In this document: piece after piece, positions 1 to 53,002 of the stretch
Layout of the letters: every line of letters starts with the position of its first letter
How positions within the stretch are numbered: position 1 is the stretch's first letter
Source of the DNA: Kiritimatiellales bacterium
GTDB taxonomy: Bacteria > Verrucomicrobiota > Kiritimatiellia > UBA8416 > JAIOPI01
Assembly: GCA_945949405.1 (NCBI GenBank)
Contig: CAMFEP010000001.1
Location: forward strand, 1 to 53,002
DNA: 53,002 nucleotides
Direction: 5' to 3'
Position numbers and translations under genes: made by a program
The notes under the pieces: generated by a model
What the model saw: only the letters and a program-made list of their open reading frames with translations
Told to the model about the DNA's origin: nothing
Database searches by the model: none

Positions 1-1566
1 GGGAGCGGCCACGTCCGTGTAGTTCGTGCTGGCCACGAGACTTGCCGTCAGGCGGGTGTAGGGTCCGAGCGGGTTGGTGGCGCGATAGACGTGATAGCCC
101 GGAAAGCGCCCGGCCTCGGGCGACCCGGTCCAGTTCAGCGTCGTCTGGCCTCCCGATTTTTCGCCGCGCAATCCGCTTGCCGGAGCGATGATGTGCAGTC
201 GAAGCGATGGATCACCCATCAGGGCAATATGCGTCTGACGCGTGCCAAAACCGGCCGTCTGGTACATCCAACTGTTGTTTTGAGTTCGACGCATACACTC
301 TCCCAGCGTCTCCCCGATCGTCATAAAGTGATAGAAGTTATGGGGGCGGCCGCCCCAGGAACAGCTTAGCGTATACGTTGTGGTTCCGAGGGCCGATCGC
401 ATGAATGCGTTCGCCACATCCCAATCGCCGTTATAGCTACCGAACAGCATGGTGAACGTGACCTTGGTGTCCGTCGCGGCAAAGTTGTAACAATTGCCGA
501 CGCCGCCGGCGCCCTGGTACGTTCCACTTCCACAACCATAGGCCCATTGGTAGCTGTCCACCGCCAGGGTGGAGAACCAGTCCACCTCGAATACATTGGG
601 CGCCCCAAACATGTGGCCAAAATTCCGCCACCCATCCGCGGCAAACGCTTCACCACTGAAATCCCCGAAGTTGTCGTCCACAAGGCCGCGGGGCTGGGTC
701 GTAACCGCCTTCATGCGGTAGTTGTGATCCTTGTTGAGATACTGCCGGAGAAGTTCCGTCTCCGATTGGCTGAAGCAAGGCATATCGGATAGATCCACAC
801 GCCCTACCTGCAACTCAATGTCGGACGCAATCGCGTAGGAGTCGAACTTTCCATCCCCCGGAATATTGTCCTGCCGGTCCCCGTTGCTCGTCCAGGTTGT
901 GCTGGAGTCCGTCCAAGTGCCGTCCATGTCTCCGTAGTAACTATCCGCCGGCCATGCTCCCGCGTGCTCGCTATGGCCGTCAGGATACATGCTGGAGTTC
1001 CCACTGTAAGGAATCGGCACATGACCCAAAAGAAACACGGCCTTGACGTTGTTCGCATCCTGCAGATAGTCGGCCTTGATCATGGCCTTGACGTTGGTAA
1101 CCGCTTCCTTCCATCCAACATCGTTCCAGTTCTTCCTCGCCACGTCATGCCGGATCACGGTCCATCCATCCCCCACAAGATCCATCTGCAGCCGTTCAAG
1201 TTCGTTGGTCAACGCGGGGGCTTGCGTGTTGTCCACGACCAAAACGATCTTCCCCCGGTTATCCACCATGGGACGCCGAATCGCCGACATCGTGTATCCA
1301 TAGGCCGAAATGCTCCCGCTATTCCGTAAGACCTGGTACTCGTAAACCGTCCCCGCCGTAACATTGGTGTCGGTCCAGCCGGTTATCGTTCCCGGCGAGT
1401 TTGTCAGATAGGCCACCTCGCCCCACGCGCGATAGACGCGGTAGGAAGCGGCTGAGGGGTAGGCCGGCCACTGCAGGGCGATCTGGCCCGGCGAATCCTG
1501 CACCGTGGCGGTCACCGAGACGACGTAGTCGCGGGGGTGCGCACTGCACAGCAAGGGGACCGACAT
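1..1566 (-). CDS. Secreted protein, Fn3-like segments flanking a gingipain(C25)-like caspase-fold core; partial, C-terminus lies beyond the left window edge
   Basis: Absent from the ORF track because it runs off the edge. My reverse-strand translation from ATG 1566 stays open for 522 codons to base 1. It reads MSVPLLCSAHPRDYVVSVTATVQDSPGQIALQWPAYPSAASYRVYR (Fn3-like), then KIVLVVDNTQAPALTNELERLQ...AVFLLGHVPIPYSG...WAYGCGSG (His and Cys placed as in C25 peptidases), then LNWTGSPEAGRFPGYHVYRATNP (second Fn3-like segment). CDS call is solid; function is tentative and start codon uncertain. Confidence 0.6.
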   Translation of the reverse strand, partial: MSVPLLCSAHPRDYVVSVTATVQDSPGQIALQWPAYPSAASYRVYRAWGEVAYLTNSPGTITGWTDTNVTAGTVYEYQVLRNSGSISAYGYTMSAIRRPMVDNRGKIVLVVDNTQAPALTNELERLQMDLVGDGWTVIRHDVARKNWNDVGWKEAVTNVKAMIKADYLQDANNVKAVFLLGHVPIPYSGNSSMYPDGHSEHAGAWPADSYYGDMDGTWTDSSTTWTSNGDRQDNIPGDGKFDSYAIASDIELQVGRVDLSDMPCFSQSETELLRQYLNKDHNYRMKAVTTQPRGLVDDNFGDFSGEAFAADGWRNFGHMFGAPNVFEVDWFSTLAVDSYQWAYGCGSGTYQGAGGVGNCYNFAATDTKVTFTMLFGSYNGDWDVANAFMRSALGTTTYTLSCSWGGRPHNFYHFMTIGETLGECMRRTQNNSWMYQTAGFGTRQTHIALMGDPSLRLHIIAPASGLRGEKSGGQTTLNWTGSPEAGRFPGYHVYRATNPLGPYTRLTASLVASTNYTDVAAP

Positions 1567-2002
1567 CCACGCGGCGCAGAGAACACCCGCCGCCCGCCGT
1601 AGAACACGCCCCCTGGGGGCACCGCGAAAAATCGCGTCTCGACTGATAAGAGCTCGCTTGTCTGACGGGTACGGCGAAATGACCGTCTGCCTGAACATGA
1701 CCGCACGCAGCCAGGTTGAGACCGACCTAAAGCAGCGATTTCCCTCCTGCGGCGGATCTACGACACGGCGGGTAGCGTGTGGGAATCCGACTGCAAGGTC
1801 AAGATCGGGCGGAAACACGCTTTTCGGCGTGTTGCGGCCGGTCTGAGCCCCTTGTCGCTCATCTTGACGCTTCCAGCCAGATTCCTCTACTGTCTTCGCC
1901 ATGGAGGTGCTCTCTCAGGCCGGTCCCAGCGGGCGTGCCGACGCACCGCCTGAAAAGCGATTTCTTATCAGTTACCTGTTGTGCGCGTTTGGTTTGTTGG
2001 AC

Positions 2003-3277
2003 ATGCGCAAATGGGCTGTGGTGCTCCGTAGAAGCGATAACGTGCGAACGGCGAGTTCCTTTCGTAAGCGGATCTCGCTGATTCTGTGGACACTTCTCGT
2101 GAGCCCTGTTTTGCCGGGTGCGTCAGCTCAAGACGCGTCAGAGTCGGCCAGGCAATCCACTCGATCTCGGCGCGTGCTCTACAACTTCGACGGCGACTCG
2201 TGCCTCTCGACCAAGGCCGGAAGCAAGGGTCCAGTGGCCGTGAATGTCGACGATGTGAAGCGGTTGATCGATGAGGTTGCCTACGAAGGGAGTCGCGTCG
2301 ATACGGTGCTGGTCTGCGTGAATGCGCAGGTGATGTACTATCCGACGCAGGTCGGCACCATGCGCGGCGCGCTGTCGACGCCGGAAGAGCGCGCGAAATG
2401 GCCCGCGTCTGAGAAGCAGCGGTTCCAGAACCTGAAGGCTTTCTTCGACGCTGGGGTCGATCCGTACGCGGTGATGCTGGTCGAGGCGAAGCGGCGCGGG
2501 CGTGAGGCGTTGCTCACGTTCCGCATGAACGACGATCACGGCGACGATTGTCTCCGCACGCAGTTCCTGGTCGATCATCCCGACTGGCGGCTGGGAACAG
2601 AAAGGTATCGCGGCAAAGCAGCGCTGGACTTCGCCCGCGACGAAGTTCGCGACTACACGTTTCGGCTGATCGAGGAGGCGGTTCGGCGCTACGACTGCGA
2701 CGGCATCGAACTCGATTTCAACCGCTTTCCGACGTTCTTCAAAGACGGCTCGACCGGCGAGCGTGTGGCGAAAATCAATTCGCTGGTCGAGCGCGTTCGT
2801 AAGATGCTCGACGACGTCGGAGGCGAGCGGGGAAGGCGGCTGTTGCTTGCCGTCCGCCCGCCGTCGAACTACGGCCGCCCGCCGCCAACGCCCGAGTCCG
2901 CGCGGGCGCTTGGTTGCGACGTACCGGCCTGGGCGACGAACGGCTGGGTTGATTTCGTCGCGGTCTCCGAGTACCTGTTCGAGCGCGGCGATCTGCCGAT
3001 CGACAAGTGGAAGCAGGCGATCACGACGGTTCCGATTTACGGCGGCATCGAATGCATGCAGGGAGAGGGGAAGAAGAATCTCTCTGCCGACGAATATCGC
3101 CATGCGGCCACGCAACTCATCAAGGCCGGGGCGGACGGCGTCTACCTGTTCAACTTCTTCACCTCGCGCGAAGGCGGCGAGAACGCTTACGAACCGCCAT
3201 TCGACGTGCTACGAGATCTGGGACCGCTCACGAGGACCCAAACGCCGAGGCTTAGCCCGCTTTATGCCACGCCGTAA
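2003..3277 (+). CDS. Secreted TIM-barrel glycoside-hydrolase-like protein (family unresolved)
   Basis: ORF track 1901..3277. ATG 2003 is preferred because MRKWAVVLRR...LILWTLLVSPVLPGASAQ reads as a signal peptide. The body (LTFRMNDDHGDD, ALDFARDEVRDYTFRLIEEAVRRYDCDGIELDFNRFP) resembles (beta/alpha)8 glycosidase-like proteins. Confidence 0.55.
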   Translation: MRKWAVVLRRSDNVRTASSFRKRISLILWTLLVSPVLPGASAQDASESARQSTRSRRVLYNFDGDSCLSTKAGSKGPVAVNVDDVKRLIDEVAYEGSRVDTVLVCVNAQVMYYPTQVGTMRGALSTPEERAKWPASEKQRFQNLKAFFDAGVDPYAVMLVEAKRRGREALLTFRMNDDHGDDCLRTQFLVDHPDWRLGTERYRGKAALDFARDEVRDYTFRLIEEAVRRYDCDGIELDFNRFPTFFKDGSTGERVAKINSLVERVRKMLDDVGGERGRRLLLAVRPPSNYGRPPPTPESARALGCDVPAWATNGWVDFVAVSEYLFERGDLPIDKWKQAITTVPIYGGIECMQGEGKKNLSADEYRHAATQLIKAGADGVYLFNFFTSREGGENAYEPPFDVLRDLGPLTRTQTPRLSPLYATP

Positions 3278-3352
3278 GGTCAAAAAACTCATCCGGTCCT
3301 AAGCGTCTTGAACGCCCCTTGGTATAGTGGCGCATGAAGGAGCCGGAACGCT

Positions 3353-3583
3353 ATGCAGATGAACAGAATTGAGATTGATGCACGCGTCTGTGGCGGCAAG
3401 CCCGTAATCCGGGGCACGCGTATTCCCGTTGCCGTGCTTGTGGATGAACTCGCCGAAGGGCGAAGTTGGGAAGATCTCCGGCGTGGATACCCGGAACTCT
3501 CGGAGCAAGACATTCGCGCCGCCCTCCAATACGCCTCGGCGGCGATCGAGCACACCGAGTTTGCTGATGCGGCTGCGGAGTGA
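3353..3583 (+). CDS. DUF433-family small protein (putative antitoxin)
   Basis: 76 aa. IDARVCGGKPVIRGTRIPVAVLVDELAEGRSWEDLRRGYPELSEQDIRAALQYA matches the DUF433 pattern (vcgGkPvi.GTRipv..il..la.G). Its stop lies 3 nt before the next ORF. Confidence 0.8.
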   Translation: MQMNRIEIDARVCGGKPVIRGTRIPVAVLVDELAEGRSWEDLRRGYPELSEQDIRAALQYASAAIEHTEFADAAAE

Positions 3584-3586
3584 AGC

Positions 3587-3787
3587 GTGCGCCTGTATCT
3601 GGACCAGATGTTCCGGGTCGAACTGGCGGCCATCCTTCGTGAAGACGGCCACGATGTCTTGCGCGCGGCAGAAGGTGGCCAGTCCCGAGCCGACGACTCG
3701 CAGGTCATGGAGCGCGTGATTGCCGACGGGCGCACGCTGATCACCCTCGACCGGCGCCGCGAACGCTGGATCAGGACGGCCGATTGA
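3587..3787 (+). pseudogene. DUF5615 (PIN-like) putative toxin, C-terminally truncated
   Basis: GTG start, 66 aa. MRLYLDQMFRVELAAILREDGHDVLRAAEGG...DSQVMERVIADGRTLITLD follows the family N-terminal half, then diverges (RRRERWIRTAD) and stops. Family members I recall are about 110 aa. No continuation seen in the other two frames. Confidence 0.5.
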
Positions 3788-3872
3788 ATAGAGGCTACGC
3801 GCAGTGGCAGGCGAAGTCTCCGGGCGACTGGAACGTTCGGGACTGGTTCTTATCGGTGACAGCCGCCCGACT

Positions 3873-3952
3873 TGTCGCTCCCTGTCGTAGCATGTCGTAA
3901 CCTGTCATGCCTCCCCGCCTAAAGGTGTCAATTTCGGGGGCTAAAGGTGACA
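3873..3952. repeat. Phased short direct repeats: 4 x TGTC(G/A) at exact 10-bp spacing, then 2 x CTAAAGGTG(T/A)CA 22 bp apart
   Basis: TGTCG at 3873, 3883 and 3893, TGTCA at 3903. CTAAAGGTGTCA at 3919-3930 and CTAAAGGTGACA at 3941-3952. GGTGACA also occurs at 3855-3861. Non-coding and lower GC than the surroundings. Confidence 0.7.
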
Positions 3953-3986
3953 GGGCTGAAAAAGCCCAATGAAAACGGGGTTTGGA

Positions 3987-4035
3987 ACAGACTCTGAATC
4001 TGTTTGTCTAGGTTCAAATCCTGGTCGGGCAACCA
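3987..4035 (+). other. 3' half of a tRNA-Gln(CUG)-like gene (anticodon arm to CCA), no 5' half
   Basis: Anticodon stem ACAGA/TCTGT with loop CTCTGAA (anticodon CTG at 3994-3996). T arm CTAGG-TTCAAAT-CCTGG. Acceptor 3' strand TCGGGCA, discriminator A, then CCA at 4033-4035. No TGCCCGA-type 5' acceptor strand or D arm at the expected distance upstream. Confidence 0.65.
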
Positions 4036-4204
4036 ACTCAATTACTTGTCGCTGGCCTCCCGAATCCGCAATCCGTTGTCGCGCACAAGCAATGATTTCC
4101 GCGGAGGCAGGCTCGCCGAGAACCGACCGGCGGGACGAGTCTTTTGGATCCCAGGAATACAACGACCTTGCGGTGTGCATCAATTTTGATACAGTGGGTG
4201 TGGC

Positions 4205-4519
4205 GTGAGTTCCAAACGGCCGCTCCATGTTGTTTGCTTCTCGACTGAAGCGGGCAACGAACCGGTGCGCGAGTGGCTCAAGGCCCTGCCCAAAGAAGAC
4301 AGCAAGACGATCGGGACTGATATTCTTGCGGTTCAGGATGTCTGGCCGCTTGGGAAGCCATTGGTATGACAACCGCGGGGGCGGCATCTGGGAGGTTCGC
4401 GCGACGCCGGCCAATCGCATTGCCCGCACGACGCCAGCCGACGAGAACTCGATCTCGCGAGGAAACGCAAGAATCAGTACGGTCAATATCATGAACACAA
4501 GAAAACGCCGCGCAAGTGA
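4205..4519 (+). pseudogene. Gp49/HigB-like RelE-ParE superfamily toxin, disrupted (stop, frameshifts, internal deletion)
   Basis: Frame 0 from GTG 4205 gives SSKRPLHVVCFSTEAGNEPVREWLKALPKEDSKTIGTDILAVQDVWPLGKPLV, then TGA at 4367. The +1 frame continues GGGIWEVRATPANRIAR. Frame 0 resumes with ELDLARKRKNQY and stops at 4517. The usual VLF...LLHGF.KKTQKTP core between NRIAR and ELDLARKR is missing. Confidence 0.65.
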
Positions 4520-4781
4520 CCTTCGAGCCTTTCTGAAAGAGGAAGGCGTGCCGGAAGAAGTGGAGGCCCGGGCCCTCAAGCGCGCCCTCGCCATCCAAAT
4601 CGAGCGGCTGATCAGGGAACAGGCCCTTTCCATAACCGAGATGGCCACCCGCATGAAGACGAGCCGGGCGGCAGTAGATCGCATCCTGGATGCCTCGAAT
4701 CCATCCATCACGTTGGCCACGCTGGGCAAGGCGGCGCGGGTTCTGGGGCGGAAGGTCAGGGTAGAGCTGGTGCCTGCATAG
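4491..4781 (+). CDS. XRE-type helix-turn-helix antitoxin (HigA-like partner of the decayed toxin)
   Basis: ATG 4491 within ORF 4227..4781, 96 aa. It reads MNTRKRRASDLRAFLKEEGV...LSITEMATRMKTSRAAVDRILDASNPSITLATLGKAARVLGRKVRVELV. It overlaps the toxin remnant end as in intact pairs. Confidence 0.7.
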   Translation: MNTRKRRASDLRAFLKEEGVPEEVEARALKRALAIQIERLIREQALSITEMATRMKTSRAAVDRILDASNPSITLATLGKAARVLGRKVRVELVPA

Positions 4782-4801
4782 CGCCGGCAGGCTGCACACA
4801 C

Positions 4802-6301
4802 ATGGCTTCCCGTACACACATTGACAATCCCGACGTCATCCTGATCGGCAGCGGCGTGATGTCCGCGAATCTCGCGGCATTGCTCAAGCGCCTCGATCCG
4901 CGGCTCACGATCCAGCTCTATGAAGTCACCGACGGGTTGGCGCAGGAGAGCTCGGATGGTTGGAACAATGCGGGGACGGGACACGCCGGGATCTGCGAGC
5001 TGAGCTACACCCCGAAGCGCGAGGCCGACGGCGCGGTAAACGTAAGCAAGGCGATTGAGATATTCGAGCAGTTTGAACACAGCAAGCAATTCTGGAGCTA
5101 CGCCGTCGCGAGCGGCATGGCGGAGCGGCCCAAGGAGTTCATCAACGCGGTGCGACACATCAGTTTCGTGCACGGCGAAGAGCAGGTTGATTTTCTGAAA
5201 GCGCGGCACGCCGGGATGGCGGCGCACCATTTTTTTCGCGAAATGGAATACACCACGGACCGCGCCAAGATCGCGAGCTGGGCCCCGCTGCTGCTGGAGG
5301 GCCGCGGTAACGTGCCCATCGCGGCGACGAAGATGGACTCCGGGACCGATGTGAACTTCGGCGAACTCTCGCGCAAGCTGCTTGGCTGGCTCGGGAGGCA
5401 GGAGGGCTGCGGCATCGCCACGGGGCATCGCGTGATCGGCTTGAAGCGAAGCGGTGCGGGGTGGAACGTGCGCGCCAAAAATCGGACGACGGGCGAGATC
5501 CATGTGAATTGTACGAAGTTTGTCTTCGTCGGTGCGGGTGGGGGCAGCCTGCCGCTGCTGCAAAAGGCCGGCATCCCCGAAGCCAGGGGCCTTGGCGGCT
5601 TCCCAATCGGCGGCCAATGGCTGGTCTGCGAAAATCCGGAGATTGTCAGCAGCCATCAGGCGAAGGTGTATGGGCAGGCGCTCGACGCCGCCCCGACGAT
5701 GGCCGTGCCGCATCTCGACACGCGGATTCTCAACGGCAACAAGGCGCTGCTCTTCGGTCCGTTCGCGGCGTGGACCACCAAGTTCCTCCACAAGCAAGGG
5801 CGCGTGACCGATCTGCCATTCTCCATTCGCCCGAACAATCTCAGCACGCTGATCAACATCGGCATCCACAACCTGGATCTCGTGCGTTACCTTGTGCAGC
5901 AGGGCATGCAGAGCATGGCGGATCGGATGAAGATCCTGCATGTGTTCTATCCCGGGGCGCAAGCGAAGGACTGGAAATTGATCGACGCCGGCATCCGGGT
6001 GCAGGCGATCAAGAAGACCGACGGACAGGCTGGCATTGTTCACTACGGCACCGAAGTCATCACCGATGCCAGTCGCACCATCTGTGCGCTGCTCGGCGCC
6101 TCGCCCGGCGCATCCGTCTCCGTGAACATCGTACTCGACGTCATCGGAAAATGCTTCCCGCAGCTGCTTGCCAGCCCCGAGGGCCACGCGCGGATGAAGG
6201 CCATGATCCCAACCTACGACGAGGATATCAAACTTCCGGAAAATGCCGCACGGTTCCGCGAGGTGCGGCAGCAAGCCGAAGAAATCCTTCAACTCCGTTG
6301 A
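4802..6301 (+). CDS. mqo: Malate:quinone oxidoreductase
   Basis: 499 aa. DVILIGSGVMSANLAALLKRLDP...ESSDGWNNAGTGHAGICELSYTP and the overall length are typical of Mqo. Confidence 0.9.
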   Translation: MASRTHIDNPDVILIGSGVMSANLAALLKRLDPRLTIQLYEVTDGLAQESSDGWNNAGTGHAGICELSYTPKREADGAVNVSKAIEIFEQFEHSKQFWSYAVASGMAERPKEFINAVRHISFVHGEEQVDFLKARHAGMAAHHFFREMEYTTDRAKIASWAPLLLEGRGNVPIAATKMDSGTDVNFGELSRKLLGWLGRQEGCGIATGHRVIGLKRSGAGWNVRAKNRTTGEIHVNCTKFVFVGAGGGSLPLLQKAGIPEARGLGGFPIGGQWLVCENPEIVSSHQAKVYGQALDAAPTMAVPHLDTRILNGNKALLFGPFAAWTTKFLHKQGRVTDLPFSIRPNNLSTLINIGIHNLDLVRYLVQQGMQSMADRMKILHVFYPGAQAKDWKLIDAGIRVQAIKKTDGQAGIVHYGTEVITDASRTICALLGASPGASVSVNIVLDVIGKCFPQLLASPEGHARMKAMIPTYDEDIKLPENAARFREVRQQAEEILQLR

Positions 6302-6356
6302 CCACGAACAAAACAGCGGCGCCCAAATCGCTCCGGTTCATGGAGGCACGCGCTGG

Positions 6357-7061
6357 TCAATCGCAGATCACACTGGCAGACCAGGTGGTTGAGCTGTCGG
6401 GCACCGACGCATCGCGATAGGTGGAAATGAGCGACCAGCGATCCGCGCCGCTCGTATTCGGATACGAGCTGTGGAGCGTCAGGTCGTGGAAGAAGACTGC
6501 GTCCCCGCGGGCGACCTCAATAGAATCCACGGAGCGGCCGCGAATCGCGTCATCTTCCACGCGCCGCGCAAAGCCAAGACCGTCGTCCGCGCGAACCATC
6601 CGGTGAATCTGATGGTGGCTGCCCGGAATCATTTTCAAGCAGCCGTTGGCGGGGGTTGCATCATCCAGGGCGAGCCACACCGAAAGTTTTGGGGCCCCTT
6701 CCCAGTAAAACCAATCCTGATGCCATGGCGAACCGAAGGCATGCGCAGCATTCTTGAAGACGGCCTTCACGCTTAGAAACTCGATTTTCGGCCCGATCAG
6801 CGTCCGCAATACCTGCACGACTTTCGGCTCTGTCATCCAGGCGGCCAGCCCGGAATCGATCGCGCCCGCTTTCCAAACTCTCACGCCGGAGGGGTCGTTC
6901 AGCGAGCCATCGTCGCGCATGGCGTCCTGGATGTGTTGCTTCCAAGACACCATCTCGGCGGGGGGATATAGCTGGCGAACCACCAGATAGCCCTGCTTGG
7001 CGTAGGTCGTGGCCCAGCGTTCCTCGCGCGCGGTTTTCTCAAGTTTTGCCGCTTCGGACAT
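6357..7061 (-). CDS. Phytanoyl-CoA dioxygenase (PhyH) family Fe(II)/2OG oxygenase
   Basis: ORF 6357..7214, start taken at MSEAAKLEK (ATG 7061). Motifs seen: SPWHQDWFYW, LSVWLALDDATPANGCLKMIPGSHH, GDAVFFHDLTLHSSYPNTS. Confidence 0.8.
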   Translation of the reverse strand: MSEAAKLEKTAREERWATTYAKQGYLVVRQLYPPAEMVSWKQHIQDAMRDDGSLNDPSGVRVWKAGAIDSGLAAWMTEPKVVQVLRTLIGPKIEFLSVKAVFKNAAHAFGSPWHQDWFYWEGAPKLSVWLALDDATPANGCLKMIPGSHHQIHRMVRADDGLGFARRVEDDAIRGRSVDSIEVARGDAVFFHDLTLHSSYPNTSGADRWSLISTYRDASVPDSSTTWSASVICD

Positions 7062-7201
7062 GGCGGAGTGCTCCTGCTGTTTCGGGGCCACGCGACGACA
7101 TACAGTGCCTCGGCGCGGCGAAGAGGACAACATCGAAAGCGCCGGCAGGTTTTCGCCATGGAGGTTGACAGCGTGGATGCTACGGCTTATGACATGCCGC
7201 C

Positions 7202-8119
7202 ATGAATACCGCACAGCTTGACGCGCTCAACGCGCAATTCGCTCTGCGGGATCATCTTTCCTTTGTCCCTTTCCGTGGCGGCCTGGTGGCCGCGGAAATT
7301 CGCAACACCCACGCGACGGCGACGCTGGCGCTACACGGCGGGCATGTGGTGGCCTTCCAGCCTCACGGGCAGGCGCCCGTCTTGTGGCTTAGCGCCAAGA
7401 GCCGCTTCGAAGCCGGCGCGCCCATCCGCGGCGGGATTCCGATCTGCTGGCCCTGGTTCGGCAACCATCCCCGCGACCCCCAGGCCCCCTTCCACGGCTT
7501 TGCGCGCCTGCACCCGTGGGAGGTTGTGCGCACGGCCATCGCCGAGGATGACGCCACCGAGATCGAACTGCGGCTGCCCGAGCCGCCCGGGGCGCAGGAT
7601 CAGTGGCCGCATGCATGGACCTTGCATCTCCACGTCCGGGTGGGCGCCGATCTGCGCGTGGCGCTGGAAATGCGCAACACCGGCGCCAAGGCGATGACCT
7701 GCACCACCGCGCTGCACAGTTACTTCACCGTGCGCGACGTTTCCGTCGTGCGCGTGCTCGGTCTCGAAGGCTGCCGCTACATCGATACCGTTCCAACCCC
7801 GCACACCGCGCATGTCCAGCAGGGGCCGATCACGATCAGCGCCGAAACCGATCGCCCCTATCTCGACACGGAGGCCGAATGCATCATCGAAGATCCCGGG
7901 CTGCGCCGCCGCATTCGCATCGCCAAGGCGGGCAGCCGCGCGACCGTGGTCTGGAATCCGTGGATCGCCAAATCCAAACGCATGCCCGATTTTGGCGACG
8001 AGGAATACCCCGGCATGCTCTGCGTGGAAACCGTCAACACCGCGACCGATGCGCGCACGCTATCCCCGGGGGAGGCGCACCGCATCGCGATGCAGATCGC
8101 GGTTGAGCCCCTGGCGTAA
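7202..8119 (+). CDS. D-hexose-6-phosphate mutarotase (aldose 1-epimerase family, YeaD-like)
   Basis: 305 aa. APIRGGIPICWPWFGNHP...PFHGFARLHPWEV is the YeaD-type signature. Confidence 0.85.
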   Translation: MNTAQLDALNAQFALRDHLSFVPFRGGLVAAEIRNTHATATLALHGGHVVAFQPHGQAPVLWLSAKSRFEAGAPIRGGIPICWPWFGNHPRDPQAPFHGFARLHPWEVVRTAIAEDDATEIELRLPEPPGAQDQWPHAWTLHLHVRVGADLRVALEMRNTGAKAMTCTTALHSYFTVRDVSVVRVLGLEGCRYIDTVPTPHTAHVQQGPITISAETDRPYLDTEAECIIEDPGLRRRIRIAKAGSRATVVWNPWIAKSKRMPDFGDEEYPGMLCVETVNTATDARTLSPGEAHRIAMQIAVEPLA

Positions 8120-8183
8120 GACGGTCTTGCGGGCGCCAGCGAAATTCCGTCGAGCATCGACGAAAAAGTGGCTATTGTGCGTC

Positions 8184-8963
8184 ATGGCGACCACAAAACC
8201 GTCACCCGCAATCGTCCTACTCGCCCTTGCCGCGCAGGCCGTGCCCGCGCTCCACGCCGGCGATGTCACCGTATTCGCCGCCGCGAGCCTGACGGATGCG
8301 CTCACGGAAATCGCCGGCTCCTATGAACAACAGTCGGGCGACCAGATCGTGTTCAGCTTCGGTTCGTCCAGCACACTTGCCCGACAAATTGAAGCGGGCG
8401 CACCCGCCGATCTCTTTTTCTCCGCCGACGCGGCGAAGATGGACGGGTTGGAGAAGAACAACCGGATCAGGAAGGACACACGCAAAAGCCTGCTGGAAAA
8501 CCAACTCGTGATCGTGGTGGCAGCGGAAGCGGGCGCCCCGGTCCAGACGCCACAGGATCTGGCGCAAGCGGGCGTGACGCGCATTGCGCTGGGTGATCCG
8601 AAGGCCGCGCCCATCGGGGTCTATGCAAAGGAATATCTGGCGGGGTTGGGGTTGTGGGCGGACATTGAGCCAAAGGTGGTGGCCACCGAGAACGTGCGCG
8701 CGGCCATGGCGGCGGTTGAGGCCGGCAACGCGGCCGCGAGCATCGTGTACAAGACCGATGCCGCCGTTTCACAGAAGGTCAAGGTCGTGTTCCAGGTGCC
8801 GCTGGCGGAGGGGCCAAAAATTACCTACCCGGTCGCGCTGGTGCAGGACACGCCGCACGCCGCGGCGGCGACGCGCTTTCTCGAGCATCTCTGCACGGAT
8901 ACCGCCGGACGCGTGTTTCGACAATTCGGGTTTATTGTGACGCCGCCGCCGCAAGCACCATGA
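8184..8963 (+). CDS. modA: Molybdate ABC transporter substrate-binding protein
   Basis: ATG 8184 within ORF 7812..8963. Signal peptide MATTKPSPAIVLLALAAQAVPALHA, then VTVFAAASLTDALTEIAGSYEQQSGDQIVFSFGSSSTLARQIEAGAPADLFFSAD. ATGA overlap with modB. Confidence 0.9.
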   Translation: MATTKPSPAIVLLALAAQAVPALHAGDVTVFAAASLTDALTEIAGSYEQQSGDQIVFSFGSSSTLARQIEAGAPADLFFSADAAKMDGLEKNNRIRKDTRKSLLENQLVIVVAAEAGAPVQTPQDLAQAGVTRIALGDPKAAPIGVYAKEYLAGLGLWADIEPKVVATENVRAAMAAVEAGNAAASIVYKTDAAVSQKVKVVFQVPLAEGPKITYPVALVQDTPHAAAATRFLEHLCTDTAGRVFRQFGFIVTPPPQAP

Positions 8964-9628
8964 CCAGCGAAGCATGGCAGCTCGTCGGATTTACCGTGCG
9001 AATGGCCGTGATCAGCACGTTGCTGATGCTGCCTTTCGGACTTGCGATCGCCTGGGGCCTGGCCCGCTGGCGCGGCCGGGGCAGGGTGCTGGCGGAAACC
9101 GTGGTGATGATGCCGCTGGTGTTGCCGCCGGTGGTCACCGGGCTAATTCTGCTCGCCCTGTTTGGGCGGCACGGCCCCATCGGGCGGTGGCTGCATACGC
9201 AATTTGGCATGGATGTTGTCTTCACCTGGCGGGCGGTCGTCGCGGCGCTGGTGGTTATGTCGTTGCCGCTCTTCGTGCGCGCGGCGCAGACGGCGTTTGA
9301 GGAAGTCGATCCGTTGTGTGAGCAGATGGCCCGCACCCAGGGCGCGAGGGAGTGGCAGGTATTTTTGTTTGTGACCCTGCCCCTTGCGCGGCGCGGCATT
9401 GTGGCGGGGCTGCTGCTCGCCTTTGCCCGCGCGCTGGGCGAATTCGGGGCGACGATCATGGTGGCGGGAAACATTTCGGGGCAGACGACCACGATGTCGG
9501 TGGCCATCTACCAGGCTGTGCAACTTGGGCAGGATGGGCACGCCTGGATGCTTGCGGGCGTTTCGGCGGCGATCGCTTTTGGCGCCGTTTGGGGAAGCGG
9601 CTTGCTGTTGCGCCGCCACAAGGCGTGA
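8960..9628 (+). CDS. modB: Molybdate ABC transporter permease
   Basis: 222 aa, multi-TM. LPFGLAIAWGLARWRGRGRVLAETVVMMPLVLPPVVTGLILL and FARALGEFGATIMVAGNI are ModB-like. Confidence 0.9.
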   Translation: MTSEAWQLVGFTVRMAVISTLLMLPFGLAIAWGLARWRGRGRVLAETVVMMPLVLPPVVTGLILLALFGRHGPIGRWLHTQFGMDVVFTWRAVVAALVVMSLPLFVRAAQTAFEEVDPLCEQMARTQGAREWQVFLFVTLPLARRGIVAGLLLAFARALGEFGATIMVAGNISGQTTTMSVAIYQAVQLGQDGHAWMLAGVSAAIAFGAVWGSGLLLRRHKA

Positions 9629-9700
9629 ACGAAGAACGCAGGGTCCGGATTTACGCAAATCGTCCAGAGATATAAACGCACCGGCGGCACGGCGCCAACC

Positions 9701-10045
9701 TTGCCGCCGCGTTGGCGCGTGCCGTTTTCGGCTGTCGGCGCTGCGGTAGCGCCCCGCCAGGATTGCCGCGATATCCACGGCTCGCATCGGGAACCCGTGC
9801 TGGACGTGATGCGCGGCCCCGGCGCCGGAGGGTTGGACGCCATTCTTTGTGGGAAAGATTACGAATGGGGGCAGGACGATTACCGGTGCGGGGACATGAT
9901 CACGTTCACCAGCCACACCGTGCACAAAGGGTTGCCGAACCAGATTGGCAATCGCATTCGAATCTCGTGCGACATCCGCTGCCAACCGGCGGATGAGGAG
10001 GTCGAGGAGCACTCGCTTCAGCCCCACCGAAACGTTGGCACATAG
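9701..10045 (+). pseudogene. C-terminal fragment of a PhyH-family dioxygenase
   Basis: Only the distal half is recognisable: IHGSHREPVLD...GDMITFTSHTVHKGLPNQIGNRIRISCDIRCQP. The N-terminal about 130 aa, including the HxD iron-binding motif, is absent. It sits where modC would be expected. Confidence 0.55.
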
Positions 10046-11094
10046 ATGCCGGATACCGGGAAATTCAAGCACCGGTTGTTTGCGAGCCTAGAGTGCGCGT
10101 TGGAGGATTGGTATTTACATTCAACCTGGGCGCAGGCGAGTTTTGCGCGCGACCCCACTCAGTGCGCGCCGATCGAACCGCTGGATTAACGCATCGAAGC
10201 CATCTCCGCGCCCGAACGCCATCGCGCGCGCCGCCATGAGGCCCCGCAGCTGTATGCGTGGTTCGTGAAGTCTTACAATGGGTGGGGCTGGGAGAAGTGG
10301 CCCAAGGTCTATATTCCGTACCCGACGCGGCCGGGCCGATACGTCACCATTCACGAGAACCAGCGCCCGATCCCTGCCGGCGGATGCTACGGATTTCTCG
10401 ACGCGGTGCACGGCGGCTGGATGACACGCATCGAAAATCATCCGTCCCCATCGGCTTCGAGATTTGCTGGATGCTATTCCGGATCGATTCGTCGTATCTG
10501 ATCGCGGATGCGATGCTGGAGGCGACGGTTGTGCGCGCCGGCACGAACAACACGCTCACTTTCAGCCTGTCCGCGGACAAGGGCGATACATGGCGCGACG
10601 TGTGGACCAGCCGGGCGCTCGGCGCGCAAACGGTGTCCGTGAACATCGGACAGGCGCCCTGGCGGACGAATGAAATTTCGGCGGTGAGCCAGTACGGCTA
10701 TCTGCTGCGCGTGAAGATGCGCGCGGAGAATCCCGCGGGAATCGGATTGAACGGTTTGGAGATTTCCAGCGATCTGGAAATCAATATGTGCACGCTGCCG
10801 AGGCTGCAGCCGGGCCAAAACCGCATCACGCTCTCCGCTGCAGGCGCGGCGCCGCACGATCAACTACATGCCACCTTTTGCTGGGATGACCGGGCCGGCG
10901 TCGCGCGAGGGGACGTGCATCAACTTTCCGGCCCGCGCGATGTTTACACCATTCGCACGCGCGCCCGGAAACCGGACGACATCACGATGCGCTTCCTGCG
11001 CCTGGAAAACCCGGCGCCATCAGAAGGCGGCGAGGCGGCTATTGCGGGCAGCCGTGCCCCTGGAGCTGATCGTGGTTCGCCAGCAAGTCCGTGA
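10046..11094 (+). pseudogene. Disrupted gene of unknown function (in-frame TAA at 10187, frameshift near 10440)
   Basis: From ATG 10046: MPDTGKFKHRLFASLECALEDWYLHSTWAQASFARDPTQCAPIEPLD, then TAA, and the same frame continues RIEAISAPE...SYNGWGWEKWPKVYIPYPTRPGRYVTIHENQRPIPAGGCYGFLDAVHGGWMTRIENHP. Coding-like sequence then shifts to the frame of ORF 10258..11094 (IGFEICWMLFRIDSSYLIADAMLEATVV...). The 3' end is uncertain and overlaps the next gene's end. Confidence 0.5.
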
Positions 11095-11842
11095 CGCGCG
11101 CCTGGACCGCCGCCACGATGGCGGCCACCGCCTGCGCGCCGAACGCGGCGCTGGACTCCCGCACGCCGTTGTCGGAAACGCCGACGAAATAGGCGTCGGG
11201 GCCGGATGGAAGCGCGGCGAGATCCTGCATGCCGGGATCGAGATGCATGAGGAGCGAGGTTTCCCATTTGCCGGCATGATCGCCGCAGGGCGTGAACCGG
11301 CCCTTGACCAGCTCGTAGCCGCACATGGCCCAGGCCAGCATCTTGGGGCGTGGCTGCTCCTGGTGAAAAAGCGCGGCGGCGGCGCGGGCGTGGTCGAGCA
11401 GCGGGTAATGGCCGGCATTGATCACCAGCACCTTGAAGCCCAGGCTGCGGATTTCGTGCAGCATGTGCATGAGCAGCATCTGGTAAAGGCGGTTCTGTTC
11501 GGCAACGGGCGTCATCATGTAGCCGGGATCAAAGTTTGCCGACGGTAGCCCCATGGCGGCGGCCATCTTGCCGCGCTCGCCGGAGTTGGCGTCCATGAGC
11601 GCCTGCTCCCGGTTCTCGCCGTAATAGAGGGGCGGGAGAACCAGCCCTCCGATCTGGCGCGCGCAGGCGAGCATCAGGGCGTGGCTTTTCAAGGCGTCGA
11701 GGCCGACAGGGTTGTGCAGGCCATGCCATTCCAGCGTGCCGAGAGGCAGATAGGCGACGGGGCAGGCGGCGCGCGCCGCGGCAATTTGCGCCGGACGCAG
11801 GCGTTCGTATTGCACGTCGTGTGGCGGAGTCATGCGCAGCAC
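11039..11842 (-). CDS. Creatininase (creatinine amidohydrolase) family protein
   Basis: 267 aa. VAYLPLGTLEWHGLHNPVGLDALKS and VLVINAGHYP are typical of the family. Confidence 0.8.
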   Translation of the reverse strand: MLRMTPPHDVQYERLRPAQIAAARAACPVAYLPLGTLEWHGLHNPVGLDALKSHALMLACARQIGGLVLPPLYYGENREQALMDANSGERGKMAAAMGLPSANFDPGYMMTPVAEQNRLYQMLLMHMLHEIRSLGFKVLVINAGHYPLLDHARAAAALFHQEQPRPKMLAWAMCGYELVKGRFTPCGDHAGKWETSLLMHLDPGMQDLAALPSGPDAYFVGVSDNGVRESSAAFGAQAVAAIVAAVQARVTDLLANHDQLQGHGCPQ

Positions 11843-11889
11843 TTTGCCGTGTCGTCACCGGCTTGTGCAAGCCTGCTTTGGCCTCCGCG

Positions 11890-13332
11890 CTACAGCATGA
11901 AGCCAAGGTCGGGATTGGGGAAGCGGGAGAGGTTGGGGAAGACGGTGGCGAGGTCGGGGCCGGTGACGCCGAACCATTTCGCGAGGGTGGCGGCGTATTC
12001 GTCCACGCTGGTGGTGGGGATGTAGCGACCGCGGCCGCTGGTGGTGTTCACATCATCCGGCCCGTTGACCTGTAGCGAGGGCACTTGCCCATAAATGTCG
12101 CCACCCTTCACCGCACCGCCCATGACAAACATGTGCGTGCCCCAGGCGTGGTCGCTGCCGGCGGTGGTGGGGTCGCTCTTGTTGGGGGTGAGGGTGCGGC
12201 TGAAATCGCTGGCACCGAAGGTGGTCACCTGGTTTTGCACGCCCAGTTCCACGGTCGCGGTGTAGAAGGCGGCGAGGGAGCTGTTCAAGTCGGCGAGCAG
12301 GGCGTCGTGGGTGGCGGCCTGGTTGTCATGCGTGTCAAAGCCGTCGAGGACCACGAAGAAAATCTGGCGTTTCTGGCAGAGGTGTTCGCGGGCGGCGATC
12401 AATTTGGCCACCATACCGAGCTGTCCGCCAAGGAGGGACGGCGGAAATGCTGTGGCGACGGTGATGCCGGTCAGCGCGGCGGTGAGCAGTTGGTCGGCAT
12501 CGTAGGCCCGGTTGACCACGGAGGCATAGGCGCCCTGCATCAGGTTGGGGTTGCCCATCGCCATCAGGTCGCGGAACGCGCGCAGCCGCGCGCCTTGGTT
12601 GTTGGTCTTGTAGGACCCGTCGCCGTTGAGCGCGTTGGCGTAGGCCGTGCCGTAGCCGGAGAGGGGGATGGAGCCGGCGGTGGAGACGGCATAGGGCGCG
12701 GTGGCCACGCCGACCTGGTAATTGTTGAGACCGGCGAGGGTCATGGAGATCGAAATTTGCGCGCCCAGGTCGTTGTTGGCGGCCACGAGCAAGTCGGCCA
12801 TGCGCCCGCCCCAGCCCGTGGTGAAGGACTGATCGGGCAGGCTGGACTGCCATTGGATCTGCTGGTCGCTGTGCGAAAACAATTGTGCGGGAAGCGGGAC
12901 GCCATTGGCGGTGTAGAGGGTTTTGGTGGTGGGGACCACGAGGGTGCCCACGTTGGCGACCATGGCCAGCGCGCCGGAATCGAAGAGCGGCTTGAGCGAG
13001 GACAACACGGGATTCAGGCCGTACGTGGAGCCGTCGGAGTAGGTCAGGGGCGCCAGCGACAGCAGGCCGGCGGAGGGCAAGGCGAGTACGCCGCGCCCGT
13101 CGTCGTAGTGCGTGCGGTTGGCGCCGCTGACCGGCGCGAGCCAGTTATGCGTGTCGTTGCCGCCGCGCATGAAGACACAGACCAGCGATTTGTAATCCGG
13201 GATCGGGCCGCAATTGGCGGCGAGGGCGCTGCCGATGCCCTTGAGATGAAAGAGGGTGTTCATCACCGCGCTGGAGGTGAGCAGGGTGCAGGCGGATTGT
13301 TTCAGAAAACGACGTCGGCTGATGATGTGCAT
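11890..13332 (-). CDS. DUF1501 domain protein (sulfatase-like fold) with twin-arginine signal
   Basis: 480 aa. MHIISRRRFLKQSA (Tat motif), FMRGGNDTHNWLAP, LDGFDTHDNQ, GSDHAWGTHMFVMGGAVKGGDIYG. Lies 13 bp downstream of the DUF1800 gene, the usual pairing. Confidence 0.85.
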   Translation of the reverse strand: MHIISRRRFLKQSACTLLTSSAVMNTLFHLKGIGSALAANCGPIPDYKSLVCVFMRGGNDTHNWLAPVSGANRTHYDDGRGVLALPSAGLLSLAPLTYSDGSTYGLNPVLSSLKPLFDSGALAMVANVGTLVVPTTKTLYTANGVPLPAQLFSHSDQQIQWQSSLPDQSFTTGWGGRMADLLVAANNDLGAQISISMTLAGLNNYQVGVATAPYAVSTAGSIPLSGYGTAYANALNGDGSYKTNNQGARLRAFRDLMAMGNPNLMQGAYASVVNRAYDADQLLTAALTGITVATAFPPSLLGGQLGMVAKLIAAREHLCQKRQIFFVVLDGFDTHDNQAATHDALLADLNSSLAAFYTATVELGVQNQVTTFGASDFSRTLTPNKSDPTTAGSDHAWGTHMFVMGGAVKGGDIYGQVPSLQVNGPDDVNTTSGRGRYIPTTSVDEYAATLAKWFGVTGPDLATVFPNLSRFPNPDLGFML

Positions 13333-13345
13333 GGCGCCTCCGGGG

Positions 13346-16300
13346 TCAGCGTTGGATCACATAGTCGGGGCTGTTGAAGAACAGGTAAATCGCGGTCTTG
13401 ATGCGCTCGTTGTCCTGGGTGGAGCCGGGAATGGCGATGGTGGCATTGAGGGCATTGGTGACGATGGTGCGCGCGCCCGACGAGAGGGATTGGTGCGTGA
13501 GCAGTCCGTTGAGGTAGTCGACCAGGCCGGAAACGCCGCCGGACGTGAGGGCGCTTTGCGTCGCCGTGGTATTGAGGGCGACCCGCGCCTGCAGGGCGTT
13601 ATATCCCGGGGGCAATTCGGCGGCGAACCCGCCGATGGTGTTGCCGCCGTTGCCGGTCCAGAACGCGCCACTGAAGAGGTTGGCGAGGTTGAACATCTGG
13701 GTTTCCGTGGCGATTTCAAATTCCGGGGAATCCAGGCCGGCGGCGGAGACGGGGCCGGGGGCGCTGTAATCGGGGTGCCACCAGTTGAAGACGCTGGGCG
13801 CGTTCAGGGGGAGCTGTCCGAGGCCGCCAACCGCGTTACCGAAGCGGATCTGGGAGGCGTTCGCCGCGTATGGGTTGGTATAGCCCTGGGGGGCGAGGAC
13901 GCTGACCGGAATGGAACTCGTTGCGCTGAAGGCGCGCAGCAGGTGTGTCATCTCCAGCAGGGGTTCGCGCATTTTGCCATAGCCTACCTGGCTGGCGACG
14001 GAGAGCGTACGCGCTTCCGGGTCGAGCAGGATGGCGCGGACCACGGCGCCCAGGTTGCCGCGCACCCCCGTGCCGTCGTTCACGAAGGCTTGCGCCACGC
14101 GATACACATAGCCGCGGCTGGGGTTGCTGGTGACGAGGCGCTGGATCAGGCGGCGGGCGATGAAGGCGGGCGTGTTGGGGTGGTTGAACAGCGCATCCAT
14201 GGCGGTGTCGAGGTCCTGGTCCCCGGTCTGGTTGGCGGGAATATGGACATCGCCCACGATGGTTTTGGCGGCGGTCTCGTGCTGGGGCGCGAACATTTTG
14301 AGCGGATGGTAATAGGCGGCCTGGGCGTATTGGGCGCCGCCGCGGTAGCCGAAGCTGTTGTTGTCGGTGATGGCGCCGTTGTTGCTCCAGTTGGTCGGCG
14401 AAGCGAGCCCGCCCGTCTGGGTCTTGCTGTAGGCCCAGCCGGTGAAGACCTTGGCCAGTTCGGTGATGTCCGTGTTGTCATAGGTGGAGAGGGGCAGGCC
14501 GTTGGTGGCGTCGAGCCGCAAGGTTCCGTCGGGGTGGAGTTCCACCAAACCGATGGAAAACAACTGCATGATTTCGCGAGCATAATTTTCATCGGGGCTG
14601 ACGCCGGTGGTGGCGTTGTATTTCTCGTTCTGCACCATGGAGAGGTAATTCGCCATGATCGGGTGCAGGGTGACGTCCTCCAGCAGGGTGCGGAAATTGC
14701 CGAAAGCGTTGCGCGCGAGCGTGTCCCAATAATCGGCGGTGCCGTAATGGCGATTGCGGACCGTGCTGTTGTTGACGGAGACCACGAAAATTTCGCTCAA
14801 GGCAAAGGCCACGCGCTGGCGGAGCTGATCCTGGGCATGCACGGACATGGTCCACCAGCCATGGATCAGGCTTTGGAAGAAGGGCTGAAACGTGGAGCTG
14901 GCATTGGTCTGGGCGTTATTCTGGGCCACGACCCAGTTGTCGGCGGACAGCACGAACGGCAGCAGCGTCGTGTGCGGGGTCAGGTTGGTGTTCATCTGGT
15001 CATCGAGCCAGCCGGAAAGGCCGCGCGTCATCACGTTGGTAAAGAGCGCGTCCGTCTGACCGAAGGAGGCCTGGGCGATGAAGCGCTGCACGTCCTGGGC
15101 GAGTTGGGCGTTGGTGTAGGCGGGCGGCGGGGTGGCGGGTGGCGGGGCGGTGAAATTGATGGAGCCCTCGGTGCGTTGGAACAAGCCTTCGATTTCGCCG
15201 GACGGATAGTTGGTGCTGTGGATGTTGACGTAAACCTCATTCGCGACGAGGGCGTCGAGCAGGGCCTGATCGCTGGTGAATCCGCCCGTTCCGTTGGTCG
15301 GGAAGGTCCAGATGTGGTTCAGGATCTGCCCCAGTTCGAGGCTCTCCATGATGGCCGAGGTGTTGTGGTCGTGCAGGTGGGCGGAGGTCTGCGGGGCGAC
15401 GAGGCCCGAGAAGGTGACGGAGACGCGGGCCGAGGCATGGTCGCCAGAGAGGAACAGCGTGCCGTAACCACTGGCGGATGAGACAACCCCGGCATCGGCT
15501 TCCAGAGGCGTGTAGAACAAAATTTCTTCGCCGCTCTCGTCGTCGAGCAGGCGGATAGCTCCGGAGTTTGTCGACGCCAGCGCGTAGTTCGTGCCGGGCT
15601 GGAGTGTCACGTTCAGATATTCGGGGACTTCCAACACATCGTCGGCAATGGGGGTGAGCGGCAGATCCAGTTCGTTCTGGCCGAAGGCGAGCGTGGCCTG
15701 GCCGGAGAAGGTTTCCACATAATCGACGCCCTGCACGGGGCGGCCCGCGACGGCGTAGGGGGCGGTGATGGCGCGCAACCCGCCCGTGCGGACGATGCGC
15801 AGCAGGCCGGGGCCCGGTTGGTTGGTAAGGTTGCGTTCATAAGCCGTGCCTTGCAGGACCTCCACGCGCAAGGTGGTGGGGTTGGTCAGGATGGCGGAGA
15901 GGGCCACGAGGTCGGGTGTTCCGGTGGACGTTTCGGCCTGGTTGGGATTGAAACCAGCCAGGAGTTCCGCCCAGTCATTGATTCCGTCGGCATCGCTGTC
16001 CACATCCGAAACTTGAATGCGAAAAAACTGGAGGGCGTTTGTTTGCGGGAAGACGACCTCCAGGTCGCCGTCCGTCCCGTCCAGCACCGGCTCCCAATCC
16101 AGCCAGGCCAGCAAGTTGGTGCTGATCTGCGGGAGGTAGCGCTTGCCGATTTCAGACAGCCACCGCAGGGTTGTGGCCGTGTAGTTGACGGGCTGGGCGT
16201 CCGCAAGGCGGAAGCACGAGGCCGAATCGAGCGGATCGGTGCCCGCAGTGCTTTCCCTGGCGTTGTCGGCCCCATCGCCATCCGAATCCACGCCCGGCGC

Positions 16301-16450
16301 CAAGTCCTCGGCCCCGAAATACTGCTGCCAGACGTCATCCATGCCGTCGGCATCGAGATCGACCGCGTGGGCGGAGGAGAGGGGGAGCAGGATTAGCGCG
16401 CCGAGCAGCGGGGCGACACGCGAAAAGCAAAAGGTATGTGAGCCAAACAT
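13346..16450 (-). CDS. DUF1800 protein with N-terminal TSP3-like repeats, Calx-beta and CHRD domains
   Basis: ORF 13346..16486, start taken at MFGSHTFCFSRVAPLLGALILLPLSSAHA (ATG 16450). TSP3-like: DLDADGMDD...DSDGDGADNARESTAGTDPLD. Calx-beta-like: GVDYVETFSGQATLAFGQNELDLPLTPIADDVLEVPEYLNVTL. CHRD-like: SAHLHDHN...VYVNIHSTNYPSGEIEG. DUF1800 core: FGNFRTLLEDVTLHPIMANYL...PDENYAREIMQLFSIG...ELAKVFTGWAY. Confidence 0.8.
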   Translation of the reverse strand: MFGSHTFCFSRVAPLLGALILLPLSSAHAVDLDADGMDDVWQQYFGAEDLAPGVDSDGDGADNARESTAGTDPLDSASCFRLADAQPVNYTATTLRWLSEIGKRYLPQISTNLLAWLDWEPVLDGTDGDLEVVFPQTNALQFFRIQVSDVDSDADGINDWAELLAGFNPNQAETSTGTPDLVALSAILTNPTTLRVEVLQGTAYERNLTNQPGPGLLRIVRTGGLRAITAPYAVAGRPVQGVDYVETFSGQATLAFGQNELDLPLTPIADDVLEVPEYLNVTLQPGTNYALASTNSGAIRLLDDESGEEILFYTPLEADAGVVSSASGYGTLFLSGDHASARVSVTFSGLVAPQTSAHLHDHNTSAIMESLELGQILNHIWTFPTNGTGGFTSDQALLDALVANEVYVNIHSTNYPSGEIEGLFQRTEGSINFTAPPPATPPPAYTNAQLAQDVQRFIAQASFGQTDALFTNVMTRGLSGWLDDQMNTNLTPHTTLLPFVLSADNWVVAQNNAQTNASSTFQPFFQSLIHGWWTMSVHAQDQLRQRVAFALSEIFVVSVNNSTVRNRHYGTADYWDTLARNAFGNFRTLLEDVTLHPIMANYLSMVQNEKYNATTGVSPDENYAREIMQLFSIGLVELHPDGTLRLDATNGLPLSTYDNTDITELAKVFTGWAYSKTQTGGLASPTNWSNNGAITDNNSFGYRGGAQYAQAAYYHPLKMFAPQHETAAKTIVGDVHIPANQTGDQDLDTAMDALFNHPNTPAFIARRLIQRLVTSNPSRGYVYRVAQAFVNDGTGVRGNLGAVVRAILLDPEARTLSVASQVGYGKMREPLLEMTHLLRAFSATSSIPVSVLAPQGYTNPYAANASQIRFGNAVGGLGQLPLNAPSVFNWWHPDYSAPGPVSAAGLDSPEFEIATETQMFNLANLFSGAFWTGNGGNTIGGFAAELPPGYNALQARVALNTTATQSALTSGGVSGLVDYLNGLLTHQSLSSGARTIVTNALNATIAIPGSTQDNERIKTAIYLFFNSPDYVIQR

Positions 16451-16609
16451 GAGGCATTCTCCGCCATGCGTGAACCTGAAGAACAAACGCAGGGCTTTCG
16501 TTGTTTATTGTAGCCGATTTGGGGTGGCCACAAAAGGCACAACATCACACACGGGGACCGATCAGGGGGCCGATCAGGGCGGACCCGGGAGGGTGGCGCG
16601 GGTAAGCCC

Positions 16610-17320
16610 CTAAATCAAATCGAACAGCAGCGCTTCGGCGTCCGCGCCGGCCCGGATCTCGGCGGAGCCGGGTTGATCCAGGCTTGCGCCGTCGCCTGTG
16701 TTGAGGGGGATGCCGTTGAAGGTCAGGTTGCCGCGCATGACCTGTAGCCAGAGCCCGCGGCCTTGCCGCAGCGCGTGGCTGACGGCCTGGCCGTTGTGCA
16801 GGATCAATCGGTAGACTTCGGCGTCCTGGTGGATGATCGCGGAGCCATCGCGGCCGTCGGGGGAGATCACGAGGACTTTGGCCGTCGTGGCGTGAGCCGG
16901 TTGCGGGAGCCATTCGGTGTAGCTGGGCGTGAGCCCGCGTTCGCGCGGCAGAATCCAAATCTGGAGCATGTGGGTGAGCGCGGAGGGGTTGGGGTTGTAC
17001 TCGCTGTGGGTCACGCCACGGCCCGCGCTCATCAATTGGATTTGCCCCGGCTTGAGCACGCGTTCGTTGCCCATGCTGTCCTTGTGCGCCAGCGCGCCTT
17101 CCAGCACATAGCTGAAGATTTCCATGTCGCGGTGCGGATGCGTGGGAAACCCGCCGCCACCGGCTATGTGGTCCTCGTTGATCACGCGCAGGGTTTTGAA
17201 GCCCATGTGCGCCGGATCGTGATATTCGCCAAACGAAAAGGAATGCCGGCTTTTCAGCCAGCCAAAGTCCGCCAGGCCCCGGGCATCGGCGGGGCGCACG
17301 GTGATCGCGTCGTGTTTCAT
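16610..17320 (-). CDS. Pirin family protein (YhhW-like)
   Basis: ORF 16610..17335. ATG 17320 (MKHDAITVRPADARG) is preferred, since AGGA lies 8 nt upstream and it matches pirin N-termini. Motifs: GWLKSRHSFSFGEYHDPAHMGF, FPTHPHRDMEIFSYVLEGALAHKDSMGN. Confidence 0.85.
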   Translation of the reverse strand: MKHDAITVRPADARGLADFGWLKSRHSFSFGEYHDPAHMGFKTLRVINEDHIAGGGGFPTHPHRDMEIFSYVLEGALAHKDSMGNERVLKPGQIQLMSAGRGVTHSEYNPNPSALTHMLQIWILPRERGLTPSYTEWLPQPAHATTAKVLVISPDGRDGSAIIHQDAEVYRLILHNGQAVSHALRQGRGLWLQVMRGNLTFNGIPLNTGDGASLDQPGSAEIRAGADAEALLFDLI

Positions 17321-17324
17321 GTTT

Positions 17325-19547
17325 TTATCCTGCATGTGCCTTGGCGAGCCGTTGGCGTATCGCGGCGATGATGCGATCCCGCTGTAGCGGGTATTTGACG
17401 TGTGGCATCAGTTCTTCGGCGGGGGGGATGAGGTTGGGCACGATGTGCGCGCGTACATCGCGTTGCACGCCGGCAAGCAAGGAGGCCATGCGGGGCAGAC
17501 CGGCGGTGGGGATGGTGCGGCCGCCAATCACCGACGAGGCATAATCGTCGTTGACCTCGTCGTTCAGCGCCTGGCTGCCGATCCAGGTTTCCAGGTCGCG
17601 CGCGGCCACACAGCGGCGGGTCTGGAACCACTGCGGGTGGCAGTCGACCAGCGCTTTCAAGGACAGCAGCGACGCGCGCGCATCCGCGAGCAAGCGTTCG
17701 CTGCGGCGGGCATGTGCCTCCGCCTCGGTCCAATTGCCGGCGCGGGCGGCTTGCGTGGCGTCCGCCAGGGCGATGCAGGTGCGATAGCGGCCACTGCACC
17801 AGGCGACATATCGCCACTGTGCTTCGGCGCTACAGGAGAGGAAGCGGAGTTCCGCGTTGGCGGGAGATAGCGACCCCAGTTGGGTGTGTGCGGATTGCAG
17901 GTGCGCCAGGGCCTGATCAAAGCGTTCCAGCATTTCCGCGCGTGGCAGGCGCCGGTGTTGCTTGACCAGCCCGGGGCCGGGCGCCGAAGGGTCCGCGACA
18001 TAATCCGTGCCCTCGCAGACGCAATTCGCGTCCAGATCCCCGGGCACCATCCAGTGGTGAAAGCGGCTGACTATCAGGCTGGTGTAGGCATTAAACGGCG
18101 GCGTCCAAACGGCCTCGAGGTGGGCGATCGCAGTGCGCAAGGGTTGCGTGGCCGCGCCGTAGTAGCGGGCCAGAAAATTTTCGGTAAACGCATCGGGGTT
18201 GAATGCCGCGGGATTCCAGGCAATCGCGGCGAAGGCCTGGATGTTCAGTTCACCAGAGAAGGCGCTGACGAGATGGGCCTCAAAACCCTTCACGCCCATG
18301 GCGTGGGTGATCGACATTTCCCGGTGCATGTCGTGCACCCGCGGGGAGGTGGTGGTGCAGGAGGCGGTGTCCCAGTTGACGATCAGATCAAAAATGGTGG
18401 TATGGCCTTTGCGCAAATAGGGTGGCAGCTGGGAAAACTCGTGCATGTTCAGGATCGTCAAATCCTCCGGCAGCGCGCCGCTGTCCGCTGGCAGGCTCCA
18501 GTCAAGCAGCATGATCGCTTTGTCCGGCCAGCGTGTCCGGAGTTGGCGGATGTGGCCGGTGACGAGGTCGACGAAGGCGCGGCCGGACACACAATCGGGG
18601 CAGAGGCAGTGTCCCTCGGGCGGCCAGAAGACAACCCCGTCGGCCTCGGCATAGGTTTCGAAATATTCGCGGGCGGTGTCTTCCAGGAAAGACCGTCCCG
18701 CGCGGCCGCACAGATCGCCTTCATAAACCCCGCCCAGGCCCGTGCAGGCCTGCTCGGGGTGGGCGCGCGCGTATTCGTAGGTGGCGCCATTGGTCACAAA
18801 CGCGATCCAAACTTTCAGGCCAAAGGCATGCGCGTACTGGATCAAGGCCTGCGCCATACGCATGCGTGCGTCCGTGTCCAGAATGGGGTCGTTTTGCACG
18901 CGCGCTTCGGGATGGGCGCTGTAGGAATTCCAGTTCATACCCGCAAAGAACATCAGGTGCAGGGTGTTGAGGCGGTTCTGCACACACCAGCGCAACGCCT
19001 GCTCCCAACGCGACTGATCCCAGAACCAAAAGGAATGCAGGGGCGAGTAGTCGCCCAGAATCTGCGGTTTGAATATGCGCATCGCGACGCAGGGAGCTTC
19101 GAGTTTGTGCAGGTGCGGGATGACGAGGCGCGTCAGGCGTGGCGTCCGGACGTGATCGAAAAAGAAATCCAAGCCGAGCGTGCCAAGCAGGTCATACACG
19201 GCATAAAACGTGGCGAGGCGATTTTGCCCGACGAGGAGCAGGGCGCGCAACCCGTTGCTTTCAAGGGTTTTAACCAGGTAGGCTTCTTCGCCGCGCCCGG
19301 ATAATTCGGTGACGGCATCCGCCCACCGCGTGCCGGCGAGCGAGGCAGAGTCCCCAATGATGATCTGTATTTGGGCTGGCGCGGATTGGGCCGAGGCATC
19401 GGTGATGGGCACAACCGGCACCGCGACGCCGCACAGGTCCGCCAGGTGGCGGGCAAATTCGCCCGCGGGGGATTGTGCCCCAGTCATCCCGGAACGGATG
19501 ATGCCATGCGCCGTTCCCTGTTCCGCCAGCAGCCATTCCCCGTGCAT
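17325..19547 (-). CDS. Large glycosidase-like TIM-barrel protein (DUF4838-like, tentative)
   Basis: 740-aa ORF with coding-like composition. GLKVWIAFVTNGATYEY and VVFWPPEGHCLCPDC (CxCxxC) recall a family I remember as DUF4838. No direct functional evidence. Confidence 0.5.
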   Translation of the reverse strand: MHGEWLLAEQGTAHGIIRSGMTGAQSPAGEFARHLADLCGVAVPVVPITDASAQSAPAQIQIIIGDSASLAGTRWADAVTELSGRGEEAYLVKTLESNGLRALLLVGQNRLATFYAVYDLLGTLGLDFFFDHVRTPRLTRLVIPHLHKLEAPCVAMRIFKPQILGDYSPLHSFWFWDQSRWEQALRWCVQNRLNTLHLMFFAGMNWNSYSAHPEARVQNDPILDTDARMRMAQALIQYAHAFGLKVWIAFVTNGATYEYARAHPEQACTGLGGVYEGDLCGRAGRSFLEDTAREYFETYAEADGVVFWPPEGHCLCPDCVSGRAFVDLVTGHIRQLRTRWPDKAIMLLDWSLPADSGALPEDLTILNMHEFSQLPPYLRKGHTTIFDLIVNWDTASCTTTSPRVHDMHREMSITHAMGVKGFEAHLVSAFSGELNIQAFAAIAWNPAAFNPDAFTENFLARYYGAATQPLRTAIAHLEAVWTPPFNAYTSLIVSRFHHWMVPGDLDANCVCEGTDYVADPSAPGPGLVKQHRRLPRAEMLERFDQALAHLQSAHTQLGSLSPANAELRFLSCSAEAQWRYVAWCSGRYRTCIALADATQAARAGNWTEAEAHARRSERLLADARASLLSLKALVDCHPQWFQTRRCVAARDLETWIGSQALNDEVNDDYASSVIGGRTIPTAGLPRMASLLAGVQRDVRAHIVPNLIPPAEELMPHVKYPLQRDRIIAAIRQRLAKAHAG

Positions 19548-19599
19548 CAGGCAGACGGTACAGGCTCCTTGCCGCGGCGTCTACTCCCCCGGCGCGGAC

Positions 19600-20763
19600 T
19601 TATGCGCGCCGCATCCGGCGCAGGAGGATGATCATCAGGAGCGGGCAGAGGGTGGCGGTGGAAAGGCCCCAGCGCATGGAGGTGAGGTCCGCGGCGAGGC
19701 CAACGATCCAGGGCATGAAGACCGCGCCGAGATTTCCGAAGGCGGCGAGGAGGGCGAACATGGTCGCGCCACCGTGCGGGAAGCGGTCCCCGGTGATGCC
19801 GAGCGTGCTGGGCCAGAGGCAACTGCCGGTGACGCCGACGGCCATGCAAGCCGCGAGGGCCACGGCCGGCGAGGGCGCGAAGCAGCCCAAGAGGAACAGC
19901 GCCACGGAGCACCAGCAGCAGAGAAGGAGCAACCGAATCGGATTCAGGCGTGGACCGGCCATACCGGCCGCGATGCGTCCGGCGGCCATTGCCAGGGAGA
20001 AAAACAGAAGAGACATGCCGGCGGTCCAGGGAGAAAATTTGAGAGTCTGTTCGGCGTAGGCCGGCAGCCATTGCGCCAGGCCGGCTTCGGTGGCGCCGCC
20101 GAGAAATATGGCCGCCAGCGCCACGCGGAACGCCGGTTGCCGCATCAGTTCGCGCGTGCGCGTGCGCATGCGCGTTCCGCCCTCGGCCATGAGCGGCGGC
20201 AGGCGCAGACAGAAAAACGCCACGGCGACGCCGGCGGGCATGAGCGTCAACCACAGCGCAAGCGCGCGCCAGCCGAGTCCCATGCGCAGCGTGAGCGCGC
20301 CGAGCAGCACCGTCGCCGCCGCGCCGGTGCAATAAAAGGAGTGAAGCCAGTTCATGGCCGACGTGCGGCGTTCCGGTTGCAGCGCGCAGACGATGGGGCT
20401 CAAGACCATGTCCAAAATGCCGGCGCCCACGCCCATCGTGAAGGCGGCGGCACAGACGGAGAGATAACCCGGGGCCAGCCCGAGCCACGCGAGGCCCGCC
20501 GCGATCAGTATATTTCCAGCCACGGCGAAGCGCTTGGGGCCCCAGCGGTCGGCGAGGGGGCCCGTGATCACGATTCCGGCGACGAGGCCCGCAAAGGTGA
20601 TCGCCACGATCCGCCCGAGTTGCTCGTGGGTGAGGCCGGCCGCGCCGCCAAGGTCATGGCCGAGGGTCGCGAGAAAGACGGGCAGCAGGTTGACGGCGAT
20701 CGCGAGGCACATCATGCCCGCGTAGTTCACGGACAGGCCGAGTGCGATCGGGCGGCGCATCAC
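19600..20763 (-). CDS. MFS transporter
   Basis: 387 aa, about 12 hydrophobic spans. GPLADRWGPKRF is an MFS loop 2-3 type motif. ATGA overlap with the xthA stop. Confidence 0.85.
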   Translation of the reverse strand: MMRRPIALGLSVNYAGMMCLAIAVNLLPVFLATLGHDLGGAAGLTHEQLGRIVAITFAGLVAGIVITGPLADRWGPKRFAVAGNILIAAGLAWLGLAPGYLSVCAAAFTMGVGAGILDMVLSPIVCALQPERRTSAMNWLHSFYCTGAAATVLLGALTLRMGLGWRALALWLTLMPAGVAVAFFCLRLPPLMAEGGTRMRTRTRELMRQPAFRVALAAIFLGGATEAGLAQWLPAYAEQTLKFSPWTAGMSLLFFSLAMAAGRIAAGMAGPRLNPIRLLLLCCWCSVALFLLGCFAPSPAVALAACMAVGVTGSCLWPSTLGITGDRFPHGGATMFALLAAFGNLGAVFMPWIVGLAADLTSMRWGLSTATLCPLLMIILLRRMRRA

Positions 20764-21533
20764 ACCGCAAATTCCGCCGCGACCACGGTGTGGTCGGAGG
20801 GTTTTTCGCGCAGGCGCGGTTCCAGGTCGATCCAGGCGCGCTTACTGAGGGCGGCCATGACGGGCGTGGCGAGAATGTGATCGATGCGCCAGCCCATGTT
20901 GCGTTTAACGACATTGGGTGTACGGAAGTCGAAAAAGCTGAACTGGCCGGGCTCGGGGCAATGGCGGCGGAAGACATCTTCAAAGCCCCAGGCGAGGGTG
21001 TCCGCGTAGGCCTTTTGGATATCGGCGTGGTAGCACACATGGTTGGTCTGATCCTGCGGGTTATGCACGTCGAGCGGCGTGGGGGCCACGTTCAGATCGC
21101 CCACCCAAATGAGTTTTGATTTTGTGGTAAAGTGGCGATTAAAATAGTCGCGCAGGCGTTTGAACCAGGCCTGCTTGTATTGATACATCTCGTGATCGAT
21201 CTCGCGGCCCTGCGGGACGTAGGTGTTCAGAATGTGAACGCCATTGACCTGCGCGCAGACGAGGCGGGGCTCGTCCGCGGGCCCGCCATCATCCAGCCCG
21301 AAGCGCACCTCGGTGGGCTCGGTTTTGGAGATCAGCGCCACGCCGTTATAGGATTTTTGCCCGCGGAAGATGACGTTGTATCCTGCGGCGCGGAGCGGTT
21401 CGGCGGGAAAGGCATGGTCCTCGACCTTGGTTTCCTGCAGGCAGAGTACATCGGGCTGATGCTCCCGCAGCCAGTCGAGCACCGCCTGCATGCGCATGCG
21501 GACGGAATTGACGTTGAAGGTGGCGATGATCAT
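20760..21533 (-). CDS. xthA: Exodeoxyribonuclease III
   Basis: 257 aa. MIIATFNVNSVRMRMQAVLDWLREHQPDVLCLQETK...WRIDHILAT...PSDHTVV. Confidence 0.9.
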   Translation of the reverse strand: MIIATFNVNSVRMRMQAVLDWLREHQPDVLCLQETKVEDHAFPAEPLRAAGYNVIFRGQKSYNGVALISKTEPTEVRFGLDDGGPADEPRLVCAQVNGVHILNTYVPQGREIDHEMYQYKQAWFKRLRDYFNRHFTTKSKLIWVGDLNVAPTPLDVHNPQDQTNHVCYHADIQKAYADTLAWGFEDVFRRHCPEPGQFSFFDFRTPNVVKRNMGWRIDHILATPVMAALSKRAWIDLEPRLREKPSDHTVVAAEFAV

Positions 21534-21554
21534 GAAATGAACTGAGAAGTTTTT

Positions 21555-21620
21555 ACCACGGATGGCACGGAGAGCACGGATTTTTTCGGAATTATCCGTG
21601 TGATCCGCGAAATCCGTGGT
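21555..21620. repeat. Composite hairpin: three CACGGA(T) units facing three ATCCG(T/C)G units
   Basis: Left arm ACCACGGAT-GGCACGGA-GAGCACGGAT (21555-21581), loop TTTTTCGGAATT, right arm ATCCGTG-TGATCCGCG-AAATCCGTGGT (21594-21620). Outer and inner units pair perfectly and the middle unit imperfectly. Lies in the intergenic gap between dapF and xthA. Confidence 0.75.
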
Positions 21621-21629
21621 CGTTTCGGT

Positions 21630-22457
21630 TTAGACGTTTTTGGCCTGCCCGCTATATTGCAATTCCCCCTGGAAGACATGCATGGCGGGGCCTTCGAGGA
21701 TCACATGGTGCGCGCCGTCATCCGTGAGCTGGAACTCCACGGTCAGGACGTCGCCGCTGGCGGCGCGCACGGCCACCGGGGATTCGACGCGTCCGTTGCG
21801 CCCCGCGATGAGGGCCGCGGCCACGATGCCCGTGCCGCAGGCGAGGGTCTCGTCCTCCACGCCGCGCTCATAGGTGCGGATCGAGAGCGCGCGCGGGCCG
21901 GTGACGGCGATGAAATTGGCGTTCGTGCCTGCGGGGGCGAAGTCGGGATGGTGGCGGATGGCCCGGCCGAGGCGCACGACGTCGACCGCGGCGAGTTCCG
22001 GCACTTCGATGACGGCGTGCGGCACACCGCTGTTGACGAAGCTGTAATTCAGGCGCTGTCCGTCCACGACGAGCGTGCGGCCCAGGCGCCAATCCGCGGG
22101 CGTGGTCATGTGCAGGCGCACGCGATCGCCGCTGACCTCGGCCTCCAGCCGTCCGGCGACCGTATCGATGGACATGCGTTGCGGCGCGGCGCCGAGTTCG
22201 TGCGCGAGACGGGCCACGCAGCGCGCGCCGTTGCCGCACATTTCCACTTCGGAACCGTCCGGGTTAAAAAAGCGCATGCGGAAATTGGCATGCTCCGAGG
22301 GCTGGATCAGAATGAGGCCTTCGGCACCAACACCCGTGCGGCGCTGGCCGAGGCTGGCGATCCAGTTCCGGTCCCCGGCGGGAAAGGTACGCGCGCGATC
22401 ATCCACGAGGATGAAGTCATTGCTGGCGCCATGCATTTTCCAAAAGGGAATATTCAC
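21630..22457 (-). CDS. dapF: Diaminopimelate epimerase
   Basis: 275 aa, GTG start overlapping the upstream stop (GTGA). FWKMHGASNDFILVDD and FFNPDGSEVEMCGNGARCVARL. Confidence 0.9.
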   Translation of the reverse strand: MNIPFWKMHGASNDFILVDDRARTFPAGDRNWIASLGQRRTGVGAEGLILIQPSEHANFRMRFFNPDGSEVEMCGNGARCVARLAHELGAAPQRMSIDTVAGRLEAEVSGDRVRLHMTTPADWRLGRTLVVDGQRLNYSFVNSGVPHAVIEVPELAAVDVVRLGRAIRHHPDFAPAGTNANFIAVTGPRALSIRTYERGVEDETLACGTGIVAAALIAGRNGRVESPVAVRAASGDVLTVEFQLTDDGAHHVILEGPAMHVFQGELQYSGQAKNV

Positions 22458-24730
22458 GGATGTTCCTTCTCCCAGTCGGCCACGGCGTGCTCCGGCGCCG
22501 CCATGGGTTCGAGGGGCGGCAGCGCATCCAAGCCAGCCGTTTCAATCGTAACCAAGTCCGAGAGGATGGACAACCCCTCCGAAAGCACGAGATCGTTGAC
22601 CTTGTTCGTGGTGTCGCCATGTTCCTCGTCCGCGAGGCGCTCCTGCATATCGCTGAGTTCGCGTTCGGCGGCGGCCAGCTGGCGCCGCGCGTCGAGGTTC
22701 AGCGGCAGTTCGTGTGTCTCGTTCATGTATGCAATGCGTTCCAGCATGCGGGCATAGGTCTGGAAGGCGGCGCTCTGCCGGCGGCGCTGCTCGGAGCGTT
22801 CGCGCAGGCGTGGGAGCAAGGGCGCCAGATCGGCGACGGGCCGGAAGTTGGCGGCGCTCTCCATCGACCAGGGAATTGGGTTTGGCAAAAACTCCTCGCC
22901 GGTCTCCATGAAGTCCCACGGCGAAGGCACGACGATGTCCGGCTGCACGCCCTGCTGCTGTGTGGATGCGCCGGTGATGCGGATGTAGCTGGCGGTCGTG
23001 ACCTTGAGCGAACCCAGGCTGGCATCGTTGCCGAGATCGAGCACGGACTGGACCGTGCCCTTGCCATGCGTCTTCGAATCGCCCACGAGCACGGCGCGGC
23101 CATAATCCTGGAGGGCGCCGGCCACGATTTCCGAGGCCGAGGCGCTCAAGCGGTTGATCAGCACCACGAGCGGGCCATTGTAGTACACGCGCGGATCCTC
23201 GTCATCCAGCGGACGGACCATCAGGCGTTCCTTGACCTGCACGGTCGGACCGCGACGGATGAAGAGGCCGGTCATGTCGATGGCTTCCACGAGCGCGCCG
23301 CCGCCGTTGCCGCGCAGATCGAAGATCAGTCCGTCGATTCCCTGGGCCTTCTGCGTGGTAATGAGCTTGACCACGTCGTAGACGGCGCTGCGGAAGCCGG
23401 GTTCGTCGGGCGAGCGCACCCCCATGCTGCTATAAAATGCGGGCAAGCGGATCACGCCAAGGTTGCGGATCACGCCTTCCGGGCTGATGACCCTGTGCAC
23501 CGTGCCGGTGGCGGCCTGGTCTTCGAGCTTCACCTCGTCGCGCTCCAAATCCACGACCTTGGTGATCGTTCCGCTGGGGTCCGAGGCGGGGATCACCGTC
23601 AGGACCACGCGCGTGCCTTTTTCGCCCCGGATCAGCTGGACGATTTTGCTCAAGGGCCAGTGGAGGATATCCACGTTGGGCTCGTTGTCCTGGGCAACAC
23701 CGATGATTTTGTCCCCCGCCTGCAGATGCTTGTCGCGCGTGTCGCGGTCCGCCGGTCCGCCGGGGATGAGCCGCACGATTTTGGCGGCGCCATCCTCGGA
23801 GCTCAAGAGCGCGCCGATGCCGAAGAGCGCGAGGTTCATTTCGATTTCAAAATCCTTGAGGGCACTCGGCGTGAGATAGGTCGAGTGCGGATCGTAGGCC
23901 TGGGTGAAGGCCGTCAGATAGCGCTGGAGCAGAGCGTCTGCGTCACTGTCCTCGGTGATTGTCGCGGCCTGGCGATAGCGCTTTTGAAGGAGGACCTCGA
24001 TGGGCTCCTCGATTTTCGCCACTGTGCCCGTGGGGGTGGGGGAATTCGTGCCGACAACGACAACCGTCGTCACGCTCGGTGCCGTGACGACCTCCGCGCC
24101 ATCCGGCGGAAGGACGATGGGGGCGTCGAAACGCACGTCGACGGCGACGGTCGCGTTCGTCAAGTTTGTCACCGATGCCAGCGCGTTGGAGGCTTCCTGT
24201 TCGCGGCTGATGAGGATGCGCACATACTCGTTCTTGATTTTGCGGCGCCAGAGGTCGTTCCATGCCACCTCGTCGGCGGGCCAGACGGCGTCCTTGCGTT
24301 GCCAGACAAAACTTTCCTCCTGGGTCCAGTCGAAGCCGGTTTGCAGGATCTGCCCGACGGCCTCCACGCGATTGGAGAGCCGGGCCTTGAACACATCGAA
24401 GACCTCGAAGGCGAAGGACATGTCGCCGTTCTTGAGTTCATCGTCCAGGTGCATTTCGCGCGCGCGGAAGCGGTCGAGATCGGACTGCAAAAAATACATG
24501 CGCTCGTAATCGAGGGACACAATCAGATTGGTCCAGGTGCGGCTGGAAACGAGATCGCCCATTTCCAGGTGCAGCAGGTGCAGGCGGGGCATGCGCTGGG
24601 CGAAGCGCTCGCAAATTCCGGCGTAGTTCTCCTCGGGGGCCAGAGTCTTGGCGGAGGCCGGCCCGACGAGGACCGCCAGAAGCGCCCCCCACATCCAGAG
24701 CCGCAGAAATGCAAAAAATGTTCGCAACAT
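22454..24730 (-). CDS. prc: Tail-specific (C-terminal processing) S41 protease
   Basis: ORF 22454..24766, start taken at MLRTFFAFLRLWMWGALLAVLVGPASA (ATG 24730). PDZ-like: AAKIVRLIPGGPADRD...LQAGDKIIGV. S41 core: LIFDLRGNGGGAL, LVVLINRLSASASEIVAGALQDYGRAVLVGDSKTHGKGTVQ. Confidence 0.85.
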   Translation of the reverse strand: MLRTFFAFLRLWMWGALLAVLVGPASAKTLAPEENYAGICERFAQRMPRLHLLHLEMGDLVSSRTWTNLIVSLDYERMYFLQSDLDRFRAREMHLDDELKNGDMSFAFEVFDVFKARLSNRVEAVGQILQTGFDWTQEESFVWQRKDAVWPADEVAWNDLWRRKIKNEYVRILISREQEASNALASVTNLTNATVAVDVRFDAPIVLPPDGAEVVTAPSVTTVVVVGTNSPTPTGTVAKIEEPIEVLLQKRYRQAATITEDSDADALLQRYLTAFTQAYDPHSTYLTPSALKDFEIEMNLALFGIGALLSSEDGAAKIVRLIPGGPADRDTRDKHLQAGDKIIGVAQDNEPNVDILHWPLSKIVQLIRGEKGTRVVLTVIPASDPSGTITKVVDLERDEVKLEDQAATGTVHRVISPEGVIRNLGVIRLPAFYSSMGVRSPDEPGFRSAVYDVVKLITTQKAQGIDGLIFDLRGNGGGALVEAIDMTGLFIRRGPTVQVKERLMVRPLDDEDPRVYYNGPLVVLINRLSASASEIVAGALQDYGRAVLVGDSKTHGKGTVQSVLDLGNDASLGSLKVTTASYIRITGASTQQQGVQPDIVVPSPWDFMETGEEFLPNPIPWSMESAANFRPVADLAPLLPRLRERSEQRRRQSAAFQTYARMLERIAYMNETHELPLNLDARRQLAAAERELSDMQERLADEEHGDTTNKVNDLVLSEGLSILSDLVTIETAGLDALPPLEPMAAPEHAVADWEKEHP

Positions 24731-24820
24731 GTTTATCCAGTTGGTTTTACAGCACACAGAGCCCAAGTGTTAAATTTCGATAATCCGGCTATTTTCCCAA
24801 AAACCACGGGCCGCGGACAT

Positions 24821-24871
24821 AAAAAAAGAGGCGGGCTTGGATCATGGCTTTTGGCCACCCCAAACCCGCCC
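24821..24871 (-). terminator. Rho-independent terminator downstream of the HU gene
   Basis: On the minus strand, GGCGGGTTTGG (24870-24860), a 19-nt loop, CCAAGCCCGCC (24840-24830), then TCTTTTTTT (plus-strand A7 at 24821-24827). Lies 27 nt after the HU stop codon. Confidence 0.7.
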
Positions 24872-24897
24872 CGTAAAGCGAGCGCGCGCGCCGCGGA

Positions 24898-25170
24898 CTA
24901 CGCGCCCATTACGGAATCCTTGCAGATCTTGGCGACGCGGAACTTCACGACCGTCTTGGCCGGAATATCAATGGTCGCTCCGGTGGCCGGGTTGCGGCCC
25001 TGGCGGGCCTTGCGGTTGACGAGCACCAGCTTGCCAATGCCGGGGATTGTGAAGGCGTTCTTGGCTTCGGCATAGGCGAGCGTTGCCAGCGCGTCGAGGA
25101 GACCCTCGACTTGTGACTTCGTCTGCCCCGTTTTTTCTGCGAGCGTTGCGATCGTCTGTGTCTTGGTCAT
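24898..25170 (-). CDS. hup: HU-family DNA-binding protein
   Basis: 90 aa. MTKTQTIATLAEKTGQTKSQVEGLLDAL...GIGKLVLVNRKARQGRNPATGATIDIPAKTVVKFRVAK. GGAGG lies 7 nt upstream. Confidence 0.9.
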   Translation of the reverse strand: MTKTQTIATLAEKTGQTKSQVEGLLDALATLAYAEAKNAFTIPGIGKLVLVNRKARQGRNPATGATIDIPAKTVVKFRVAKICKDSVMGA

Positions 25171-25387
25171 AGCGTATTCCTCCGTGCTTCACCTTTATGG
25201 GACGCCTGGCCTCGGTGCAAAACGTCCGCGCTTTCCGGCATTATCGAAAGAACCCGCGCGAAAACAAGCGAAAAATAAGGGGATTTTGTGGGGGGCATTC
25301 TCGCGGGAAGGGCGGCCGCCTGGCCGCCCAGGGCTGCGTGGCCGCAGCCCCTCCCGGGATACGGATACGAACGTGAGCCTGCGCCCA

Positions 25388-26134
25388 TCACCCCAGGCGC
25401 TGTTTGAGCGTGGCGAGGATCTTGGTATGAAGGGCCTGGGGCAGCGGGCTCTCGCCATGCTCGCGGATGGCGGCATGCAGGTTGCGGTCGTTGCAGACGA
25501 GCACGCCGGCCACGCCCGCGATGCGCAGGTCCGCGCCGGCCTCCGCTGCGAAGCAGAGTATCGGCTGCACGGCGACGGGTCCGCCGCAGGTCTCACGCAG
25601 AAGGGCGCGCAGGCCATCGGCGGCGCGGTTGACCTGGGCGAGCGGGGGGCGGTCGGGTTCCCGCCCGTTGGATAAAATCCGCTCGCCGTCGACGGTCACG
25701 CTGCCGGTCCAGTTTTTGGTTTCGACCACGAACACGCCGGTGGGGCCCACGACGACATGATCGAGGTCGCCATCGGCGCCGTCGTGGGCGCGGCCGGGCA
25801 AGCCGTGAAAAATTTCATACCCGGCGGGCAGCAGGCCCAGGATGCGGCCCACATATTCCTCGCCGCGCGCGCCCTTGATGAAGGAGGCGAGGCGCAGGCG
25901 GCTGGACTGCACGGCGAGGGCCAGGAGCAGGGCCAGCCCGATCAGTAGCCCGCCCACGGCGGGGAGCCCGAGCATCGGCCAGGGAAAGGCGGCGCGCAGG
26001 AGATAGCCGGCGGCGCCCACCACGCCCAACAACGGCAGGGCCACGCGCAGCAGTCCGCGCAGGCGTGGTTGTTCGCCCGGGCTGCCGTGAATGCGCGCGA
26101 AGGCATCCGGCGAAAGCGATGACGAGGGGCGCAT
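25388..26134 (-). CDS. Membrane-anchored NERD domain protein
   Basis: 248 aa. Two N-terminal hydrophobic spans, then KGARGEEYVGRILGLLPAGYEIFHGL...GDLDHVVVGPTGVFVVETKNWTG (NERD pattern). Confidence 0.75.
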   Translation of the reverse strand: MRPSSSLSPDAFARIHGSPGEQPRLRGLLRVALPLLGVVGAAGYLLRAAFPWPMLGLPAVGGLLIGLALLLALAVQSSRLRLASFIKGARGEEYVGRILGLLPAGYEIFHGLPGRAHDGADGDLDHVVVGPTGVFVVETKNWTGSVTVDGERILSNGREPDRPPLAQVNRAADGLRALLRETCGGPVAVQPILCFAAEAGADLRIAGVAGVLVCNDRNLHAAIREHGESPLPQALHTKILATLKQRLG

Positions 26135-26227
26135 GCAGGAAATAGATAAGCCAGCGCGGCGGGGCCTGTCGACCGTTTTCGGCTTTTACCCCGGGTAGGG
26201 CGCGGAGATGTTTTGCAAACCGGCGCC

Positions 26228-26263
26228 TAATCATAATCCTACGCGTAATCTTAATCTCGAGTT
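26228..26263. repeat. Left arm of NTAATC-hexamer inverted repeat flanking the four-helix-bundle gene
   Basis: TAATC-ATAATC-CTACGC-GTAATC-TTAATC-TCGAG. About 24 of 30 positions match the reverse complement of 26694-26731. Confidence 0.7.
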
Positions 26264-26658
26264 CCGCCGGCTTCTGCCCCGTACGTCGCCTCGTCCTCGT
26301 GAACGCGATTGTCCGATGTGCTTCGGATCAACCCGACAAGCATGGAGACGATCCGGGCCAGAATCTCCTTGCCCTGGTCAGCCTGCGCGAGGCGATTCTT
26401 CGCGGTTAGCACGTCCAGACACGCCGCACACTCCAGCGCAGAACCGCGGGCAATGTCGAAAAAACGACACCGGTCCGGGGCCGTATATTTTCCGTTCCCC
26501 TCCGCAATGTTGAGAGGAATAGAGGTCGAGGCCCGGTCCAGTTGGCCGTGGACCGCCAGATTCTTCGGGATGGTCTCCAGTATTGCGTCGGCCCAAGACA
26601 CAAACCGGATCGCGTCCTGATAGACATTCAGCTTCTCGTGATCGAAGGTTGTCTTCAT
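26251..26658 (-). CDS. Four-helix-bundle protein, 23S rRNA intervening-sequence (IVS) protein family
   Basis: 135 aa. LNVYQDAIRFVSWADAILETIPKN...QLDRASTSIPLNIAEGNGKYTAPDRCRFFDIARGSALECAACLDVL is the family pattern. Confidence 0.8.
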   Translation of the reverse strand: MKTTFDHEKLNVYQDAIRFVSWADAILETIPKNLAVHGQLDRASTSIPLNIAEGNGKYTAPDRCRFFDIARGSALECAACLDVLTAKNRLAQADQGKEILARIVSMLVGLIRSTSDNRVHEDEATYGAEAGGTRD

Positions 26659-26693
26659 GACCTACAGCGTAATGTGGCCACAGGAGATGCGGC

Positions 26694-26731
26694 AAGATTA
26701 TGATTACGATCAAGATTATGATTATGAATAA
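26694..26731. repeat. Right arm of the NTAATC-hexamer inverted repeat
   Basis: AAGATTATGATTACGATCAAGATTATGATTATGAATAA. Reverse complement is TTATTC-ATAATC-ATAATC-TTGATC-GTAATC-ATAATC-TT. Confidence 0.7.
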
Positions 26732-26775
26732 CCCAGCGGTCAGGGCTGGGCGTGGTATTCCGCCGACATGCCCAG

Positions 26776-26804
26776 TTGAACTGGCGGGTTCCGCGGGCTA
26801 GTAT
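26776..26804 (+). promoter_or_regulatory. Sigma70-like promoter candidate (TTGAAC-17-TAGTAT) placed for a leaderless transcript
   Basis: TTGAAC at 26776-26781, 17-nt spacer, TAGTAT at 26799-26804. ATG at 26811 is only 6 nt downstream and no Shine-Dalgarno sequence lies in between. Confidence 0.3.
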
Positions 26805-26810
26805 GCGCCC

Positions 26811-28223
26811 ATGCGAGAGCGGGACAACGCCGATGTGATGATGAGCCTGGTCGCGGTCGTGGTGGATGCGCTGGCGGTGTTTGGCGGGGTGATGCTGGCG
26901 GTCTGGATCCGGTTCAGCAGCGGTTGGATTCCGGTCGTCGTTCCGCCCGTGCGGGAGTATCTTCAGGAGTACGCTGCGTTCGGCGGCATGTTGACGCTGG
27001 GGGCACTGCTGGTCCTCCGCAATCAGGGGCTCTATGTGCGCCCCCAGACGGGCACGTTCGTGAACAGGATTCCGCGCCTCGTGAAGGCCGGCGTGTCCAG
27101 CATGCTGATCGGCGCGGTGCTGGCCTTCGCGCTGCAAAACGAAATCGACATTGCGCGCTGGGTGATGACGCTGGCCGGTGCGATGGTGCCGGTGCTGCTG
27201 CTAATCGAACGCTACATCCTCTTCCGCATCGAATGGAACCTCGCCCGTCACAGCCAGACGCGCAATCAGGTGCTGATTCTCGGCACGGACTCGGTGGCCG
27301 CACGCCTGAAGCGCACCTTTGCCCGGGAACATATGCTGCGCGCGCGCGTCATCGGCTTCCTGCGCACCACGGCAGGGGACGCGGACCCGGGCATTCCCGC
27401 GGCGGAAATTCTGGGGCATGTGGACGAACTGGAGGCCTTCATGGAGCGCCAGAACGTCCACCAGGTTATCCTCACCAGCGCCGGGCTCGGCACGGAACGC
27501 ATGCTCGACATTATGCTGCTATGCGAACAGCGGCTGGTCGAGTTCAACGTCGTGCCGGACCTGTTTCATTTGATGACCACGAGCATGGATGTGCAGTCGC
27601 TGGACGATATTCCGCTGCTCGGCGTGAGTTCCTGGCCGCTGGATCTTTTCTGGAACCGGCTCCTGAAGCGCATGGAGGACATCATGGGCGCGACGGTGGG
27701 GCTGATTGCGGCCGCGCCGATTATCATCTGGGCCGCGCTGAAAATCCGGCGGACCTCGCCCGGGCCCGTCTTCTACGCGCAAGAGCGCTGCGGCGAGCAC
27801 GGGAAGACCTTCACGATTTACAAACTGCGCACGATGCATGTGGACGCCGAGAAAAATTCCGGTCCGGTCTTTGCCGCGGCGGGCGACGCGCGGCGCACGG
27901 AGTTCGGCGCATACCTGCGCGAGCACAATCTCGACGAACTGCCGCAACTTTGGAACGTGCTCAAGGGCGACATGAGCCTGGTCGGTCCGCGCCCGGAGCG
28001 TCCGCACTTCGTGGAGCAATTCAAGACCGAGGTGTCGCGCTACATGTGGCGCCACGTTTCCAAGCCCGGCGTGACCGGCTGGGCGCAAATCAACGGCCTG
28101 CGCGGCGACACCAGCATCGCCGAGCGCGTCAAATACGACCTCTACTACCTCGAAAACTGGTCGCTCGCCTTCGACTTCAAGATTCTGGTCAAGACGCGGC
28201 TCGCGAGCAAGAATGCGTATTGA
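26811..28223 (+). CDS. Exopolysaccharide polyprenyl glycosylphosphotransferase (WcaJ/bacterial sugar transferase family)
   Basis: 470 aa, N-terminal TM spans. C-terminal PGPVFYAQERCGEHGKTFTIYKLRTM...LDELPQLWNVLKGDMSLVGPRPERP...KPGVTGWAQINGLRGDTS. Confidence 0.85.
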   Translation: MRERDNADVMMSLVAVVVDALAVFGGVMLAVWIRFSSGWIPVVVPPVREYLQEYAAFGGMLTLGALLVLRNQGLYVRPQTGTFVNRIPRLVKAGVSSMLIGAVLAFALQNEIDIARWVMTLAGAMVPVLLLIERYILFRIEWNLARHSQTRNQVLILGTDSVAARLKRTFAREHMLRARVIGFLRTTAGDADPGIPAAEILGHVDELEAFMERQNVHQVILTSAGLGTERMLDIMLLCEQRLVEFNVVPDLFHLMTTSMDVQSLDDIPLLGVSSWPLDLFWNRLLKRMEDIMGATVGLIAAAPIIIWAALKIRRTSPGPVFYAQERCGEHGKTFTIYKLRTMHVDAEKNSGPVFAAAGDARRTEFGAYLREHNLDELPQLWNVLKGDMSLVGPRPERPHFVEQFKTEVSRYMWRHVSKPGVTGWAQINGLRGDTSIAERVKYDLYYLENWSLAFDFKILVKTRLASKNAY

Positions 28224-28251
28224 TGAACGGTGGCGCGGCGCCACCGTTCAT
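28223..28251 (+). terminator. Perfect 14-bp palindrome directly after the stop codon (terminator-like hairpin or binding site)
   Basis: ATGAACGGTGGCGC-G-GCGCCACCGTTCAT, starting at the last base of the TGA stop. No U-run follows. Confidence 0.3.
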
Positions 28252-28327
28252 TCCCGGTTGCGGCGCGGAGGCCGGCAGGGTATGGTCTTGGGCCTTTGCG
28301 AATCAACGGAGGGAATGAGGGAGCGGG

Positions 28328-28798
28328 ATGACCGATGGCCTGAACAATCTGGCGACCAATGCGTGCTTCTGGTCGGCGGCATTTGCGTGGATCGGCGCGC
28401 AGTGCACGAAGATGTTGAGCAACTTCTATCGCACACGCCGCGTGGATTTTCACTATCTCGTCAGCACGGGGGGCATGCCGAGCGCGCACTCGGCGATGGT
28501 GACCGGGCTCGCGACCTCGATCGGGTTGACCGACGGATTTGGGTCCAGCGTGTTCGTGGTGGCGCTCGGGCTGGCCCTGATCGTGATGTTCGATGCCTCC
28601 ACCGTCCGCCGCGCCGCGGGGCTCCAGGCCAGCCTGCTGAACGAAATCGTTGATGAATTATTCAAGGAGCACCGCCTTTCCGAGCGCAAACTCAAGGAAC
28701 TGCTCGGGCATACCCGCCTCGAAGTTGGCATGGGCGCCATGATCGGGATCCTCGTGGCGATGCTTGTGGTGTCGGTTTCCTCGTATTCGCAATCGTAA
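28328..28798 (+). CDS. Divergent PAP2 family membrane protein (YuiD/DUF212-like)
   Basis: 156 aa. GGMPSAHSAMVTGLATSIGL...MFDASTVRRAAGLQA...LKELLGHTRLEV. Confidence 0.8.
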   Translation: MTDGLNNLATNACFWSAAFAWIGAQCTKMLSNFYRTRRVDFHYLVSTGGMPSAHSAMVTGLATSIGLTDGFGSSVFVVALGLALIVMFDASTVRRAAGLQASLLNEIVDELFKEHRLSERKLKELLGHTRLEVGMGAMIGILVAMLVVSVSSYSQS

Positions 28799-28858
28799 TC
28801 CTAATCGTAATTCATTCCGCCAGAGTCGATTACGATTAGGATTAGGATTACGATTGCG
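28788..28858. repeat. Empty NTAATC-hexamer hairpin (same repeat family as 26228/26694)
   Basis: Left arm CGCAATCGTAATCCTAATCGTAAT (28788-28811), loop TCATTCCGCCAGAGTCG, right arm ATTACGATTAGGATTAGGATTACGATTGCG (28829-28858). The arms are complementary except for one extra CCTAAT unit on the right. The left arm overlaps the last codons of the PAP2-like gene. Confidence 0.8.
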
Positions 28859-28907
28859 AGCGGGCAGGACAACCTGCGACCTGGTTCCATCCTGGACCGT
28901 CCGCACC

Positions 28908-28937
28908 TTGACACCGCCTGCCGCCGGGGGCTAGAGT
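28908..28937 (+). promoter_or_regulatory. Sigma70-like promoter candidate for ppdK (TTGACA-18-TAGAGT)
   Basis: TTGACA at 28908-28913, TAGAGT at 28932-28937, AGGAGG at 28971-28976, ATG at 28987. Confidence 0.4.
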
Positions 28938-28986
28938 CAGCCCCTTTGAACATTGGCCCCGCCGGGGCGCAGGAGGTCCGCACATC

Positions 28987-31773
28987 ATGGCCACACGCGC
29001 GAAAAAGCAGAAGCAGCAAAAGTACGTCTATCAATTCGGCGGCGCCCGCAGCGACGGCGACGGCAGCATGAAGCCGTTGCTTGGCGGCAAGGGTGCGAAC
29101 CTCGCGGAAATGGCGCGCATCGGCCTGCCCGTGCCCCCCGGCTTCACGATCACCACCGAAGTCTGCACCTATTATTACGCCAACAAGCGAACCTACCCCA
29201 AGGTGCTCGACGCGCAGTCCCGGGCCGGCATTGCCGCCATCGAAAAAATCATGGGCACGAAGTTTGGCGACACCAAGGCCCTCCCGCTGCTGGTCTCGGT
29301 CCGCTCCGGTGCGCGCGATTCGATGCCGGGCATGATGGACACGATTCTGAATCTCGGCCTCAACGATGACACGGTGCTGGCCCTCGCGGTCGCCACGAAG
29401 AACGAACGCTTCGCGTGGGACTGTTACCGACGCTTCATCCAGATGTATGGCGATGTGGTGATGGGCGTGCAGAAGCGTCCGAGCGAGGACCATGAGCCCT
29501 TCGAAGTGGTGATCCACACCCTCAAGCACGAGCGCTACCACACCGAGATCGACGATCCCAAGCTGACCGTCGAGGATCTCAAGGAGCTTGTCGTCCGCTT
29601 CAAGGCGCTGATTCACGAATACACGGGCAAGGAATTTGCGCAGGATCCGTGGAAGCAGCTCTGGGGTGCCGTCGGGGCCGTGTTCGGGTCGTGGATGAAC
29701 GACCGCGCCATGGTCTACCGCCGCAAGTACAACATTCCCAGCGAATGGGGCACCGCGGTCAACGTCCAGGCGATGGTCTATGGCAACACCGGCAGCCGTT
29801 CTGGCTCGGGCGTGGCCTTCACGCGCGACCCGGCCACCGGCGAAAAGATGTTCTATGGCGAGTTTTTGATCAACGCCCAGGGCGAAGACGTGGTGGCCGG
29901 CGTGCGCACGCCGGAGCCCGTGATTGAGCTCAAGAATCATCTGCCCGCCGCATACCACGAACTGGACAAGATCCGCACGACGCTCGAGCGCCACTTCCGG
30001 GACGTGCAGGATTTCGAATTCACGATCCAGGACGGCAAGGTCTTCATGCTCCAGACCCGCAACGGCAAGCGCACGGGCCTGGCGGCGGTGCGCTTCGCGA
30101 TCGAGATGGAGAAGGAAAAGCTCATCGACTGGAAGACGGCGATCCGCCGTGTGCCAGCTGACCAGCTCGACCAGGTGCTCGCGCCGGTGTTCGACCGCGC
30201 CGCGATGAAGGCCGCGCGTGTCATCGCCAAGGGCCTGCCCGCGGGTCCGGGCGCCGCTTCCGGCAAGATGTATCTCAATGCCGATCGCGCCGCGGCGGCG
30301 GCCGCGCGTGGCGAAAAGGTGCTGCTCGTACGCAACGAAACCTCGCCCGAGGATCTGCGCGGGATGATCGCCTCCGAGGGCATTCTCACGGCCAAGGGCG
30401 GCGTCAGCTCGCATGCCGCGCTTGTCGCGCGCCAGATGGGCAAGGTTTGCATTTGCGGCGCGGCCGCGATGCAGATCGATTATGCCGCCAAGACCATGAC
30501 CGTGGATGGCGCGACGTATCAGGAAGGGGATTTCCTCTCCATCAACGGCACCGCCGGCGATGTGTATGCGGGCAACATTCCGACCGCCGCCTCCGAGATC
30601 GTGCAGGTGCTGGTCGAGAAGTCGCTCGATCCGAAGGAGAGCCCGACCTACGGGATGTACGCGAAGCTGATGAGCTGGTGTGCCAAGGTCACGAAGCTGC
30701 AGGTGCGCACGAACGCCGACACGCCCGAGCAGACCGAGAACGCGCTCGCGTTCGGCGCCACGGGCATCGGGCTGACGCGCACGGAGCACATGTTCTTCGA
30801 GGGTAATCGTATCGATGCGATGCGCGAGATGATTCTCGCCGACAACGTGGTCGACCGCAAGACGGCGCTCGCCAAGCTGCTGCCCTATCAAAAGGCGGAC
30901 TTCGCGGGCATCTTCAAGGCGCTCAAGGGTTACCCGGCCACGATCCGCTTCCTCGATCCGCCGCTGCACGAATTCCTTCCGCATGAGGACGCCGCGCAGC
31001 AGGATCTGGCGACCAAGATGGGCGTGTCCGTGGCGAAGGTGAAGCAGCGGGTCAAGGAACTGCACGAATTCAATCCGATGCTGGGCTTCCGCGGCTGCCG
31101 GCTGGGCATCGTCTATTCGGAAATTTCCGAGATGCAGGCGCGCGCGGTGTTTGAAGCCGCCGCCGAGGTGCAAAAATCCGGCATCAAGGTCAAGCCCGAG
31201 GTCATGATCCCGCTCGTCGGTTTCAAGAAGGAGCTCGATCTGCAAGTGGAGGTTGTGCACCGCGTGGCGCACGCGGTGATGGTCGAGAAGAAGGTGAAGC
31301 TGCAGTACATGGTCGGCACGATGATTGAAGTGCCGCGCGGCGCGCTGACGGCGGATGAAATCGCCGCGACGGCCGAGTTCTTCAGCTTCGGCACGAACGA
31401 TCTCACGCAGACCTGCCTGGGCATGAGCCGCGACGATTCGAACTCATTCCTGCCGCCCTACGCGGAGCTGGAAATCGTGAAATCCAATCCCTTCGCCTCC
31501 ATTGACCAGGCCGGCGTGGGCCAGCTCATGCAGCTCGCGGTGGAAAAGGGCCGCGCGACCCGCCCGGACATCAAGCTGGGAATTTGCGGCGAGCACGGTG
31601 GCGATCCGGCCAGCGTGAGATTTTGCCACAAGCTCGGCCTGACGTATGTGAGCTGCTCGCCGTTCCGCGTGCCCGTGGCGCGCCTCGCCGCGGCCCAGGC
31701 CGCGCTCGAGGACGAAGCCGCCAAGAAGCCGGCGAAGAAGGCGGCTAAGGCCAAGAGCAAGAAAAAGAAGTAA
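28987..31773 (+). CDS. ppdK: Pyruvate, phosphate dikinase with Lys/Ala-rich C-terminal tail
   Basis: 928 aa. [46 protein letters not shown] (phosphohistidine region), [27 protein letters not shown]. Ends [21 protein letters not shown]. Confidence 0.95.
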
Positions 31774-31789
31774 ACGGGGCGGTCTTTGC

Positions 31790-31855
31790 GGGCGCTTGGC
31801 ACAAGCGCCCCTACAAGAGGCGCATGCGTTGTAGGGGCGCTTCTGTGAAGCGCCC
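31790..31855. repeat. REP-like nested palindromes downstream of ppdK
   Basis: GGGCGCTT-GGCAC-AAGCGCCC (31790-31810). CCCCTACAA-12 nt-TTGTAGGGG (31808-31837). GGGCGCTTC-TGT-GAAGCGCCC (31835-31855). AAGCGCCCCTACAA and TTGTAGGGGCGCTT are also mutually complementary, which gives alternative folds. Confidence 0.7.
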
Positions 31856-31875
31856 GTTCAGAATAGACCAAAAGC

Positions 31876-32400
31876 ATGAACGCAGCCCAACGCATCAAGT
31901 CGGCGATTCGGGATGTGCCGGATTTTCCCAAGCCGGGGATTCTGTTTAAGGACATCACGCCGATTTTATCAGATCCCGCGCTGTTCCGCGCCGCCATCGA
32001 TCTCTTCGCTGAACGCCACCGAAACAGCGGCGTGCAGAAATTTGCCGCGATCGAAGCGCGCGGATTCTTTTTCGCCAGCGCGCTGTGCGACCGGCTCGGC
32101 GTGGGCATGATTCCGATCCGGAAAAAGGGCAAGTTGCCGTACAAGACTTTCGACCACGCCTACGATCTCGAATACGGCTCCGCGGCGGTGTCCGTGCATC
32201 AAGACGCTTTTCGGCCTGGCGAGAAGGTGGTGCTGATCGATGATCTCTTGGCCACCGGCGGCACGGCGGCGGCGGCGACACGCCTGATCGAGCAGGCCGG
32301 CGGGACGGTGATCGAAATCGATTTTCTCGTGGAGTTGGCGTTCCTGAACGGCCGCGCAAAACTCACGGGTTACCCGGTGTTTGCGCCGGTGGTGTTTTGA
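31876..32400 (+). CDS. apt: Adenine phosphoribosyltransferase
   Basis: 174 aa. DFPKPGILFKDITPIL, IEARGFFF, VVLIDDLLATGGTAAAA. Confidence 0.9.
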   Translation: MNAAQRIKSAIRDVPDFPKPGILFKDITPILSDPALFRAAIDLFAERHRNSGVQKFAAIEARGFFFASALCDRLGVGMIPIRKKGKLPYKTFDHAYDLEYGSAAVSVHQDAFRPGEKVVLIDDLLATGGTAAAATRLIEQAGGTVIEIDFLVELAFLNGRAKLTGYPVFAPVVF

Positions 32401-32638
32401 GGAACTGTCCGGGTCCGGAGGCCCCGGACCACCTGCGCTGCCTTCAGGGTAAACGCATCGAAATGATGGGTGTACTGCATGACGCGGCTCACCCGGAGGG
32501 TTCGCCCTACCGTTCGCAGAGGTGGGGCGAGGCGTCTCTGCCGAGCCGTCAGACTTGGCGCGGCCTTCCCCCCGCGTTGACGCCCCCCCGAAAATCTGCG
32601 AAAATATGTGAATTCTGGGCAACTTTGCCCGAGTCTTC

Positions 32639-35600
32639 ATGCGCTATACATCCCATATTATTGGTCTGGTTGCGGGCGTGTCGTTACTGGCCGTCTGTGT
32701 TTATTTGGCGCACCGGCACGGTGTGACGCCGCCACGGCCTGGTGATGCGCCGGCGCCTGCCGTGGCGGCGGCCGCCACGGGAACAACCACGGGCGTGCCG
32801 GCACCCCACGCACAGTCCGGCGGGGTGCCTGATCCCGCGGCCATCGCGGCGGCGGAAGATGCGCGCACCAACGTGGCCTCGCCGTGGGCTGTGCATGATC
32901 TGGCGGATGATGCTTCCCGCGATGCGTGGAGCGATGCCGTGCGCGCCCGCGAAGAGGCGGAGCGTCCGGCGGCGGAATCCGCGGCGGCCAAGGCGGATGT
33001 GCCCACCACAGGGGAAGAAGGCGGGAGCACCTATCAATTCGTGACGGTGCGCGACGGGCGGGTCTACGTGCGCGCGACGCGCAACGAAAACGCGGCGATC
33101 AGTGCGGCCGCCAACCTCGTGCGCGCGCCGCCCTACACACTCGACGGCACAGGCACCACCGTGGCGGTTTGGGACGCCGGGTCCGTGCGCATCTCGCATC
33201 AGGAATTCACCGGGCGCCTGACCCTGCGCAACAGCGTGGCCGCGCATATCCATTCCACGCATGTGGGCGGAACCATCGCGGCGGCGGGTGTCAACGCGGC
33301 GGCCAAGGGCATGGCCCCCGCCTCGAAGCTCGATTCGTATGACTGGAATTTCGACACGGCCGAGATGATCACCGCGGCGATGGCCACGCCGGGACAAGCG
33401 GGAAAAATCCAACTCTCGAATCACTCCTACGGTTTTCAGGCGGGCTGGTTCGGCGGCACCTGGTACGGCACCTGGAGCACCAACCGCGAATCCGACAGCT
33501 TTGGCATGTACGACGCCTTTGCTGCAGAGCTGGATGCGATCGCCTACAACGCGCCGTACTACCTGCACTTCAAGGCGGCGGGAAACGACCGTAACGACAC
33601 GGCGCCCTCGACGGGAACTTTTTTTACCTATTTCGATCAGACCGGTTCGCACGTGAAGCCGTATGACCCGAATACCGATCCGTTTTCCGACAACTGGGAC
33701 AACGGGGGTTACGACTCGCTGCCGCTTGAGGCGAACGCCAAAAACATCATGACGGTCGGCGCGGTGAACGATGCGGTGTCCGGGGGGCTGCGATCGCTGG
33801 CGGACGGCACGATGTCGTCGTTCAGTTCCTGGGGCCCGACGGACGACGGGCGCATCAAACCGGATCTGGTGGCCAACGGGGTAAGCCTGTTCTCGTCCTC
33901 TTCGCTTGGCGATGCGAGTTATTACAATTCCAGCGGCACGAGCATGGCCACCCCGAGCGCCATGGGGGCTGCGGCGCTGCTGATCCAGCACTACGGACGG
34001 ACGTTTCCCGGAAACTATATGCGCGCCAGCATGATCAAGGGGTTGCTCCTGCATACAGCGGACGATCGGGGTGCGGCGGGGCCGGACTACCAGTTCGGCT
34101 GGGGGCTGATCAATGCGCATGCCGCGGTGCGCCAGATCGACGCGCATGCGTTGAACACGAACGCCCTGCGCATGGTGGAAGATACAATTGCAGCGTCGGG
34201 CCAGACCAACGTGTATCGCTTTCAGTGGGATCGCGGCAGCCCGATCAAGGCGACGCTGTGTTGGACCGATCCAGCGGGTGCGGCGCGCAGCGGCATGGAC
34301 AATCGCAGTTCCGTCCTCGTGCATGATCTCGATCTGCGCGTGATTTCGCCGGGCGGCATCACGAATTTTCCGTTTGTGTTGAGCGTGACCAACCCGGTGG
34401 CACCCGCGACCACGGGCGACAACCGGCTGGACAACGTCGAGCAGGTGTTGATCGCCGCGCCATCCGAACAGGGCGAGTACGAGGTGCGCGTGGCGTTGGG
34501 CGGGGCGCTGACCACCGGCACGCAGGCGTACGCGATGCTGATCGGCGGGGCCACCGTAGCGCCGCAGATACATCACACCGCGCTGATCAACACAACCAAC
34601 GCCACCACGCCCTATGTGGTTGAGGCACTGATCACATCCGAGGTCATTCTCGATCCGGGCCGTCAGAAACTAATTTGGAATACCAGCGGTCCGGGGCCGC
34701 CGTGGTTCACCAATGACCTCGCGCTGGTCAGCAACGATCTGTACCGTGCGGAGATTCCGGGCCAGGCGCAGGGAACGACGGTCTATTACTATCTGGAGGC
34801 CGCGGCCGCCAACGGCATCGTTGGGCGCAGCCCCGTGACGGCGCCGGCACAGGTGCACCGTTTCACCGTGGTGGAGGCCTTCACGCTGTTCGTGACCGGC
34901 CAGCCTACCGAGGTGCCGGGCGTGACGCCGGCCTATGGCTTCAACAGCTTCCCGTCGGGCGTGACCGTGCATGCGAGCGCGCCGTATTATTCGCCGCCGA
35001 CCAACGGGATGCGGGACGTCTGTGTCGGCTGGGTTGGCTGTTGCGGCATTCCGTCGGCGGGGACGACGAACAGCCTGGACTTCGTCATCATCCGCAATGC
35101 GTTTTTGGAATGGCAATGGAGCAAGGCCTATAGCCTCGTGCAGTCGAGCGGTCCGTCGGGCGTGATCAATGCGGAGTCCTGGTGGGTCAGCGGCACCACG
35201 GGGCAGACGGTGGTGGCGCAGGCGCCGATGGCGCTGAACGGTACGAACTATATGTTCGCCGGGTGGTCGGTGGATGGTCTGCGCCTGCCGGATGCCACGA
35301 ACCGTGCCACCAATCCTGCCGGGGGTATTTTCATGCAGGCGCCGCGCCAGGCGGTGGCGCAGTATCTTCCGGAGACGCAGGACCTGGACAACGACGGCGT
35401 GGCGGATTGGTGGGAGCAGTATTATTTTGGCGGCTTGAGTACAGCGCTCAACGTGGACCACGATGGTGACGGTTTCTCCAGCCTGAAGGAATACCAGGAC
35501 CAGACCGACCCGCAGGACGCAGGCTCCGTGCCCATGCCGCCGTCCATCGCGCACACGCCGCTGGAGAATCCGCAGGGTCTGCCCGCGCCATGGGCCGTGG

Positions 35601-37315
35601 GGGTGGCGGCCACGGACAACGACCGTGTCGACCAGGTGCTGCTCGAATGGCGGCGCAACGGGGGCGCCTGGTTGAACGTCACGCTCGCGTTGACGCAGAT
35701 TTCCGGCGTGTACACGGGCATCATTCCCGCGCCGGGCTTCACGGGCGATCAGTTCCAATACCGCCTGCTCGCGCGCGATGGCGCGGGCCTGCAGTCCGCC
35801 GCGGGGCCCTATGCGTTCAGCGTCGCCTATCCCGTGGCGATGTTGTCTCCCGCCGATTTTGGAACACTTGAATTACCGCGTAATTCGGACACGCGCGAAA
35901 TTCTGACCATCGGCAACGCCGGGCACGACGACCTGACCTGGACCTTGCGCCATTATCCCGTGGGGCTGAACGAGGGCGCCGAGCAGGGCACGAACGGATG
36001 GACGCACGGCGGGACGCTGGACGCCTGGCACATCGCTTCGTGGCGTGCCTATTCGGGGACCAACGCCTGGTATCTCGGCAGCGACGCTTCGCGGCAATAC
36101 CCGGACAGCGTCAAGGCCTGGCTGCAATCGCCGCCGGTGTTGTTGGGTACGAACGCGCTGTTTTCCTTCCGGCAGTGGTTGAGCACCGAGGCGCTAAAGG
36201 ATGCGACCCACGCCTGGGACGGCGCCATCGTCGAGCTCTCGACCAATCATGGCGCGTCCTTCGCGCAGATCGCCCCGGTGGGTGGCTATCCCTACGCGAT
36301 CTACGGGCACTCGGCGTCGGCCTTCACCAACGAAACGCCCTGCTTCGCCGGAACGGGCGGCTGGCAACAGGTGGAATTCAATCTCGCCGCCTATGCGGGG
36401 CAGACGGTGCGCCTGCGGCTGCTCTTTGGTGCGGACGGGTTCGTGGTTAACGAAGGCTGGTACGTCGACGATCTGGCCGTGACGCCCTACGGCGGCGCGG
36501 ACGACTGGATCAGCACCGCGTATTCCAACGGAAATATCGTGGCGCAGGATGAGTTCGCGGTGCAGGTTTTTGCACGCACGGACACGCTGGCGCCGGGCGA
36601 GATCCGCCGGGCGATTTTGTATCTGGAGTCGAACGACCCGCTGCAACCCGCGCAAGTGGCGCCGATCGCGCTGCACAACATTTCGCGGGTGATCGAAGTG
36701 AGCACCAGCGGGGCGGGCACCGTGACGCCGCCCGGGCCGGTGTGGATGATCCTGGGGCAGAGCACGAATTTCCTGATCGCCGCCGGCGCGTATCACGCCA
36801 TTGGCGACATCCAGACCAACGGGATTTCCGCGGGTGGTGCGTTTGGCGGCACGGTCACGAATTTTATCTGGGCCAATATTGGGTTTGCCGCGGGGACGGG
36901 GACGCTGCACGTTGTTTTTGCGCCGGACCTGACCACCAACGGGGTGCCGCTGGGCTGGCTCGTCGCGTACGGGCTGACCAACGACCCGCCCGGCACGGAA
37001 GCGCTGGCGGATCAGGATCTGGACACGATGCAGGCGTGGGAGGAGTACATTGCCGGCACGGACCCGACCGCCGCGACGTCCCGGCTGGCGATTGCGCAAC
37101 TCGCGGCGATGGGGACGAATGCCGGAACCTTCGTGACCATGACGTGGGGCAGCGTGACCGGGCGTGTTTATACGATCTATGCGGCCACCAACGACCCGAG
37201 TTTCTTCAGCCCGCTGCCGTTGGAACACCCTGCGACCCCGCCGCTCAACACCTACACCGGGGCCGCGCCGCTCACTGGGTTCTTCCGCCTGGGCGTGGCG
37301 TGGCCGGGGGAGTGA
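32639..37315 (+). CDS. Very large membrane-anchored subtilisin-like (S8) serine protease with P-domain and multiple accessory domains
   Basis: 1,558 aa with N-terminal TM anchor IIGLVAGVSLLAVCVYLA. Catalytic triad context: VAVWDAG (Asp), HSTHVGGTIAA (His), GTSMATPSAMGAAALL (Ser). P-domain-like: TLCWTDPAG...HDLDLRVISPGG. TSP3-like: DLDNDGVADWWEQYYFGG...DHDGDGFSSLKEYQDQTDPQD. C-terminal module ends TGFFRLGV. Confidence 0.85.
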   Translation: MRYTSHIIGLVAGVSLLAVCVYLAHRHGVTPPRPGDAPAPAVAAAATGTTTGVPAPHAQSGGVPDPAAIAAAEDARTNVASPWAVHDLADDASRDAWSDAVRAREEAERPAAESAAAKADVPTTGEEGGSTYQFVTVRDGRVYVRATRNENAAISAAANLVRAPPYTLDGTGTTVAVWDAGSVRISHQEFTGRLTLRNSVAAHIHSTHVGGTIAAAGVNAAAKGMAPASKLDSYDWNFDTAEMITAAMATPGQAGKIQLSNHSYGFQAGWFGGTWYGTWSTNRESDSFGMYDAFAAELDAIAYNAPYYLHFKAAGNDRNDTAPSTGTFFTYFDQTGSHVKPYDPNTDPFSDNWDNGGYDSLPLEANAKNIMTVGAVNDAVSGGLRSLADGTMSSFSSWGPTDDGRIKPDLVANGVSLFSSSSLGDASYYNSSGTSMATPSAMGAAALLIQHYGRTFPGNYMRASMIKGLLLHTADDRGAAGPDYQFGWGLINAHAAVRQIDAHALNTNALRMVEDTIAASGQTNVYRFQWDRGSPIKATLCWTDPAGAARSGMDNRSSVLVHDLDLRVISPGGITNFPFVLSVTNPVAPATTGDNRLDNVEQVLIAAPSEQGEYEVRVALGGALTTGTQAYAMLIGGATVAPQIHHTALINTTNATTPYVVEALITSEVILDPGRQKLIWNTSGPGPPWFTNDLALVSNDLYRAEIPGQAQGTTVYYYLEAAAANGIVGRSPVTAPAQVHRFTVVEAFTLFVTGQPTEVPGVTPAYGFNSFPSGVTVHASAPYYSPPTNGMRDVCVGWVGCCGIPSAGTTNSLDFVIIRNAFLEWQWSKAYSLVQSSGPSGVINAESWWVSGTTGQTVVAQAPMALNGTNYMFAGWSVDGLRLPDATNRATNPAGGIFMQAPRQAVAQYLPETQDLDNDGVADWWEQYYFGGLSTALNVDHDGDGFSSLKEYQDQTDPQDAGSVPMPPSIAHTPLENPQGLPAPWAVGVAATDNDRVDQVLLEWRRNGGAWLNVTLALTQISGVYTGIIPAPGFTGDQFQYRLLARDGAGLQSAAGPYAFSVAYPVAMLSPADFGTLELPRNSDTREILTIGNAGHDDLTWTLRHYPVGLNEGAEQGTNGWTHGGTLDAWHIASWRAYSGTNAWYLGSDASRQYPDSVKAWLQSPPVLLGTNALFSFRQWLSTEALKDATHAWDGAIVELSTNHGASFAQIAPVGGYPYAIYGHSASAFTNETPCFAGTGGWQQVEFNLAAYAGQTVRLRLLFGADGFVVNEGWYVDDLAVTPYGGADDWISTAYSNGNIVAQDEFAVQVFARTDTLAPGEIRRAILYLESNDPLQPAQVAPIALHNISRVIEVSTSGAGTVTPPGPVWMILGQSTNFLIAAGAYHAIGDIQTNGISAGGAFGGTVTNFIWANIGFAAGTGTLHVVFAPDLTTNGVPLGWLVAYGLTNDPPGTEALADQDLDTMQAWEEYIAGTDPTAATSRLAIAQLAAMGTNAGTFVTMTWGSVTGRVYTIYAATNDPSFFSPLPLEHPATPPLNTYTGAAPLTGFFRLGVAWPGE

Positions 37316-37352
37316 TCGTTTAGGATGCCGACCGAGGGCGCGCACGAGCGAT

Positions 37353-38162
37353 TCAATCAAAGCCGCCACGATAGGACGGGGCCACGTCGGGGAACTGCCG
37401 CCGCCGCGCGAGGCGGCCCTCCATCCAGCGGCGCGCGCCGGGAGGTAGGCTGGCCAGATGTTCTGCGGGAAGGGCGCGGTCGTCGAAGTTGTAAAAATGC
37501 CAGGTGGGCGGCCGCTGGCGGGAATGATACCCGATGTGCAGCGTGCGCCGCGGTTGCGTGAAATCACAATAGCCGCGGTGAATCATGTTGTTGTGGTAGA
37601 GGGCGGCCTGGCCCGCCAGCAGGTGCAGGCGCCGTCCCCCGGGCATGACCGCAGACTCGGGGGCCAAATGCCGGCTGCCGCCAAACGCCTGTTCTTCGCC
37701 CTTCGTATTGGGCCGTTGGTGGCTTGCCGGCACTGCCCAGAACGCATCGTCATCCGCCAGCGCCAGATTGAGTTGGACGTTATTGTGTCGCCATTGCGGC
37801 GAGAACATGGCGTCGGTGATGTGATCCACCGGCACCTGCAAGACGTCGCGATGCCATCCCTGATGATAGCCGACCCCCGGCTCGGCCGCCAGCAGCGCCG
37901 CGTTGTCCAGCAGCAGCGGTCCGCCTCCCAGGATGCGCGAAACAGAGTCGATCAAGAGCGGGTGATCGAGCGCGTCCAGCAGCGTGGCGTCCTGATTGCC
38001 CGGTAGCAGCAGGGGAATGTAGTGAAATTGAGGCTTCGCGGCGAAGCGAGGCTGGCGCATGACCGCATCCGCCGCTGCCCGCCACCGCGCCAGCACCACC
38101 GGCGCCAGCACGTCGAGAATCAGATAGCCGTTGTGCTGAAATTCTTCGAGATCGATGGTCAT
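37353..38162 (-). CDS. Phytanoyl-CoA dioxygenase (PhyH) family protein
   Basis: ORF 37353..38357. Start taken at MTIDLEEFQHNGYLIL (ATG 38162); ATG 38186 is also possible. Motifs: GWHRDV, WAVPASHQRP, GQAALYHNNMIHRG. Confidence 0.7.
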   Translation of the reverse strand: MTIDLEEFQHNGYLILDVLAPVVLARWRAAADAVMRQPRFAAKPQFHYIPLLLPGNQDATLLDALDHPLLIDSVSRILGGGPLLLDNAALLAAEPGVGYHQGWHRDVLQVPVDHITDAMFSPQWRHNNVQLNLALADDDAFWAVPASHQRPNTKGEEQAFGGSRHLAPESAVMPGGRRLHLLAGQAALYHNNMIHRGYCDFTQPRRTLHIGYHSRQRPPTWHFYNFDDRALPAEHLASLPPGARRWMEGRLARRRQFPDVAPSYRGGFD

Positions 38163-38375
38163 GCTTCGCTCATTCACGCTGGTCATTTGCCACGGCGCGG
38201 GGCCGAACCACCGGTCTGGCGCGAGCCCCACTGCCGCAATGATAATAGACTGGTTGGCCCACGCAAGCGGGTTTGCGGGGCCTTCGGAAAGACTCGTCGG
38301 GTCCCATTTTCTGTTTTCGTGGTCTGCCCCTCGCGGCGCTTCCACGAAAAGAGTCATACCGAACTACGGATTGAA

Positions 38376-39638
38376 CTACGGCTGGCCCTTATTCGTTTCC
38401 AGACTCCGTAAAAGTGCAGCGCCCCGTTCCGAGATGGTTTTGATCAGACGCTCAGCCATGGCCGCATCTTCCGCGACGTTTCGCACACGAGGGTCCTGCA
38501 GGGCATTAACAGCAATTCGAGAGAGGGACGCCATGCGCTCGCGCATCATGGGCCAGCCTAGACGCGTCTCCTGGGCCATTTTCCGCCAATGCGTGGGCGT
38601 GATTTCATTGATGGACTCGGCGCCTCCAATCTTCATTGCCGGGGTCTTCGACAGTTCGGGCCAGGCCAACGTGCAAACCAGATCATAGAACGGTGCGAGT
38701 CTCCGTTCGTCGCCACGGTAGAGGATGGAGAAGTTTTTGCCGTGGGCGTCGGCATTGCCAATCAGCATGTTGAAGATCAGGCCATCGAGGAAATCTCGAA
38801 TGTCCAGCACCGGCGTGGTGGACCACTCGCGGAGCAGCCCGATGCAATCGCGGAGCAACGGTCCGCCCTCCGCCTGGTATTTGCGTTCCGGCGGAAATCC
38901 GAGCGCCTGGCAGAAATCCTCCTGGTGAACGCGTGTGACGACACTGTCGGCGCCAATCAGCCGATCGTATCGTTCGACCAGGATGCAGGCTTTGTCGCCG
39001 ACCCGCCGACTGTGGACCGCGGGCACGCGCAAGCCAATCGTCCGGGCGAGCGTCATGCAGAACAGTTCGTTGGCGGCCAGTCCGGGCAAACGATCCGGCT
39101 CAGGTTTTAAGATATGGGTGCTCGGTGTATTTCCGAGCGGCAAGGCGATGCCGGACTCGCGCACCACGACCGGTAGCTTGTCTTGCGCGCCGGCAAGAGA
39201 GAGTCGTATGCCTTCCTCGCCCGCCATCAGCGGACGACGGGGAAGTTCGGCGACAACATCCTGCAGCTCCTTCTCGCTCAGCTGGCGCAACCGCGTTTCG
39301 CCGATAGCGGGTGGCGCAACACCTTCGGGCAACAGACAGACCGCGCCCGCGCATTCGCCCCCGATCCGTTCCAGCATGGCAAAATCGTTGGCATCGCTGA
39401 TGCCGAGAATGGCGGCGATCTGCCGCCGCGGCCCCTCTTCGGGCAGGATGCCGGCGAAGAAGGCGCGAGCATGCTTTCCCCGGAATGCTTCGTCCTGCAA
39501 GGGAAGCATTCGCGAAAGTGGCCGTGCCGCAGGATTCCGAATCCAATCAGGTCTATAACGGAACTCGGCGATGTCGTTGTCGTCCTCTTCGAGCGTGCCG
39601 ACCGCTTCACTGTTCAGGTAGACGACTAAACGTTTCAT
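38376..39638 (-). CDS. hipA: HipA-family serine/threonine kinase toxin
   Basis: 420 aa. MKRLVVYLNSEAVGTLEE..., SLAGAQDKLPV, THILKP, VERYDR, VHQEDFCQALG, NADAHGKNFSILY. ATGA overlap with hipB. Confidence 0.9.
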   Translation of the reverse strand: MKRLVVYLNSEAVGTLEEDDNDIAEFRYRPDWIRNPAARPLSRMLPLQDEAFRGKHARAFFAGILPEEGPRRQIAAILGISDANDFAMLERIGGECAGAVCLLPEGVAPPAIGETRLRQLSEKELQDVVAELPRRPLMAGEEGIRLSLAGAQDKLPVVVRESGIALPLGNTPSTHILKPEPDRLPGLAANELFCMTLARTIGLRVPAVHSRRVGDKACILVERYDRLIGADSVVTRVHQEDFCQALGFPPERKYQAEGGPLLRDCIGLLREWSTTPVLDIRDFLDGLIFNMLIGNADAHGKNFSILYRGDERRLAPFYDLVCTLAWPELSKTPAMKIGGAESINEITPTHWRKMAQETRLGWPMMRERMASLSRIAVNALQDPRVRNVAEDAAMAERLIKTISERGAALLRSLETNKGQP

Positions 39639-39874
39639 GGTTTGCTGTTCCCGATTCTGTCGGAACCGGAACTATCAGCTTGCAGTTTGATCCCCAGAGC
39701 CTGGAGCACCTGCAGGATCTTCCCGATGTGGCAGGTGGGCTTGCCGCCCTCAAGATCAATGATGAAGCGCAGGCCGGTGCCGCAGGTCATGGCCAGGTCT
39801 TTCTGGGTAACCCGTAATTCCTTGCGCCGAGCGCGGATGAGGATTCCAAGCTGCTCTGTGCTGGTAATATTCAT
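39635..39874 (-). CDS. hipB: HipB-like XRE-family HTH antitoxin
   Basis: ORF 39635..39898. ATG 39874 (MNITSTEQLGILIRARRKELRVTQKDLAMTCGTGLRFIIDLEGGKPT) is preferred because the upstream 24 nt are an operator palindrome. Confidence 0.8.
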   Translation of the reverse strand: MNITSTEQLGILIRARRKELRVTQKDLAMTCGTGLRFIIDLEGGKPTCHIGKILQVLQALGIKLQADSSGSDRIGNSKP

Positions 39875-39876
39875 AG

Positions 39877-39989
39877 TTCCCGTTCGGGAATATTCCATAT
39901 GCGCTTCGTCTCGTCAATTCATAAAGTTCCCGAACGGTAATATTTATTACATCGCGCCGACGCCAGGTGAATATGTTCCCGATCGGGAG
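39877..39989. promoter_or_regulatory. Three phased palindromic operators upstream of hipBA
   Basis: TTCCCGTTCGGGAA (39877-39890, perfect), TTCCCGAACGGTAA (39927-39940), TTCCCGATCGGGAG (39976-39989). Spacing is 50 and 49 bp. Flanks are shared ((A/T)(A/T)G before, TAT after the first two). Confidence 0.65.
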
Positions 39990-40172
39990 TGCCCGCAACC
40001 AAACATAGCCGCCAACCTGATCGCCCAGCTATGGACAACCTCGTCATGATGCGGGCGTCTTTCCTGTTTGTCGGCAACTGGCGTTCGCTTCGGGAACACG
40101 CCGTCGGCGAGAAGGCGGCCGTGGAGCGCAATGGCAGGACGTACTGCTCGGCGTCGTGGCTCGAGCCCTTCT

Positions 40173-40182
40173 CCCCCCCCCC
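40173..40182. repeat. C10 homopolymer (G10 on the gene strand) abutting the AraC-family stop codon
   Basis: Plus strand reads CT-CCCCCCCCCC-TCA. On the minus strand, TGA (40185-40183) is followed immediately by G10. Confidence 0.9.
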
Positions 40183-41082
40183 TCACGATTTGGCATGCCG
40201 GCTGCCCTTGTGGCGGTGGCGGTAGGTGCCGGGGGTACAGCAAAAGTGGCGCCGGAAGACGCGATCGAGGTGACTTTCGTGGGAGAAATCCCAGTCGAAG
40301 GCGATGGCCTTGATGGGAAAGTCGGTGAGGCTTAAATCCTGCGCGACGCCGTTCAGCCGACAGCGCAGGCCGAACTTCGCGAAGGAAACGCCCATTTCCT
40401 TCTCGAAGTGGCGGCTGAAGTGATCAACTGGCAGCTTGAGGCTGTCCGCCATCATCTCGGTGGTGAGGAGGCGGCGCGACTGCATGGCCTGGTTGGCGGC
40501 GAGGAGGACGTCGGTGTCGCGTTCGCGGTGGTGCTGCGGCACGGCGTCGGCAGCCGCAGTATTCATGAGGGCGAGCAGGGTCTCCATCAGAATCAACTGG
40601 ACGCGAATATCGCCGGTATCATGGCGCTGATGCACGGCCTCGGCGAAGCGTCGGCCCAAGGCCAGCATGGCATCGCGCTGCGCGGGCGGCACACGTCCCC
40701 GTTCTGTCGGCGGCGACTGAAACGGCGCCAACCAGTCGATGGGGGTGCCGCCGGGCAGGCGCGTCTCCACCAACAGCCCCCGCCGAAAAATCAGGAAGAC
40801 CAGATCGCAGGGAGCCTGCACGATCTGGTAGCCGTGCGGTTCGAAGGCGTCGTGCAGCCAAACCTCGCCGGGGCCGAGGTCGCGCTTGACCGGCCCCCAG
40901 AAGCGACGGACGCACCCTTTCAGCACCATCCCGAATTCCAGATCGTCATGGATGTCGAACCAGGGATGCCGATCCACCGGCTTGTCCACGCGGATGTCGC
41001 CCGTCATGGGGGCGCTGGCCGAAAGGTGGAAGTCGTAACGGATCAGGGCGGTTTTTGGGGGCTTTGTCTGCTTCCGCTTCAC
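40183..41082 (-). CDS. AraC-family transcriptional regulator (cupin N-domain plus HTH)
   Basis: 299 aa, GTG start in the track; ATG 41007 is an alternative. Cupin-like: HPWFDIHDDLEFGMVLKG...WLHDAFEPHGY. C-terminal HTH: MADSLKLPVDHFSRHFEKEMGVSFAKF...IKAIAFDWDFSHESHLDRVFRRHFCCTPGTYR. Confidence 0.85.
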   Translation of the reverse strand: MKRKQTKPPKTALIRYDFHLSASAPMTGDIRVDKPVDRHPWFDIHDDLEFGMVLKGCVRRFWGPVKRDLGPGEVWLHDAFEPHGYQIVQAPCDLVFLIFRRGLLVETRLPGGTPIDWLAPFQSPPTERGRVPPAQRDAMLALGRRFAEAVHQRHDTGDIRVQLILMETLLALMNTAAADAVPQHHRERDTDVLLAANQAMQSRRLLTTEMMADSLKLPVDHFSRHFEKEMGVSFAKFGLRCRLNGVAQDLSLTDFPIKAIAFDWDFSHESHLDRVFRRHFCCTPGTYRHRHKGSRHAKS

Positions 41083-41084
41083 GG

Positions 41085-41127
41085 TGCGGAATTATGCTGG
41101 AGGCCTTGGGATATGCAAGTCGGAAAG
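41085..41127 (+). promoter_or_regulatory. Conserved upstream motif, copy 1 (direct repeats GGAATTATGC / GGGATATGC 20 bp apart)
   Basis: TGCGGAATTATGCTGGAG-GCCTTGGG-ATATGCAAGTCGGAAAG. Nearly identical to 44373-44416. Lies between the AraC-family gene start and the beta-helix gene. Confidence 0.6.
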
Positions 41128-41191
41128 GGTGCCAATCGGGGCCCGCCAAGGTATTGATGGAAGCGCGCAGCATGCTCTCGCGCAGCGCGGT

Positions 41192-41204
41192 GGGGGGGGG
41201 GGGG
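41192..41204 (+). repeat. G13 homopolymer in the leader/promoter region of the beta-helix gene
   Basis: The sequence reads GCGGT-GGGGGGGGGGGGG-CGGCG. It lies 61 nt upstream of ATG 41265 and 65 nt downstream of the conserved motif. Confidence 0.9.
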
Positions 41205-41264
41205 CGGCGAACCGTTCATGTTCGATTCCGGCGGTGCAGATCCCGTCGACGAAAGGGTAGGGCC

Positions 41265-44237
41265 ATGTCGAAGCTACGCAGCCTGTGGGTGATTGCGGTA
41301 ATGGGCTTCGCAACCTGGAGCGGCGGGCGCACGACACAGGCTGCGGTGGTGTATGTGGATGCGGGGATGGCCGGCCGCGGCAGCGAAACCAACGGCCTCA
41401 GCTGGGAAACTCCCTGGATCGATCTTCAGTCCGCGCTCGGTGTGGCGGCCGGCGGCGATTCAATCTGGGTAGCCAGGGGCGTCTACAAACCCGGGGTCAG
41501 CACCAACGACGCCTTCGTGCTGCCGGGCGGCGGCCTGCTGTATGGTGGGTTCACCAACGGCATGGCAACGCTGGAGGAGCGCGTGCCCCTCAAGCATCTG
41601 ACGATTCTGAGCGGTGACCTCCTGGGCAATGACGGCCCCAGTTTTGCCAACCGCACAGACAACGCGCTGAATGTCATCCGTTGCACGGGCGGCACCACCC
41701 GCAGCAACATCCGTCTGGATGGGTTCGTGATCCGCGGTGGCAACGCCGATGGAGCCGGGGCGCCGAACGATACCGGCGGCGGCGGGCACTTTGACCTGTG
41801 CCACGGGCTGGTCATCGCCAACTGCGTCTTCACGGACAATTCCGGCAAGGGCAGCGGCGCCATTCGCCTGCGCCGCTCGAACAACGTGGAAATCCAAGAC
41901 TGCATTTTCAGCGGGAATCGCGCCACCGATGCCACCAGCAATTTCGGTTCCGGCGCGATCGGTGGCAACGACCAGTTCTTCACCAATGTCGGTTATCCCG
42001 CCAACGTGCGGCGCTGCATCTTCACGGGCAACGCCTCCGCCGGACTGGCGGGTGTGACCTACGATTCGTCCGCCGCCTGGAACATCAACTTCATCAACTG
42101 CCTGATGGCCGGCAACACGGCGCTCTCCAACGGTGGCGCGCTCTACCTGCGCGGCGGGACCAATGCCATGGTCAACTGCACGATCGCGCTTAACGACCCC
42201 TTTGGCGTGACGACGCGCCTGACCACGAACATCTGCGTCAACACGATCATCTGGAGCAATGGGCTGGGTGGGGTCGCGAATCCCGATGTGGACCGCCAGA
42301 ATGGCGGCACGCTGGCGGTGCAGTTCGCGGACATCAACCACGGGACGTACTTTGGGCTAAACGGCACGATCATGGCGGATCCGAAGTGGGGTGCGGGTAC
42401 GCAGAGCACCTGGAATGCGGCCGGGGTCTATAGTCCGGCCCTGGGCCAGACGCGGTTGCGTCGCACCACGGCCACCTGGGCGGCCGATGCCTACCGGGGC
42501 ATGACGGTTAATCCTGACATCACGCAGAAGCGCCACTTCCTGATCAGTTCAAACTCGGCGACCGAGGTCTATGTCTGGGGCGATGCGCAGGCGATCGCGG
42601 GCTCCGGCGATATGTTTCGCGTCTGGGATTTCCGCCTTGGCGCCGGCAGTCCCTGTATTGATACCGCGACCAACGGCATCGTGTCTGACGACGTCATCCG
42701 GACGCCCCGGCCGCGGGGATTTGCGACGGACATGGGCGCCTACGAGTCCACGGCGACGGGCACGGTTGCGGGTGTGATCTACGTGAAGGCCAACGCCGCC
42801 GGCGGCAACAACGGGTCGGCCTGGGAGCATGCCTACACGAATCTGCAGTCGGCGCTGGCCACGGCATCGGGCGACAGCAAGAACCAGATCTGGGTGGCCG
42901 CCGGCACATACCGGACGGGAGCCGGCGTGGCGGCGACGTTTCTGCTGCCCACCCGCGTGCCGGTCTACGGCGGCTTTGCGGGCAACGAGGTGGCCCTGGA
43001 ACAGCGCAACATCGCGGCCAACCCGACGATGCTCAGCGGCGACGGCGACAGCAACGACACCGCTAATTTCGCCAACCGCGCCAACAATGCGGCGCACGTG
43101 ATCTCGGATCTCTACACCAAGAACGTGCGGCTGGACGGGGTTGTGATTCGTGGCGGCAATGCCACCGGCGTCGCCAGTGCCGGCTATGGCGGCGGCCTGT
43201 ACAGCGAAGGCAGCACCAACCTCGTGATTGCAAACTGCTCGTTCGTGGACAATTCGGCGGTGGGCGGCGGCGCGGTCTACATCAATGAACCGGCGCCCGA
43301 CTGGGTCACGATTTCGGATTGCGTCTTCAGCGGCAATCGCGCGACAGAACAGGACAACGACGTGGGCGGCGGGGCGATCGCGGGGGCGCGCGAACCGCTG
43401 GCCGCCGGGTACTTGCGGGTGGAGCGCTGTGTGTTCACGGGCAACCGGGCGCCCCAGTCGATCGGCGGCGTCTACGCCATGCACAACGAGTATCCGCTGG
43501 TTTCGCGCTTCGAGAACTGCCTGGTGGCCGGCAACCAGTCGGGCTACACCAACGAGGTTGACATTACGGGTCCGCAGGGCGGCGCCTTCTATCTGCGCCG
43601 CACGAATGCGGTGGTTCAGAACTGCACCATCGCCCTCAACCAGCCCTACGGGATGACGATCCGGCACCTGACGGCGTCGGTACAAAACACGATATTGTGG
43701 AGCAACACGACGCGGCAGATTCTATTCCTGACCCCCAGTGCGGTGTCGGCCCTCGCGTGCGACATCGACCAAGAGAGCTTTGAGGGGGCGAACGGCAACA
43801 TCCGTCAGGATCCGCAGTGGGGGCTCGGTACGAACGGCGTCAGCACCGGCGTCACGTACAGCCCCGCCACCGGCCGGTCGACGCTGACGGTTTCCGGCAG
43901 CGCTTGGGCGGCCGGTGCCTTCGCCAACCGCGCGGTGAACCCGAATACGGCCCAGAGTCTGCAGTTCTGGATCGTCACGAACTCGGCCAGCCAGCTTACC
44001 GTTTGGGGTGACATCCAGGCCGTGGCCGGTGTCGGCAACCCCTTCCGGGTCTACGACTACCACTTGACGTCCGCGAGCCCCTGCGTCGACCGTGGGGCGC
44101 TGCCGGGCGCGCCCGGCACGGACCTGGAGCAGGCCGTGCGTCCGGTGGCGAGCTTCCCGGATATCGGGGCCTACGAATTCGGCCCCCACCTGTACCAGCC
44201 GCCGGCTGTTCCCGGTGTGCTTTTGATCGTACGTTGA
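41265..44237 (+). CDS. Secreted protein with two tandem parallel beta-helix (Pmp-like GGA/FxxN) modules
   Basis: ORF 41055..44237. Start taken at ATG 41265 (MSKLRSLWVIAVMGFATWSGGRTTQA signal peptide), 990 aa. Module heads: VVYVDAGMAGRGSETNGLSWETPWIDLQSALGVAAGGDSIWVARGVYKPG and VIYVKANAAGGNNGSAWEHAYTNLQSALATASGDSKNQIWVAAGTYRTG. Repeated turns: GGAIRL..., CIFSGNRA, GGALYLRGG..., CTIALN. Confidence 0.8.
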   Translation: MSKLRSLWVIAVMGFATWSGGRTTQAAVVYVDAGMAGRGSETNGLSWETPWIDLQSALGVAAGGDSIWVARGVYKPGVSTNDAFVLPGGGLLYGGFTNGMATLEERVPLKHLTILSGDLLGNDGPSFANRTDNALNVIRCTGGTTRSNIRLDGFVIRGGNADGAGAPNDTGGGGHFDLCHGLVIANCVFTDNSGKGSGAIRLRRSNNVEIQDCIFSGNRATDATSNFGSGAIGGNDQFFTNVGYPANVRRCIFTGNASAGLAGVTYDSSAAWNINFINCLMAGNTALSNGGALYLRGGTNAMVNCTIALNDPFGVTTRLTTNICVNTIIWSNGLGGVANPDVDRQNGGTLAVQFADINHGTYFGLNGTIMADPKWGAGTQSTWNAAGVYSPALGQTRLRRTTATWAADAYRGMTVNPDITQKRHFLISSNSATEVYVWGDAQAIAGSGDMFRVWDFRLGAGSPCIDTATNGIVSDDVIRTPRPRGFATDMGAYESTATGTVAGVIYVKANAAGGNNGSAWEHAYTNLQSALATASGDSKNQIWVAAGTYRTGAGVAATFLLPTRVPVYGGFAGNEVALEQRNIAANPTMLSGDGDSNDTANFANRANNAAHVISDLYTKNVRLDGVVIRGGNATGVASAGYGGGLYSEGSTNLVIANCSFVDNSAVGGGAVYINEPAPDWVTISDCVFSGNRATEQDNDVGGGAIAGAREPLAAGYLRVERCVFTGNRAPQSIGGVYAMHNEYPLVSRFENCLVAGNQSGYTNEVDITGPQGGAFYLRRTNAVVQNCTIALNQPYGMTIRHLTASVQNTILWSNTTRQILFLTPSAVSALACDIDQESFEGANGNIRQDPQWGLGTNGVSTGVTYSPATGRSTLTVSGSAWAAGAFANRAVNPNTAQSLQFWIVTNSASQLTVWGDIQAVAGVGNPFRVYDYHLTSASPCVDRGALPGAPGTDLEQAVRPVASFPDIGAYEFGPHLYQPPAVPGVLLIVR

Positions 44238-44372
44238 GCGCATGTGCGGGGGCGGCGCTGACGGCGTACACGCGGGCGTAAAGTTGAGGTTGAAGGGCTA
44301 CATCATTACCGGCGTGGACGCAGGGAGTGTTTCGCAGTTAAGCTTCCTCCCCCTGAGGCCTGCCCCGCGCGC

Positions 44373-44416
44373 TGCGGAATTATGCTGGAGACACAGGAAT
44401 ATGCAGGTCGGACAAG
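44373..44416 (+). promoter_or_regulatory. Conserved upstream motif, copy 2
   Basis: TGCGGAATTATGCTGGAG-ACACAGGA-ATATGCAGGTCGGACAAG. Lies 100 nt upstream of ATG 44516. The 18-nt left block is identical to copy 1 and the right block differs at 3 positions. Confidence 0.6.
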
Positions 44417-44515
44417 TTGTCTGATTGTCTGGAAATAGTTAAAATTTGGTGTGAAATGGGCTTAGGTCCAACCGGTCTGTATCGTCGCGCGCGCGCCTTG
44501 GGAGGCATCCAACGT

Positions 44516-47500
44516 ATGAACATCTGGCGTCAGCTATGCTGGGTTGTGGGGATGGGGCTGGTGGCGGGGTGGGGCGGGTTGCCGGCGGCACGGGCGACGG
44601 ACTGCTCGGGCGGCAATTCCACGAACGACAGTGGCGGATACCGGATTCACACCTTCACCAGCGGCGGCACGCTGACCGTCAACACGGCCGGCAACGTCGA
44701 CGTGCTGGTGGTGGGCGGTGGCGGCGGCGGCGGCGGCTATGTGGGTGGCGGCGGCGGTGGCGGCGGCGTGATTTACACCTCGGGCTTTTCGGTGGTGGCC
44801 GGCGGCATCTCCGTGACGGTGGGGACGGGCGGTACGGCGGGCGCGAACGCGGACGCGGGTTCCGCCACGGGCGGCGCGGGCGGGAGCAGCATCTTTTCCT
44901 CCCTCACGGCCGGCGGCGGCGGCGGGGGTGGTCGAGCCTACAACCACAACAACGGCTCGGTGGCCGCCGGTTCGGGTGGCGGCGCCGGTTGCAGCAACGG
45001 CGGCGTGAAGACCGGGCAATCCGGAACCAGCGGCCAGGGAACCAGCGGCGGCGACTCCTCCGCAACGTCGAACTATGGCGCTGGCGGCGGCGGCGGCGCC
45101 GGAGGGGCCGGCTCCAACGGCACGGACACCAAGGGCGGTGACGGAGGCCCTGGGTCCACGAATTCGATTTCCGGTGCGAGCGTGACGTATGGCGGCGGCG
45201 GCGGCGGCGGCAAATACTTTGGCACCTCCGGCGGTAGCGCGGTATCCGGTGGTGGCGGCAATGCGGGCAGTCCGGGACAAGCGGGGACGGCCAATCGCGG
45301 TGGTGGCGGTGGCGGCGGCGGGGTGAATCCAACCGCCGTCGGCGGCGTCGGCGGCACCGGTGTCGTCATCGTGCGCTATGCGCTGCCTGGAACACTCTCG
45401 ATCGATGTCACGCCCAACACGGCGTCGTGGACGATCACGTCCTATGCCGGTGGCTACGCGGGGCCCTTGAGCGGCACCGGTGACCTGGCGGCGACAACGG
45501 CTCCCGTGGGCAGCTACACCGTCCACTACAACGTGCTGGGCGGCTACAGCGCCCCGGCGGATCAGACGCTGAGCGTGGTCGCGAGCGCGAACACGGCGTT
45601 CAGCGGCACCTACGTGGCGGCGGTGTATGGCACGCTGTCGATCGACGTGACGCCGAACACCGGGTCCTGGACCATCACCTCGCATCCGCCAGAATACACC
45701 TCGCCGCTGAGCGGAACGGGAGACCTGGCGGCAACGACCGCCATCGTGGGCAGCTACACCGTTCACTACGAAGCGCTCGCGGGCTATTTTGCGCCGGCCG
45801 ACGAGACGCTTTCCGTGGTCGACAGCGTGAACACCGCGTTCACAGGGACGTACACGGCGGTAACGTATGGCACGCTCTCGATCAACGTCACACCGGACGC
45901 AGCGTCATGGACCATCACCGCGTACCCCGGCCCCTATGCGGGACCGTACAGCGGCAGCGGCGACCTGGCGGCAACGACCGCACCGATCGGCAGCTACACG
46001 GTGCACTACAACACGCTTGCGGGCTACCTGGCGCCTGCTGACCAGACGCTGTCCGTGGCGCTCAGCGCGAACACGGCCTTCAGCGGATACTATCCCCGGG
46101 AGCCGTTTGCGGCGACGGGCGGCAACTCGACCAACGACGTTGGCGGGTATCGCATTCACACCTTCACCAGCGGCGGCACGCTGACCTTCAACACCAACGG
46201 CAGCGTCGACGTGCTCGTGGTGGGCGGCGGCGGCGGTGGTGGCGGCTACGTGGGCGGCGGCGGCGGCGCGGGCGGTGTGATTTATCAGACGGGGTTTGCC
46301 ATTGCCGGGGCGGGTGGAATTTCCGTGACGGTTGGGACGGGCGGTGCGGCCGGGGCGAATATCGACGGGCCGACGGGCTCTGGCACGGCGGGCAATGCGA
46401 GCACGTTCTCCTCGCTCACGGCCGGTGGTGGCGGCGGTGGTGGCCGGGCCTACAACCATAACAATGCCACCACGGCGGCGGGTTCGGGCGGTGGCGCCGG
46501 AACGGGCGTTAGCCGGATCGGACAATCGGGAACCGCCCCTCAGGGAACCAAAGGCGGGGACTCGGATGTTACGAGCAATGAGGGCGCTGGCGGCGGCGGC
46601 GGGGCCAGTGCGGGTGGTGGCAACGGCAACGCGACCAAGGGCGGCGATGGTGGCGCCGGCGTCGCGAATTCGATTTCTGGTTCGAGCGTGACGTATGGTG
46701 GCGGTGGCGGTGGCGCGGCGTACTTTGGCACGGCCGGCGCCGGCGGCGCGGGCGGCGGCGGGAGCGCGGCTAACCCAGGTGTGGCCGGCACGGCCAACCG
46801 CGGCGGCGGCGGCGGTGGCGGCGGCGTTTCGGTCACGACGTCCGCGGGCGGCGCCGGCGGCTCGGGCATCGTGATTGTGCGGTATGCCCTGCCGGGCACG
46901 CTCTCCATCGACGTCACGCCAAACACGGCCTCGTGGACCATCAGCGCGTATGCGGCGGGATACTCAGGGCCGACCAACGGCACCGGGGATCTCGCGGCGA
47001 CCACCGCGCCCGTCGGCAGCTACACCGTTCATTATGAAACGCTCGCGAGCTACAGCGCCCCGGCGGATCAAACGCTGAGCGTCACGGCCCAGAACAACAC
47101 GGCGTTCAGCGGCACCTATACGGCGGCGGCCTACGGCACGCTCTCGATCGAGGTGACGCCCAACTCGGGCTCGTGGACGATCACGTCGCACCCGCCGGAA
47201 TACACGACGCCGTTGAGCGGCACCGGGGATCAGGCGCCGACCAACGCCATCGCCGGCAGCTACACGGTTCACTATGAAACGCTCGCCGGGCACCTGGCGC
47301 CGGCGGATCAGACGCTGAGCGTGGTGGCGAGTTCCAACACGGCCTTCAGCGGAACCTATACGGCGTTGACCTACGGGACACTCTCGATTGACGTGACGCC
47401 GAATTCGGGTTCGTGGACGATCACGTCATACCCCGCGGGGTACTTGACGCCGCTGAGCGGCAGCGGCGACCTGGCTGCCACCGCCGCGCCAGTGGGCAGC

Positions 47501-50500
47501 TACACCGTGCATTACAACACGCTCGCGGGCTATGACACGCCGGGCGACCAGACTCAGTCGGTGGTCGACAGCGTCAACACGGCGTTCAGCGGGGCCTACG
47601 TCGAGCAGCCGTTCGCGGGCACCGGCGGCAACACAACCAACGACGTCGGCAACTACCGCATCCACACCTTCACCAGCGGTGGCACCCTGACCGTCAACAA
47701 GAACGGCGTGGTCGACGTCCTCGTCGTGGGCGGCGGCGGCGGGGGTGGCGGCTACATCGGCGGCGGTGGCGGGGCCGGTGGCGTGATCGCCTCGAACGGC
47801 TTGAGCGTGTCGGCCGGCGCCATCACGGTGACGGTCGGCAGCGGCGGCGCGGCTGGCGCCAATGCAGACGCGATCAGTGGGTTCGGCGGGCCGGGCGGCG
47901 ACAGCGTGTTCGCCTCGCTCACGGCGGTCGGGGGCGGGCGCGGCGGGCGCGCGTACAACGACAACACGGGGACGGGCGGCTCAGGCGGCGGCGCCGGCGG
48001 CGGCAACGGCGTCGTGAAAACCGGGCAATCCGGCACCGCGGGCCAGGGCAGCAACGGCGGGAATTCCTCGACGACGTCGAACGGCGGCGCGGGCGGTGGC
48101 GGTGGCGCGAGCACCGCGGGCGCCAATGCGGTGACATACTCCGGCGGCAACGGCGGGGCCGGGATCACCAATGCCATCACCGGCACCAGCGTGACCTACG
48201 GTGGCGGCGGCGGCGGTGGTACATTTACGGGGGCCATCGCCGGCAGCGGCGGCACGGGCGGCGGTGGCAGTGGCGGCAGCACCCCGCAGGCGGGCACGGC
48301 CAATCGCGGCGGCGGCGGCGGCGGCGGCGGCTTCAACGGCAGCACGGGTGCAGGCGCCGCGGGCGGCTCGGGCGTCGTGATTGTGCGCTATCTCCTCAGC
48401 GGCACACTGTCGATCGACGTGACCCCGAACTCCGGATCCTGGACGATCACGTCGTACCCGGCTGGCTACACGGGCCCCACCAACGGAACCGGCGACCTGG
48501 CCGCGAACGTGGCGGTGGCCGGCAGCTACACGGTGCACTATGGCGCGCTGGCAGGCTACACCGCGCCCGCGGACCAGACGCTCGCGGTATCGCCCAGTGC
48601 GAACACCGCGTTCAGTGGTACCTACGTGGCGTTGGTATACGGGACACTGTCGATCGACGTGACGCCCAACACGGGCTCCTGGACCGTCTCCGCGTATCCG
48701 GCCGGCTATACGGGCCCGACCAACGGCACCGGCGACCTGGCGGCCACCGCCGCGCCGGTGGGCAGCTACACGGTGCAGTACGGCGTGCTCGGGGGCTACA
48801 GCGCGCCGGCGTCGCAGACGCTGGCGGTTACCGTCAGCGCGAACACCGCCTTCAGCGGGACCTACGTGCTGATCACCTACGGCACGCTGTCGATCGACGT
48901 GACGCCGAACGCGGGGACCTGGACGATCACCGCGTACCCGCCTGAGTACACGACGCCCCTGAGCGGGAGCGGAGACCTCGCGGCGACGACGGCGCCGGTG
49001 GGCAGCTATACCGTGGCGTACGGGACGCTGGGCGGCTACAACACGCCGGCGGACCAGACGCTGGCCGTGGTGGAGAGCGTGAACACGGCATTCACTGGGA
49101 CGTACGTCGAACAGCCATTTGCGGGAACGGGCGGCAACTCCACCAACGTCATCGGCGGCTATCGCATCCACACCTTCACCAGCGGCGGCACGCTCTCATT
49201 CAACAAGACCGGCGTCGTCGACGTGCTGGTGGTCGGCGGCGGCGGCGGTGGCGGCGGGTTTGTTGGCGGCGGCGGCGGCGGTGGCGGCCTGCTCTACCAG
49301 ACGGGATTTGCGGTGGCGGCTGGGACGGTTTCCATCACGGTGGGTTCGGGCGGCACGGCGGGAGCCAACGTGTCCACCACCGGATTCGGCGGACCCGGCG
49401 GCAACAGCGTGTTCTCGAATCTCACGGCCATTGGCGGCGGTGGCGGCGGGGCCAACTACGTCAACAACCCCGGCACCTACGGTTCCGGCGGCGGTGCGGG
49501 CTGCACGCAGACCGGTGTGCCCACCACGGGGCAATCCGGCACGGTTGGCCAGGGCAACCAAGGCGGGAGTTCGTCCTCATCGGTGAATGGCGGATCCGGC
49601 GGCGGCGGCGGCGCGGGTGCGGCCGGCGCGAACGCCTCCGGATCCTCCGGCGGATCGGGTGGGGCGGGACAGACCAACGCGATTTCCGGCGCCAGCGTGA
49701 CCTATGCCGGCGGCGGCGGCGGTGGCACGTTCACCGGCAGCGTGGCCGGCAACGGCGGTGCGGGCGGCGGCGGCAATGGCGGCAATCCCGCGCAGGTCGG
49801 CACTGCGAATCGCGGTGGCGGCGGCGGTGGCGGCGGGTTCAACGGCAGCACGGGCGTGGGCGCCGCGGGCGGTTCCGGCATCGTGATTGTGCGTTATGCG
49901 CTGTACGGCACACTGTCCATCGACGTCACGCCCAACACGGGCACGTGGATGATCACGAGCTATCCGGCGTACTACACCGGGCCAACCAACGGCACCGGGG
50001 ATCTGGGCGTGACCGTGGCGGCGGCGGGCAGCTACACCGTGCAGTATGGGACCATGCCGGGCTACCACACGCCGGCGTCGCAGACACTTGACGTCACCGA
50101 GGACAACAACACCGCGTTCAGTGGGACGTATGTCTTGAAGACCTATGGCACGCTCTCGATTGATGTCACGCCGAACACGGCGTCGTGGACGATCACGTCG
50201 TACCCGCCGGAATACACGACGCCATTGAGCGGCACGGGCGACCAGGCGGCGACGGCGGCGGTGGAAGGCAGCTACACGGTGCACTTCAACGCGCTTGCGG
50301 GCTATCACGCCCCGGCTGACCAGACGCTCGCGGTCGTGGGCAGCGCCAACACGGCCTTCAGCGGCGCCTACGTGTCCATTTACCGGTACGTCAACGACAA
50401 CGCGACGGGCGCGAACAACGGCACCAGCTGGGCCAACGCCTTTACGAATCTGGACACGGCGCTGAGTGCGGCCATCAGCGGCGACGAGCTCTGGGTGGCG

Positions 50501-51844
50501 GCGGGGACCTACAAGCCCGGTATGCTGACGACGGATCGCTTCAATCTGAAGAGCGACGTGGCGCTGTACGGCGGGTTCGCCGGAACCGAGTCTGCGCGCA
50601 GCGGACGCGACTGGGCCGCGAATACGACGATCCTTTCGGGCGACCTCAACGGTGACGACACGTCGGGCTGGGGCAACCGCGCCGACAACGCGGTGAATGT
50701 GCTCTATGCCAGCGGCCTGACGGGCGTGGTGCTGGACGGGGTCACGGTGCTGGGCGGTTACAGCACGACGGGCAACGGCGGCGGCTTGAGCGCCAGTGCG
50801 TCCACGGTCACCGTGGCCAACTGCGTGTTCACGGACAACCGGGCGCTGAACGGCGGCGGCCTATATTTGAACAGCACGCCGGCGACCATCGAGAGCTGTC
50901 GGTTCGTCAGCAATGGGACGCCCAGCGGCGGCCAGGGCGCCGGGTTGTGGGCGCAGAGCGCATCCGCCGGCGTATCGGGCACCATCCTGAACTCCGTTTT
51001 CTTCGACAACGTGTGCGGCGTTTCCGGCAGCGGTGACGGGGGCGGGGCCTGGCTGAAGGACAACTCCTACACCCTCGTCAACTGCACGATCCACGGCAAC
51101 TATGCCGGACGGCGCGGTGGCGGTCTCAAACTGGGCAGTCAGGGCGTCACGCCGGTGACCTTCGTGGTGAAGAACTGCATCGTGCTGAACAACACGATTG
51201 GGAGCGGCAGCGGCCCGGATGTCTACACCCAGGCCGACAGCGGGACGTCGCAAACGCTGGACATGAGCTACTGCAACTGGGCGGGTGGCGGGACCTTCGG
51301 CAACTTCAGCGCCACCGTCAACACCGCCAACATGCAGGTGGCCAATCCGCTGTTCGAAAATGCTGCCGGCGGCGACTTCCACCTCACCTCGGGCAGTCCC
51401 TGCAAAAACGCCGGCACGGCCACGGGCGCCCCCGCGCTCGATTTCGACGGCATCACCCGCGACGCCTCGCCCGACATCGGCGCGTACGAATACGTGACGC
51501 CGCTGACGGTGACGATTGACCAGGCGGTGGGGCAGGCGGACCCGACCAGCGGGGCCACGATCAACTTCACGGTGGTGTTCAGCGCGGCGGTGGCGGATTT
51601 CGTGACGGGCGATGTGACGCTGGGCGGGACGGCGGGCGCGACGACGGCGGTGGTCAGCGGCGGTCCCACGACCTACAACGTGGCGGTGAGCGGCATGACG
51701 GTCGACGGCTCGGTGATCGCAACGATCGACGCGGGTCGGGCGCACGCGGCGGCGGGCAACGCCAACCTGGCCTCGAGCAGTACGGACAACACGGTGACGT
51801 ACAACGTGCCGCTGCCCGCCGTTACCGTGATCAAGTTTAAGTAA
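44516..51844 (+). CDS. Giant secreted protein: 4 x glycine-run domain, each with Ig-like repeats (11 in total), plus a parallel beta-helix and a C-terminal Ig-like domain
   Basis: ORF 44417..51844 (TTG). ATG 44516 is preferred ([27 protein letters not shown] signal peptide), 2,442 aa. Glycine-run blocks start in frame at 44609, 46118, 47624 and 49130. Beta-helix head: [47 protein letters not shown]. See findings. Confidence 0.85.
   Translation: [2442 protein letters not shown]
44609..50374 (+). repeat. In-frame tandem super-repeat, period 1,509/1,506/1,506 bp, 3.8 copies, with nested approx. 246-bp Ig-like sub-repeats
   Basis: GGCGGCAA(T/C) unit starts at 44609, 46118, 47624 and 49130. Each unit is a 257-aa Gly-run block plus 3 x 82-aa repeats; the last unit has 2. 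Copies are diverged (many synonymous and non-synonymous differences by eye), so they are not recent duplicates. Confidence 0.85.
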
Positions 51845-51858
51845 CGACCGTTCGGTTG

Positions 51859-51978
51859 GACGGGATGTACAGGATTTACAGGATTGCAGTTGATCGACGG
51901 CAATCATGGCATGGCGCATTTGTCGGGGGCTGCGTCGGTTCGCCGACTCGCCATCCTGTACATCCCGTCTATCCCGTC
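51859..51978. repeat. Composite hairpin: perfect 17-bp inverted repeat built from (A)C(G/A)GGAT units, 77-bp spacer
   Basis: GACGGGATGTACAGGAT (51859-51875) followed by an extra TTACAGGAT unit. ATCCTGTACATCCCGTC (51953-51969) followed by an extra TATCCCGTC unit. The spacer contains GTCGG-TTCG-CCGAC (51934-51947). Confidence 0.8.
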
Positions 51979-53002
51979 TTTCTGTTCTGAGCGATCGAGA
52001 ACGGAAGGTAAGATTCGCGGACGCAGTAGTCTGGTGTGGGCGGCGGTGCTGCTCGGGTTGTGGTGCGGAGAGCTGCCGGCACATGCGCAAGGCGCAGCGC
52101 CGCCAGAAATTATCAACGCGGGCCCCACGTCGATCACGGCTCACGGGGCTATGGCGCAGGTGGATCTGCTCTCCACCGGCGCGGCGCCAACCCAGGTGTG
52201 GATCTACTGGGGCGACGAGGATGGCGGTACGAACCAGGCTGGCTGGGATGCCGGCATCGCGCTGGATTGGCAGCCGGCGGGTCCGCTGGCTGCGGCCCTC
52301 GGCGATCTCGCCGACGTGCGGATCTACTACTACCGCGGTTACGCCTCCAACGCGTTCGGCGACGCGTGGGCACCCGACAGCCAGAGTTTCACCACCCGGC
52401 TGGATTTCGTCGCGATTGGCGGCACCAACTGGATCGGCGAGAACATGGACTTCGAGGACGCGATCACCCCGCGCCCCGGGTTTCCCTACATCGTGTGGGA
52501 CTGGGACGGCCACAACTATGTGAACGTTGGCAAGGACGGCACCTTGCGGCCCATGCGCGGGAATCTCATGATGGAGGCGGGCTCCACCACACGCCCCTGG
52601 GAATCGAACTACGCCGTCTACCACGACGTATTCAACCGTCAAGGCCCCCCCTACCTCGACTTCGCGCGCTACCGGGAAGCGATCACGAACGGCACGGCCC
52701 GATTCGTATTCACCTTCCACTACAACCGCGTCTCGTCGGCGTTCGATCCGCTGGTGGACACCATGGTGTTCGGCCAGGTCACCTTCTACAACCCGGCCAA
52801 TCAGGAAATCATCTCGCTCGGATGGCCCCGCGAAAGCCACTTCGCCTCGGACAACGACCCGGCGACGTGGGAGGCCGCGACGATCACCGCCGTCCTGCCG
52901 CCGACAGCCGTGCACGTCCGCATCTGGCTGGGGTGGTACGAAAACGTGAGCAACGAACAGGCGGCCGGGCAGGAATTCCGGGGCAACTACTTCGACAACA
53001 TC
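51911..53002 (+). CDS. Secreted protein with Fn3-like N-domain; partial, continues beyond the right window edge; start uncertain
   Basis: Absent from the ORF track (no stop in window). The frame is open from ATG 51911 to 53002. It reads ...KIRGRSSLVWAAVLLGLWCGELPAHAQGAAPPEIINAGPTSITAHGAMAQVDLLSTGAAPTQVWIYWGDEDGGTNQAGW...VRIYYYRGYASNAFGDAWAPDSQSFTT..., then ...FRGNYFDNI at the edge. The signal-peptide-like segment begins only near 52010. Confidence 0.6.
   Translation, partial: MAHLSGAASVRRLAILYIPSIPSFCSERSRTEGKIRGRSSLVWAAVLLGLWCGELPAHAQGAAPPEIINAGPTSITAHGAMAQVDLLSTGAAPTQVWIYWGDEDGGTNQAGWDAGIALDWQPAGPLAAALGDLADVRIYYYRGYASNAFGDAWAPDSQSFTTRLDFVAIGGTNWIGENMDFEDAITPRPGFPYIVWDWDGHNYVNVGKDGTLRPMRGNLMMEAGSTTRPWESNYAVYHDVFNRQGPPYLDFARYREAITNGTARFVFTFHYNRVSSAFDPLVDTMVFGQVTFYNPANQEIISLGWPRESHFASDNDPATWEAATITAVLPPTAVHVRIWLGWYENVSNEQAAGQEFRGNYFDNI

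Follow-up and report, generated by a model that had tools for sequence, protein, structure and literature searches.

Small genes of the S23p/23S-IVS family are among the commoner 'hypothetical' genes in many phyla, and to our knowledge the family has been without a known function for about 30 years. Members relevant to the locus described here lie in intervening sequences (IVSs) of 23S rRNA genes. The Coxiella IVS is closed by a 28-bp terminal stem that RNase III cuts mid-stem, and three to four tandem heptamers (GACAGAT), whose number varies among strains, precede the ATG of its S23p gene (PMC4990558; Warrier et al, 2016). The homologue XCC0516 (PDB 2GSC) is given as a homopentamer (PMC4990558). 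The family profile, PF05635, resembles Avd, and genes matching it are common beside the reverse transcriptases of diversity-generating retroelements (DGRs) (PMC10053308); a PF05635 gene has also been noted in cas operons (PMC3936711).

The other described systems of relevance are gene-less intergenic arrays of 6–9-nt units, such as GGGAATC in Xanthomonas and GGGGAYT in Nostoc (Rehm et al, 2015; PMC4692102), and the paired sites of four to five heptamer or octamer units in Geobacter metallireducens (Aklujkar et al, 2009; PMC2700814). In these two papers the arrays are read as G-quadruplex formers or as regulator sites, and a term search of both returned no mention of the four-helix-bundle (S23p/IVS) family. 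Our literature search found no account of repeat-armed PF05635 cassettes outside rRNA, or of repeat words specific to lineages of this protein.

We analysed a stretch of 53,002 nt (the window), which is contig C1 of a Verrucomicrobiota MAG of 1.96 Mb that is 76% complete, has 63% GC and consists of 163 contigs. The window contains a gene of this family bracketed by inverted arrays of hexamers. An initial annotation had placed it in an ordinary intergenic region, and we identified that region as the spacer between the genes for a NERD-domain protein and a sugar transferase. The features of the locus, with upstream and downstream referring to the orientation of the four-helix-bundle gene, are as follows:

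25388–26134, minus strand: NERD-domain protein, the downstream neighbour (PF08378, E 2e-19), with synteny kept in genomes G001 and G002
26228–26257, minus strand: downstream arm, five hexamers reading TAATC-A TAATC-C TACGC-G TAATC-T TAATC-T on the plus strand
26251–26658, minus strand: four-helix-bundle gene (23S_rRNA_IVP/TIGR02436), 135 aa, with profile matches
26659–26694, minus strand: spacer of 36 nt from the upstream arm to the ATG
26695–26730, minus strand: upstream arm, five to six GATTAN hexamers on the plus strand
26731–26790, minus strand: outer flank beyond the upstream arm, ~60 nt, with an uncertain boundary
26811–28223, plus strand: sugar transferase (Bac_transf), the divergent neighbour (PF02397, E 4.6e-66), with orthologues in all 40 relatives

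The 135-aa protein matches PF05635 (E 8.2e-20; 71.5 bits against a cut-off of 33.8; residues 8–107) and TIGR02436 (E 1.2e-18; 67.3 bits against a cut-off of 24), which confirms the four-helix-bundle, 23S rRNA IVS-type identity proposed for it. Its closest solved relative is XCC0516 (E 3.7e-10), whose structure 2GSC is a five-chain entry. This gene is the sole ORF with a family match inside the cassette.

The arms have the sequence that the initial annotation gave for them. A repeat search identified 26228–26257 and 26695–26724 as inverted arms of 30 nt that are 437 nt apart and 83% complementary (25/30, compared with the earlier estimate of about 24/30), and two of the five stem mismatches fall at the free N position of the unit. 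The reverse complement of the right arm reads (TATTC)-ATAATC-ATAATC-TTGATC-GTAATC-ATAATC. With at most one mismatch allowed, TAATCNTAATC has 14 matches in the 53-kb window compared with 0.37 expected, and all 14 are confined to the cassette locus or to positions 28790–28856. We scored the inverted repeat by local alignment of the upstream flank with the reverse complement of the downstream flank. The cassette scored 17.5, as against a mean of 8.2 and a 99.9th percentile of 14.5 for random controls spaced by 400 bp (n = 3,000), 0.1% of which reach 17.5. In the predicted fold of the 531-nt minus-strand RNA, a terminal stem closes the cassette in both the MFE and centroid structures (z −3.9; 0/100 shuffles as good) and eight base pairs are added outside the arms; the long stem with the ORF in its loop, as originally suggested, is thus borne out by the prediction.

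The first unit of the downstream arm contains the last codon and the stop codon of the four-helix-bundle gene (GAT TAA, 26251–26256). At the other end of the gene, no clear Shine-Dalgarno sequence was identified in the 36-nt spacer before the ATG. The upstream arm features a weak −10-like CATAAT on the gene strand, and there is a weak promoter-like match at 26743–26715 on the minus strand (9/12). A promoter or terminator role of the arms was considered and rejected as a general explanation, since the evidence for it was just the weak CATAAT, no terminator-like tail was present and the words of other lineages are quite different. A search of 25300–29000 against Rfam gave no match apart from one at chance level.

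Comparison with G001 and G002, which belong to the same genus, showed that the gene order protease–HU–NERD–sugar transferase is retained in both. The NERD/transferase spacer measures 676 bp in the window genome, 89 bp in G002 and 165 bp in G001, and no hexamer hairpin was found in this spacer of G001 or G002. G001 does contain two cassettes of the same lineage at other sites, on C12 and C11; the two protein identities are 76% and 86%. At C12 the copy is whole and is flanked by (NTAATC)3 on its upstream side and (GATTAN)5 on its downstream side, and at C11 an insertion sequence of 1.15 kb interrupts the copy; an irregular CGCGTAG unit is common to the downstream arms of the window and C11 copies. 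In a three-way alignment of the window, C12 and C11 copies, homology begins at the upstream arm and stops at the downstream arm, the outer edges of the arms being its limits. The cassette including its arms behaves as a unit that is gained or lost: this genome has it, and two congeners lack it in the corresponding spacer. As the neighbour proteins are just about 70–75% identical between the compared genomes, loss of the cassette in the relatives is also possible.

Both flanks of the cassette align, weakly and with gaps, to the same ~40 nt of the empty spacer of G001; this similarity could reflect a diverged target duplication or chance. The two G001 copies showed no direct repeats. For the outer ~60 nt (26731–26790), no clear equivalent was identified where the congeners have their empty spacers; this segment may be part of the insert, as an outer stem or promoter, or a diverged target duplicate. 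Of the proposal in the initial annotation that this is an IVS-like, possibly mobile cassette, the likeness to IVSs in anatomy stands, and its possible mobility is in keeping with the empty site in two congeners and by cassettes of the same type at other sites, with loss in these relatives as the other way to read the empty sites.

The dN/dS ratios relative to the two G001 copies were 0.115 (dS 0.78) and 0.058, showing that purifying selection acts on the four-helix-bundle protein. When the window copy is compared with the C11 copy, the arms are about 90% identical and the spacer before the ATG (about 32–36 nt) is about 50% identical, both by hand count on the alignment, and synonymous sites are 51% identical. 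Judged by these sequences, the pre-ATG spacer appears to evolve at about the neutral rate. The difference between ~90% identity in the arms and ~50% in the spacer and at synonymous sites indicates constraint on the sequence of the arms, beyond their ability to pair.

We identified nine PF05635 genes in the MAG, and all nine are bracketed by inverted tandem-repeat arrays, so that the flanking repeats expected by the initial annotation at paralogous copies are present at each of them. The unit is different for each gene; the units include GTCCTACA, GTGCTGG, GTGTCGGA, CCCACAT, CCTGAAA, CGGAAT and others. The C36-type lineage has GGACTGTA units. The flank scores of the nine paralogues range from 13.5 to 34 and every one lies within the top 0.03–0.4% of controls (n = 3,000). 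In this genome of 63% GC, RNAduplex applied to long flanks could not tell the paralogues apart from random controls, and the alignment score was used instead.

The PF05635 family was found in 39/41 related genomes, which represent 34 genera of one order, at 1–18 copies each. Both flanks were obtained for 56 loci from 26 related genomes, and the inverted flanks exceeded the 99th percentile of mismatched-flank controls at 38 of these loci and the 95th percentile at 45. TRF detected an array with a period of 5–10 in 123/148 flanks, with period 7 or 8 predominant. The inverted-array design was also present at 8/10 plasmid homologues from Cyanobacteria, Gemmatimonadota and Alphaproteobacteria, the carriers being Aulosira, Picosynechococcus, Stanieria, Geminocystis, Leptolyngbya, Anabaena, Gemmatirosa and Azospirillum. 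The two exceptions among these 10 loci are Pseudanabaena, where the arrays are direct rather than inverted, and Nostoc, where an ISL3 transposase gene immediately precedes the homologue and no upstream arm matches the downstream one. The repeat-armed arrangement is the rule for the PF05635 family in this order and is present in other phyla too. Several of the plasmid-borne homologues are located inside cas operons.

Host neighbours were co-oriented at 47/63 and 47/64 loci (p about 1e-4), on frame-based orientation calls that are rough and that miscalled the local NERD neighbour. Co-orientation at about three quarters of the loci fits co-transcription of the cassette with the host.

Each protein lineage has an arm unit of its own. 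Across 52 loci, protein similarity was correlated with the 6-mers shared by the upstream arms in a strand-specific manner (Mantel r = 0.40; 0/2,000 permutations). Pairs of loci with a normalised protein score >0.5 have 15% of these 6-mers in common, compared with 1–2% for other pairs and about 0.5% for the reverse-complement control. A scan of one genome per species recovered at least 548 relatives of the window protein, from Verrucomicrobiota, Planctomycetota, Lentisphaerae, Kiritimatiellae, SAR324, Desulfobacterales, Binatia and others. Based on 81 loci (80 of these relatives and the window), at least three in-register NTNNTC units are found upstream at 64, downstream at 58 and on both sides at 52, compared with 35/400 background segments. 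Positions 2, 5 and 6 of the unit were fixed beforehand by the NTNNTC search pattern; position 3 is A in 73% and position 4 is A in 62%, and position 1 is the most variable (T in 52%). In more distant relatives the units shift to TGCTC, TACTC or TTCTC.

Five units per arm is the commonest count (34/81 upstream arms). The TRF copy number is about 4.3 across periods 6–9 as arm length rises from 25 to 42 nt, a constancy that rests mostly on periods 7 and 8, with periods 6 and 9 represented by only four and three flanks, respectively. The last two codons are GA(T/G/A) TA(A/G) at 36/75 loci, indicating that the stop codon is supplied by the arm at these loci. The gene is flipped relative to its arms at six loci, four of them Pirellulaceae/Planctomycetaceae-labelled and two Verrucomicrobiales-type, as would be expected from recombination between the inverted arms.

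The same hexamer also occurs in hairpins that carry no gene, one of which lies in the window 2.1 kb from the cassette:

28784–28860, no strand assigned: gene-less NTAATC hairpin composed of TCGCAATCGTAATCCTAATCGTAAT, a 17-nt loop and ATTACGATTAGGATTAGGATTACGATTGCGA (predicted fold −46.4 kcal/mol, z −9.0)

The first unit of this hairpin provides the TAA stop codon of the DUF212 gene (28328–28798). The DUF212 gene of G001 has no hairpin behind it, and none is seen in the 39 nt that separate the DUF212 stop codon from the contig end in G002. The loop of the hairpin and the flank of the downstream arm of the cassette have TTCCGCC in common, a motif that is absent from the gene-less hairpins on C105 and C38; for this reason the idea that the hairpin is what an internal deletion left of a cassette was set aside.

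The window genome contains about 18 NTAATC loci; the repeats are not unique to the cassette site, a point on which the initial annotation had staked its reading. A TRF-based scan identified 58 tandem-array inverted pairs in this genome. Those with loops of 397–437 nt contain four-helix-bundle genes, and most others have loops of 0–110 nt and are gene-less. Among related genomes, at least six triple-unit NTAATC matches were found in 9/9 genomes with a relative of the protein at ≥63% identity versus 14/32 others (Fisher p = 0.0025). No close relative of the protein was found in G026 and G038, yet these genomes have 170 and 73 NTAATC matches, respectively. Gene-less NTAATC arrays far outnumber the genes and abound where the close protein is missing, which fits arms that are independent of the gene. 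In addition, a hairpin with 10-mer units at C78:1316–1781 carries a GxxExxY/PDDEXK_3 protein as its cargo (TIGR04256, E 1e-39), and gene-less copies of this C78-type hairpin are common. The presence of a nuclease-fold cargo in a like hairpin weakens a reading in which the arms are specific to the four-helix-bundle protein.

We consider it probable that the gene and its two arms are one genetic unit, a repeat-armed cassette that is the non-rRNA counterpart of the ORF-bearing 23S IVSs. By analogy with those IVSs, we infer that on transcription the two arms form a stem of ~30 bp, with interruptions, whose loop contains the ORF. RNase III, whose gene is present in the window genome at C58:2631–3005, would cut this stem as it does in rRNA IVSs and free the ORF RNA from the host transcript, and with such excision the insert would do little harm wherever it had landed. 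Like XCC0516, the protein probably assembles into a pentamer, and it may recognise, in DNA or RNA form, the tandem units that make up its own arms. Such recognition would explain why the word is conserved with the protein, why one position per unit is free and why the number of units (4–5) is steadier than arm length. The cassette would spread without an enzyme of its own, most plausibly by host recombination or gene conversion between hairpins with a common word, and the gene-less hairpins of the same word would represent landing sites or stripped-down derivatives.

A more specific version of this model, which we advance tentatively and as a possibility only, is that the pentamer reads its own arms in a sequence-specific manner with about one unit per subunit. 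Protein lineage, word and gene-less hairpins would then constitute a matched system, and the rRNA IVS would be one special landing site of a wider class. Such a matched system could be an enzyme-less mobile element whose hairpins are mobilised in trans; alternatively, it could be a regulon that is dispersed and based on RNA/DNA binding.

The abundance of gene-less arrays also suits a model in which the hairpins came first, as an independent genome-wide class of REP-, MITE- or terminator-like repeats whose arms are not read by the protein. The gene would be a passenger that enters the loops or is copied between word-sharing hairpins by homologous recombination, and copying by homology would likewise give a correlation between protein and word. 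Such a class would account for the largely gene-less array pairs with short loops, for the number of NTAATC loci in the window genome, for the frequency of arrays in G026 and G038, and for the unrelated GxxExxY cargo with its common gene-less copies. Gene-less paired arrays have, moreover, been published for Xanthomonas and Geobacter (PMC4692102; PMC2700814). However, the empty sites of the congeners are without any hairpin, homology between copies at different sites is bounded by the arms, the same word occurs with this protein lineage across several phyla, and the arrays follow the presence of a ≥63% relative (9/9 genomes versus 14/32 without one). We regard the hairpins-first model as less likely than the cassette model. 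The position of some arrays next to start and stop codons (at C28:10594, 17 nt before an ATG, and at the DUF212 gene, with its stop codon inside the array) raises a further model, in which the protein is a regulator that binds NTAATC arrays, the approximately 18 arrays are its regulon and its own arms are autoregulatory instead of serving mobility or RNA excision. The annotators of the Geobacter genome proposed paired 4–5-unit arrays as the sites of an unknown global regulator (PMC2700814), and the conservation of the unit sequence with the protein and the co-occurrence of protein and arrays are in accordance with this model. The presence or absence of the cassette and its differing sites among relatives would nevertheless be atypical of a housekeeping regulator; a single genome can have as many as 18 paralogues, whose words differ, arrays occur without the protein, and both the inverted symmetry around the whole gene and the rRNA IVS cases are left unexplained. 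We regard this regulator model as improbable.

The resemblance of PF05635 to Avd, and the frequency of the family beside DGR reverse transcriptases (PMC10053308), also suggested an Avd-type accessory gene or the remnant of a DGR. There is no RVT_1 match anywhere in the window genome, the adjacent genes encode a NERD protein and a sugar transferase, and no template/variable repeat pair was identified among the repeats of the region. A reverse transcriptase is also lacking in 16/41 related genomes, including G039 (97% complete, 10 family copies), G012 and G021. The DGR/Avd reading was rejected on the lack of a reverse transcriptase in the window genome, and we give it hardly any credence; the same lack in the 16 relatives, among them near-complete genomes with 7–10 copies of the family, makes retro-mobility as well as a DGR role unlikely.

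If the locus is a repeat-armed cassette, as we favour, then the gene travels with its lineage-specific arms as a unit, and its landing sites include rRNA and the spaces between ordinary genes. The vague idea of a selfish IVS would thereby be replaced by concrete questions, namely whether the protein binds its own word, whether RNase III cuts the stem and whether the gene-less hairpins depend on the protein. The occurrence of the same design in several phyla, each time with a word specific to the lineage, offers a testable lead on the function of the protein. It also suggests a possible origin for the intergenic arrays of 6–9-nt repeats in Xanthomonas, Nostoc and Geobacter. For annotation, the cassette would account for small genes wedged into operons and for contig breaks at their flanks.

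Among known systems, MITEs and REP/BIME elements are similar to the cassette in being small, multicopy and intergenic, with terminal inverted symmetry and with gene-less forms commoner than gene-carrying ones. The cassette differs from them in that its arms are tandem arrays of a short word, not unique terminal inverted repeats, and in that its gene-carrying form has no transposase or RAYT and no clear target-site duplication. The Xanthomonas, Nostoc and Geobacter arrays are closer in architecture, with 4–5 tandem units in intergenic positions, often as inverted pairs with hairpin potential, and they match the hairpin at 28784–28860 and about 50 others in the window genome. In contrast to the arrays interpreted as G-quadruplex formers, NTAATC is A/T-rich and unable to form such structures. 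At the level of the protein, Avd (PDB 4DWL) and XCC0516 adopt a homologous four-helix-bundle fold, and the solved relatives assemble into a ring of five subunits. Avd works as part of a complex with nucleic acid (RNA/RT), whereas the cassette gene stands alone within its own repeat arms.

The most extensive similarity is with the ORF-bearing 23S IVSs of Coxiella burnetii (helix 45), Leptospira, Brucella and Xanthomonas, which have the S23p/PF05635 protein family in common with the cassette. Both feature a terminal inverted repeat that places a stem of ~28–30 bp around the ORF, as predicted for the cassette, and tandem 6–8-nt repeats upstream of the ATG, with the cassette hexamers ending 36 nt before it. 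The Shine-Dalgarno sequence is poor or absent in both. There is a long-standing suspicion that IVSs are selfish or mobile elements; no mobility enzyme is known for them, and none was identified in the cassette. The two differ in that IVSs are inserted at helix 25 or 45 of the 23S rRNA gene and the cassette lies in the NERD/sugar-transferase spacer, in that the Coxiella ORF is reported to be decaying whereas the cassette ORF is under purifying selection, and in that RNase III cleavage has been demonstrated for IVSs and is predicted by analogy for the cassette. No 23S rRNA gene was found in the window MAG, and the 23S genes of six relatives (from 20 relatives searched) measure 2,927–2,989 nt and have no ORF-sized insert. 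The cassette thus misses the defining feature of an IVS, the location in 23S rRNA, and has every other anatomical IVS feature that is testable here.

The four-helix-bundle family is not the only cargo of the tandem-repeat hairpins. Outside the window, on contig C78 of the same metagenome-assembled genome (G000), a GxxExxY gene of the PDDEXK_3 nuclease fold (TIGR04256, E 1e-39) lies within a tandem-repeat hairpin cassette like that of the window, and GxxExxY is thus a second cargo family.

C78:1316-1781, GxxExxY cassette with arms of 10-mer units, CCGCGAATGAACGCGAATGGACGCGAA and CATTCGCGTCCATTGGCGTTCATTCGCGG

The 10-mer unit of this cassette also forms gene-less hairpins at no fewer than six further sites in G000, and a gene fragment was identified at C122:3553-3660.

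Within the window, the TAA stop codon of the DUF212 gene (28328-28798) is part of the first unit of a gene-less NTAATC hairpin (28784-28860), and therefore this hairpin abuts, or has replaced, the native end of the gene. In the same-genus genomes, the hairpin following the DUF212 gene is absent from G001, and none was seen in G002, whose contig continues for 39 nt beyond this gene.

A composite repeat was also observed to recur in G000, at C15:3247, C38:7709, C158:586, C30:10286 (reverse), C17:15345 and C28:17069. It consists, in order, of an NTAATC array, a conserved stretch of about 25 nt (cgcggcctgtcgcccacaacccaat), a CGGGGT/CGGAAT hexamer hairpin and gcacgcatttgcgt. On C150, CGGAAT also serves as the flanking unit of the four-helix-bundle gene.

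At about 2563-3729 of locus L084 (G001:C11), a ~1.15-kb insertion sequence, with ends GTGCTGT...ACAGCAC and a duplication of CTAGT, splits the C11 copy of the window's cassette near codon 113. This split copy is followed by another, diverged four-helix-bundle ORF at about 4034-4296.

In the genomes of relatives, single frames of 247–337 aa carry two back-to-back four-helix-bundle domains, each 44–51% identical to the window protein. These may represent tandem-domain fusions, or neighbouring cassettes without a stop codon between them.

G019:C16, paired four-helix-bundle domains
G027:C25, paired four-helix-bundle domains
G020:C665, paired four-helix-bundle domains
G033:C141, paired four-helix-bundle domains
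G040:C297, paired four-helix-bundle domains
G037:C4, paired four-helix-bundle domains

Many contigs of related metagenome-assembled genomes stop at most a few hundred bases from a four-helix-bundle gene (loci L018, L021, L022, L026, L032, L045, L051 and L063), which points to the repeat arms as places where short-read assemblies break; the copy numbers of these genes in such genomes are therefore probably underestimates.

One locus, on a Pseudanabaena galeata plasmid (L074), does not follow the hairpin rule. Its four-helix-bundle gene is located between cas6 and cas4, and the flanking arrays are long and direct rather than inverted, with ~17 copies of (AAAGCT)n upstream and (AAAGCC)n downstream.

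Follow-up and report, generated by a model that had tools for sequence, protein, structure and literature searches.

Within the window, that is, the whole stretch of 53,002 nucleotides analysed here (contig C1 of its assembly), a 43-bp sequence element is found twice, each time directly upstream of a gene for a large secreted protein, and its first copy stands next to the gene of an AraC/XylS-family regulator. The locus thereby raises the question of what this element does: is it the site through which the neighbouring regulator controls both genes, as the first-pass annotation had proposed, or does it owe its two copies to something else? To our knowledge, the Lentisphaerae/Victivallales have few cultured members and no characterised promoter or operator, and the element offers a concrete, testable entry into their gene regulation. 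A regulatory role would also make the expression of secreted beta-helix and Gly_rich_2 proteins of very large size depend on a regulator of the AraC type that responds to a ligand. The features of the locus are collected in Table 1.

Table 1 Features of the regulator locus, with positions numbered from the first letter of the window. Promoters and the operator role of the element are predictions.
Feature	Position	Strand	Sequence or product	Context
AraC/XylS-family regulator gene	40183-41082	-	299 aa, GTG start at 41082	N-terminal cupin-like regulatory domain, C-terminal double-HTH domain
Putative operator, copy 1	41085-41127	+	TGCGGAATTATGCTGGAG-GCCTTGGG-ATATGCAAGTCGGAAAG	between the AraC-family gene and gene 1; conserved tail GTCGGA
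Copy 1, 17-bp direct-repeat unit 1	41085-41101	+		
Copy 1, 17-bp direct-repeat unit 2	41104-41120	+		
Predicted regulator promoter	41091-41118	-	-35 TTGCAT (41118-41113), 16-nt spacer, -10 CATAAT (41096-41091)	
Predicted gene 1 promoter	41129-41157	+	-35 GTGCCA (41129-41134), 17-nt spacer, -10 TATTGA (41152-41157)	
Gene 1	41265-44237	+	990 aa, secreted, Chlam_PMP repeats and choice-of-anchor Q domains	presumed target
Putative operator, copy 2	44373-44416	+	TGCGGAATTATGCTGGAG-ACACAGGA-ATATGCAGGTCGGACAAG	upstream of the Gly_rich_2 giant gene; without a divergent gene
Copy 2, unit 1	44373-44389	+		
Copy 2, unit 2	44392-44408	+		
Predicted gene 2 promoter	44417-44445	+	TTGTCT, 17-nt spacer, TAAAAT	
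Gene 2	44516-51844	+	2442 aa, secreted, four Gly_rich_2 domains	presumed target

The 43-bp element, the regulator and the presumed target genes

Direct reading of the sequence confirmed both copies at the positions first assigned to them, and their left block of 18 nt is identical, as had been claimed. Even with a tolerance of three mismatches, the window contains two matches to this 18-mer, where 0.03 would be expected by chance, and none of 100 shuffles gave two. A search of the whole genome, which the first-pass annotation had called for, covered the assembly of 1.96 Mb in 163 contigs (63% G+C, 76% complete) and was run both with mismatches and with a 43-column weight matrix derived from all the element copies that were subsequently found. 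Copies 1 and 2 of the window were the only ones in the assembly; they scored 58.4 and 56.7 bits with the matrix, the next best site reaching 14.6 bits. The 43-bp element is real and non-random, and the possibility of a dispersed repeat is ruled out by the two scans, which found just these two copies.

The open reading frame beside copy 1 had been read as an AraC-family regulator, and it matched the Pfam model HTH_18 with an E-value of 3.7e-19 (69 bits, cut-off 33.6) as well as HTH_AraC (E 2.4e-07). Its sequence matches in the PDB were the DNA-binding domains of MarA, SoxS, RamA and Rob. The AlphaFold model of the protein, which is of moderate quality (pLDDT 72, with residues 1-40 disordered), exhibited seven helices over residues 191-291. 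With Foldseek, the model matched ToxT, Rns, CsvR and CuxR over the full length (265-288 columns), and its N-terminal half matched the regulatory domains of AraC (2ARC, 1XJA), RhaR and BgaR; the best full-length structural matches were ToxT and Rns, at a sequence identity of just ~10-13%. No Pfam model matched the N-terminal domain, and the 22 NCBIfam equivalog matches, all far below their cut-offs (FeaR at 54.7 versus 199, AraC at 32.9 versus 208), gave no named subfamily. To judge by its sequence, the regulator is a generic member of the AraC/XylS family, and the modelled fold places it in the two-domain AraC subgroup (AraC, RhaS/R, XylS, ToxT), with a predicted N-terminal ligand-binding/dimerisation domain.

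Three orthologs align with the regulator from the first residues, and the length differences are in frame. The GTG codon was retained as the real start because a conserved N-terminal block, LIRYDFHLS, precedes the sole alternative Met, which is replaced by Leu in one ortholog. Copy 1 had been described as abutting the start of the regulator gene; measured from this GTG, the gap is 2 nt.

Both presumed targets had been called giant genes. The term holds for gene 2, but gene 1 is large rather than giant. Each of the two is preceded by a GGAGG-like Shine-Dalgarno site, and Gly_rich_2 proteins are similar to phage tail-fibre tips. A third large open reading frame (51884-53002) begins 40 nt after gene 2; since no copy of the element lies in between, it may well be co-transcribed with gene 2.

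Repeat structure and conservation of the element

Direct repeats inside the element had been proposed with half-site starts 20 bp apart. The repeats are present, but their period is 19 bp. When the first 17 nt (unit 1) were compared with the downstream sequence, an offset of 19 nt gave the best match of all offsets in 10 of 11 copies, with matches at 7 to 15 of the 17 positions depending on the copy, and a scan with a unit-1 matrix placed the second unit at offset 19 in 9/10 copies. The repeat is weak in window copy 1 (7/17), clearer in window copy 2 (10/17) and best in the copy C80b of the related genome G003, where 15/17 positions match (TGCGGAAATATGCTGGA-ta-TCCGGAAATATGCAGGA). The consensus of the 17-bp unit, repeated with a 19-bp period, is TGCGGAATTATGCTGGA, with TGC at positions 1 and 11. 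The element thus consists of two 17-bp direct repeats, a size within the 15-17 bp of the half-sites in a dimer operator of the AraC/XylS type. The period of 19 bp is near, but not equal to, the classical spacing of about two helical turns (21 bp); half-site spacing differs among members of the AraC/XylS family.

Orthologs of the regulator at 79-80% identity were found in two MAGs, G001, which is congeneric, and G003, which belongs to the same family; further ones, at 98-49% identity, were found on short metagenome contigs. In seven distinct orthologous loci (62-100% protein identity) the element adjoins the start codon of the regulator gene, with a gap of 2-5 nt, and at every ortholog it stands out as a conserved patch, the intergenic sequence around it being unalignable. 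In G001 the same synteny of regulator, gene 1 and gene 2 is observed, with an ortholog of gene 1 and with a copy 2. When six genomes of the family were searched with relaxed criteria and the right block was then checked, exactly seven true bipartite copies emerged: the genome of the window (G000) and G001 have two each, and G003 has three; the other three genomes (G002, G004, G005) have neither an ortholog of the regulator nor a bipartite copy. The link between regulator and element is drawn from their adjacency and from their co-occurrence in just six genomes of the family.

Two of the three copies of G003 (C80:3353 and C80:12037) are located on contig C80, the regulator gene being elsewhere, on contig C5. 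Each of them precedes a Gly_rich_2 giant, of 2807 aa and of more than 1073 aa, and one has a same-strand ATPase gene upstream and no divergent gene. Together with window copy 2 and its counterpart in G001, they are the four full copies unlinked to the regulator gene. As full copies occur without a divergent regulator gene, the element is not merely the promoter of the regulator. These four copies are mutually homologous, so that features common to them count as one lineage.

The gene beside the regulator differs by locus, although it is transcribed divergently in all of them: it codes for a PMP-repeat protein in G000 and G001, for an LTD/CotH giant in G003 and for Gly_rich-type proteins in the more distant loci L144 and L149. 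On contig C5 of G003 (L015, 9017-19814), this divergent neighbour is a protein of 2082 aa with six lamin-tail domains and CotH, and its gene is followed by a PhyH oxygenase gene and then by a gene for a beta-helix/PMP protein; PhyH genes are also present near the window locus. A metagenome contig, L140 (ERZ27265268 k141_1569732), is 99% identical to window positions 39910-41151, and the homology ends exactly before the predicted -10 hexamer of gene 1 (41151/41152). Beyond the breakpoint lie a gene for a DDE transposase (DruA/DDE_Tnp_1_assoc) and then unrelated genes. In this strain-level variant the regulator and the operator copy are uncoupled from gene 1.

Among 60 relatives, the exact bipartite pattern was found in the window's own genome only. 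A search of genome contigs gave no MAGs beyond the two already found, and a scan of JGI metagenomes with the regulator alignment gave no match. A 17-mer scan of metagenome contigs returned 120 matched stretches, none of them with the right block, and all are therefore chance matches. Among the orthologs, sequences and changes were too few for covariation between the recognition helix and the operator to be interpreted, and a literature search on Victivallales and AraC found nothing relevant.

Paralogous AraC-like regulators with 33-38% identity, namely L006 (G020), L012 (G003:C5:27270-28139) and L013 (G001:C37:105571-106377), have a similar layout at their starts: the start codon, an AT-rich block containing a -10, a TGCAAG/TACAAC core and, 32 nt on, a -10-like hexamer (TATCAT, TATGCT). 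As divergent targets they have other genes, some of them for apparent glycoside hydrolases. This layout may be a feature of the whole regulator clade, and the elements of the paralogs fit common promoter constraints as well as they fit related operators.

Predicted promoters within and beside the element

On the minus strand, the predicted promoter of the regulator gene is embedded in copy 1, and its -10 ends 8 nt before the GTG. The copies linked to a regulator gene read TTGCAT(/C/A)-N16-CATAAT on this strand, followed by 7-11 nt and the start codon, and the position of the -10 is kept in all orthologs even where its bases differ (CATAAT, TACAAT, TATATT). No Shine-Dalgarno or other purine-rich stretch precedes the regulator start in any of the orthologs. 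Leaderless promoters are marked by a -10 that precedes the start codon by about 7 nt and by a missing Shine-Dalgarno, and the mRNA of the regulator seems to have no leader or hardly any. The minus-strand promoter matches the consensus at 8 of 12 positions and was absent from the output of a consensus scanner run over positions 40950-44600. As these -35 and -10 hexamers lie inside the regulator's own putative operator, autorepression of the regulator gene is plausible. The two classes of copies differ at base 5 of the core, which is always TGCAAG or TGCAAC (TTG on the minus strand) in copies linked to the regulator gene and TGCAGG (CTG on the minus strand) in the four unlinked copies; this split fits an extra promoter constraint that would apply only where the regulator gene is present.

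On the plus strand, 8 of 11 copies have a -10-like hexamer, defined by at least 4/6 matches with A2 and T6, that starts exactly 32 nt after the core TGCARG (offset 67, counted from the beginning of the motif). TAAAAT stands at this offset in four copies, and TAAGAT, TAGATT, CACAAT and TACAAT in the others; the TAAAAT or TAAGAT form is found at the matching offset in the G001 and G003 C80 copies. Two further copies have a hexamer at offset 68 or 69, and window copy 1 has TATTGA, which at 3/6 is the weakest match among the copies and also stands at offset 67. With a genome background of 0.0066 -10-like hexamers per position, the occurrence at one offset in 5 of 8 independent lineages corresponds to p ~4e-8, corrected for the 55 offsets tried. 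In the interval covered by the scanner, the predicted gene 2 promoter was the sole sigma-70-like site. Transcription is predicted to start near 41164 for gene 1 and near 44452 for gene 2, and at about 41083-41085 on the minus strand for the regulator gene. If it starts ~7 nt after the -10, the element would span about -79 to -40. Between its end and the predicted -35, which it abuts without overlap, are a few bp (~4-8 bp counted from the proximal repeat). The sites of XylS, AraC and AggR, described below, occupy this zone as well. The -35 hexamers are mostly poor (GGTGCA, GTGCCA, CTTGCC), and the position of the element upstream of a poor -35 suggests that the plus-strand promoter is activator-dependent.

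Two other promoter classes were rejected by eye: a sigma-54 promoter, the GG/GC spacing being 16 instead of 10, and an ECF promoter, with 26 nt from GGAAT to GTC instead of 16-17. The promoters of the Gly_rich_2 genes have in common a block, TGCAGGA(T/A)TGTCTGGAA, located between -35 and -10 at offset 45 (window 44418-44437, G001 copy 2, L159 and L165). Aligned without gaps, it matches the repeat unit at 10/17 positions and is the second-best matrix match; it may be a third, promoter-overlapping half-site, so that copies of this second type may carry three repeats. In G000, the 5' part of the block is replaced by a local duplication, TTGTCTGATTGTCTG, which makes a better -35. In G001 and G003, the Gly_rich_2 genes keep another stretch, GGGTTnGGGTGACACCGGnCTG, in their predicted 5' UTR; its sites are window 44458-44480, where it is partly present, G001 copy 2, L159 and L165.

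Could the element then be a promoter only? It would be a back-to-back divergent sigma-70 core in which the minus-strand hexamers drive the regulator gene and no regulator is bound, the unlinked copies being remnants or antisense/non-coding promoters. The conserved blocks do coincide with the minus-strand TTGCAT-N16-CATAAT, with the variable N8 in its spacer, the -10 remains a -10 despite its base changes, and distant paralogs exhibit a similar layout. However, in the four copies that have no minus-strand gene, unit 1 (all 17 positions) and the right block are preserved amid diverged neighbouring bases, and these copies have weaker hexamers (CTGCAY, and CACAAT in two of them) and no conservation downstream on the minus strand. 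Moreover, conservation reaches well past the hexamers, and two independent promoters would need no fixed distance of 32 nt to the plus-strand -10. We consider this explanation unlikely.

Proposed regulation through the element and its known parallels

The 43-bp element is probably the operator of the adjacent AraC-family regulator, which would activate its targets and repress its own gene. Comparative genomics supports in this respect the earlier reading, in which the neighbouring regulator acts on both genes through the element, and adds to it the 19-bp repeat, the fixed promoter geometry and the putative leaderless promoter embedded in the site. We infer that the regulator binds the element, that its effect on the targets is activation and that transcription starts at the positions predicted above. 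Each of the two 17-bp direct repeats would presumably be bound by one double-HTH domain of a regulator dimer, and the regulator bound at about -79 to -40 would activate a sigma-70-type promoter with a poor -35, copy 1 serving gene 1 and copy 2 the Gly_rich_2 giant. When copy 1 is occupied, the -35 and -10 of the regulator gene would be covered and the gene repressed. From the model one would expect three sites of transcription start and a regulon of small size. Such a mechanism, with a direct-repeat operator, a divergent target and autoregulation, is standard for the family, and its value here lies in the annotation and in the dual use of one site.

A genuine transcription-factor site might also have another binding partner than the adjacent regulator. 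Two of the G003 copies are indeed on a contig without the regulator gene, and the pairing of this protein with this DNA is suggested only by gene position and co-occurrence. On the other hand, the site adjoins the regulator gene in every ortholog found, site and ortholog are both missing from G002, G004 and G005, and 17-bp direct repeats upstream of the -35 are the typical format of the AraC/XylS family (PMC5481539). A different binding protein therefore seems improbable to us.

It is very improbable that the copies are scars of an insertion or duplication with no regulatory role, such as repeats on either side of a gene 1 cassette, att-like sites or ends of mobile elements. Copies 1 and 2 flank gene 1 as direct repeats, and in L144 and L149 the regulator is directly beside the Gly_rich-type gene, so that gene 1 looks like a later insertion accompanied by duplication of the element; for this reason, duplication or insertion is probably how the two copies came to flank gene 1. 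It leaves their retention unexplained. The arrangement is older than the split of G000 and G001, and both copies were kept while the flanking DNA diverged; G003 has the element before other genes, no recombinase gene is found nearby, and the element is not dispersed in the genome. A structured RNA leader (riboswitch or attenuator) common to both mRNAs, which might be suggested by the place of the element ahead of the two coding regions, on their coding strand, can be practically dismissed, since no Rfam match overlaps the element, its folding energy is no better than that of shuffled sequences on either strand (z = 0.75, -0.70, 1.34, 0.24) and, being upstream of the conserved -10 hexamer, it is probably untranscribed on the plus strand.

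The preferred reading, an operator of the AraC-family regulator, has parallels in well-studied systems. XylS binds two 15-bp direct repeats at the Pm promoter of the TOL plasmid pWW0, each with two sub-boxes ~10 bp apart (PMC5481539). The element resembles this site in having two homologous direct repeats of ~15-17 bp upstream of a predicted sigma-70-type promoter, and the TGC at positions 1 and 11 of its unit resembles the sub-boxes. Unlike Pm, where the period is 21 bp and a repeat overlaps the -35, the period here is 19 bp and the proximal repeat ends a few bp before the -35; the sequences are unrelated, and the targets would be surface-protein genes instead of a catabolic operon.

In E. 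coli, the direct-repeat half-sites of araI (I1-I2) extend to about -78, and AraC represses its own promoter via an overlapping site. The I2 site lies at -35 to -51 (PMC11434276). The present locus shares with araC-araBAD the divergent arrangement of regulator and target, the direct-repeat half-sites and the combination of cupin dimerisation and double-HTH domains, and the predicted promoter of the regulator likewise overlaps the predicted operator. Unlike in the ara system, neither a distant O2-type looping site nor a CRP site is apparent; the predicted activation and the autorepression would both be exerted from a single compact site of 43 bp, and the regulator mRNA appears leaderless.

The group of AggR, Rns and ToxT comprises activators from the AraC family that turn on genes for adhesins or pili, activation depending on where exactly the site lies with respect to the promoter elements (PMC6392122); they bind short AT-rich sites, often as monomers. 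For AggR, placing one site correctly gives AggR dependence (PMC6392122). The surface-protein targets and the fixed distance from site to promoter are features that the present system would share with this group, to which the best structural matches of the regulator, ToxT and Rns, belong. It differs from these systems in its 17-bp direct repeats, in place of short AT-rich sites, and in its host, a free-living uncultured Victivallales bacterium.

A broader version of the operator reading is possible, although we doubt it more than we credit it: the element would be a compact portable module of the whole clade of Victivallales AraC-like regulators, which represses an embedded leaderless promoter, activates a divergent or distant target at a fixed 32 nt and has been copied before successive giant surface-protein genes, so that one ligand-sensing regulator would switch a coat of giant proteins.

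Two homopolymers were also found at the locus. A G13 tract (41192-41204) falls within the stretch predicted as 5' UTR of gene 1, after the predicted start at ~41164 and before the ATG at 41265, and is absent from the orthologous region of G001; it may represent a switch prone to slippage or else an artefact of the assembly. A C10 run (40173-40182, G10 on the gene strand) directly follows the stop codon of the regulator gene, which is thus bracketed by two long homopolymers.

Follow-up and report, generated by a model that had tools for sequence, protein, structure and literature searches.

A run of thirteen G residues lies in the predicted 5' leader of a gene for a secreted beta-helix protein, and its length differs between closely related strains of the same lineage. 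The run was found in a DNA stretch of 53,002 nt, hereafter the window. We consider it rather likely that it is a slippage-prone leader tract in which length changes have no effect on expression, or a minor one (small and graded), and that it does not act as an ON/OFF device. This reading is derived from comparative sequence analysis.

The G13 tract and its locus

The first-pass annotation had described thirteen consecutive G at 61 nt from the start codon ATG 41265, and had regarded them as the longest homopolymer of the window. Both statements were confirmed, the first in the letters themselves (41192-41204, forward strand) and the second by a homopolymer census, in which the runner-up was a C10 at 40173-40182. 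The immediate flanks of the tract are ...gcgcggt-GGGGGGGGGGGGG-cggcgaacc..., and its wider context in the window is ...gcgcagcgcggt-G13-cggcgaaccgttcatg...; a 43-nt motif (41085-41127) is located upstream. When the census was extended to the whole MAG (1.96 Mb, 163 contigs), G13 was the longest internal homopolymer. The single longer run is a C17 formed by the last 17 bases of contig C125 (C125:5959-5975), which is probably a poly-G read-tail artefact of two-colour chemistry, since it sits at a contig end, right next to the inside of an amylase-like CDS. It was also observed that contig C93 ends in C10 (C93:8447-8456) and that the related MAG G003 has G runs of ~50 at contig ends.

The number of G/C runs of at least 13 nt expected by chance was 0.001-0.025 in the 53-kb window and 0.04-0.9 in the whole 64%-GC genome (ranges over Markov orders). 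Considering that in a genome with 64% G+C such a run is not very improbable, G13 is unusual locally and only mildly so genome-wide. The MAG contains 31 G/C tracts of at least 9 nt, 18 of them intergenic and 7 at the edges of crude ORF calls, the non-coding share of the MAG sequence being 14%. Because long G/C tracts are common and mostly non-coding here, a long tract in a leader is not exceptional in this MAG.

The tract is inside a 182-nt divergent intergenic region, between an araC-family gene on the reverse strand and the beta-helix gene on the forward strand; a giant Gly_rich_2 gene is the next one downstream of the latter. The features of the locus are the following.

40173..40182, + strand: second variable homopolymer, C10 (G10 on the araC strand), directly past the araC stop codon
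40183..41082, - strand: AraC-family regulator, 299 aa from GTG 41082, with HTH_18 and HTH_AraC
41088..41127, + strand: conserved motif with two direct half-sites, GGAATTATGC and GGGATATGC, 20 bp apart, directly 5' of the -35
41129..41134, + strand: -35-like hexamer GTGCCA (motif offset 41-46)
41152..41157, + strand: -10-like hexamer TATTGA, 17 nt past the -35-like hexamer (motif offset 64-69)
41172..41264, + strand: leader ORF, opening at the first predicted-transcript AUG and crossing the tract
41265..44237, + strand: secreted right-handed beta-helix protein, 990 aa
44376..44445, + strand: second motif copy and giant-gene promoter TTGTCT-17-TAAAAT, with hexamers spanning 44417-44445

The N-terminus of the regulator from GTG 41082 is conserved in a genome of the same genus (G001) and in one of the same family (G003), and the start ATG 41265 is backed by the G001 orthologue and by the database gene call. 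The product of the large surface-protein gene noticed on first reading is indeed a secreted beta-helix protein: it carries a Chlam_PMP repeat (27.5 bits, cut-off 20.6) and two choice-of-anchor Q domains behind a canonical signal peptide; no autotransporter domain was found in it by Pfam and NCBIfam scans. The locus is common to relatives named 'Lentisphaerae bacterium' (a Lac Pavin/Lake Fargette MAG) and 'uncultured Victivallales'. A search of genome contigs with the AraC profile matched the G001 and G003 records only, and the same search of metagenome contigs gave no relatives. The exact flanks of the tract had 0 matches in genome and metagenome contigs, and the best relatives retrieved with a 321-aa N-terminal fragment, in a search for further strain contigs, had at most 47% identity.

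A paralogue of the beta-helix gene, of 888 aa, is found at C131:445-3111, with a C9 at 65 nt upstream and a C10 and a C9 just downstream. These tracts (372-380, 3120-3129 and 3176-3184; L030) were invariant in three other assemblies.

Predicted promoter and leader

Half-sites separated by 20 bp and abutting a -35 would fit an AraC/XylS-type activator site as known for this family, and the motif is presumed to be the binding site of the adjacent AraC-family regulator. The motif starting with GGAATTATGC at 41088 is repeated at 44376, before the giant gene, and it is also present in G001 and G003. Across the order, 16-nt matches to the motif were mostly coincidental, and the full architecture was confined to the family-level copies.

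Seven full copies of the motif from three genomes were aligned by the motif start. The -35-like hexamers at offset 41-46 were GTGCCA, TTGTCT, GTGCGG, TCGCCA and, in three copies, GTGCAG; the -10-like TA-hexamers at offset 64-69 were TATTGA, TAGATT, TAAGAT and, in four copies, TAAAAT. The spacer between the two hexamers was exactly 17 nt in 7/7 copies, and the site of the second copy (44417-44445) was scored as promoter-like by a promoter scan. Taking into account this shared geometry and the score of the second copy, we infer that the -10 of the beta-helix gene lies at 41152-41157 and the transcription start at about 41163-41166. With this start, G13 would occupy about +29 to +42 of a leader of ~100 nt. 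The tract is downstream of the motif (41088-41127), of the -35 (41129-41134) and of the predicted -10 (41152-41157), from which it is separated by 34 nt, and an SD-like AAAGGG lies between it and ATG 41265; an SD-like sequence also precedes the main ATG of G001. The original placement of the tract in the leader, between the motif and the ATG, is thus supported by the comparatively predicted -10 and the SD-like AAAGGG.

Other roles were considered for the tract and rejected. No -35/-10 pair spanning G13 was found on either strand, so it does not seem to be within a sigma-70 promoter, and in this it differs from the G9 tracts of contigs C130 and C135. A riboswitch or structured leader was discarded by the lack of Rfam matches in 39500-45000 and by a fold weaker than that of shuffled sequences (z +2.7). 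The tract is not part of a dispersed repeat either, since BLAST of the intergenic region against the MAG gave a single match, the 18-nt motif match at 44373.

Regarding the tracts of C130 and C135, both G9 (C130:4087-4095 and C135:3817-3825) are located inside predicted sigma-70 spacers, in promoters of the form TCGACG-17-TATAAG and TTGGCG-17-CATACT, where G9 is followed by CG and then by the -10. The two were invariant in 3-5 independent assemblies. An REP-like intergenic repeat is also present in the MAG in ~32 copies; it is based on GGGATCGATTCCGATTCCGAT, within a longer imperfect palindrome ...GGAATCGGTATCGGCGTCGGGATCGATTCCGATTCCGAT..., and its copies include C135:3905, C103:130, C30:4276 and 5 in contig C17. 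Several copies are at most ~100 nt away from long G/C tracts.

The tract is crossed by the leader ORF. With G13, no stop codon separates either TTG 41055 or AUG 41172 from the main ORF, and the behaviour of the leader ORF depends on the number of G residues: at G10/13/16 it is fused in frame to the main ORF, at G9/12/15 it overlaps the main start out of frame, and at G8/11/14 it stops 4 nt ahead of the main start. The tract nonetheless appears to be leader and not mature ORF. In G001 the start of the orthologue corresponds to ATG 41265, and the AUG upstream of it is out of frame with an ATGA overlap; GC3 past the tract is 0.47 versus 0.79 in genes; the main ATG has the SD-like AAAGGG; and in the G9 (-4) allele described below the upstream frame is shifted and the beta-helix gene is still intact and under purifying selection (dN/dS 0.09).

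It had also been proposed that the giant gene could be phase variable by co-transcription with the beta-helix gene. We found this unlikely, because the giant gene is preceded by a motif copy and a predicted promoter of its own, TTGTCT-17-TAAAAT (44417-44445), with a terminator-like hairpin further upstream at 44200-44217. In the giant-gene-type promoters of G001 and G003 the spacer gattgtctggaaaNNgt, the TAAAAT and the early leader are all conserved. The leaders of this type (44446-44516 in the window; L064, L065, L068) have a start-codon-like triplet (ATG/ATG/TTG/GTG) at 10 nt past the -10, and ...GGTGACACCGG... comes after it. The triplet of the window, ATG 44456, shares its frame with ATG 44516; in the relatives the triplet begins an 8-codon uORF in L064 and L068 and a longer uORF in L065.

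Tract length among strains

Independent public assemblies were reached via the 90% protein cluster of the regulator. The tract is G13 in L011 (ERZ27280287), which has 2 SNPs with respect to the window in 12.5 kb, and G9 with identical flanks in L013 (ERZ27265269). In the 2.46-kb alignment of L013 with the window, 3/3 indels are in repeats, namely G13 turned into G9, the C10 of 40173-40182 turned into C8, and a single tandem unit of GTGGCG. The two sequences differ by 8 SNPs in the 1,525 nt of hipB, araC and the intergenic region, a divergence of 0.5%. For the tract at 40173-40182, C10 was found in the window, in L011 and in a Logan contig of ERR5863101, and C8 in L012 and L013.

As controls, we followed five other tracts of 9-10 nt of the MAG, and all of them were invariant in 3-5 samples each. 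Four of these loci were at least 99.9% identical to the MAG, and the fifth, the G9 of C135, was unchanged at 0.9% divergence. G13 thus behaves as length-unstable on the strain timescale, to judge by these alignments, and exceeds shorter tracts in this respect. A defect in mismatch repair was rejected as the explanation of the instability, given that MutL is present in the MAG together with a MutS fragment at a contig end, and that full MutS is present in relatives. In the congener G001, at ~75% DNA identity, the motif is kept and the tract is only G5, with GCGGGGGCG at the aligned place; with G5 in the congener, the long tract does not appear to be conserved at this locus.

The comparison with related strains, suggested with the first description of the tract, therefore gave a divided answer: the length does differ (G13 versus G9), but the long tract is absent from the congener (G5). 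The slipped-strand mispairing put forward at the same time is in line with the strain length alleles. The switching mechanisms cited with it are not directly applicable at this position, the tract being outside the -35/-10 spacer, the gap between activator and promoter, and the mature ORF.

Other differences were seen in the surroundings of the tract. The GTGGCG indel (6 nt, in frame) is at the 3' end of araC (40210-40215), and by this unit the AraC-family protein has 299 aa in the window versus 297 aa in L012/L013. Position 40242 is A in the window and C in L011/L012/L013, with one AraC residue altered. The Logan contig of ERR5863101 stops exactly one base short of 40242, which suggests that both alleles coexist in that run. 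In L012 (ERZ27265268) the synteny with the window is lost at L012:2916-3010, which corresponds to ~41147/41148, 4 nt before the predicted -10. Past the break, which falls inside the promoter spacer, the sequence CAGGGCC... replaces the G tract and the beta-helix gene, and there follow a 461-aa gene with DruA and DDE_Tnp_1_assoc matches and then other genes; the break reflects either an insertion, the junction of an island, or a second copy of araC.

The beta-helix gene itself presents, at 41470-42227, a mosaic of divergence between the window and L013. There are 54 SNPs in 1,036 nt of this gene, and the 8 already mentioned in the adjacent 1,525 nt. The dN/dS of the gene is 0.09, as in purifying selection, so the block of 5% divergence was read as an imported recombination block, which it resembles, and diversifying selection was rejected.

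Possible effects of tract length and known systems

In the reading that we favour, the tract would have grown stepwise from a short run of G, in a GC-rich leader under little constraint, as the G5 of the congener and the G9 and G13 of the strains suggest, and slipped-strand mispairing would continue to change its length. The tract would lie between the AraC-type activator site with its sigma-70-like promoter and the SD-like AAAGGG with ATG 41265, and changes in its length would leave the promoter geometry and the frame of the mature protein untouched. Since from this position it could alter neither of them, we regard the tract as a probable hot spot of mutation with little or no effect on expression, and we infer that the length change is neutral or weak in its consequences. 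The location outside the core promoter and the mature reading frame also means that classical ON/OFF mechanisms would not be directly applicable; any effect would presumably be post-transcriptional, through the frame of the leader ORF, pairing with an sRNA or pairing of SD-like type.

There are several points against neutrality. Both tracts that flank araC changed at 0.5% divergence of the flanks and the other tracts were invariant, a pattern that fits length-dependent instability and equally a locus under selection for variability. The secreted beta-helix protein belongs to the type of gene governed by contingency loci, and its paralogue at C131:445-3111 likewise has a C9 at 65 nt upstream. 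The locus varies in other ways too, with the mosaic in the beta-helix gene and the break of L012 before the -10. Moreover, the G-repeat in the leader of Helicobacter pylori tlpB controls expression (PMC8295292).

It is possible, though we judge it unlikely, that the tract is a true contingency switch of the leader, with selected length variation and a several-fold post-transcriptional change in the output of the beta-helix protein. The change could be produced by pairing with a C/U-rich sRNA loop in the manner of RepG, by a G-rich SD-like decoy or standby site, or by the leader ORF, which would have three states (fused to the main ORF, overlapping its start or ending 4 nt upstream of it). The position in the predicted 5' UTR, the G13 and G9 alleles of strains 0.5% apart in the flanks together with the second variable tract next to araC, the invariance of the five control tracts, the three-frame behaviour of the leader ORF and the C9 upstream of the paralogue all agree with such a switch, as does the fact that the SD elements of related leaders are G5-G6 (GGGGG) or GGGAGG runs, by which measure the tract could be an SD-like element of great strength. 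A precedent exists in the 5' UTR of tlpB-hp0102 of H. pylori, whose G-repeat has 6-16 G (12 in strain 26695) and varies in length between and within strains; there, graded regulation according to repeat length by the conserved sRNA RepG, through a C/U-rich loop, has been demonstrated (PMC8295292). The switch is weakened by the congener, where G5 indicates that the long tract is not a conserved feature, by an upstream AUG located ~6-9 nt from the predicted transcription start without SD, and by the unstructured leader; no candidate sRNA came up, Rfam having no match in 39500-45000; in addition, two alleles in two strains are expected of any long homopolymer.

A translational frameshift switch seems improbable. 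It would place the true start at AUG 41172, so that the tract would code for Gly4 within an Arg-rich extension added N-terminally to the signal peptide, and the extended isoform would be ON at G10/13/16 and OFF at other lengths. In its favour, the frame of G13 reaches the main ORF without a stop from AUG 41172 and already from TTG 41055; an AUG is found at 6-14 nt past the -10 in the four motif copies compared, and in G003 that AUG is the apparent true start of the signal peptide. However, the extension is not conserved, the upstream AUG of G001 being out of frame with its ATGA overlap, and codon usage past the tract is non-coding-like (GC3 0.47 vs 0.79). An SD-like sequence precedes the main ATG itself, a canonical signal peptide starts there, the aligned triplet in the giant-gene leaders is ATG/ATG/TTG/GTG and is mostly followed by early stops, and an open frame of 31 codons would arise by chance in ~40% of cases in 64%-GC DNA (base-composition estimate).

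We give very little weight to the idea that the C13 of the reverse strand tunes araC, or that the tract sets the helical phasing of regulator sites, as in AraC looping. The tract belongs to the intergenic region that the two divergent genes share and is 110 nt upstream of GTG 41082, two variable tracts bracket araC, and an inverted half-site-like sequence containing GGAAT is present downstream of the tract at 41221-41230; this distal half-site is weak, though, and absent at the second motif copy. The best promoter candidate of the reverse strand, TTGCAT-16-CATAAT (41115-41088), is inside the motif and far from the tract, and no -35/-10 pair crosses the tract on either strand.

That the length is a sequencing or assembly artefact, such as a poly-G read tail or a homopolymer miscall, is hardly credible and largely refuted: Illumina homopolymer lengths are error-prone, the MAG has a contig-end C17 resembling a poly-G tail and related MAGs have G runs of ~50 at contig ends, but this tract has unique flanks inside a 53-kb contig, G13 is reproduced in the independent assembly of another sample, and the G9 of the third assembly co-occurs with strain-specific SNPs and C8 at the other tract. 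As the same unique flanks surround G13 in L011 and G9 in L013, the tract itself is not an artefact of assembly.

Returning to the slippage-prone leader tract, its placement can be compared with that of known loci. The contingency tracts of Neisseria, Haemophilus and Campylobacter are located in the ORF or in the -35/-10 spacer, where they produce ON/OFF or stepwise promoter changes. With these loci the present one shares a hypermutable G/C homopolymer beside a surface-protein gene and length alleles among strains; unlike them, it was found, when tested, to have its tract in neither the ORF nor the -35/-10 spacer. In terms of simple-sequence contingency loci, we found a G/C tract above the usual ~8-9 nt (G13) and polymorphism among close strains (G13 vs G9), and did not find a placement that alters the reading frame or the core-promoter spacing. 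It is plausible but unproven that this is a simple-sequence contingency tract.

In Bordetella, the poly-C of the fim promoters is between the BvgA site and the -10, so its length would alter the promoter geometry; here, unlike in fim, the tract is downstream of the predicted -10. The homopolymeric tracts of Bordetella, poly-C in fim promoters included (PMC1891110), resemble the present case in the GC-rich genome where long G/C tracts are common and polymorphic among close relatives, and in that they adjoin surface-protein genes under a transcription activator.

By phylogeny and type of protein, the closest precedent is the poly-G of the chlamydial pmp genes (PMC3323650). In these, poly-G tracts are within the ORF and cause frameshifts, and the Pmps are autotransporters (PMC3323650). 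Both cases belong to the PVC superphylum and have a long G tract associated with the gene of a Pmp-repeat/beta-helix surface protein; here, unlike in pmp, the tract is 61 nt before the start, outside the ORF, and the protein has no autotransporter domain in Pfam and NCBIfam. A Pmp-family protein would be expected to combine GGA(I/L/V)/FxxN repeats with an autotransporter barrel.

By position, the closest precedent is the leader G-repeat of H. pylori tlpB. In both, a G run of strain-variable length is in the 5' UTR (here a predicted one), outside promoter and ORF. The differences are in the graded regulation by a conserved sRNA, demonstrated for H. pylori, and in the host, here a free-living member of Lentisphaerae with MutS and MutL.

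As the evidence stands, one strain-polymorphic homopolymer is documented at a variable surface-protein locus. Among the papers listed by a literature search on phase variation in Lentisphaerae, none described it. The predicted promoter architecture (AraC-type site, -35 and -10) makes reporter tests straightforward. We hold as doubtful that the tract is a selected, length-variable leader element that gives a graded or three-state output of the beta-helix protein, either by the frame of the leader ORF or by a pairing of the G run that is RepG-like or involves the anti-SD; if true, Lentisphaerae would have its first described contingency locus, and the poly-G of chlamydial pmp genes would have a counterpart in a free-living bacterium. 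If the tract modulates expression, it would be the second leader-located G-repeat regulator after that of H. pylori tlpB, and simple repeats would be a source of stochastic surface variation also in PVC bacteria that are environmental and non-pathogenic.

What the first reader, a model, noticed from the sequence alone, without database searches (positions are those of the whole stretch)
44516..51844. Giant surface protein displaying four ALK/gp38-like glycine-run domains on Ig-like spacers
Seen in sequence:
- One 7,329-nt ORF (2,442 aa) with a signal peptide.
- Four consecutive super-modules. Each opens with a 257-aa block beginning GGN(S/T)TN..G.YRIHTFTSGGTL..N..G.VDVLVVGGGGGGGG(Y/F)(V/I)GGGGG.GG.
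- Each block carries six to seven runs of 4-8 consecutive Gly, mostly 7-8, separated by short variable segments (TVTVG.GG.AGAN, LTA.GGG.GG, GSGGGAG, TGQSGT.GQG, ISG.SVTY.GGGGG, GTANRGGGGGGGG) and closes GG(S/T)G.VIVRY.
- Each block is followed by three (last block: two) 82-aa repeats, GTLSI.VTPN..(S/T)W.I...P..Y..P..G.GD.A......GSYTV.Y....GY..PA.QTL.V....NTAF.G.Y.
- The C-terminus is a parallel beta-helix plus an Ig-like end domain.

Established knowledge: regularly spaced Gly runs of this kind define the family Pfam calls Gly_rich (PF12810, accession from memory). That family includes the ALK/LTK receptor glycine-rich domain, shown structurally to be a lattice of polyglycine-II helices. A PGII sandwich is also the receptor-binding tip of T-even-type phage gp38 adhesins.

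Inference: this is a multivalent PGII-based binding protein. I do not know of a described bacterial protein with four such domains in tandem.
Basis: partly seen in the sequence, partly recalled or inferred. Interest (0 to 1): 0.85.

Follow-up and report, generated by a model that had tools for sequence, protein, structure and literature searches.

The report
Secreted giant with four glycine-lattice domains
This is a real 2,442-residue secreted bacterial protein carrying four copies of a glycine-rich domain best known from phage tail-fibre tips, but that domain family, and proteins holding many copies of it, are already catalogued and very common, so it is an untested member of a known kind.

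Summary
One intact ORF (44516-51844, +) encodes 2,442 aa: a Sec-type signal peptide, four ~260-aa Gly-rich blocks, 11 short repeats (3+3+3+2), a beta-helix and an Ig-like end. The repeats are 80 aa long, not 82.

The blocks belong to Pfam PF21722 (Gly_rich_2; E=1.3e-67, four full-length stretches).

An AlphaFold model of one block is very confident (pLDDT 94.5). Its best solved-structure matches are phage receptor-binding parts: the cyanophage Pam3 tail fibre and the Bxb1 tail tip. ALK/LTK match only weakly, and gp38 was not retrieved.

Gly motifs and the beta core are conserved among the four blocks, while the connecting loops diverge (82%/75% vs 53% identity).

The family is huge (43,239 clusters), and arrays of 2-8 near-complete domains (up to 19 matched stretches) are common; close Lentisphaerae-type relatives carry 3, 4, 6 and 6.

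Most likely it is a multivalent extracellular binding protein, co-encoded with a paralogous beta-helix protein beside an AraC regulator. Ligand and localisation are unknown. Verdict: new member of a known kind, moderate interest.

The parts
40183..41082 (-). AraC-family regulator, transcribed divergently from the two-gene unit
   Evidence: Pfam HTH_18 at 3.7e-19 and HTH_AraC. An AraC gene occupies the same position beside the orthologous pair in the Lentisphaerae MAG locus L001.
41265..44237 (+). Partner secreted beta-helix protein (about 990 aa): two tandem PMP-type beta-helix modules. The real start is probably the ATG at 41265, not the TTG at 41055.
   Evidence: Pfam Chlam_PMP at 27 bits, above the 20.6 cutoff. 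82% identity over 990 aa to the 989-aa protein at the same position in L001. The alignment starts at MSKLRSLWVIAVMGFATWSGGRTTQAA, and a second BLAST alignment shows an internal duplication at 37% identity. Each module is about 40% identical to the giant's C-terminal beta-helix.
44516..51844 (+). Giant gene, 2,442 aa plus stop codon
   Evidence: The exact protein is in NCBI as P0121 on a 53,002-bp contig, which is this window.
44516..44596 (+). Sec-type signal peptide (aa 1-27, ...PAARA|TD)
   Evidence: Sequence inspection. Conserved in P0122-P0125. No lipobox is present, since the residues before Cys30 are A-T-D.
44609..45388 (+). Gly_rich_2 block 1 (aa 32-291)
   Evidence: PF21722 at E=1.1e-20 for this block alone, covering model positions 3-225 of 226. 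Domain coordinates from my own HMM.
45389..46108 (+). 80-aa beta-sandwich repeats 1-3 (aa 292-531)
   Evidence: 240-nt period from TRF. Repeat starts and identities. No Pfam match.
46118..46894 (+). Gly_rich_2 block 2 (aa 535-793); this is the block modelled
   Evidence: Best PF21722 stretch, aa 553-790. AF2 pLDDT 94.5, pTM 0.92. Foldseek results.
46895..47614 (+). 80-aa repeats 4-6 (aa 794-1033)
47624..48400 (+). Gly_rich_2 block 3 (aa 1037-1295)
48401..49120 (+). 80-aa repeats 7-9 (aa 1296-1535)
49130..49906 (+). Gly_rich_2 block 4 (aa 1539-1797)
   Evidence: Modelled again at pLDDT above 90 in model 2.
49907..50386 (+). 80-aa repeats 10-11 (aa 1798-1957)
   Evidence: Model 2 residues 259-418 have pLDDT 85-92 and seven strands each. 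Foldseek matches tandem pilin/CnaB-like and transthyretin-like domains.
50387..51496 (+). PMP-type right-handed beta-helix (aa 1958 to about 2327), with repeated GGG(L/A) and (F/I/V)xxN motifs
   Evidence: DUF5123 at 1.4e-6, 29.8 bits, below the 35.1 cutoff. 33-41% identity over 74-97% of the tail to PF02415/PF13229/PF17161 proteins. 40% identity to the partner protein. Model core pLDDT 60-84. Weak PL3 pectate lyase match, E=0.12.
51506..51787 (+). Big_12-like Ig-type end domain (aa about 2331-2424)
   Evidence: PF19078 at 3.6e-4, 21.2 bits, below the 27 cutoff. The top tail homologues share 55-75% identity over just this ~110 aa, and most carry PF19078. Poorly modelled, pLDDT below 50.
51809..51841 (+). 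Conserved short C-terminal end ...PLPAVTVIKFK; role unknown
   Evidence: Relatives end ...TVIKFK...TVIKFQ...TQFLFK and ...TQFQFQ even when the beta-helix tail is absent. The partner protein ends ...GVLLIVR, and its L001 orthologue ends ...MTVIVR.

Best explanation
The gene encodes a Sec-exported, elongated modular protein from a probable Lentisphaerota (PVC) bacterium.

Domain structure. Four PF21722 (Gly_rich_2) domains are strung along one chain. Each is predicted to be a TNF-like beta-sandwich whose strands are interrupted by about a dozen glycine-rich segments. Those segments pack as an ordered lattice that is neither alpha nor beta, the polyglycine-II type bundle seen in phage fibre tips. 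The domains are held apart by rigid 80-aa beta-sandwich spacers. The chain ends in a PMP-type beta-helix and a Big_12 Ig-like domain.

Function by analogy. In phage receptor-binding proteins, the invariant Gly lattice is a stable platform and the variable connecting loops make the contacts. The four blocks differ mainly in those loops. The protein is therefore most likely a multivalent, possibly multi-specific, extracellular binding or adhesion protein. Candidate targets are cell-surface or particulate glycans or proteins.

Partner and regulation. It is probably made together with the paralogous beta-helix protein encoded just upstream, beside an AraC-type regulator that may control both.

Shown: the ORF, repeat anatomy, family membership, confident fold prediction, structural neighbours, loop-focused divergence and the conserved gene neighbourhood.
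Inferred: PGII geometry (no coordinates could be analysed), binding function, ligand class, co-regulation and extracellular location.
For: - Family: PF21722 matches four times, E=1.3e-67, near full model length. phrog_2295 matches at 7.8e-47 and phrog_863 'tail fiber assembly' at 7.4e-6.
- Fold: pLDDT 94.5 and pTM 0.92. Eleven short strands are spread along the sequence, and the Gly runs are ordered but have no regular DSSP structure. Block 4 reproduces this.
- Structural neighbours: Pam3 fibre at E=3e-6 (TM 0.45-0.52), Bxb1 tail tip at 4e-5, then LTK/ALK TG domains weakly. 239 viral models match at E<=1e-3 with TM up to 0.90.
- Sequence bridge: the A1 profile hits Pam3 gp24 at E=0.005, and GIIIVQYF aligns with GIVIVRY.
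- Literature: Pam3 gp24 is a TNF-like plus glycine-rich receptor-recognition domain resembling S16 gp38 and C. elegans ALK (PMC9608196). The Pam3 and Bxb1 domains are PPII bundles (PMC13243192).
- Scaffold versus loops: among the four blocks, identity is 0.82 in Gly motifs, 0.75 in strands and 0.53 in loops. The same pattern holds over 23 blocks from five proteins.
- Display contexts elsewhere: the domain is fused to type IV pilin-like N-termini in an operon with LamG pilin-like proteins. It also occurs in giant proteins with LamG, Peptidase_S74 or T9SS tails.
- Spacers resemble the stalk domains of Gram-positive adhesins and pilins.
- The AraC / beta-helix protein / Gly_rich_2 giant unit is conserved in an independent MAG.
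Against: - No ligand, localisation or expression data exist.
- No anchor, autotransporter barrel, PEP-CTERM, T9SS or LPXTG signal was found, so 'surface' is unproven and the route across the outer membrane is unknown.
- TM-scores to solved structures are modest (0.45-0.52).
- The beta-helix could be catalytic rather than adhesive.
- Whether the variable loops cluster on one face could not be tested.
Confidence: 0.6

Rival explanations
1. Polysaccharide-degrading enzyme with binding modules. The C-terminal beta-helix, and the two helices of the partner protein, would be the catalytic lyase or hydrolase parts. The Gly_rich_2 domains would act as substrate-targeting modules, with the AraC regulator responding to a sugar.
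For: - The beta-helix core weakly resembles family-3 pectate lyase and rhamnogalacturonan lyase (E 0.12-0.16).
- There is a sub-threshold DUF5123 match.
- Relatives' neighbourhoods hold glycoside hydrolases and a SASA esterase (L001) and a GH95 (L002).
- The window has a GHL10-like gene and an aldose epimerase.
- AraC regulators commonly control sugar use (established knowledge).
Against: - No catalytic family reaches its threshold.
- The helix carries PMP-type GGx/FxxN repeats, which are typical of adhesin helices.
- P0123 and P0124 lack the beta-helix altogether yet keep the Gly-rich array, so the array is the conserved core.
- This rival still implies a binding role for the blocks.
Confidence: 0.2
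2. Structural envelope component. This would be a sheath, S-layer-like or matrix protein, or an ice- or mineral-binding protein whose flat glycine faces act like those of the snow-flea antifreeze protein. It would not be a specific adhesin.
For: - PGII bundles also occur in arthropod antifreeze proteins (bioRxiv 10.1101/2023.11.25.568672).
- The protein is very long and repetitive.
- The closest relative comes from a lake MAG.
Against: - The nearest structural relatives are receptor-binding parts of phages, not antifreeze proteins.
- The loops are variable while the scaffold is conserved, which fits recognition better than a uniform material surface.
- Copy number varies from 3 to 6 among close relatives.
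Confidence: 0.1
3. Phage-derived element: a prophage, tailocin or contractile-injection-system tail fibre that happens to lie in the chromosome.
For: The domain is abundant in phage proteins. 239 BFVD models match, there are PHROG hits, and the best PDB matches are phage fibres and tips.
Against: - The protein has a Sec signal peptide.
- No phage structural, integrase or lysis genes appear among the annotated ORFs. The neighbours include PPDK, a subtilase, hipBA, AraC, a C-terminal protease and transporters.
- The same cellular neighbourhood occurs in another MAG.
- There is no N-terminal fibre-attachment or trimerisation domain.
Confidence: 0.03
4. Artefact: a mis-assembled repeat array, or a disordered low-complexity ORF of no function.
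For: The source is a MAG contig of unknown read type. The ORF's GC content is high (69.6%) and the gene is repetitive.
Against: - Copies are only about 70% identical in DNA, and the longest exact repeat is 33 nt.
- Four independent relatives share the architecture.
- The Pfam match is strong and the fold prediction confident.
- There are no frameshifts over 7.3 kb.
Confidence: 0.02

Closest known systems
Pfam PF21722 (Gly_rich_2), labelled 'glycine-rich domain-containing protein' by NCBI and UniProt
   Same: All four blocks match the model over nearly its full length, far above the cutoff. Multidomain giants with 2-8 near-full-length domains, and up to 19 matched stretches, are common. Viral members superpose on the model at TM up to 0.90.
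   Different: Nothing fundamental differs. This member combines the domain with a specific 80-aa spacer, a PMP-type beta-helix and a Big_12 end, and belongs to a small Lentisphaerae-type subfamily at about 70% identity. I found no functional study of any cellular member in the searchable literature.
Cyanophage Pam3 tail fibre gp24 (PDB 7YFW/7YPX): TNF-like plus glycine-rich receptor-recognition domain
   Same: It is the best solved structural match (E=3e-6 to 1e-6, TM 0.45-0.52) and the only meaningful PDB sequence-profile hit (E=0.005). Both have a beta-sandwich whose strands extend into a lattice of Gly-rich motifs with variable tips (PMC9608196).
   Different: gp24 is a 280-290-aa trimeric fibre with an N-terminal alpha-helical docking domain, and it needs a chaperone, gp25. 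Here four domains sit in one Sec-exported chain, with no helical trimerisation domain and no gp25-like gene seen. The blocks are longer (about 260 aa against about 190 aligned) and have more Gly motifs.
Mycobacteriophage Bxb1 tail-tip proteins (PDB 9D93, chains Qa/Qb)
   Same: Second-best solved match (E about 4e-5, TM 0.43-0.51). Bxb1 gp33 'brush' and gp29 subdomains are described as PPII helical bundles (PMC13243192).
   Different: They are components of a phage virion. I could not tell which gp corresponds to chains Qa/Qb. Identity is only 24-27%.
ALK/LTK TNF-like plus glycine-rich ('TG') ligand-binding supradomain (Pfam PF12810 ALK_LTK_GRD; PDB 7NX1, 7N00, 7LS0)
   Same: The design principle is the same: a TNF-like sandwich interwoven with a polyglycine-II lattice that binds a ligand. 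Weak Foldseek matches exist (E 0.015-0.3).
   Different: There is no PF12810 hit. The profile comparison with a bacterial PF12810 domain gave 1.9% probability. TM is only about 0.26. ALK/LTK are metazoan receptor kinases with a single such domain that bind ALKAL cytokines.
T-even-type gp38 adhesin (Salmonella phage S16, PDB 6F45)
   Same: Both use a conserved glycine-rich PGII scaffold carrying hypervariable loops that determine what is bound (PMC3157838; 10.1101/2023.11.25.568672). The same scaffold/loop pattern is seen here.
   Different: 6F45 was retrieved neither by sequence nor by Foldseek in the top 50. gp38 has a beta-helix-like middle domain rather than a TNF-like sandwich, has 10 PGII helices, and caps a gp37 fibre.
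Chlamydial Pmp-type and other beta-helix adhesins
   Same: The C-terminal helix and the partner protein carry PMP-type repeats.
   Different: No autotransporter beta-barrel was detected in either protein.

Membership tests
Pfam PF21722 Gly_rich_2 | HMM score above the gathering cutoff | tested here: met
   228.5 bits against a cutoff of 24.3, four stretches. A single block scores 75.1 bits, E=1.1e-20.
Pfam PF21722 Gly_rich_2 | Match spans essentially the whole domain model | tested here: met
   Profile positions 3-225 of 226 for both the best stretch and the isolated block.
Pfam PF21722 Gly_rich_2 | Same predicted fold as other family members | tested here: met
   Foldseek against BFVD 'Glycine-rich domain-containing protein' models gives E down to 7.5e-24, TM 0.79-0.90 and rmsd 1.7-3.6 A.
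   No PF12810 hit at E<=1 for the whole protein or for one block. The model is in the library, because it hits P0136 at 1.1e-12.
   hhalign of A1 against P0136 aa 1380-1720 gave probability 1.9%. The template was a single sequence, so sensitivity was low.
   7NX1 at E=0.015, probability 0.60, TM 0.26. ALK entries at E 0.02-0.3. Foldseek handles PGII segments poorly.
Polyglycine-II / PPII helical bundle domains (structural class) | Gly-rich segments with PPII backbone angles packed in a hydrogen-bonded lattice | not testable with these tools
   Model coordinates could not be read, so phi/psi angles and packing were not measured. Indirect support: the Gly runs have pLDDT above 90 with no DSSP helix or strand, and the best matches are solved PPII bundles (PMC13243192).
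T-even gp38 adhesin | Sequence or structural match to gp38 (6F45) | tested here: not met
   phmmer against PDB gave 0 hits. The profile search hit only Pam3 and a spurious PilT tag. 6F45 is absent from the Foldseek top 50.
T-even gp38 adhesin | Phage tail-fibre genomic context | tested here: not met
   Neighbours are cellular genes, and the cellular context is conserved in L001.
Pam3 gp24-type tail fibre | TNF-like plus glycine-rich domain similarity | tested here: met
   Profile E=0.005. Foldseek E=3e-6 and 1.2e-6, TM 0.45-0.52.
Pam3 gp24-type tail fibre | N-terminal alpha-helical trimerisation and baseplate-docking domain | tested here: not met
   The signal peptide is followed directly by block 1. 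Neither model has a long helix apart from one 7-residue helix in the beta-helix cap.
Autotransporter (type V) Pmp adhesins | C-terminal beta-barrel translocator | tested here: not met
   No autotransporter family was found in the giant or the partner protein. The giant ends in a Big_12-like domain.
Pfam PF19078 Big_12 | HMM score above the gathering cutoff | tested here: inconclusive
   21.2 bits against a cutoff of 27, E=3.6e-4. Homologues sharing 55-75% identity over this segment mostly carry PF19078.

The most novel reading that the evidence does not exclude
Cell-encoded arrays of the phage-fibre-type glycine-lattice domain could form a widespread, uncharacterised class of multivalent recognition proteins. 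In this reading each domain's variable loops give it its own specificity, and copy number turns over quickly (3-6 among close relatives, with recent intragenic duplications). That would make them a cellular counterpart of phage receptor-binding proteins, used for partner, prey or substrate recognition or as phage decoys. The Lentisphaerae-type giant with its paralogous beta-helix partner would be one regulated two-component example.
Probability: 0.3. Interest if true: 0.6.

Novelty: new member of a known kind. Interest (0 to 1): 0.4.

Why it matters
Only a few polyglycine-II lattice domains have been studied experimentally: antifreeze proteins, Obg, acetophenone carboxylase, gp38, ALK/LTK, and the Pam3 and Bxb1 fibre proteins. 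Yet this search shows about 43,000 sequence clusters of the PF21722 type. Many are giant cellular proteins with several copies, and some are fused to pilin-like N-termini.

I found no functional study of any cellular member. A tractable example would show what ligands these domains recognise outside phages, and whether loop variation sets specificity as it does in gp38. This protein has four diverged copies, a conserved partner gene and an adjacent regulator.

The individual protein is not exceptional within its family.

Tried and rejected
- NCBIfam scan of the protein and of one block: nothing significant.
- phmmer of one block against PDB sequences: 0 hits.
- tblastn of one block against 50,697 phage records: no match, almost certainly because the low-complexity filter masks the Gly runs. 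This is not evidence of absence, since BFVD and PHROGs show many phage members.
- hhalign of the domain profile against a bacterial PF12810 domain: no link, but the test was weak.
- Literature searches for PF21722, Gly_rich_2 or bacterial giant glycine-rich-domain proteins: no paper on cellular members.
- Exact look-up of the window protein's contig: not on record.
- Genome scan: it did not find the source genome among the species representatives. The organism is therefore inferred only from the closest homologue, a Lentisphaerae/Lentisphaerota MAG.
- Promoter and terminator scans around the gene: not above the shuffled expectation.
- The spurious Nop10p (PF04135) hit to the 80-aa repeat is below its cutoff and was rejected.
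- The long antisense ORFs across the gene (for example 50861-52915 on the minus strand) were treated as high-GC artefacts.
- Model 2 gave no usable picture of the beta-helix N-cap or of the Big_12 end (pLDDT below 50).
Full report
OBSERVATION

The ORF 44516-51844 (+) is intact and encodes 2,442 aa. The ATG is preceded by GGGAGG, and the N-terminal peptide is conserved in four relatives. Residues 1-27 (MNIWRQLCWVVGMGLVAGWGGLPAARA) look like a Sec signal peptide. This is by inspection only.

Four Gly-rich blocks start at aa 32, 535, 1037 and 1539. They contain 7, 7, 6 and 7 runs of at least 4 Gly.

Blocks are 66-74% identical in protein and 69-73% in DNA. The longest exact DNA repeat is 33 nt. 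A collapsed or expanded assembly of identical repeats is therefore unlikely. Short repeats at the same position of different super-modules are the most alike (for example 1 vs 4 and 2 vs 5, both 0.81), so the unit that duplicated was the whole ~502-aa super-module.

WHAT THE BLOCKS ARE

Pfam places all four in PF21722 (Gly_rich_2): E=1.3e-67, with the best stretch covering model positions 3-225 of 226. It does not match at E<=1. A profile comparison with a bacterial PF12810 domain found no link, though that test was weak. NCBIfam has no model for the blocks.

An AlphaFold2 model of block 2, built on a 50-sequence alignment, is very confident: pLDDT 94.5 and pTM 0.92. It has eleven short strands distributed along the chain. 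The Gly runs are ordered but are neither helix nor strand. Block 4 gave the same result independently.

Foldseek against the PDB ranks the hits as follows:
- Cyanophage Pam3 tail fibre, E=3e-6, TM 0.45.
- Mycobacteriophage Bxb1 tail-tip chains, about 4e-5.
- LTK and ALK TG domains, only weakly (E 0.015-0.3, TM about 0.26).
- S16 gp38, not among the top 50.

The domain profile also hits Pam3 gp24 by sequence (E=0.005), with GIIIVQYF aligned to GIVIVRY.

Published work describes gp24 as a TNF-like sandwich extended into a four-layer lattice of 12 glycine-rich motifs that recognises the host. It reports similarity to both S16 gp38 and C. elegans ALK (PMC9608196). A later paper classes the Pam3 and Bxb1 domains with gp38 and ALK/LTK as glycine-rich PPII bundles (PMC13243192).

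The nearest relatives, however, are other phage fibre proteins, not ALK or gp38.

HOW COMMON IT IS

- 239 viral models match at E<=1e-3, with TM up to 0.90.
- An exhaustive profile search of 1.84 billion representatives finds 43,239 clusters at E<=1e-3 and 9,113 at E<=1e-30. These include proteins with 14-19 matched stretches.
- Of the 236 fetched relatives with at least one near-full-length domain, 114 have two or more and counts reach 8.
- The closest relatives (about 70% identity) have 6, 6, 4 and 3 domains. One is annotated in a Lentisphaerae/Lentisphaerota MAG.
- Other architectures combine the domain with LamG, Peptidase_S74, T9SS tails and more.
- The closest single-domain relatives are ~440-aa proteins. 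Some have type IV pilin N-termini, and one lies in an operon with LamG pilin-like proteins.

Four tandem copies are thus ordinary for this family. I found no paper that studies a cellular member.

THE REST OF THE PROTEIN

The 80-aa repeats have no Pfam match. They model confidently as seven-strand beta-sandwiches (pLDDT 85-92). They resemble the tandem stalk domains of Gram-positive adhesins and pilins, and a transthyretin-like domain.

The tail comprises two parts:
- A PMP-type beta-helix. It has a sub-threshold DUF5123 match, 33-41% identity to PMP/Beta_helix proteins, and model pLDDT 60-84.
- A Big_12-like domain, which is below the Pfam cutoff although its homologues carry PF19078.

No anchor or known sorting domain was found.

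CONTEXT

The window looks like bacterial chromosome. It carries PPDK, a phosphoribosyltransferase, an S8 subtilase, hipBA, an S41 protease, an MFS transporter and a DUF1501/DUF1800 pair.

Immediately upstream lies a secreted protein of about 990 aa with two PMP-type beta-helix modules. Each module is about 40% identical to the giant's tail helix. Before that lies a divergent AraC regulator.

The same AraC / beta-helix protein / Gly_rich_2 giant unit occurs in an independent Lentisphaerae MAG. There the partner protein is 82% identical. The giant is only about 70% identical and has six domains, so the giant evolves faster than its partner.

MECHANISM

Among the window's four blocks, mean pairwise identity is 0.82 in the family-conserved Gly motifs, 0.75 in predicted strands and 0.53 in the remaining loops. 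Across 23 blocks from five proteins, the Gly runs and the beta core are nearly invariant and the connecting loops are hypervariable. Recent intragenic duplications are visible, for example P0124 b3/b4 at 92%.

This is the gp38/Pam3 logic of a stable lattice carrying variable contact loops. My best explanation (confidence about 0.6) is a Sec-exported, elongated, multivalent and possibly multi-specific binding protein, made together with its beta-helix partner.

Rivals:
- An enzyme whose beta-helices are catalytic and whose Gly-rich domains target the substrate (0.2). Two relatives lack the helix but keep the array, which weakens this.
- A structural or ice/mineral-binding envelope protein (0.1).
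- A phage-derived fibre (0.03). The signal peptide and the conserved cellular context count against it.
- An artefact (0.02).

VERDICT

The fold class and the likely binding role hold. The Pfam family named is wrong, the closeness to ALK and gp38 is overstated, and the tandem arrangement is not unusual.

It is a new member of a known and very large family that lacks functional study in cells. Interest is moderate (0.4).

Noticed in passing
window 51809-51841; window 44205-44234; P0122-P0125 C-termini; L001 about 9460-9488: The giant, its relatives and the partner beta-helix protein all end in a short hydrophobic-then-basic tail: ...TVIKFK, ...TVIKFQ, ...TQFLFK, ...TQFQFQ, ...GVLLIVR and ...MTVIVR. 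Relatives that lack the beta-helix/Big_12 tail have it too. It could be a sorting or strand-complementation signal, but it matches no known signal.
   Followed up: partly
window 38376-39898 (-): A hipBA-type toxin-antitoxin pair. HipA (Couple_hipA plus HipA_C) is preceded by an 87-aa XRE-HTH ORF (39635-39898) whose end overlaps the HipA start by 4 nt.
   Followed up: partly
window 41055-44237 (+): The mechanical ORF starts at the TTG at 41055. The orthologue alignment and the signal peptide indicate that the real start is the ATG at about 41265. The protein is an internal duplication of a ~490-aa beta-helix module (37% identity between the halves).
   Followed up: yes
L003 6712-12506 (ENA metagenome scaffold): The closest single-domain relatives (~440 aa, e.g. 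P0008) sit in an operon of N_methyl (type IV pilin-like) proteins fused to LamG domains. P0008 itself has pilin-like N-terminal PHROG hits, which suggests the Gly_rich_2 domain is displayed on pili in some bacteria.
   Followed up: partly
P0124 (JGI); window aa 373-394: JGI names relative P0124 'rRNA maturation protein Nop10'. This appears to come from a spurious, sub-threshold PF04135 hit to the 80-aa repeat. The same hit appears for the window protein (24.9 bits against a cutoff of 27.2).
   Followed up: yes
P0123 and P0124 (same 18,855-bp contig): Two paralogous Gly_rich_2 giants (2,798 and 1,944 aa) are reported with the same longest-contig length. If they share that contig, together they fill about three quarters of it. 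Both lack the beta-helix/Big_12 tail.
   Followed up: no
window 32639-37315 (+): A second very large secreted protein lies nearby: a 1,558-aa S8 subtilase with an InhA-like MAM domain.
   Followed up: no
window 11890-16486 (-): A DUF1501 protein lies next to a 1,046-aa DUF1800 protein with a CHRD domain and a bacterial TSP3 repeat. The function of this gene pair is unknown.
   Followed up: no
L005 (JAIOPI010000033.1, 149610-171334): The Lentisphaerae MAG contig that carries the orthologous giant also encodes, about 130-150 kb away, another protein 39% identical to the beta-helix/Big_12 tail. This helix module is therefore a multi-copy family in these genomes.
   Followed up: no
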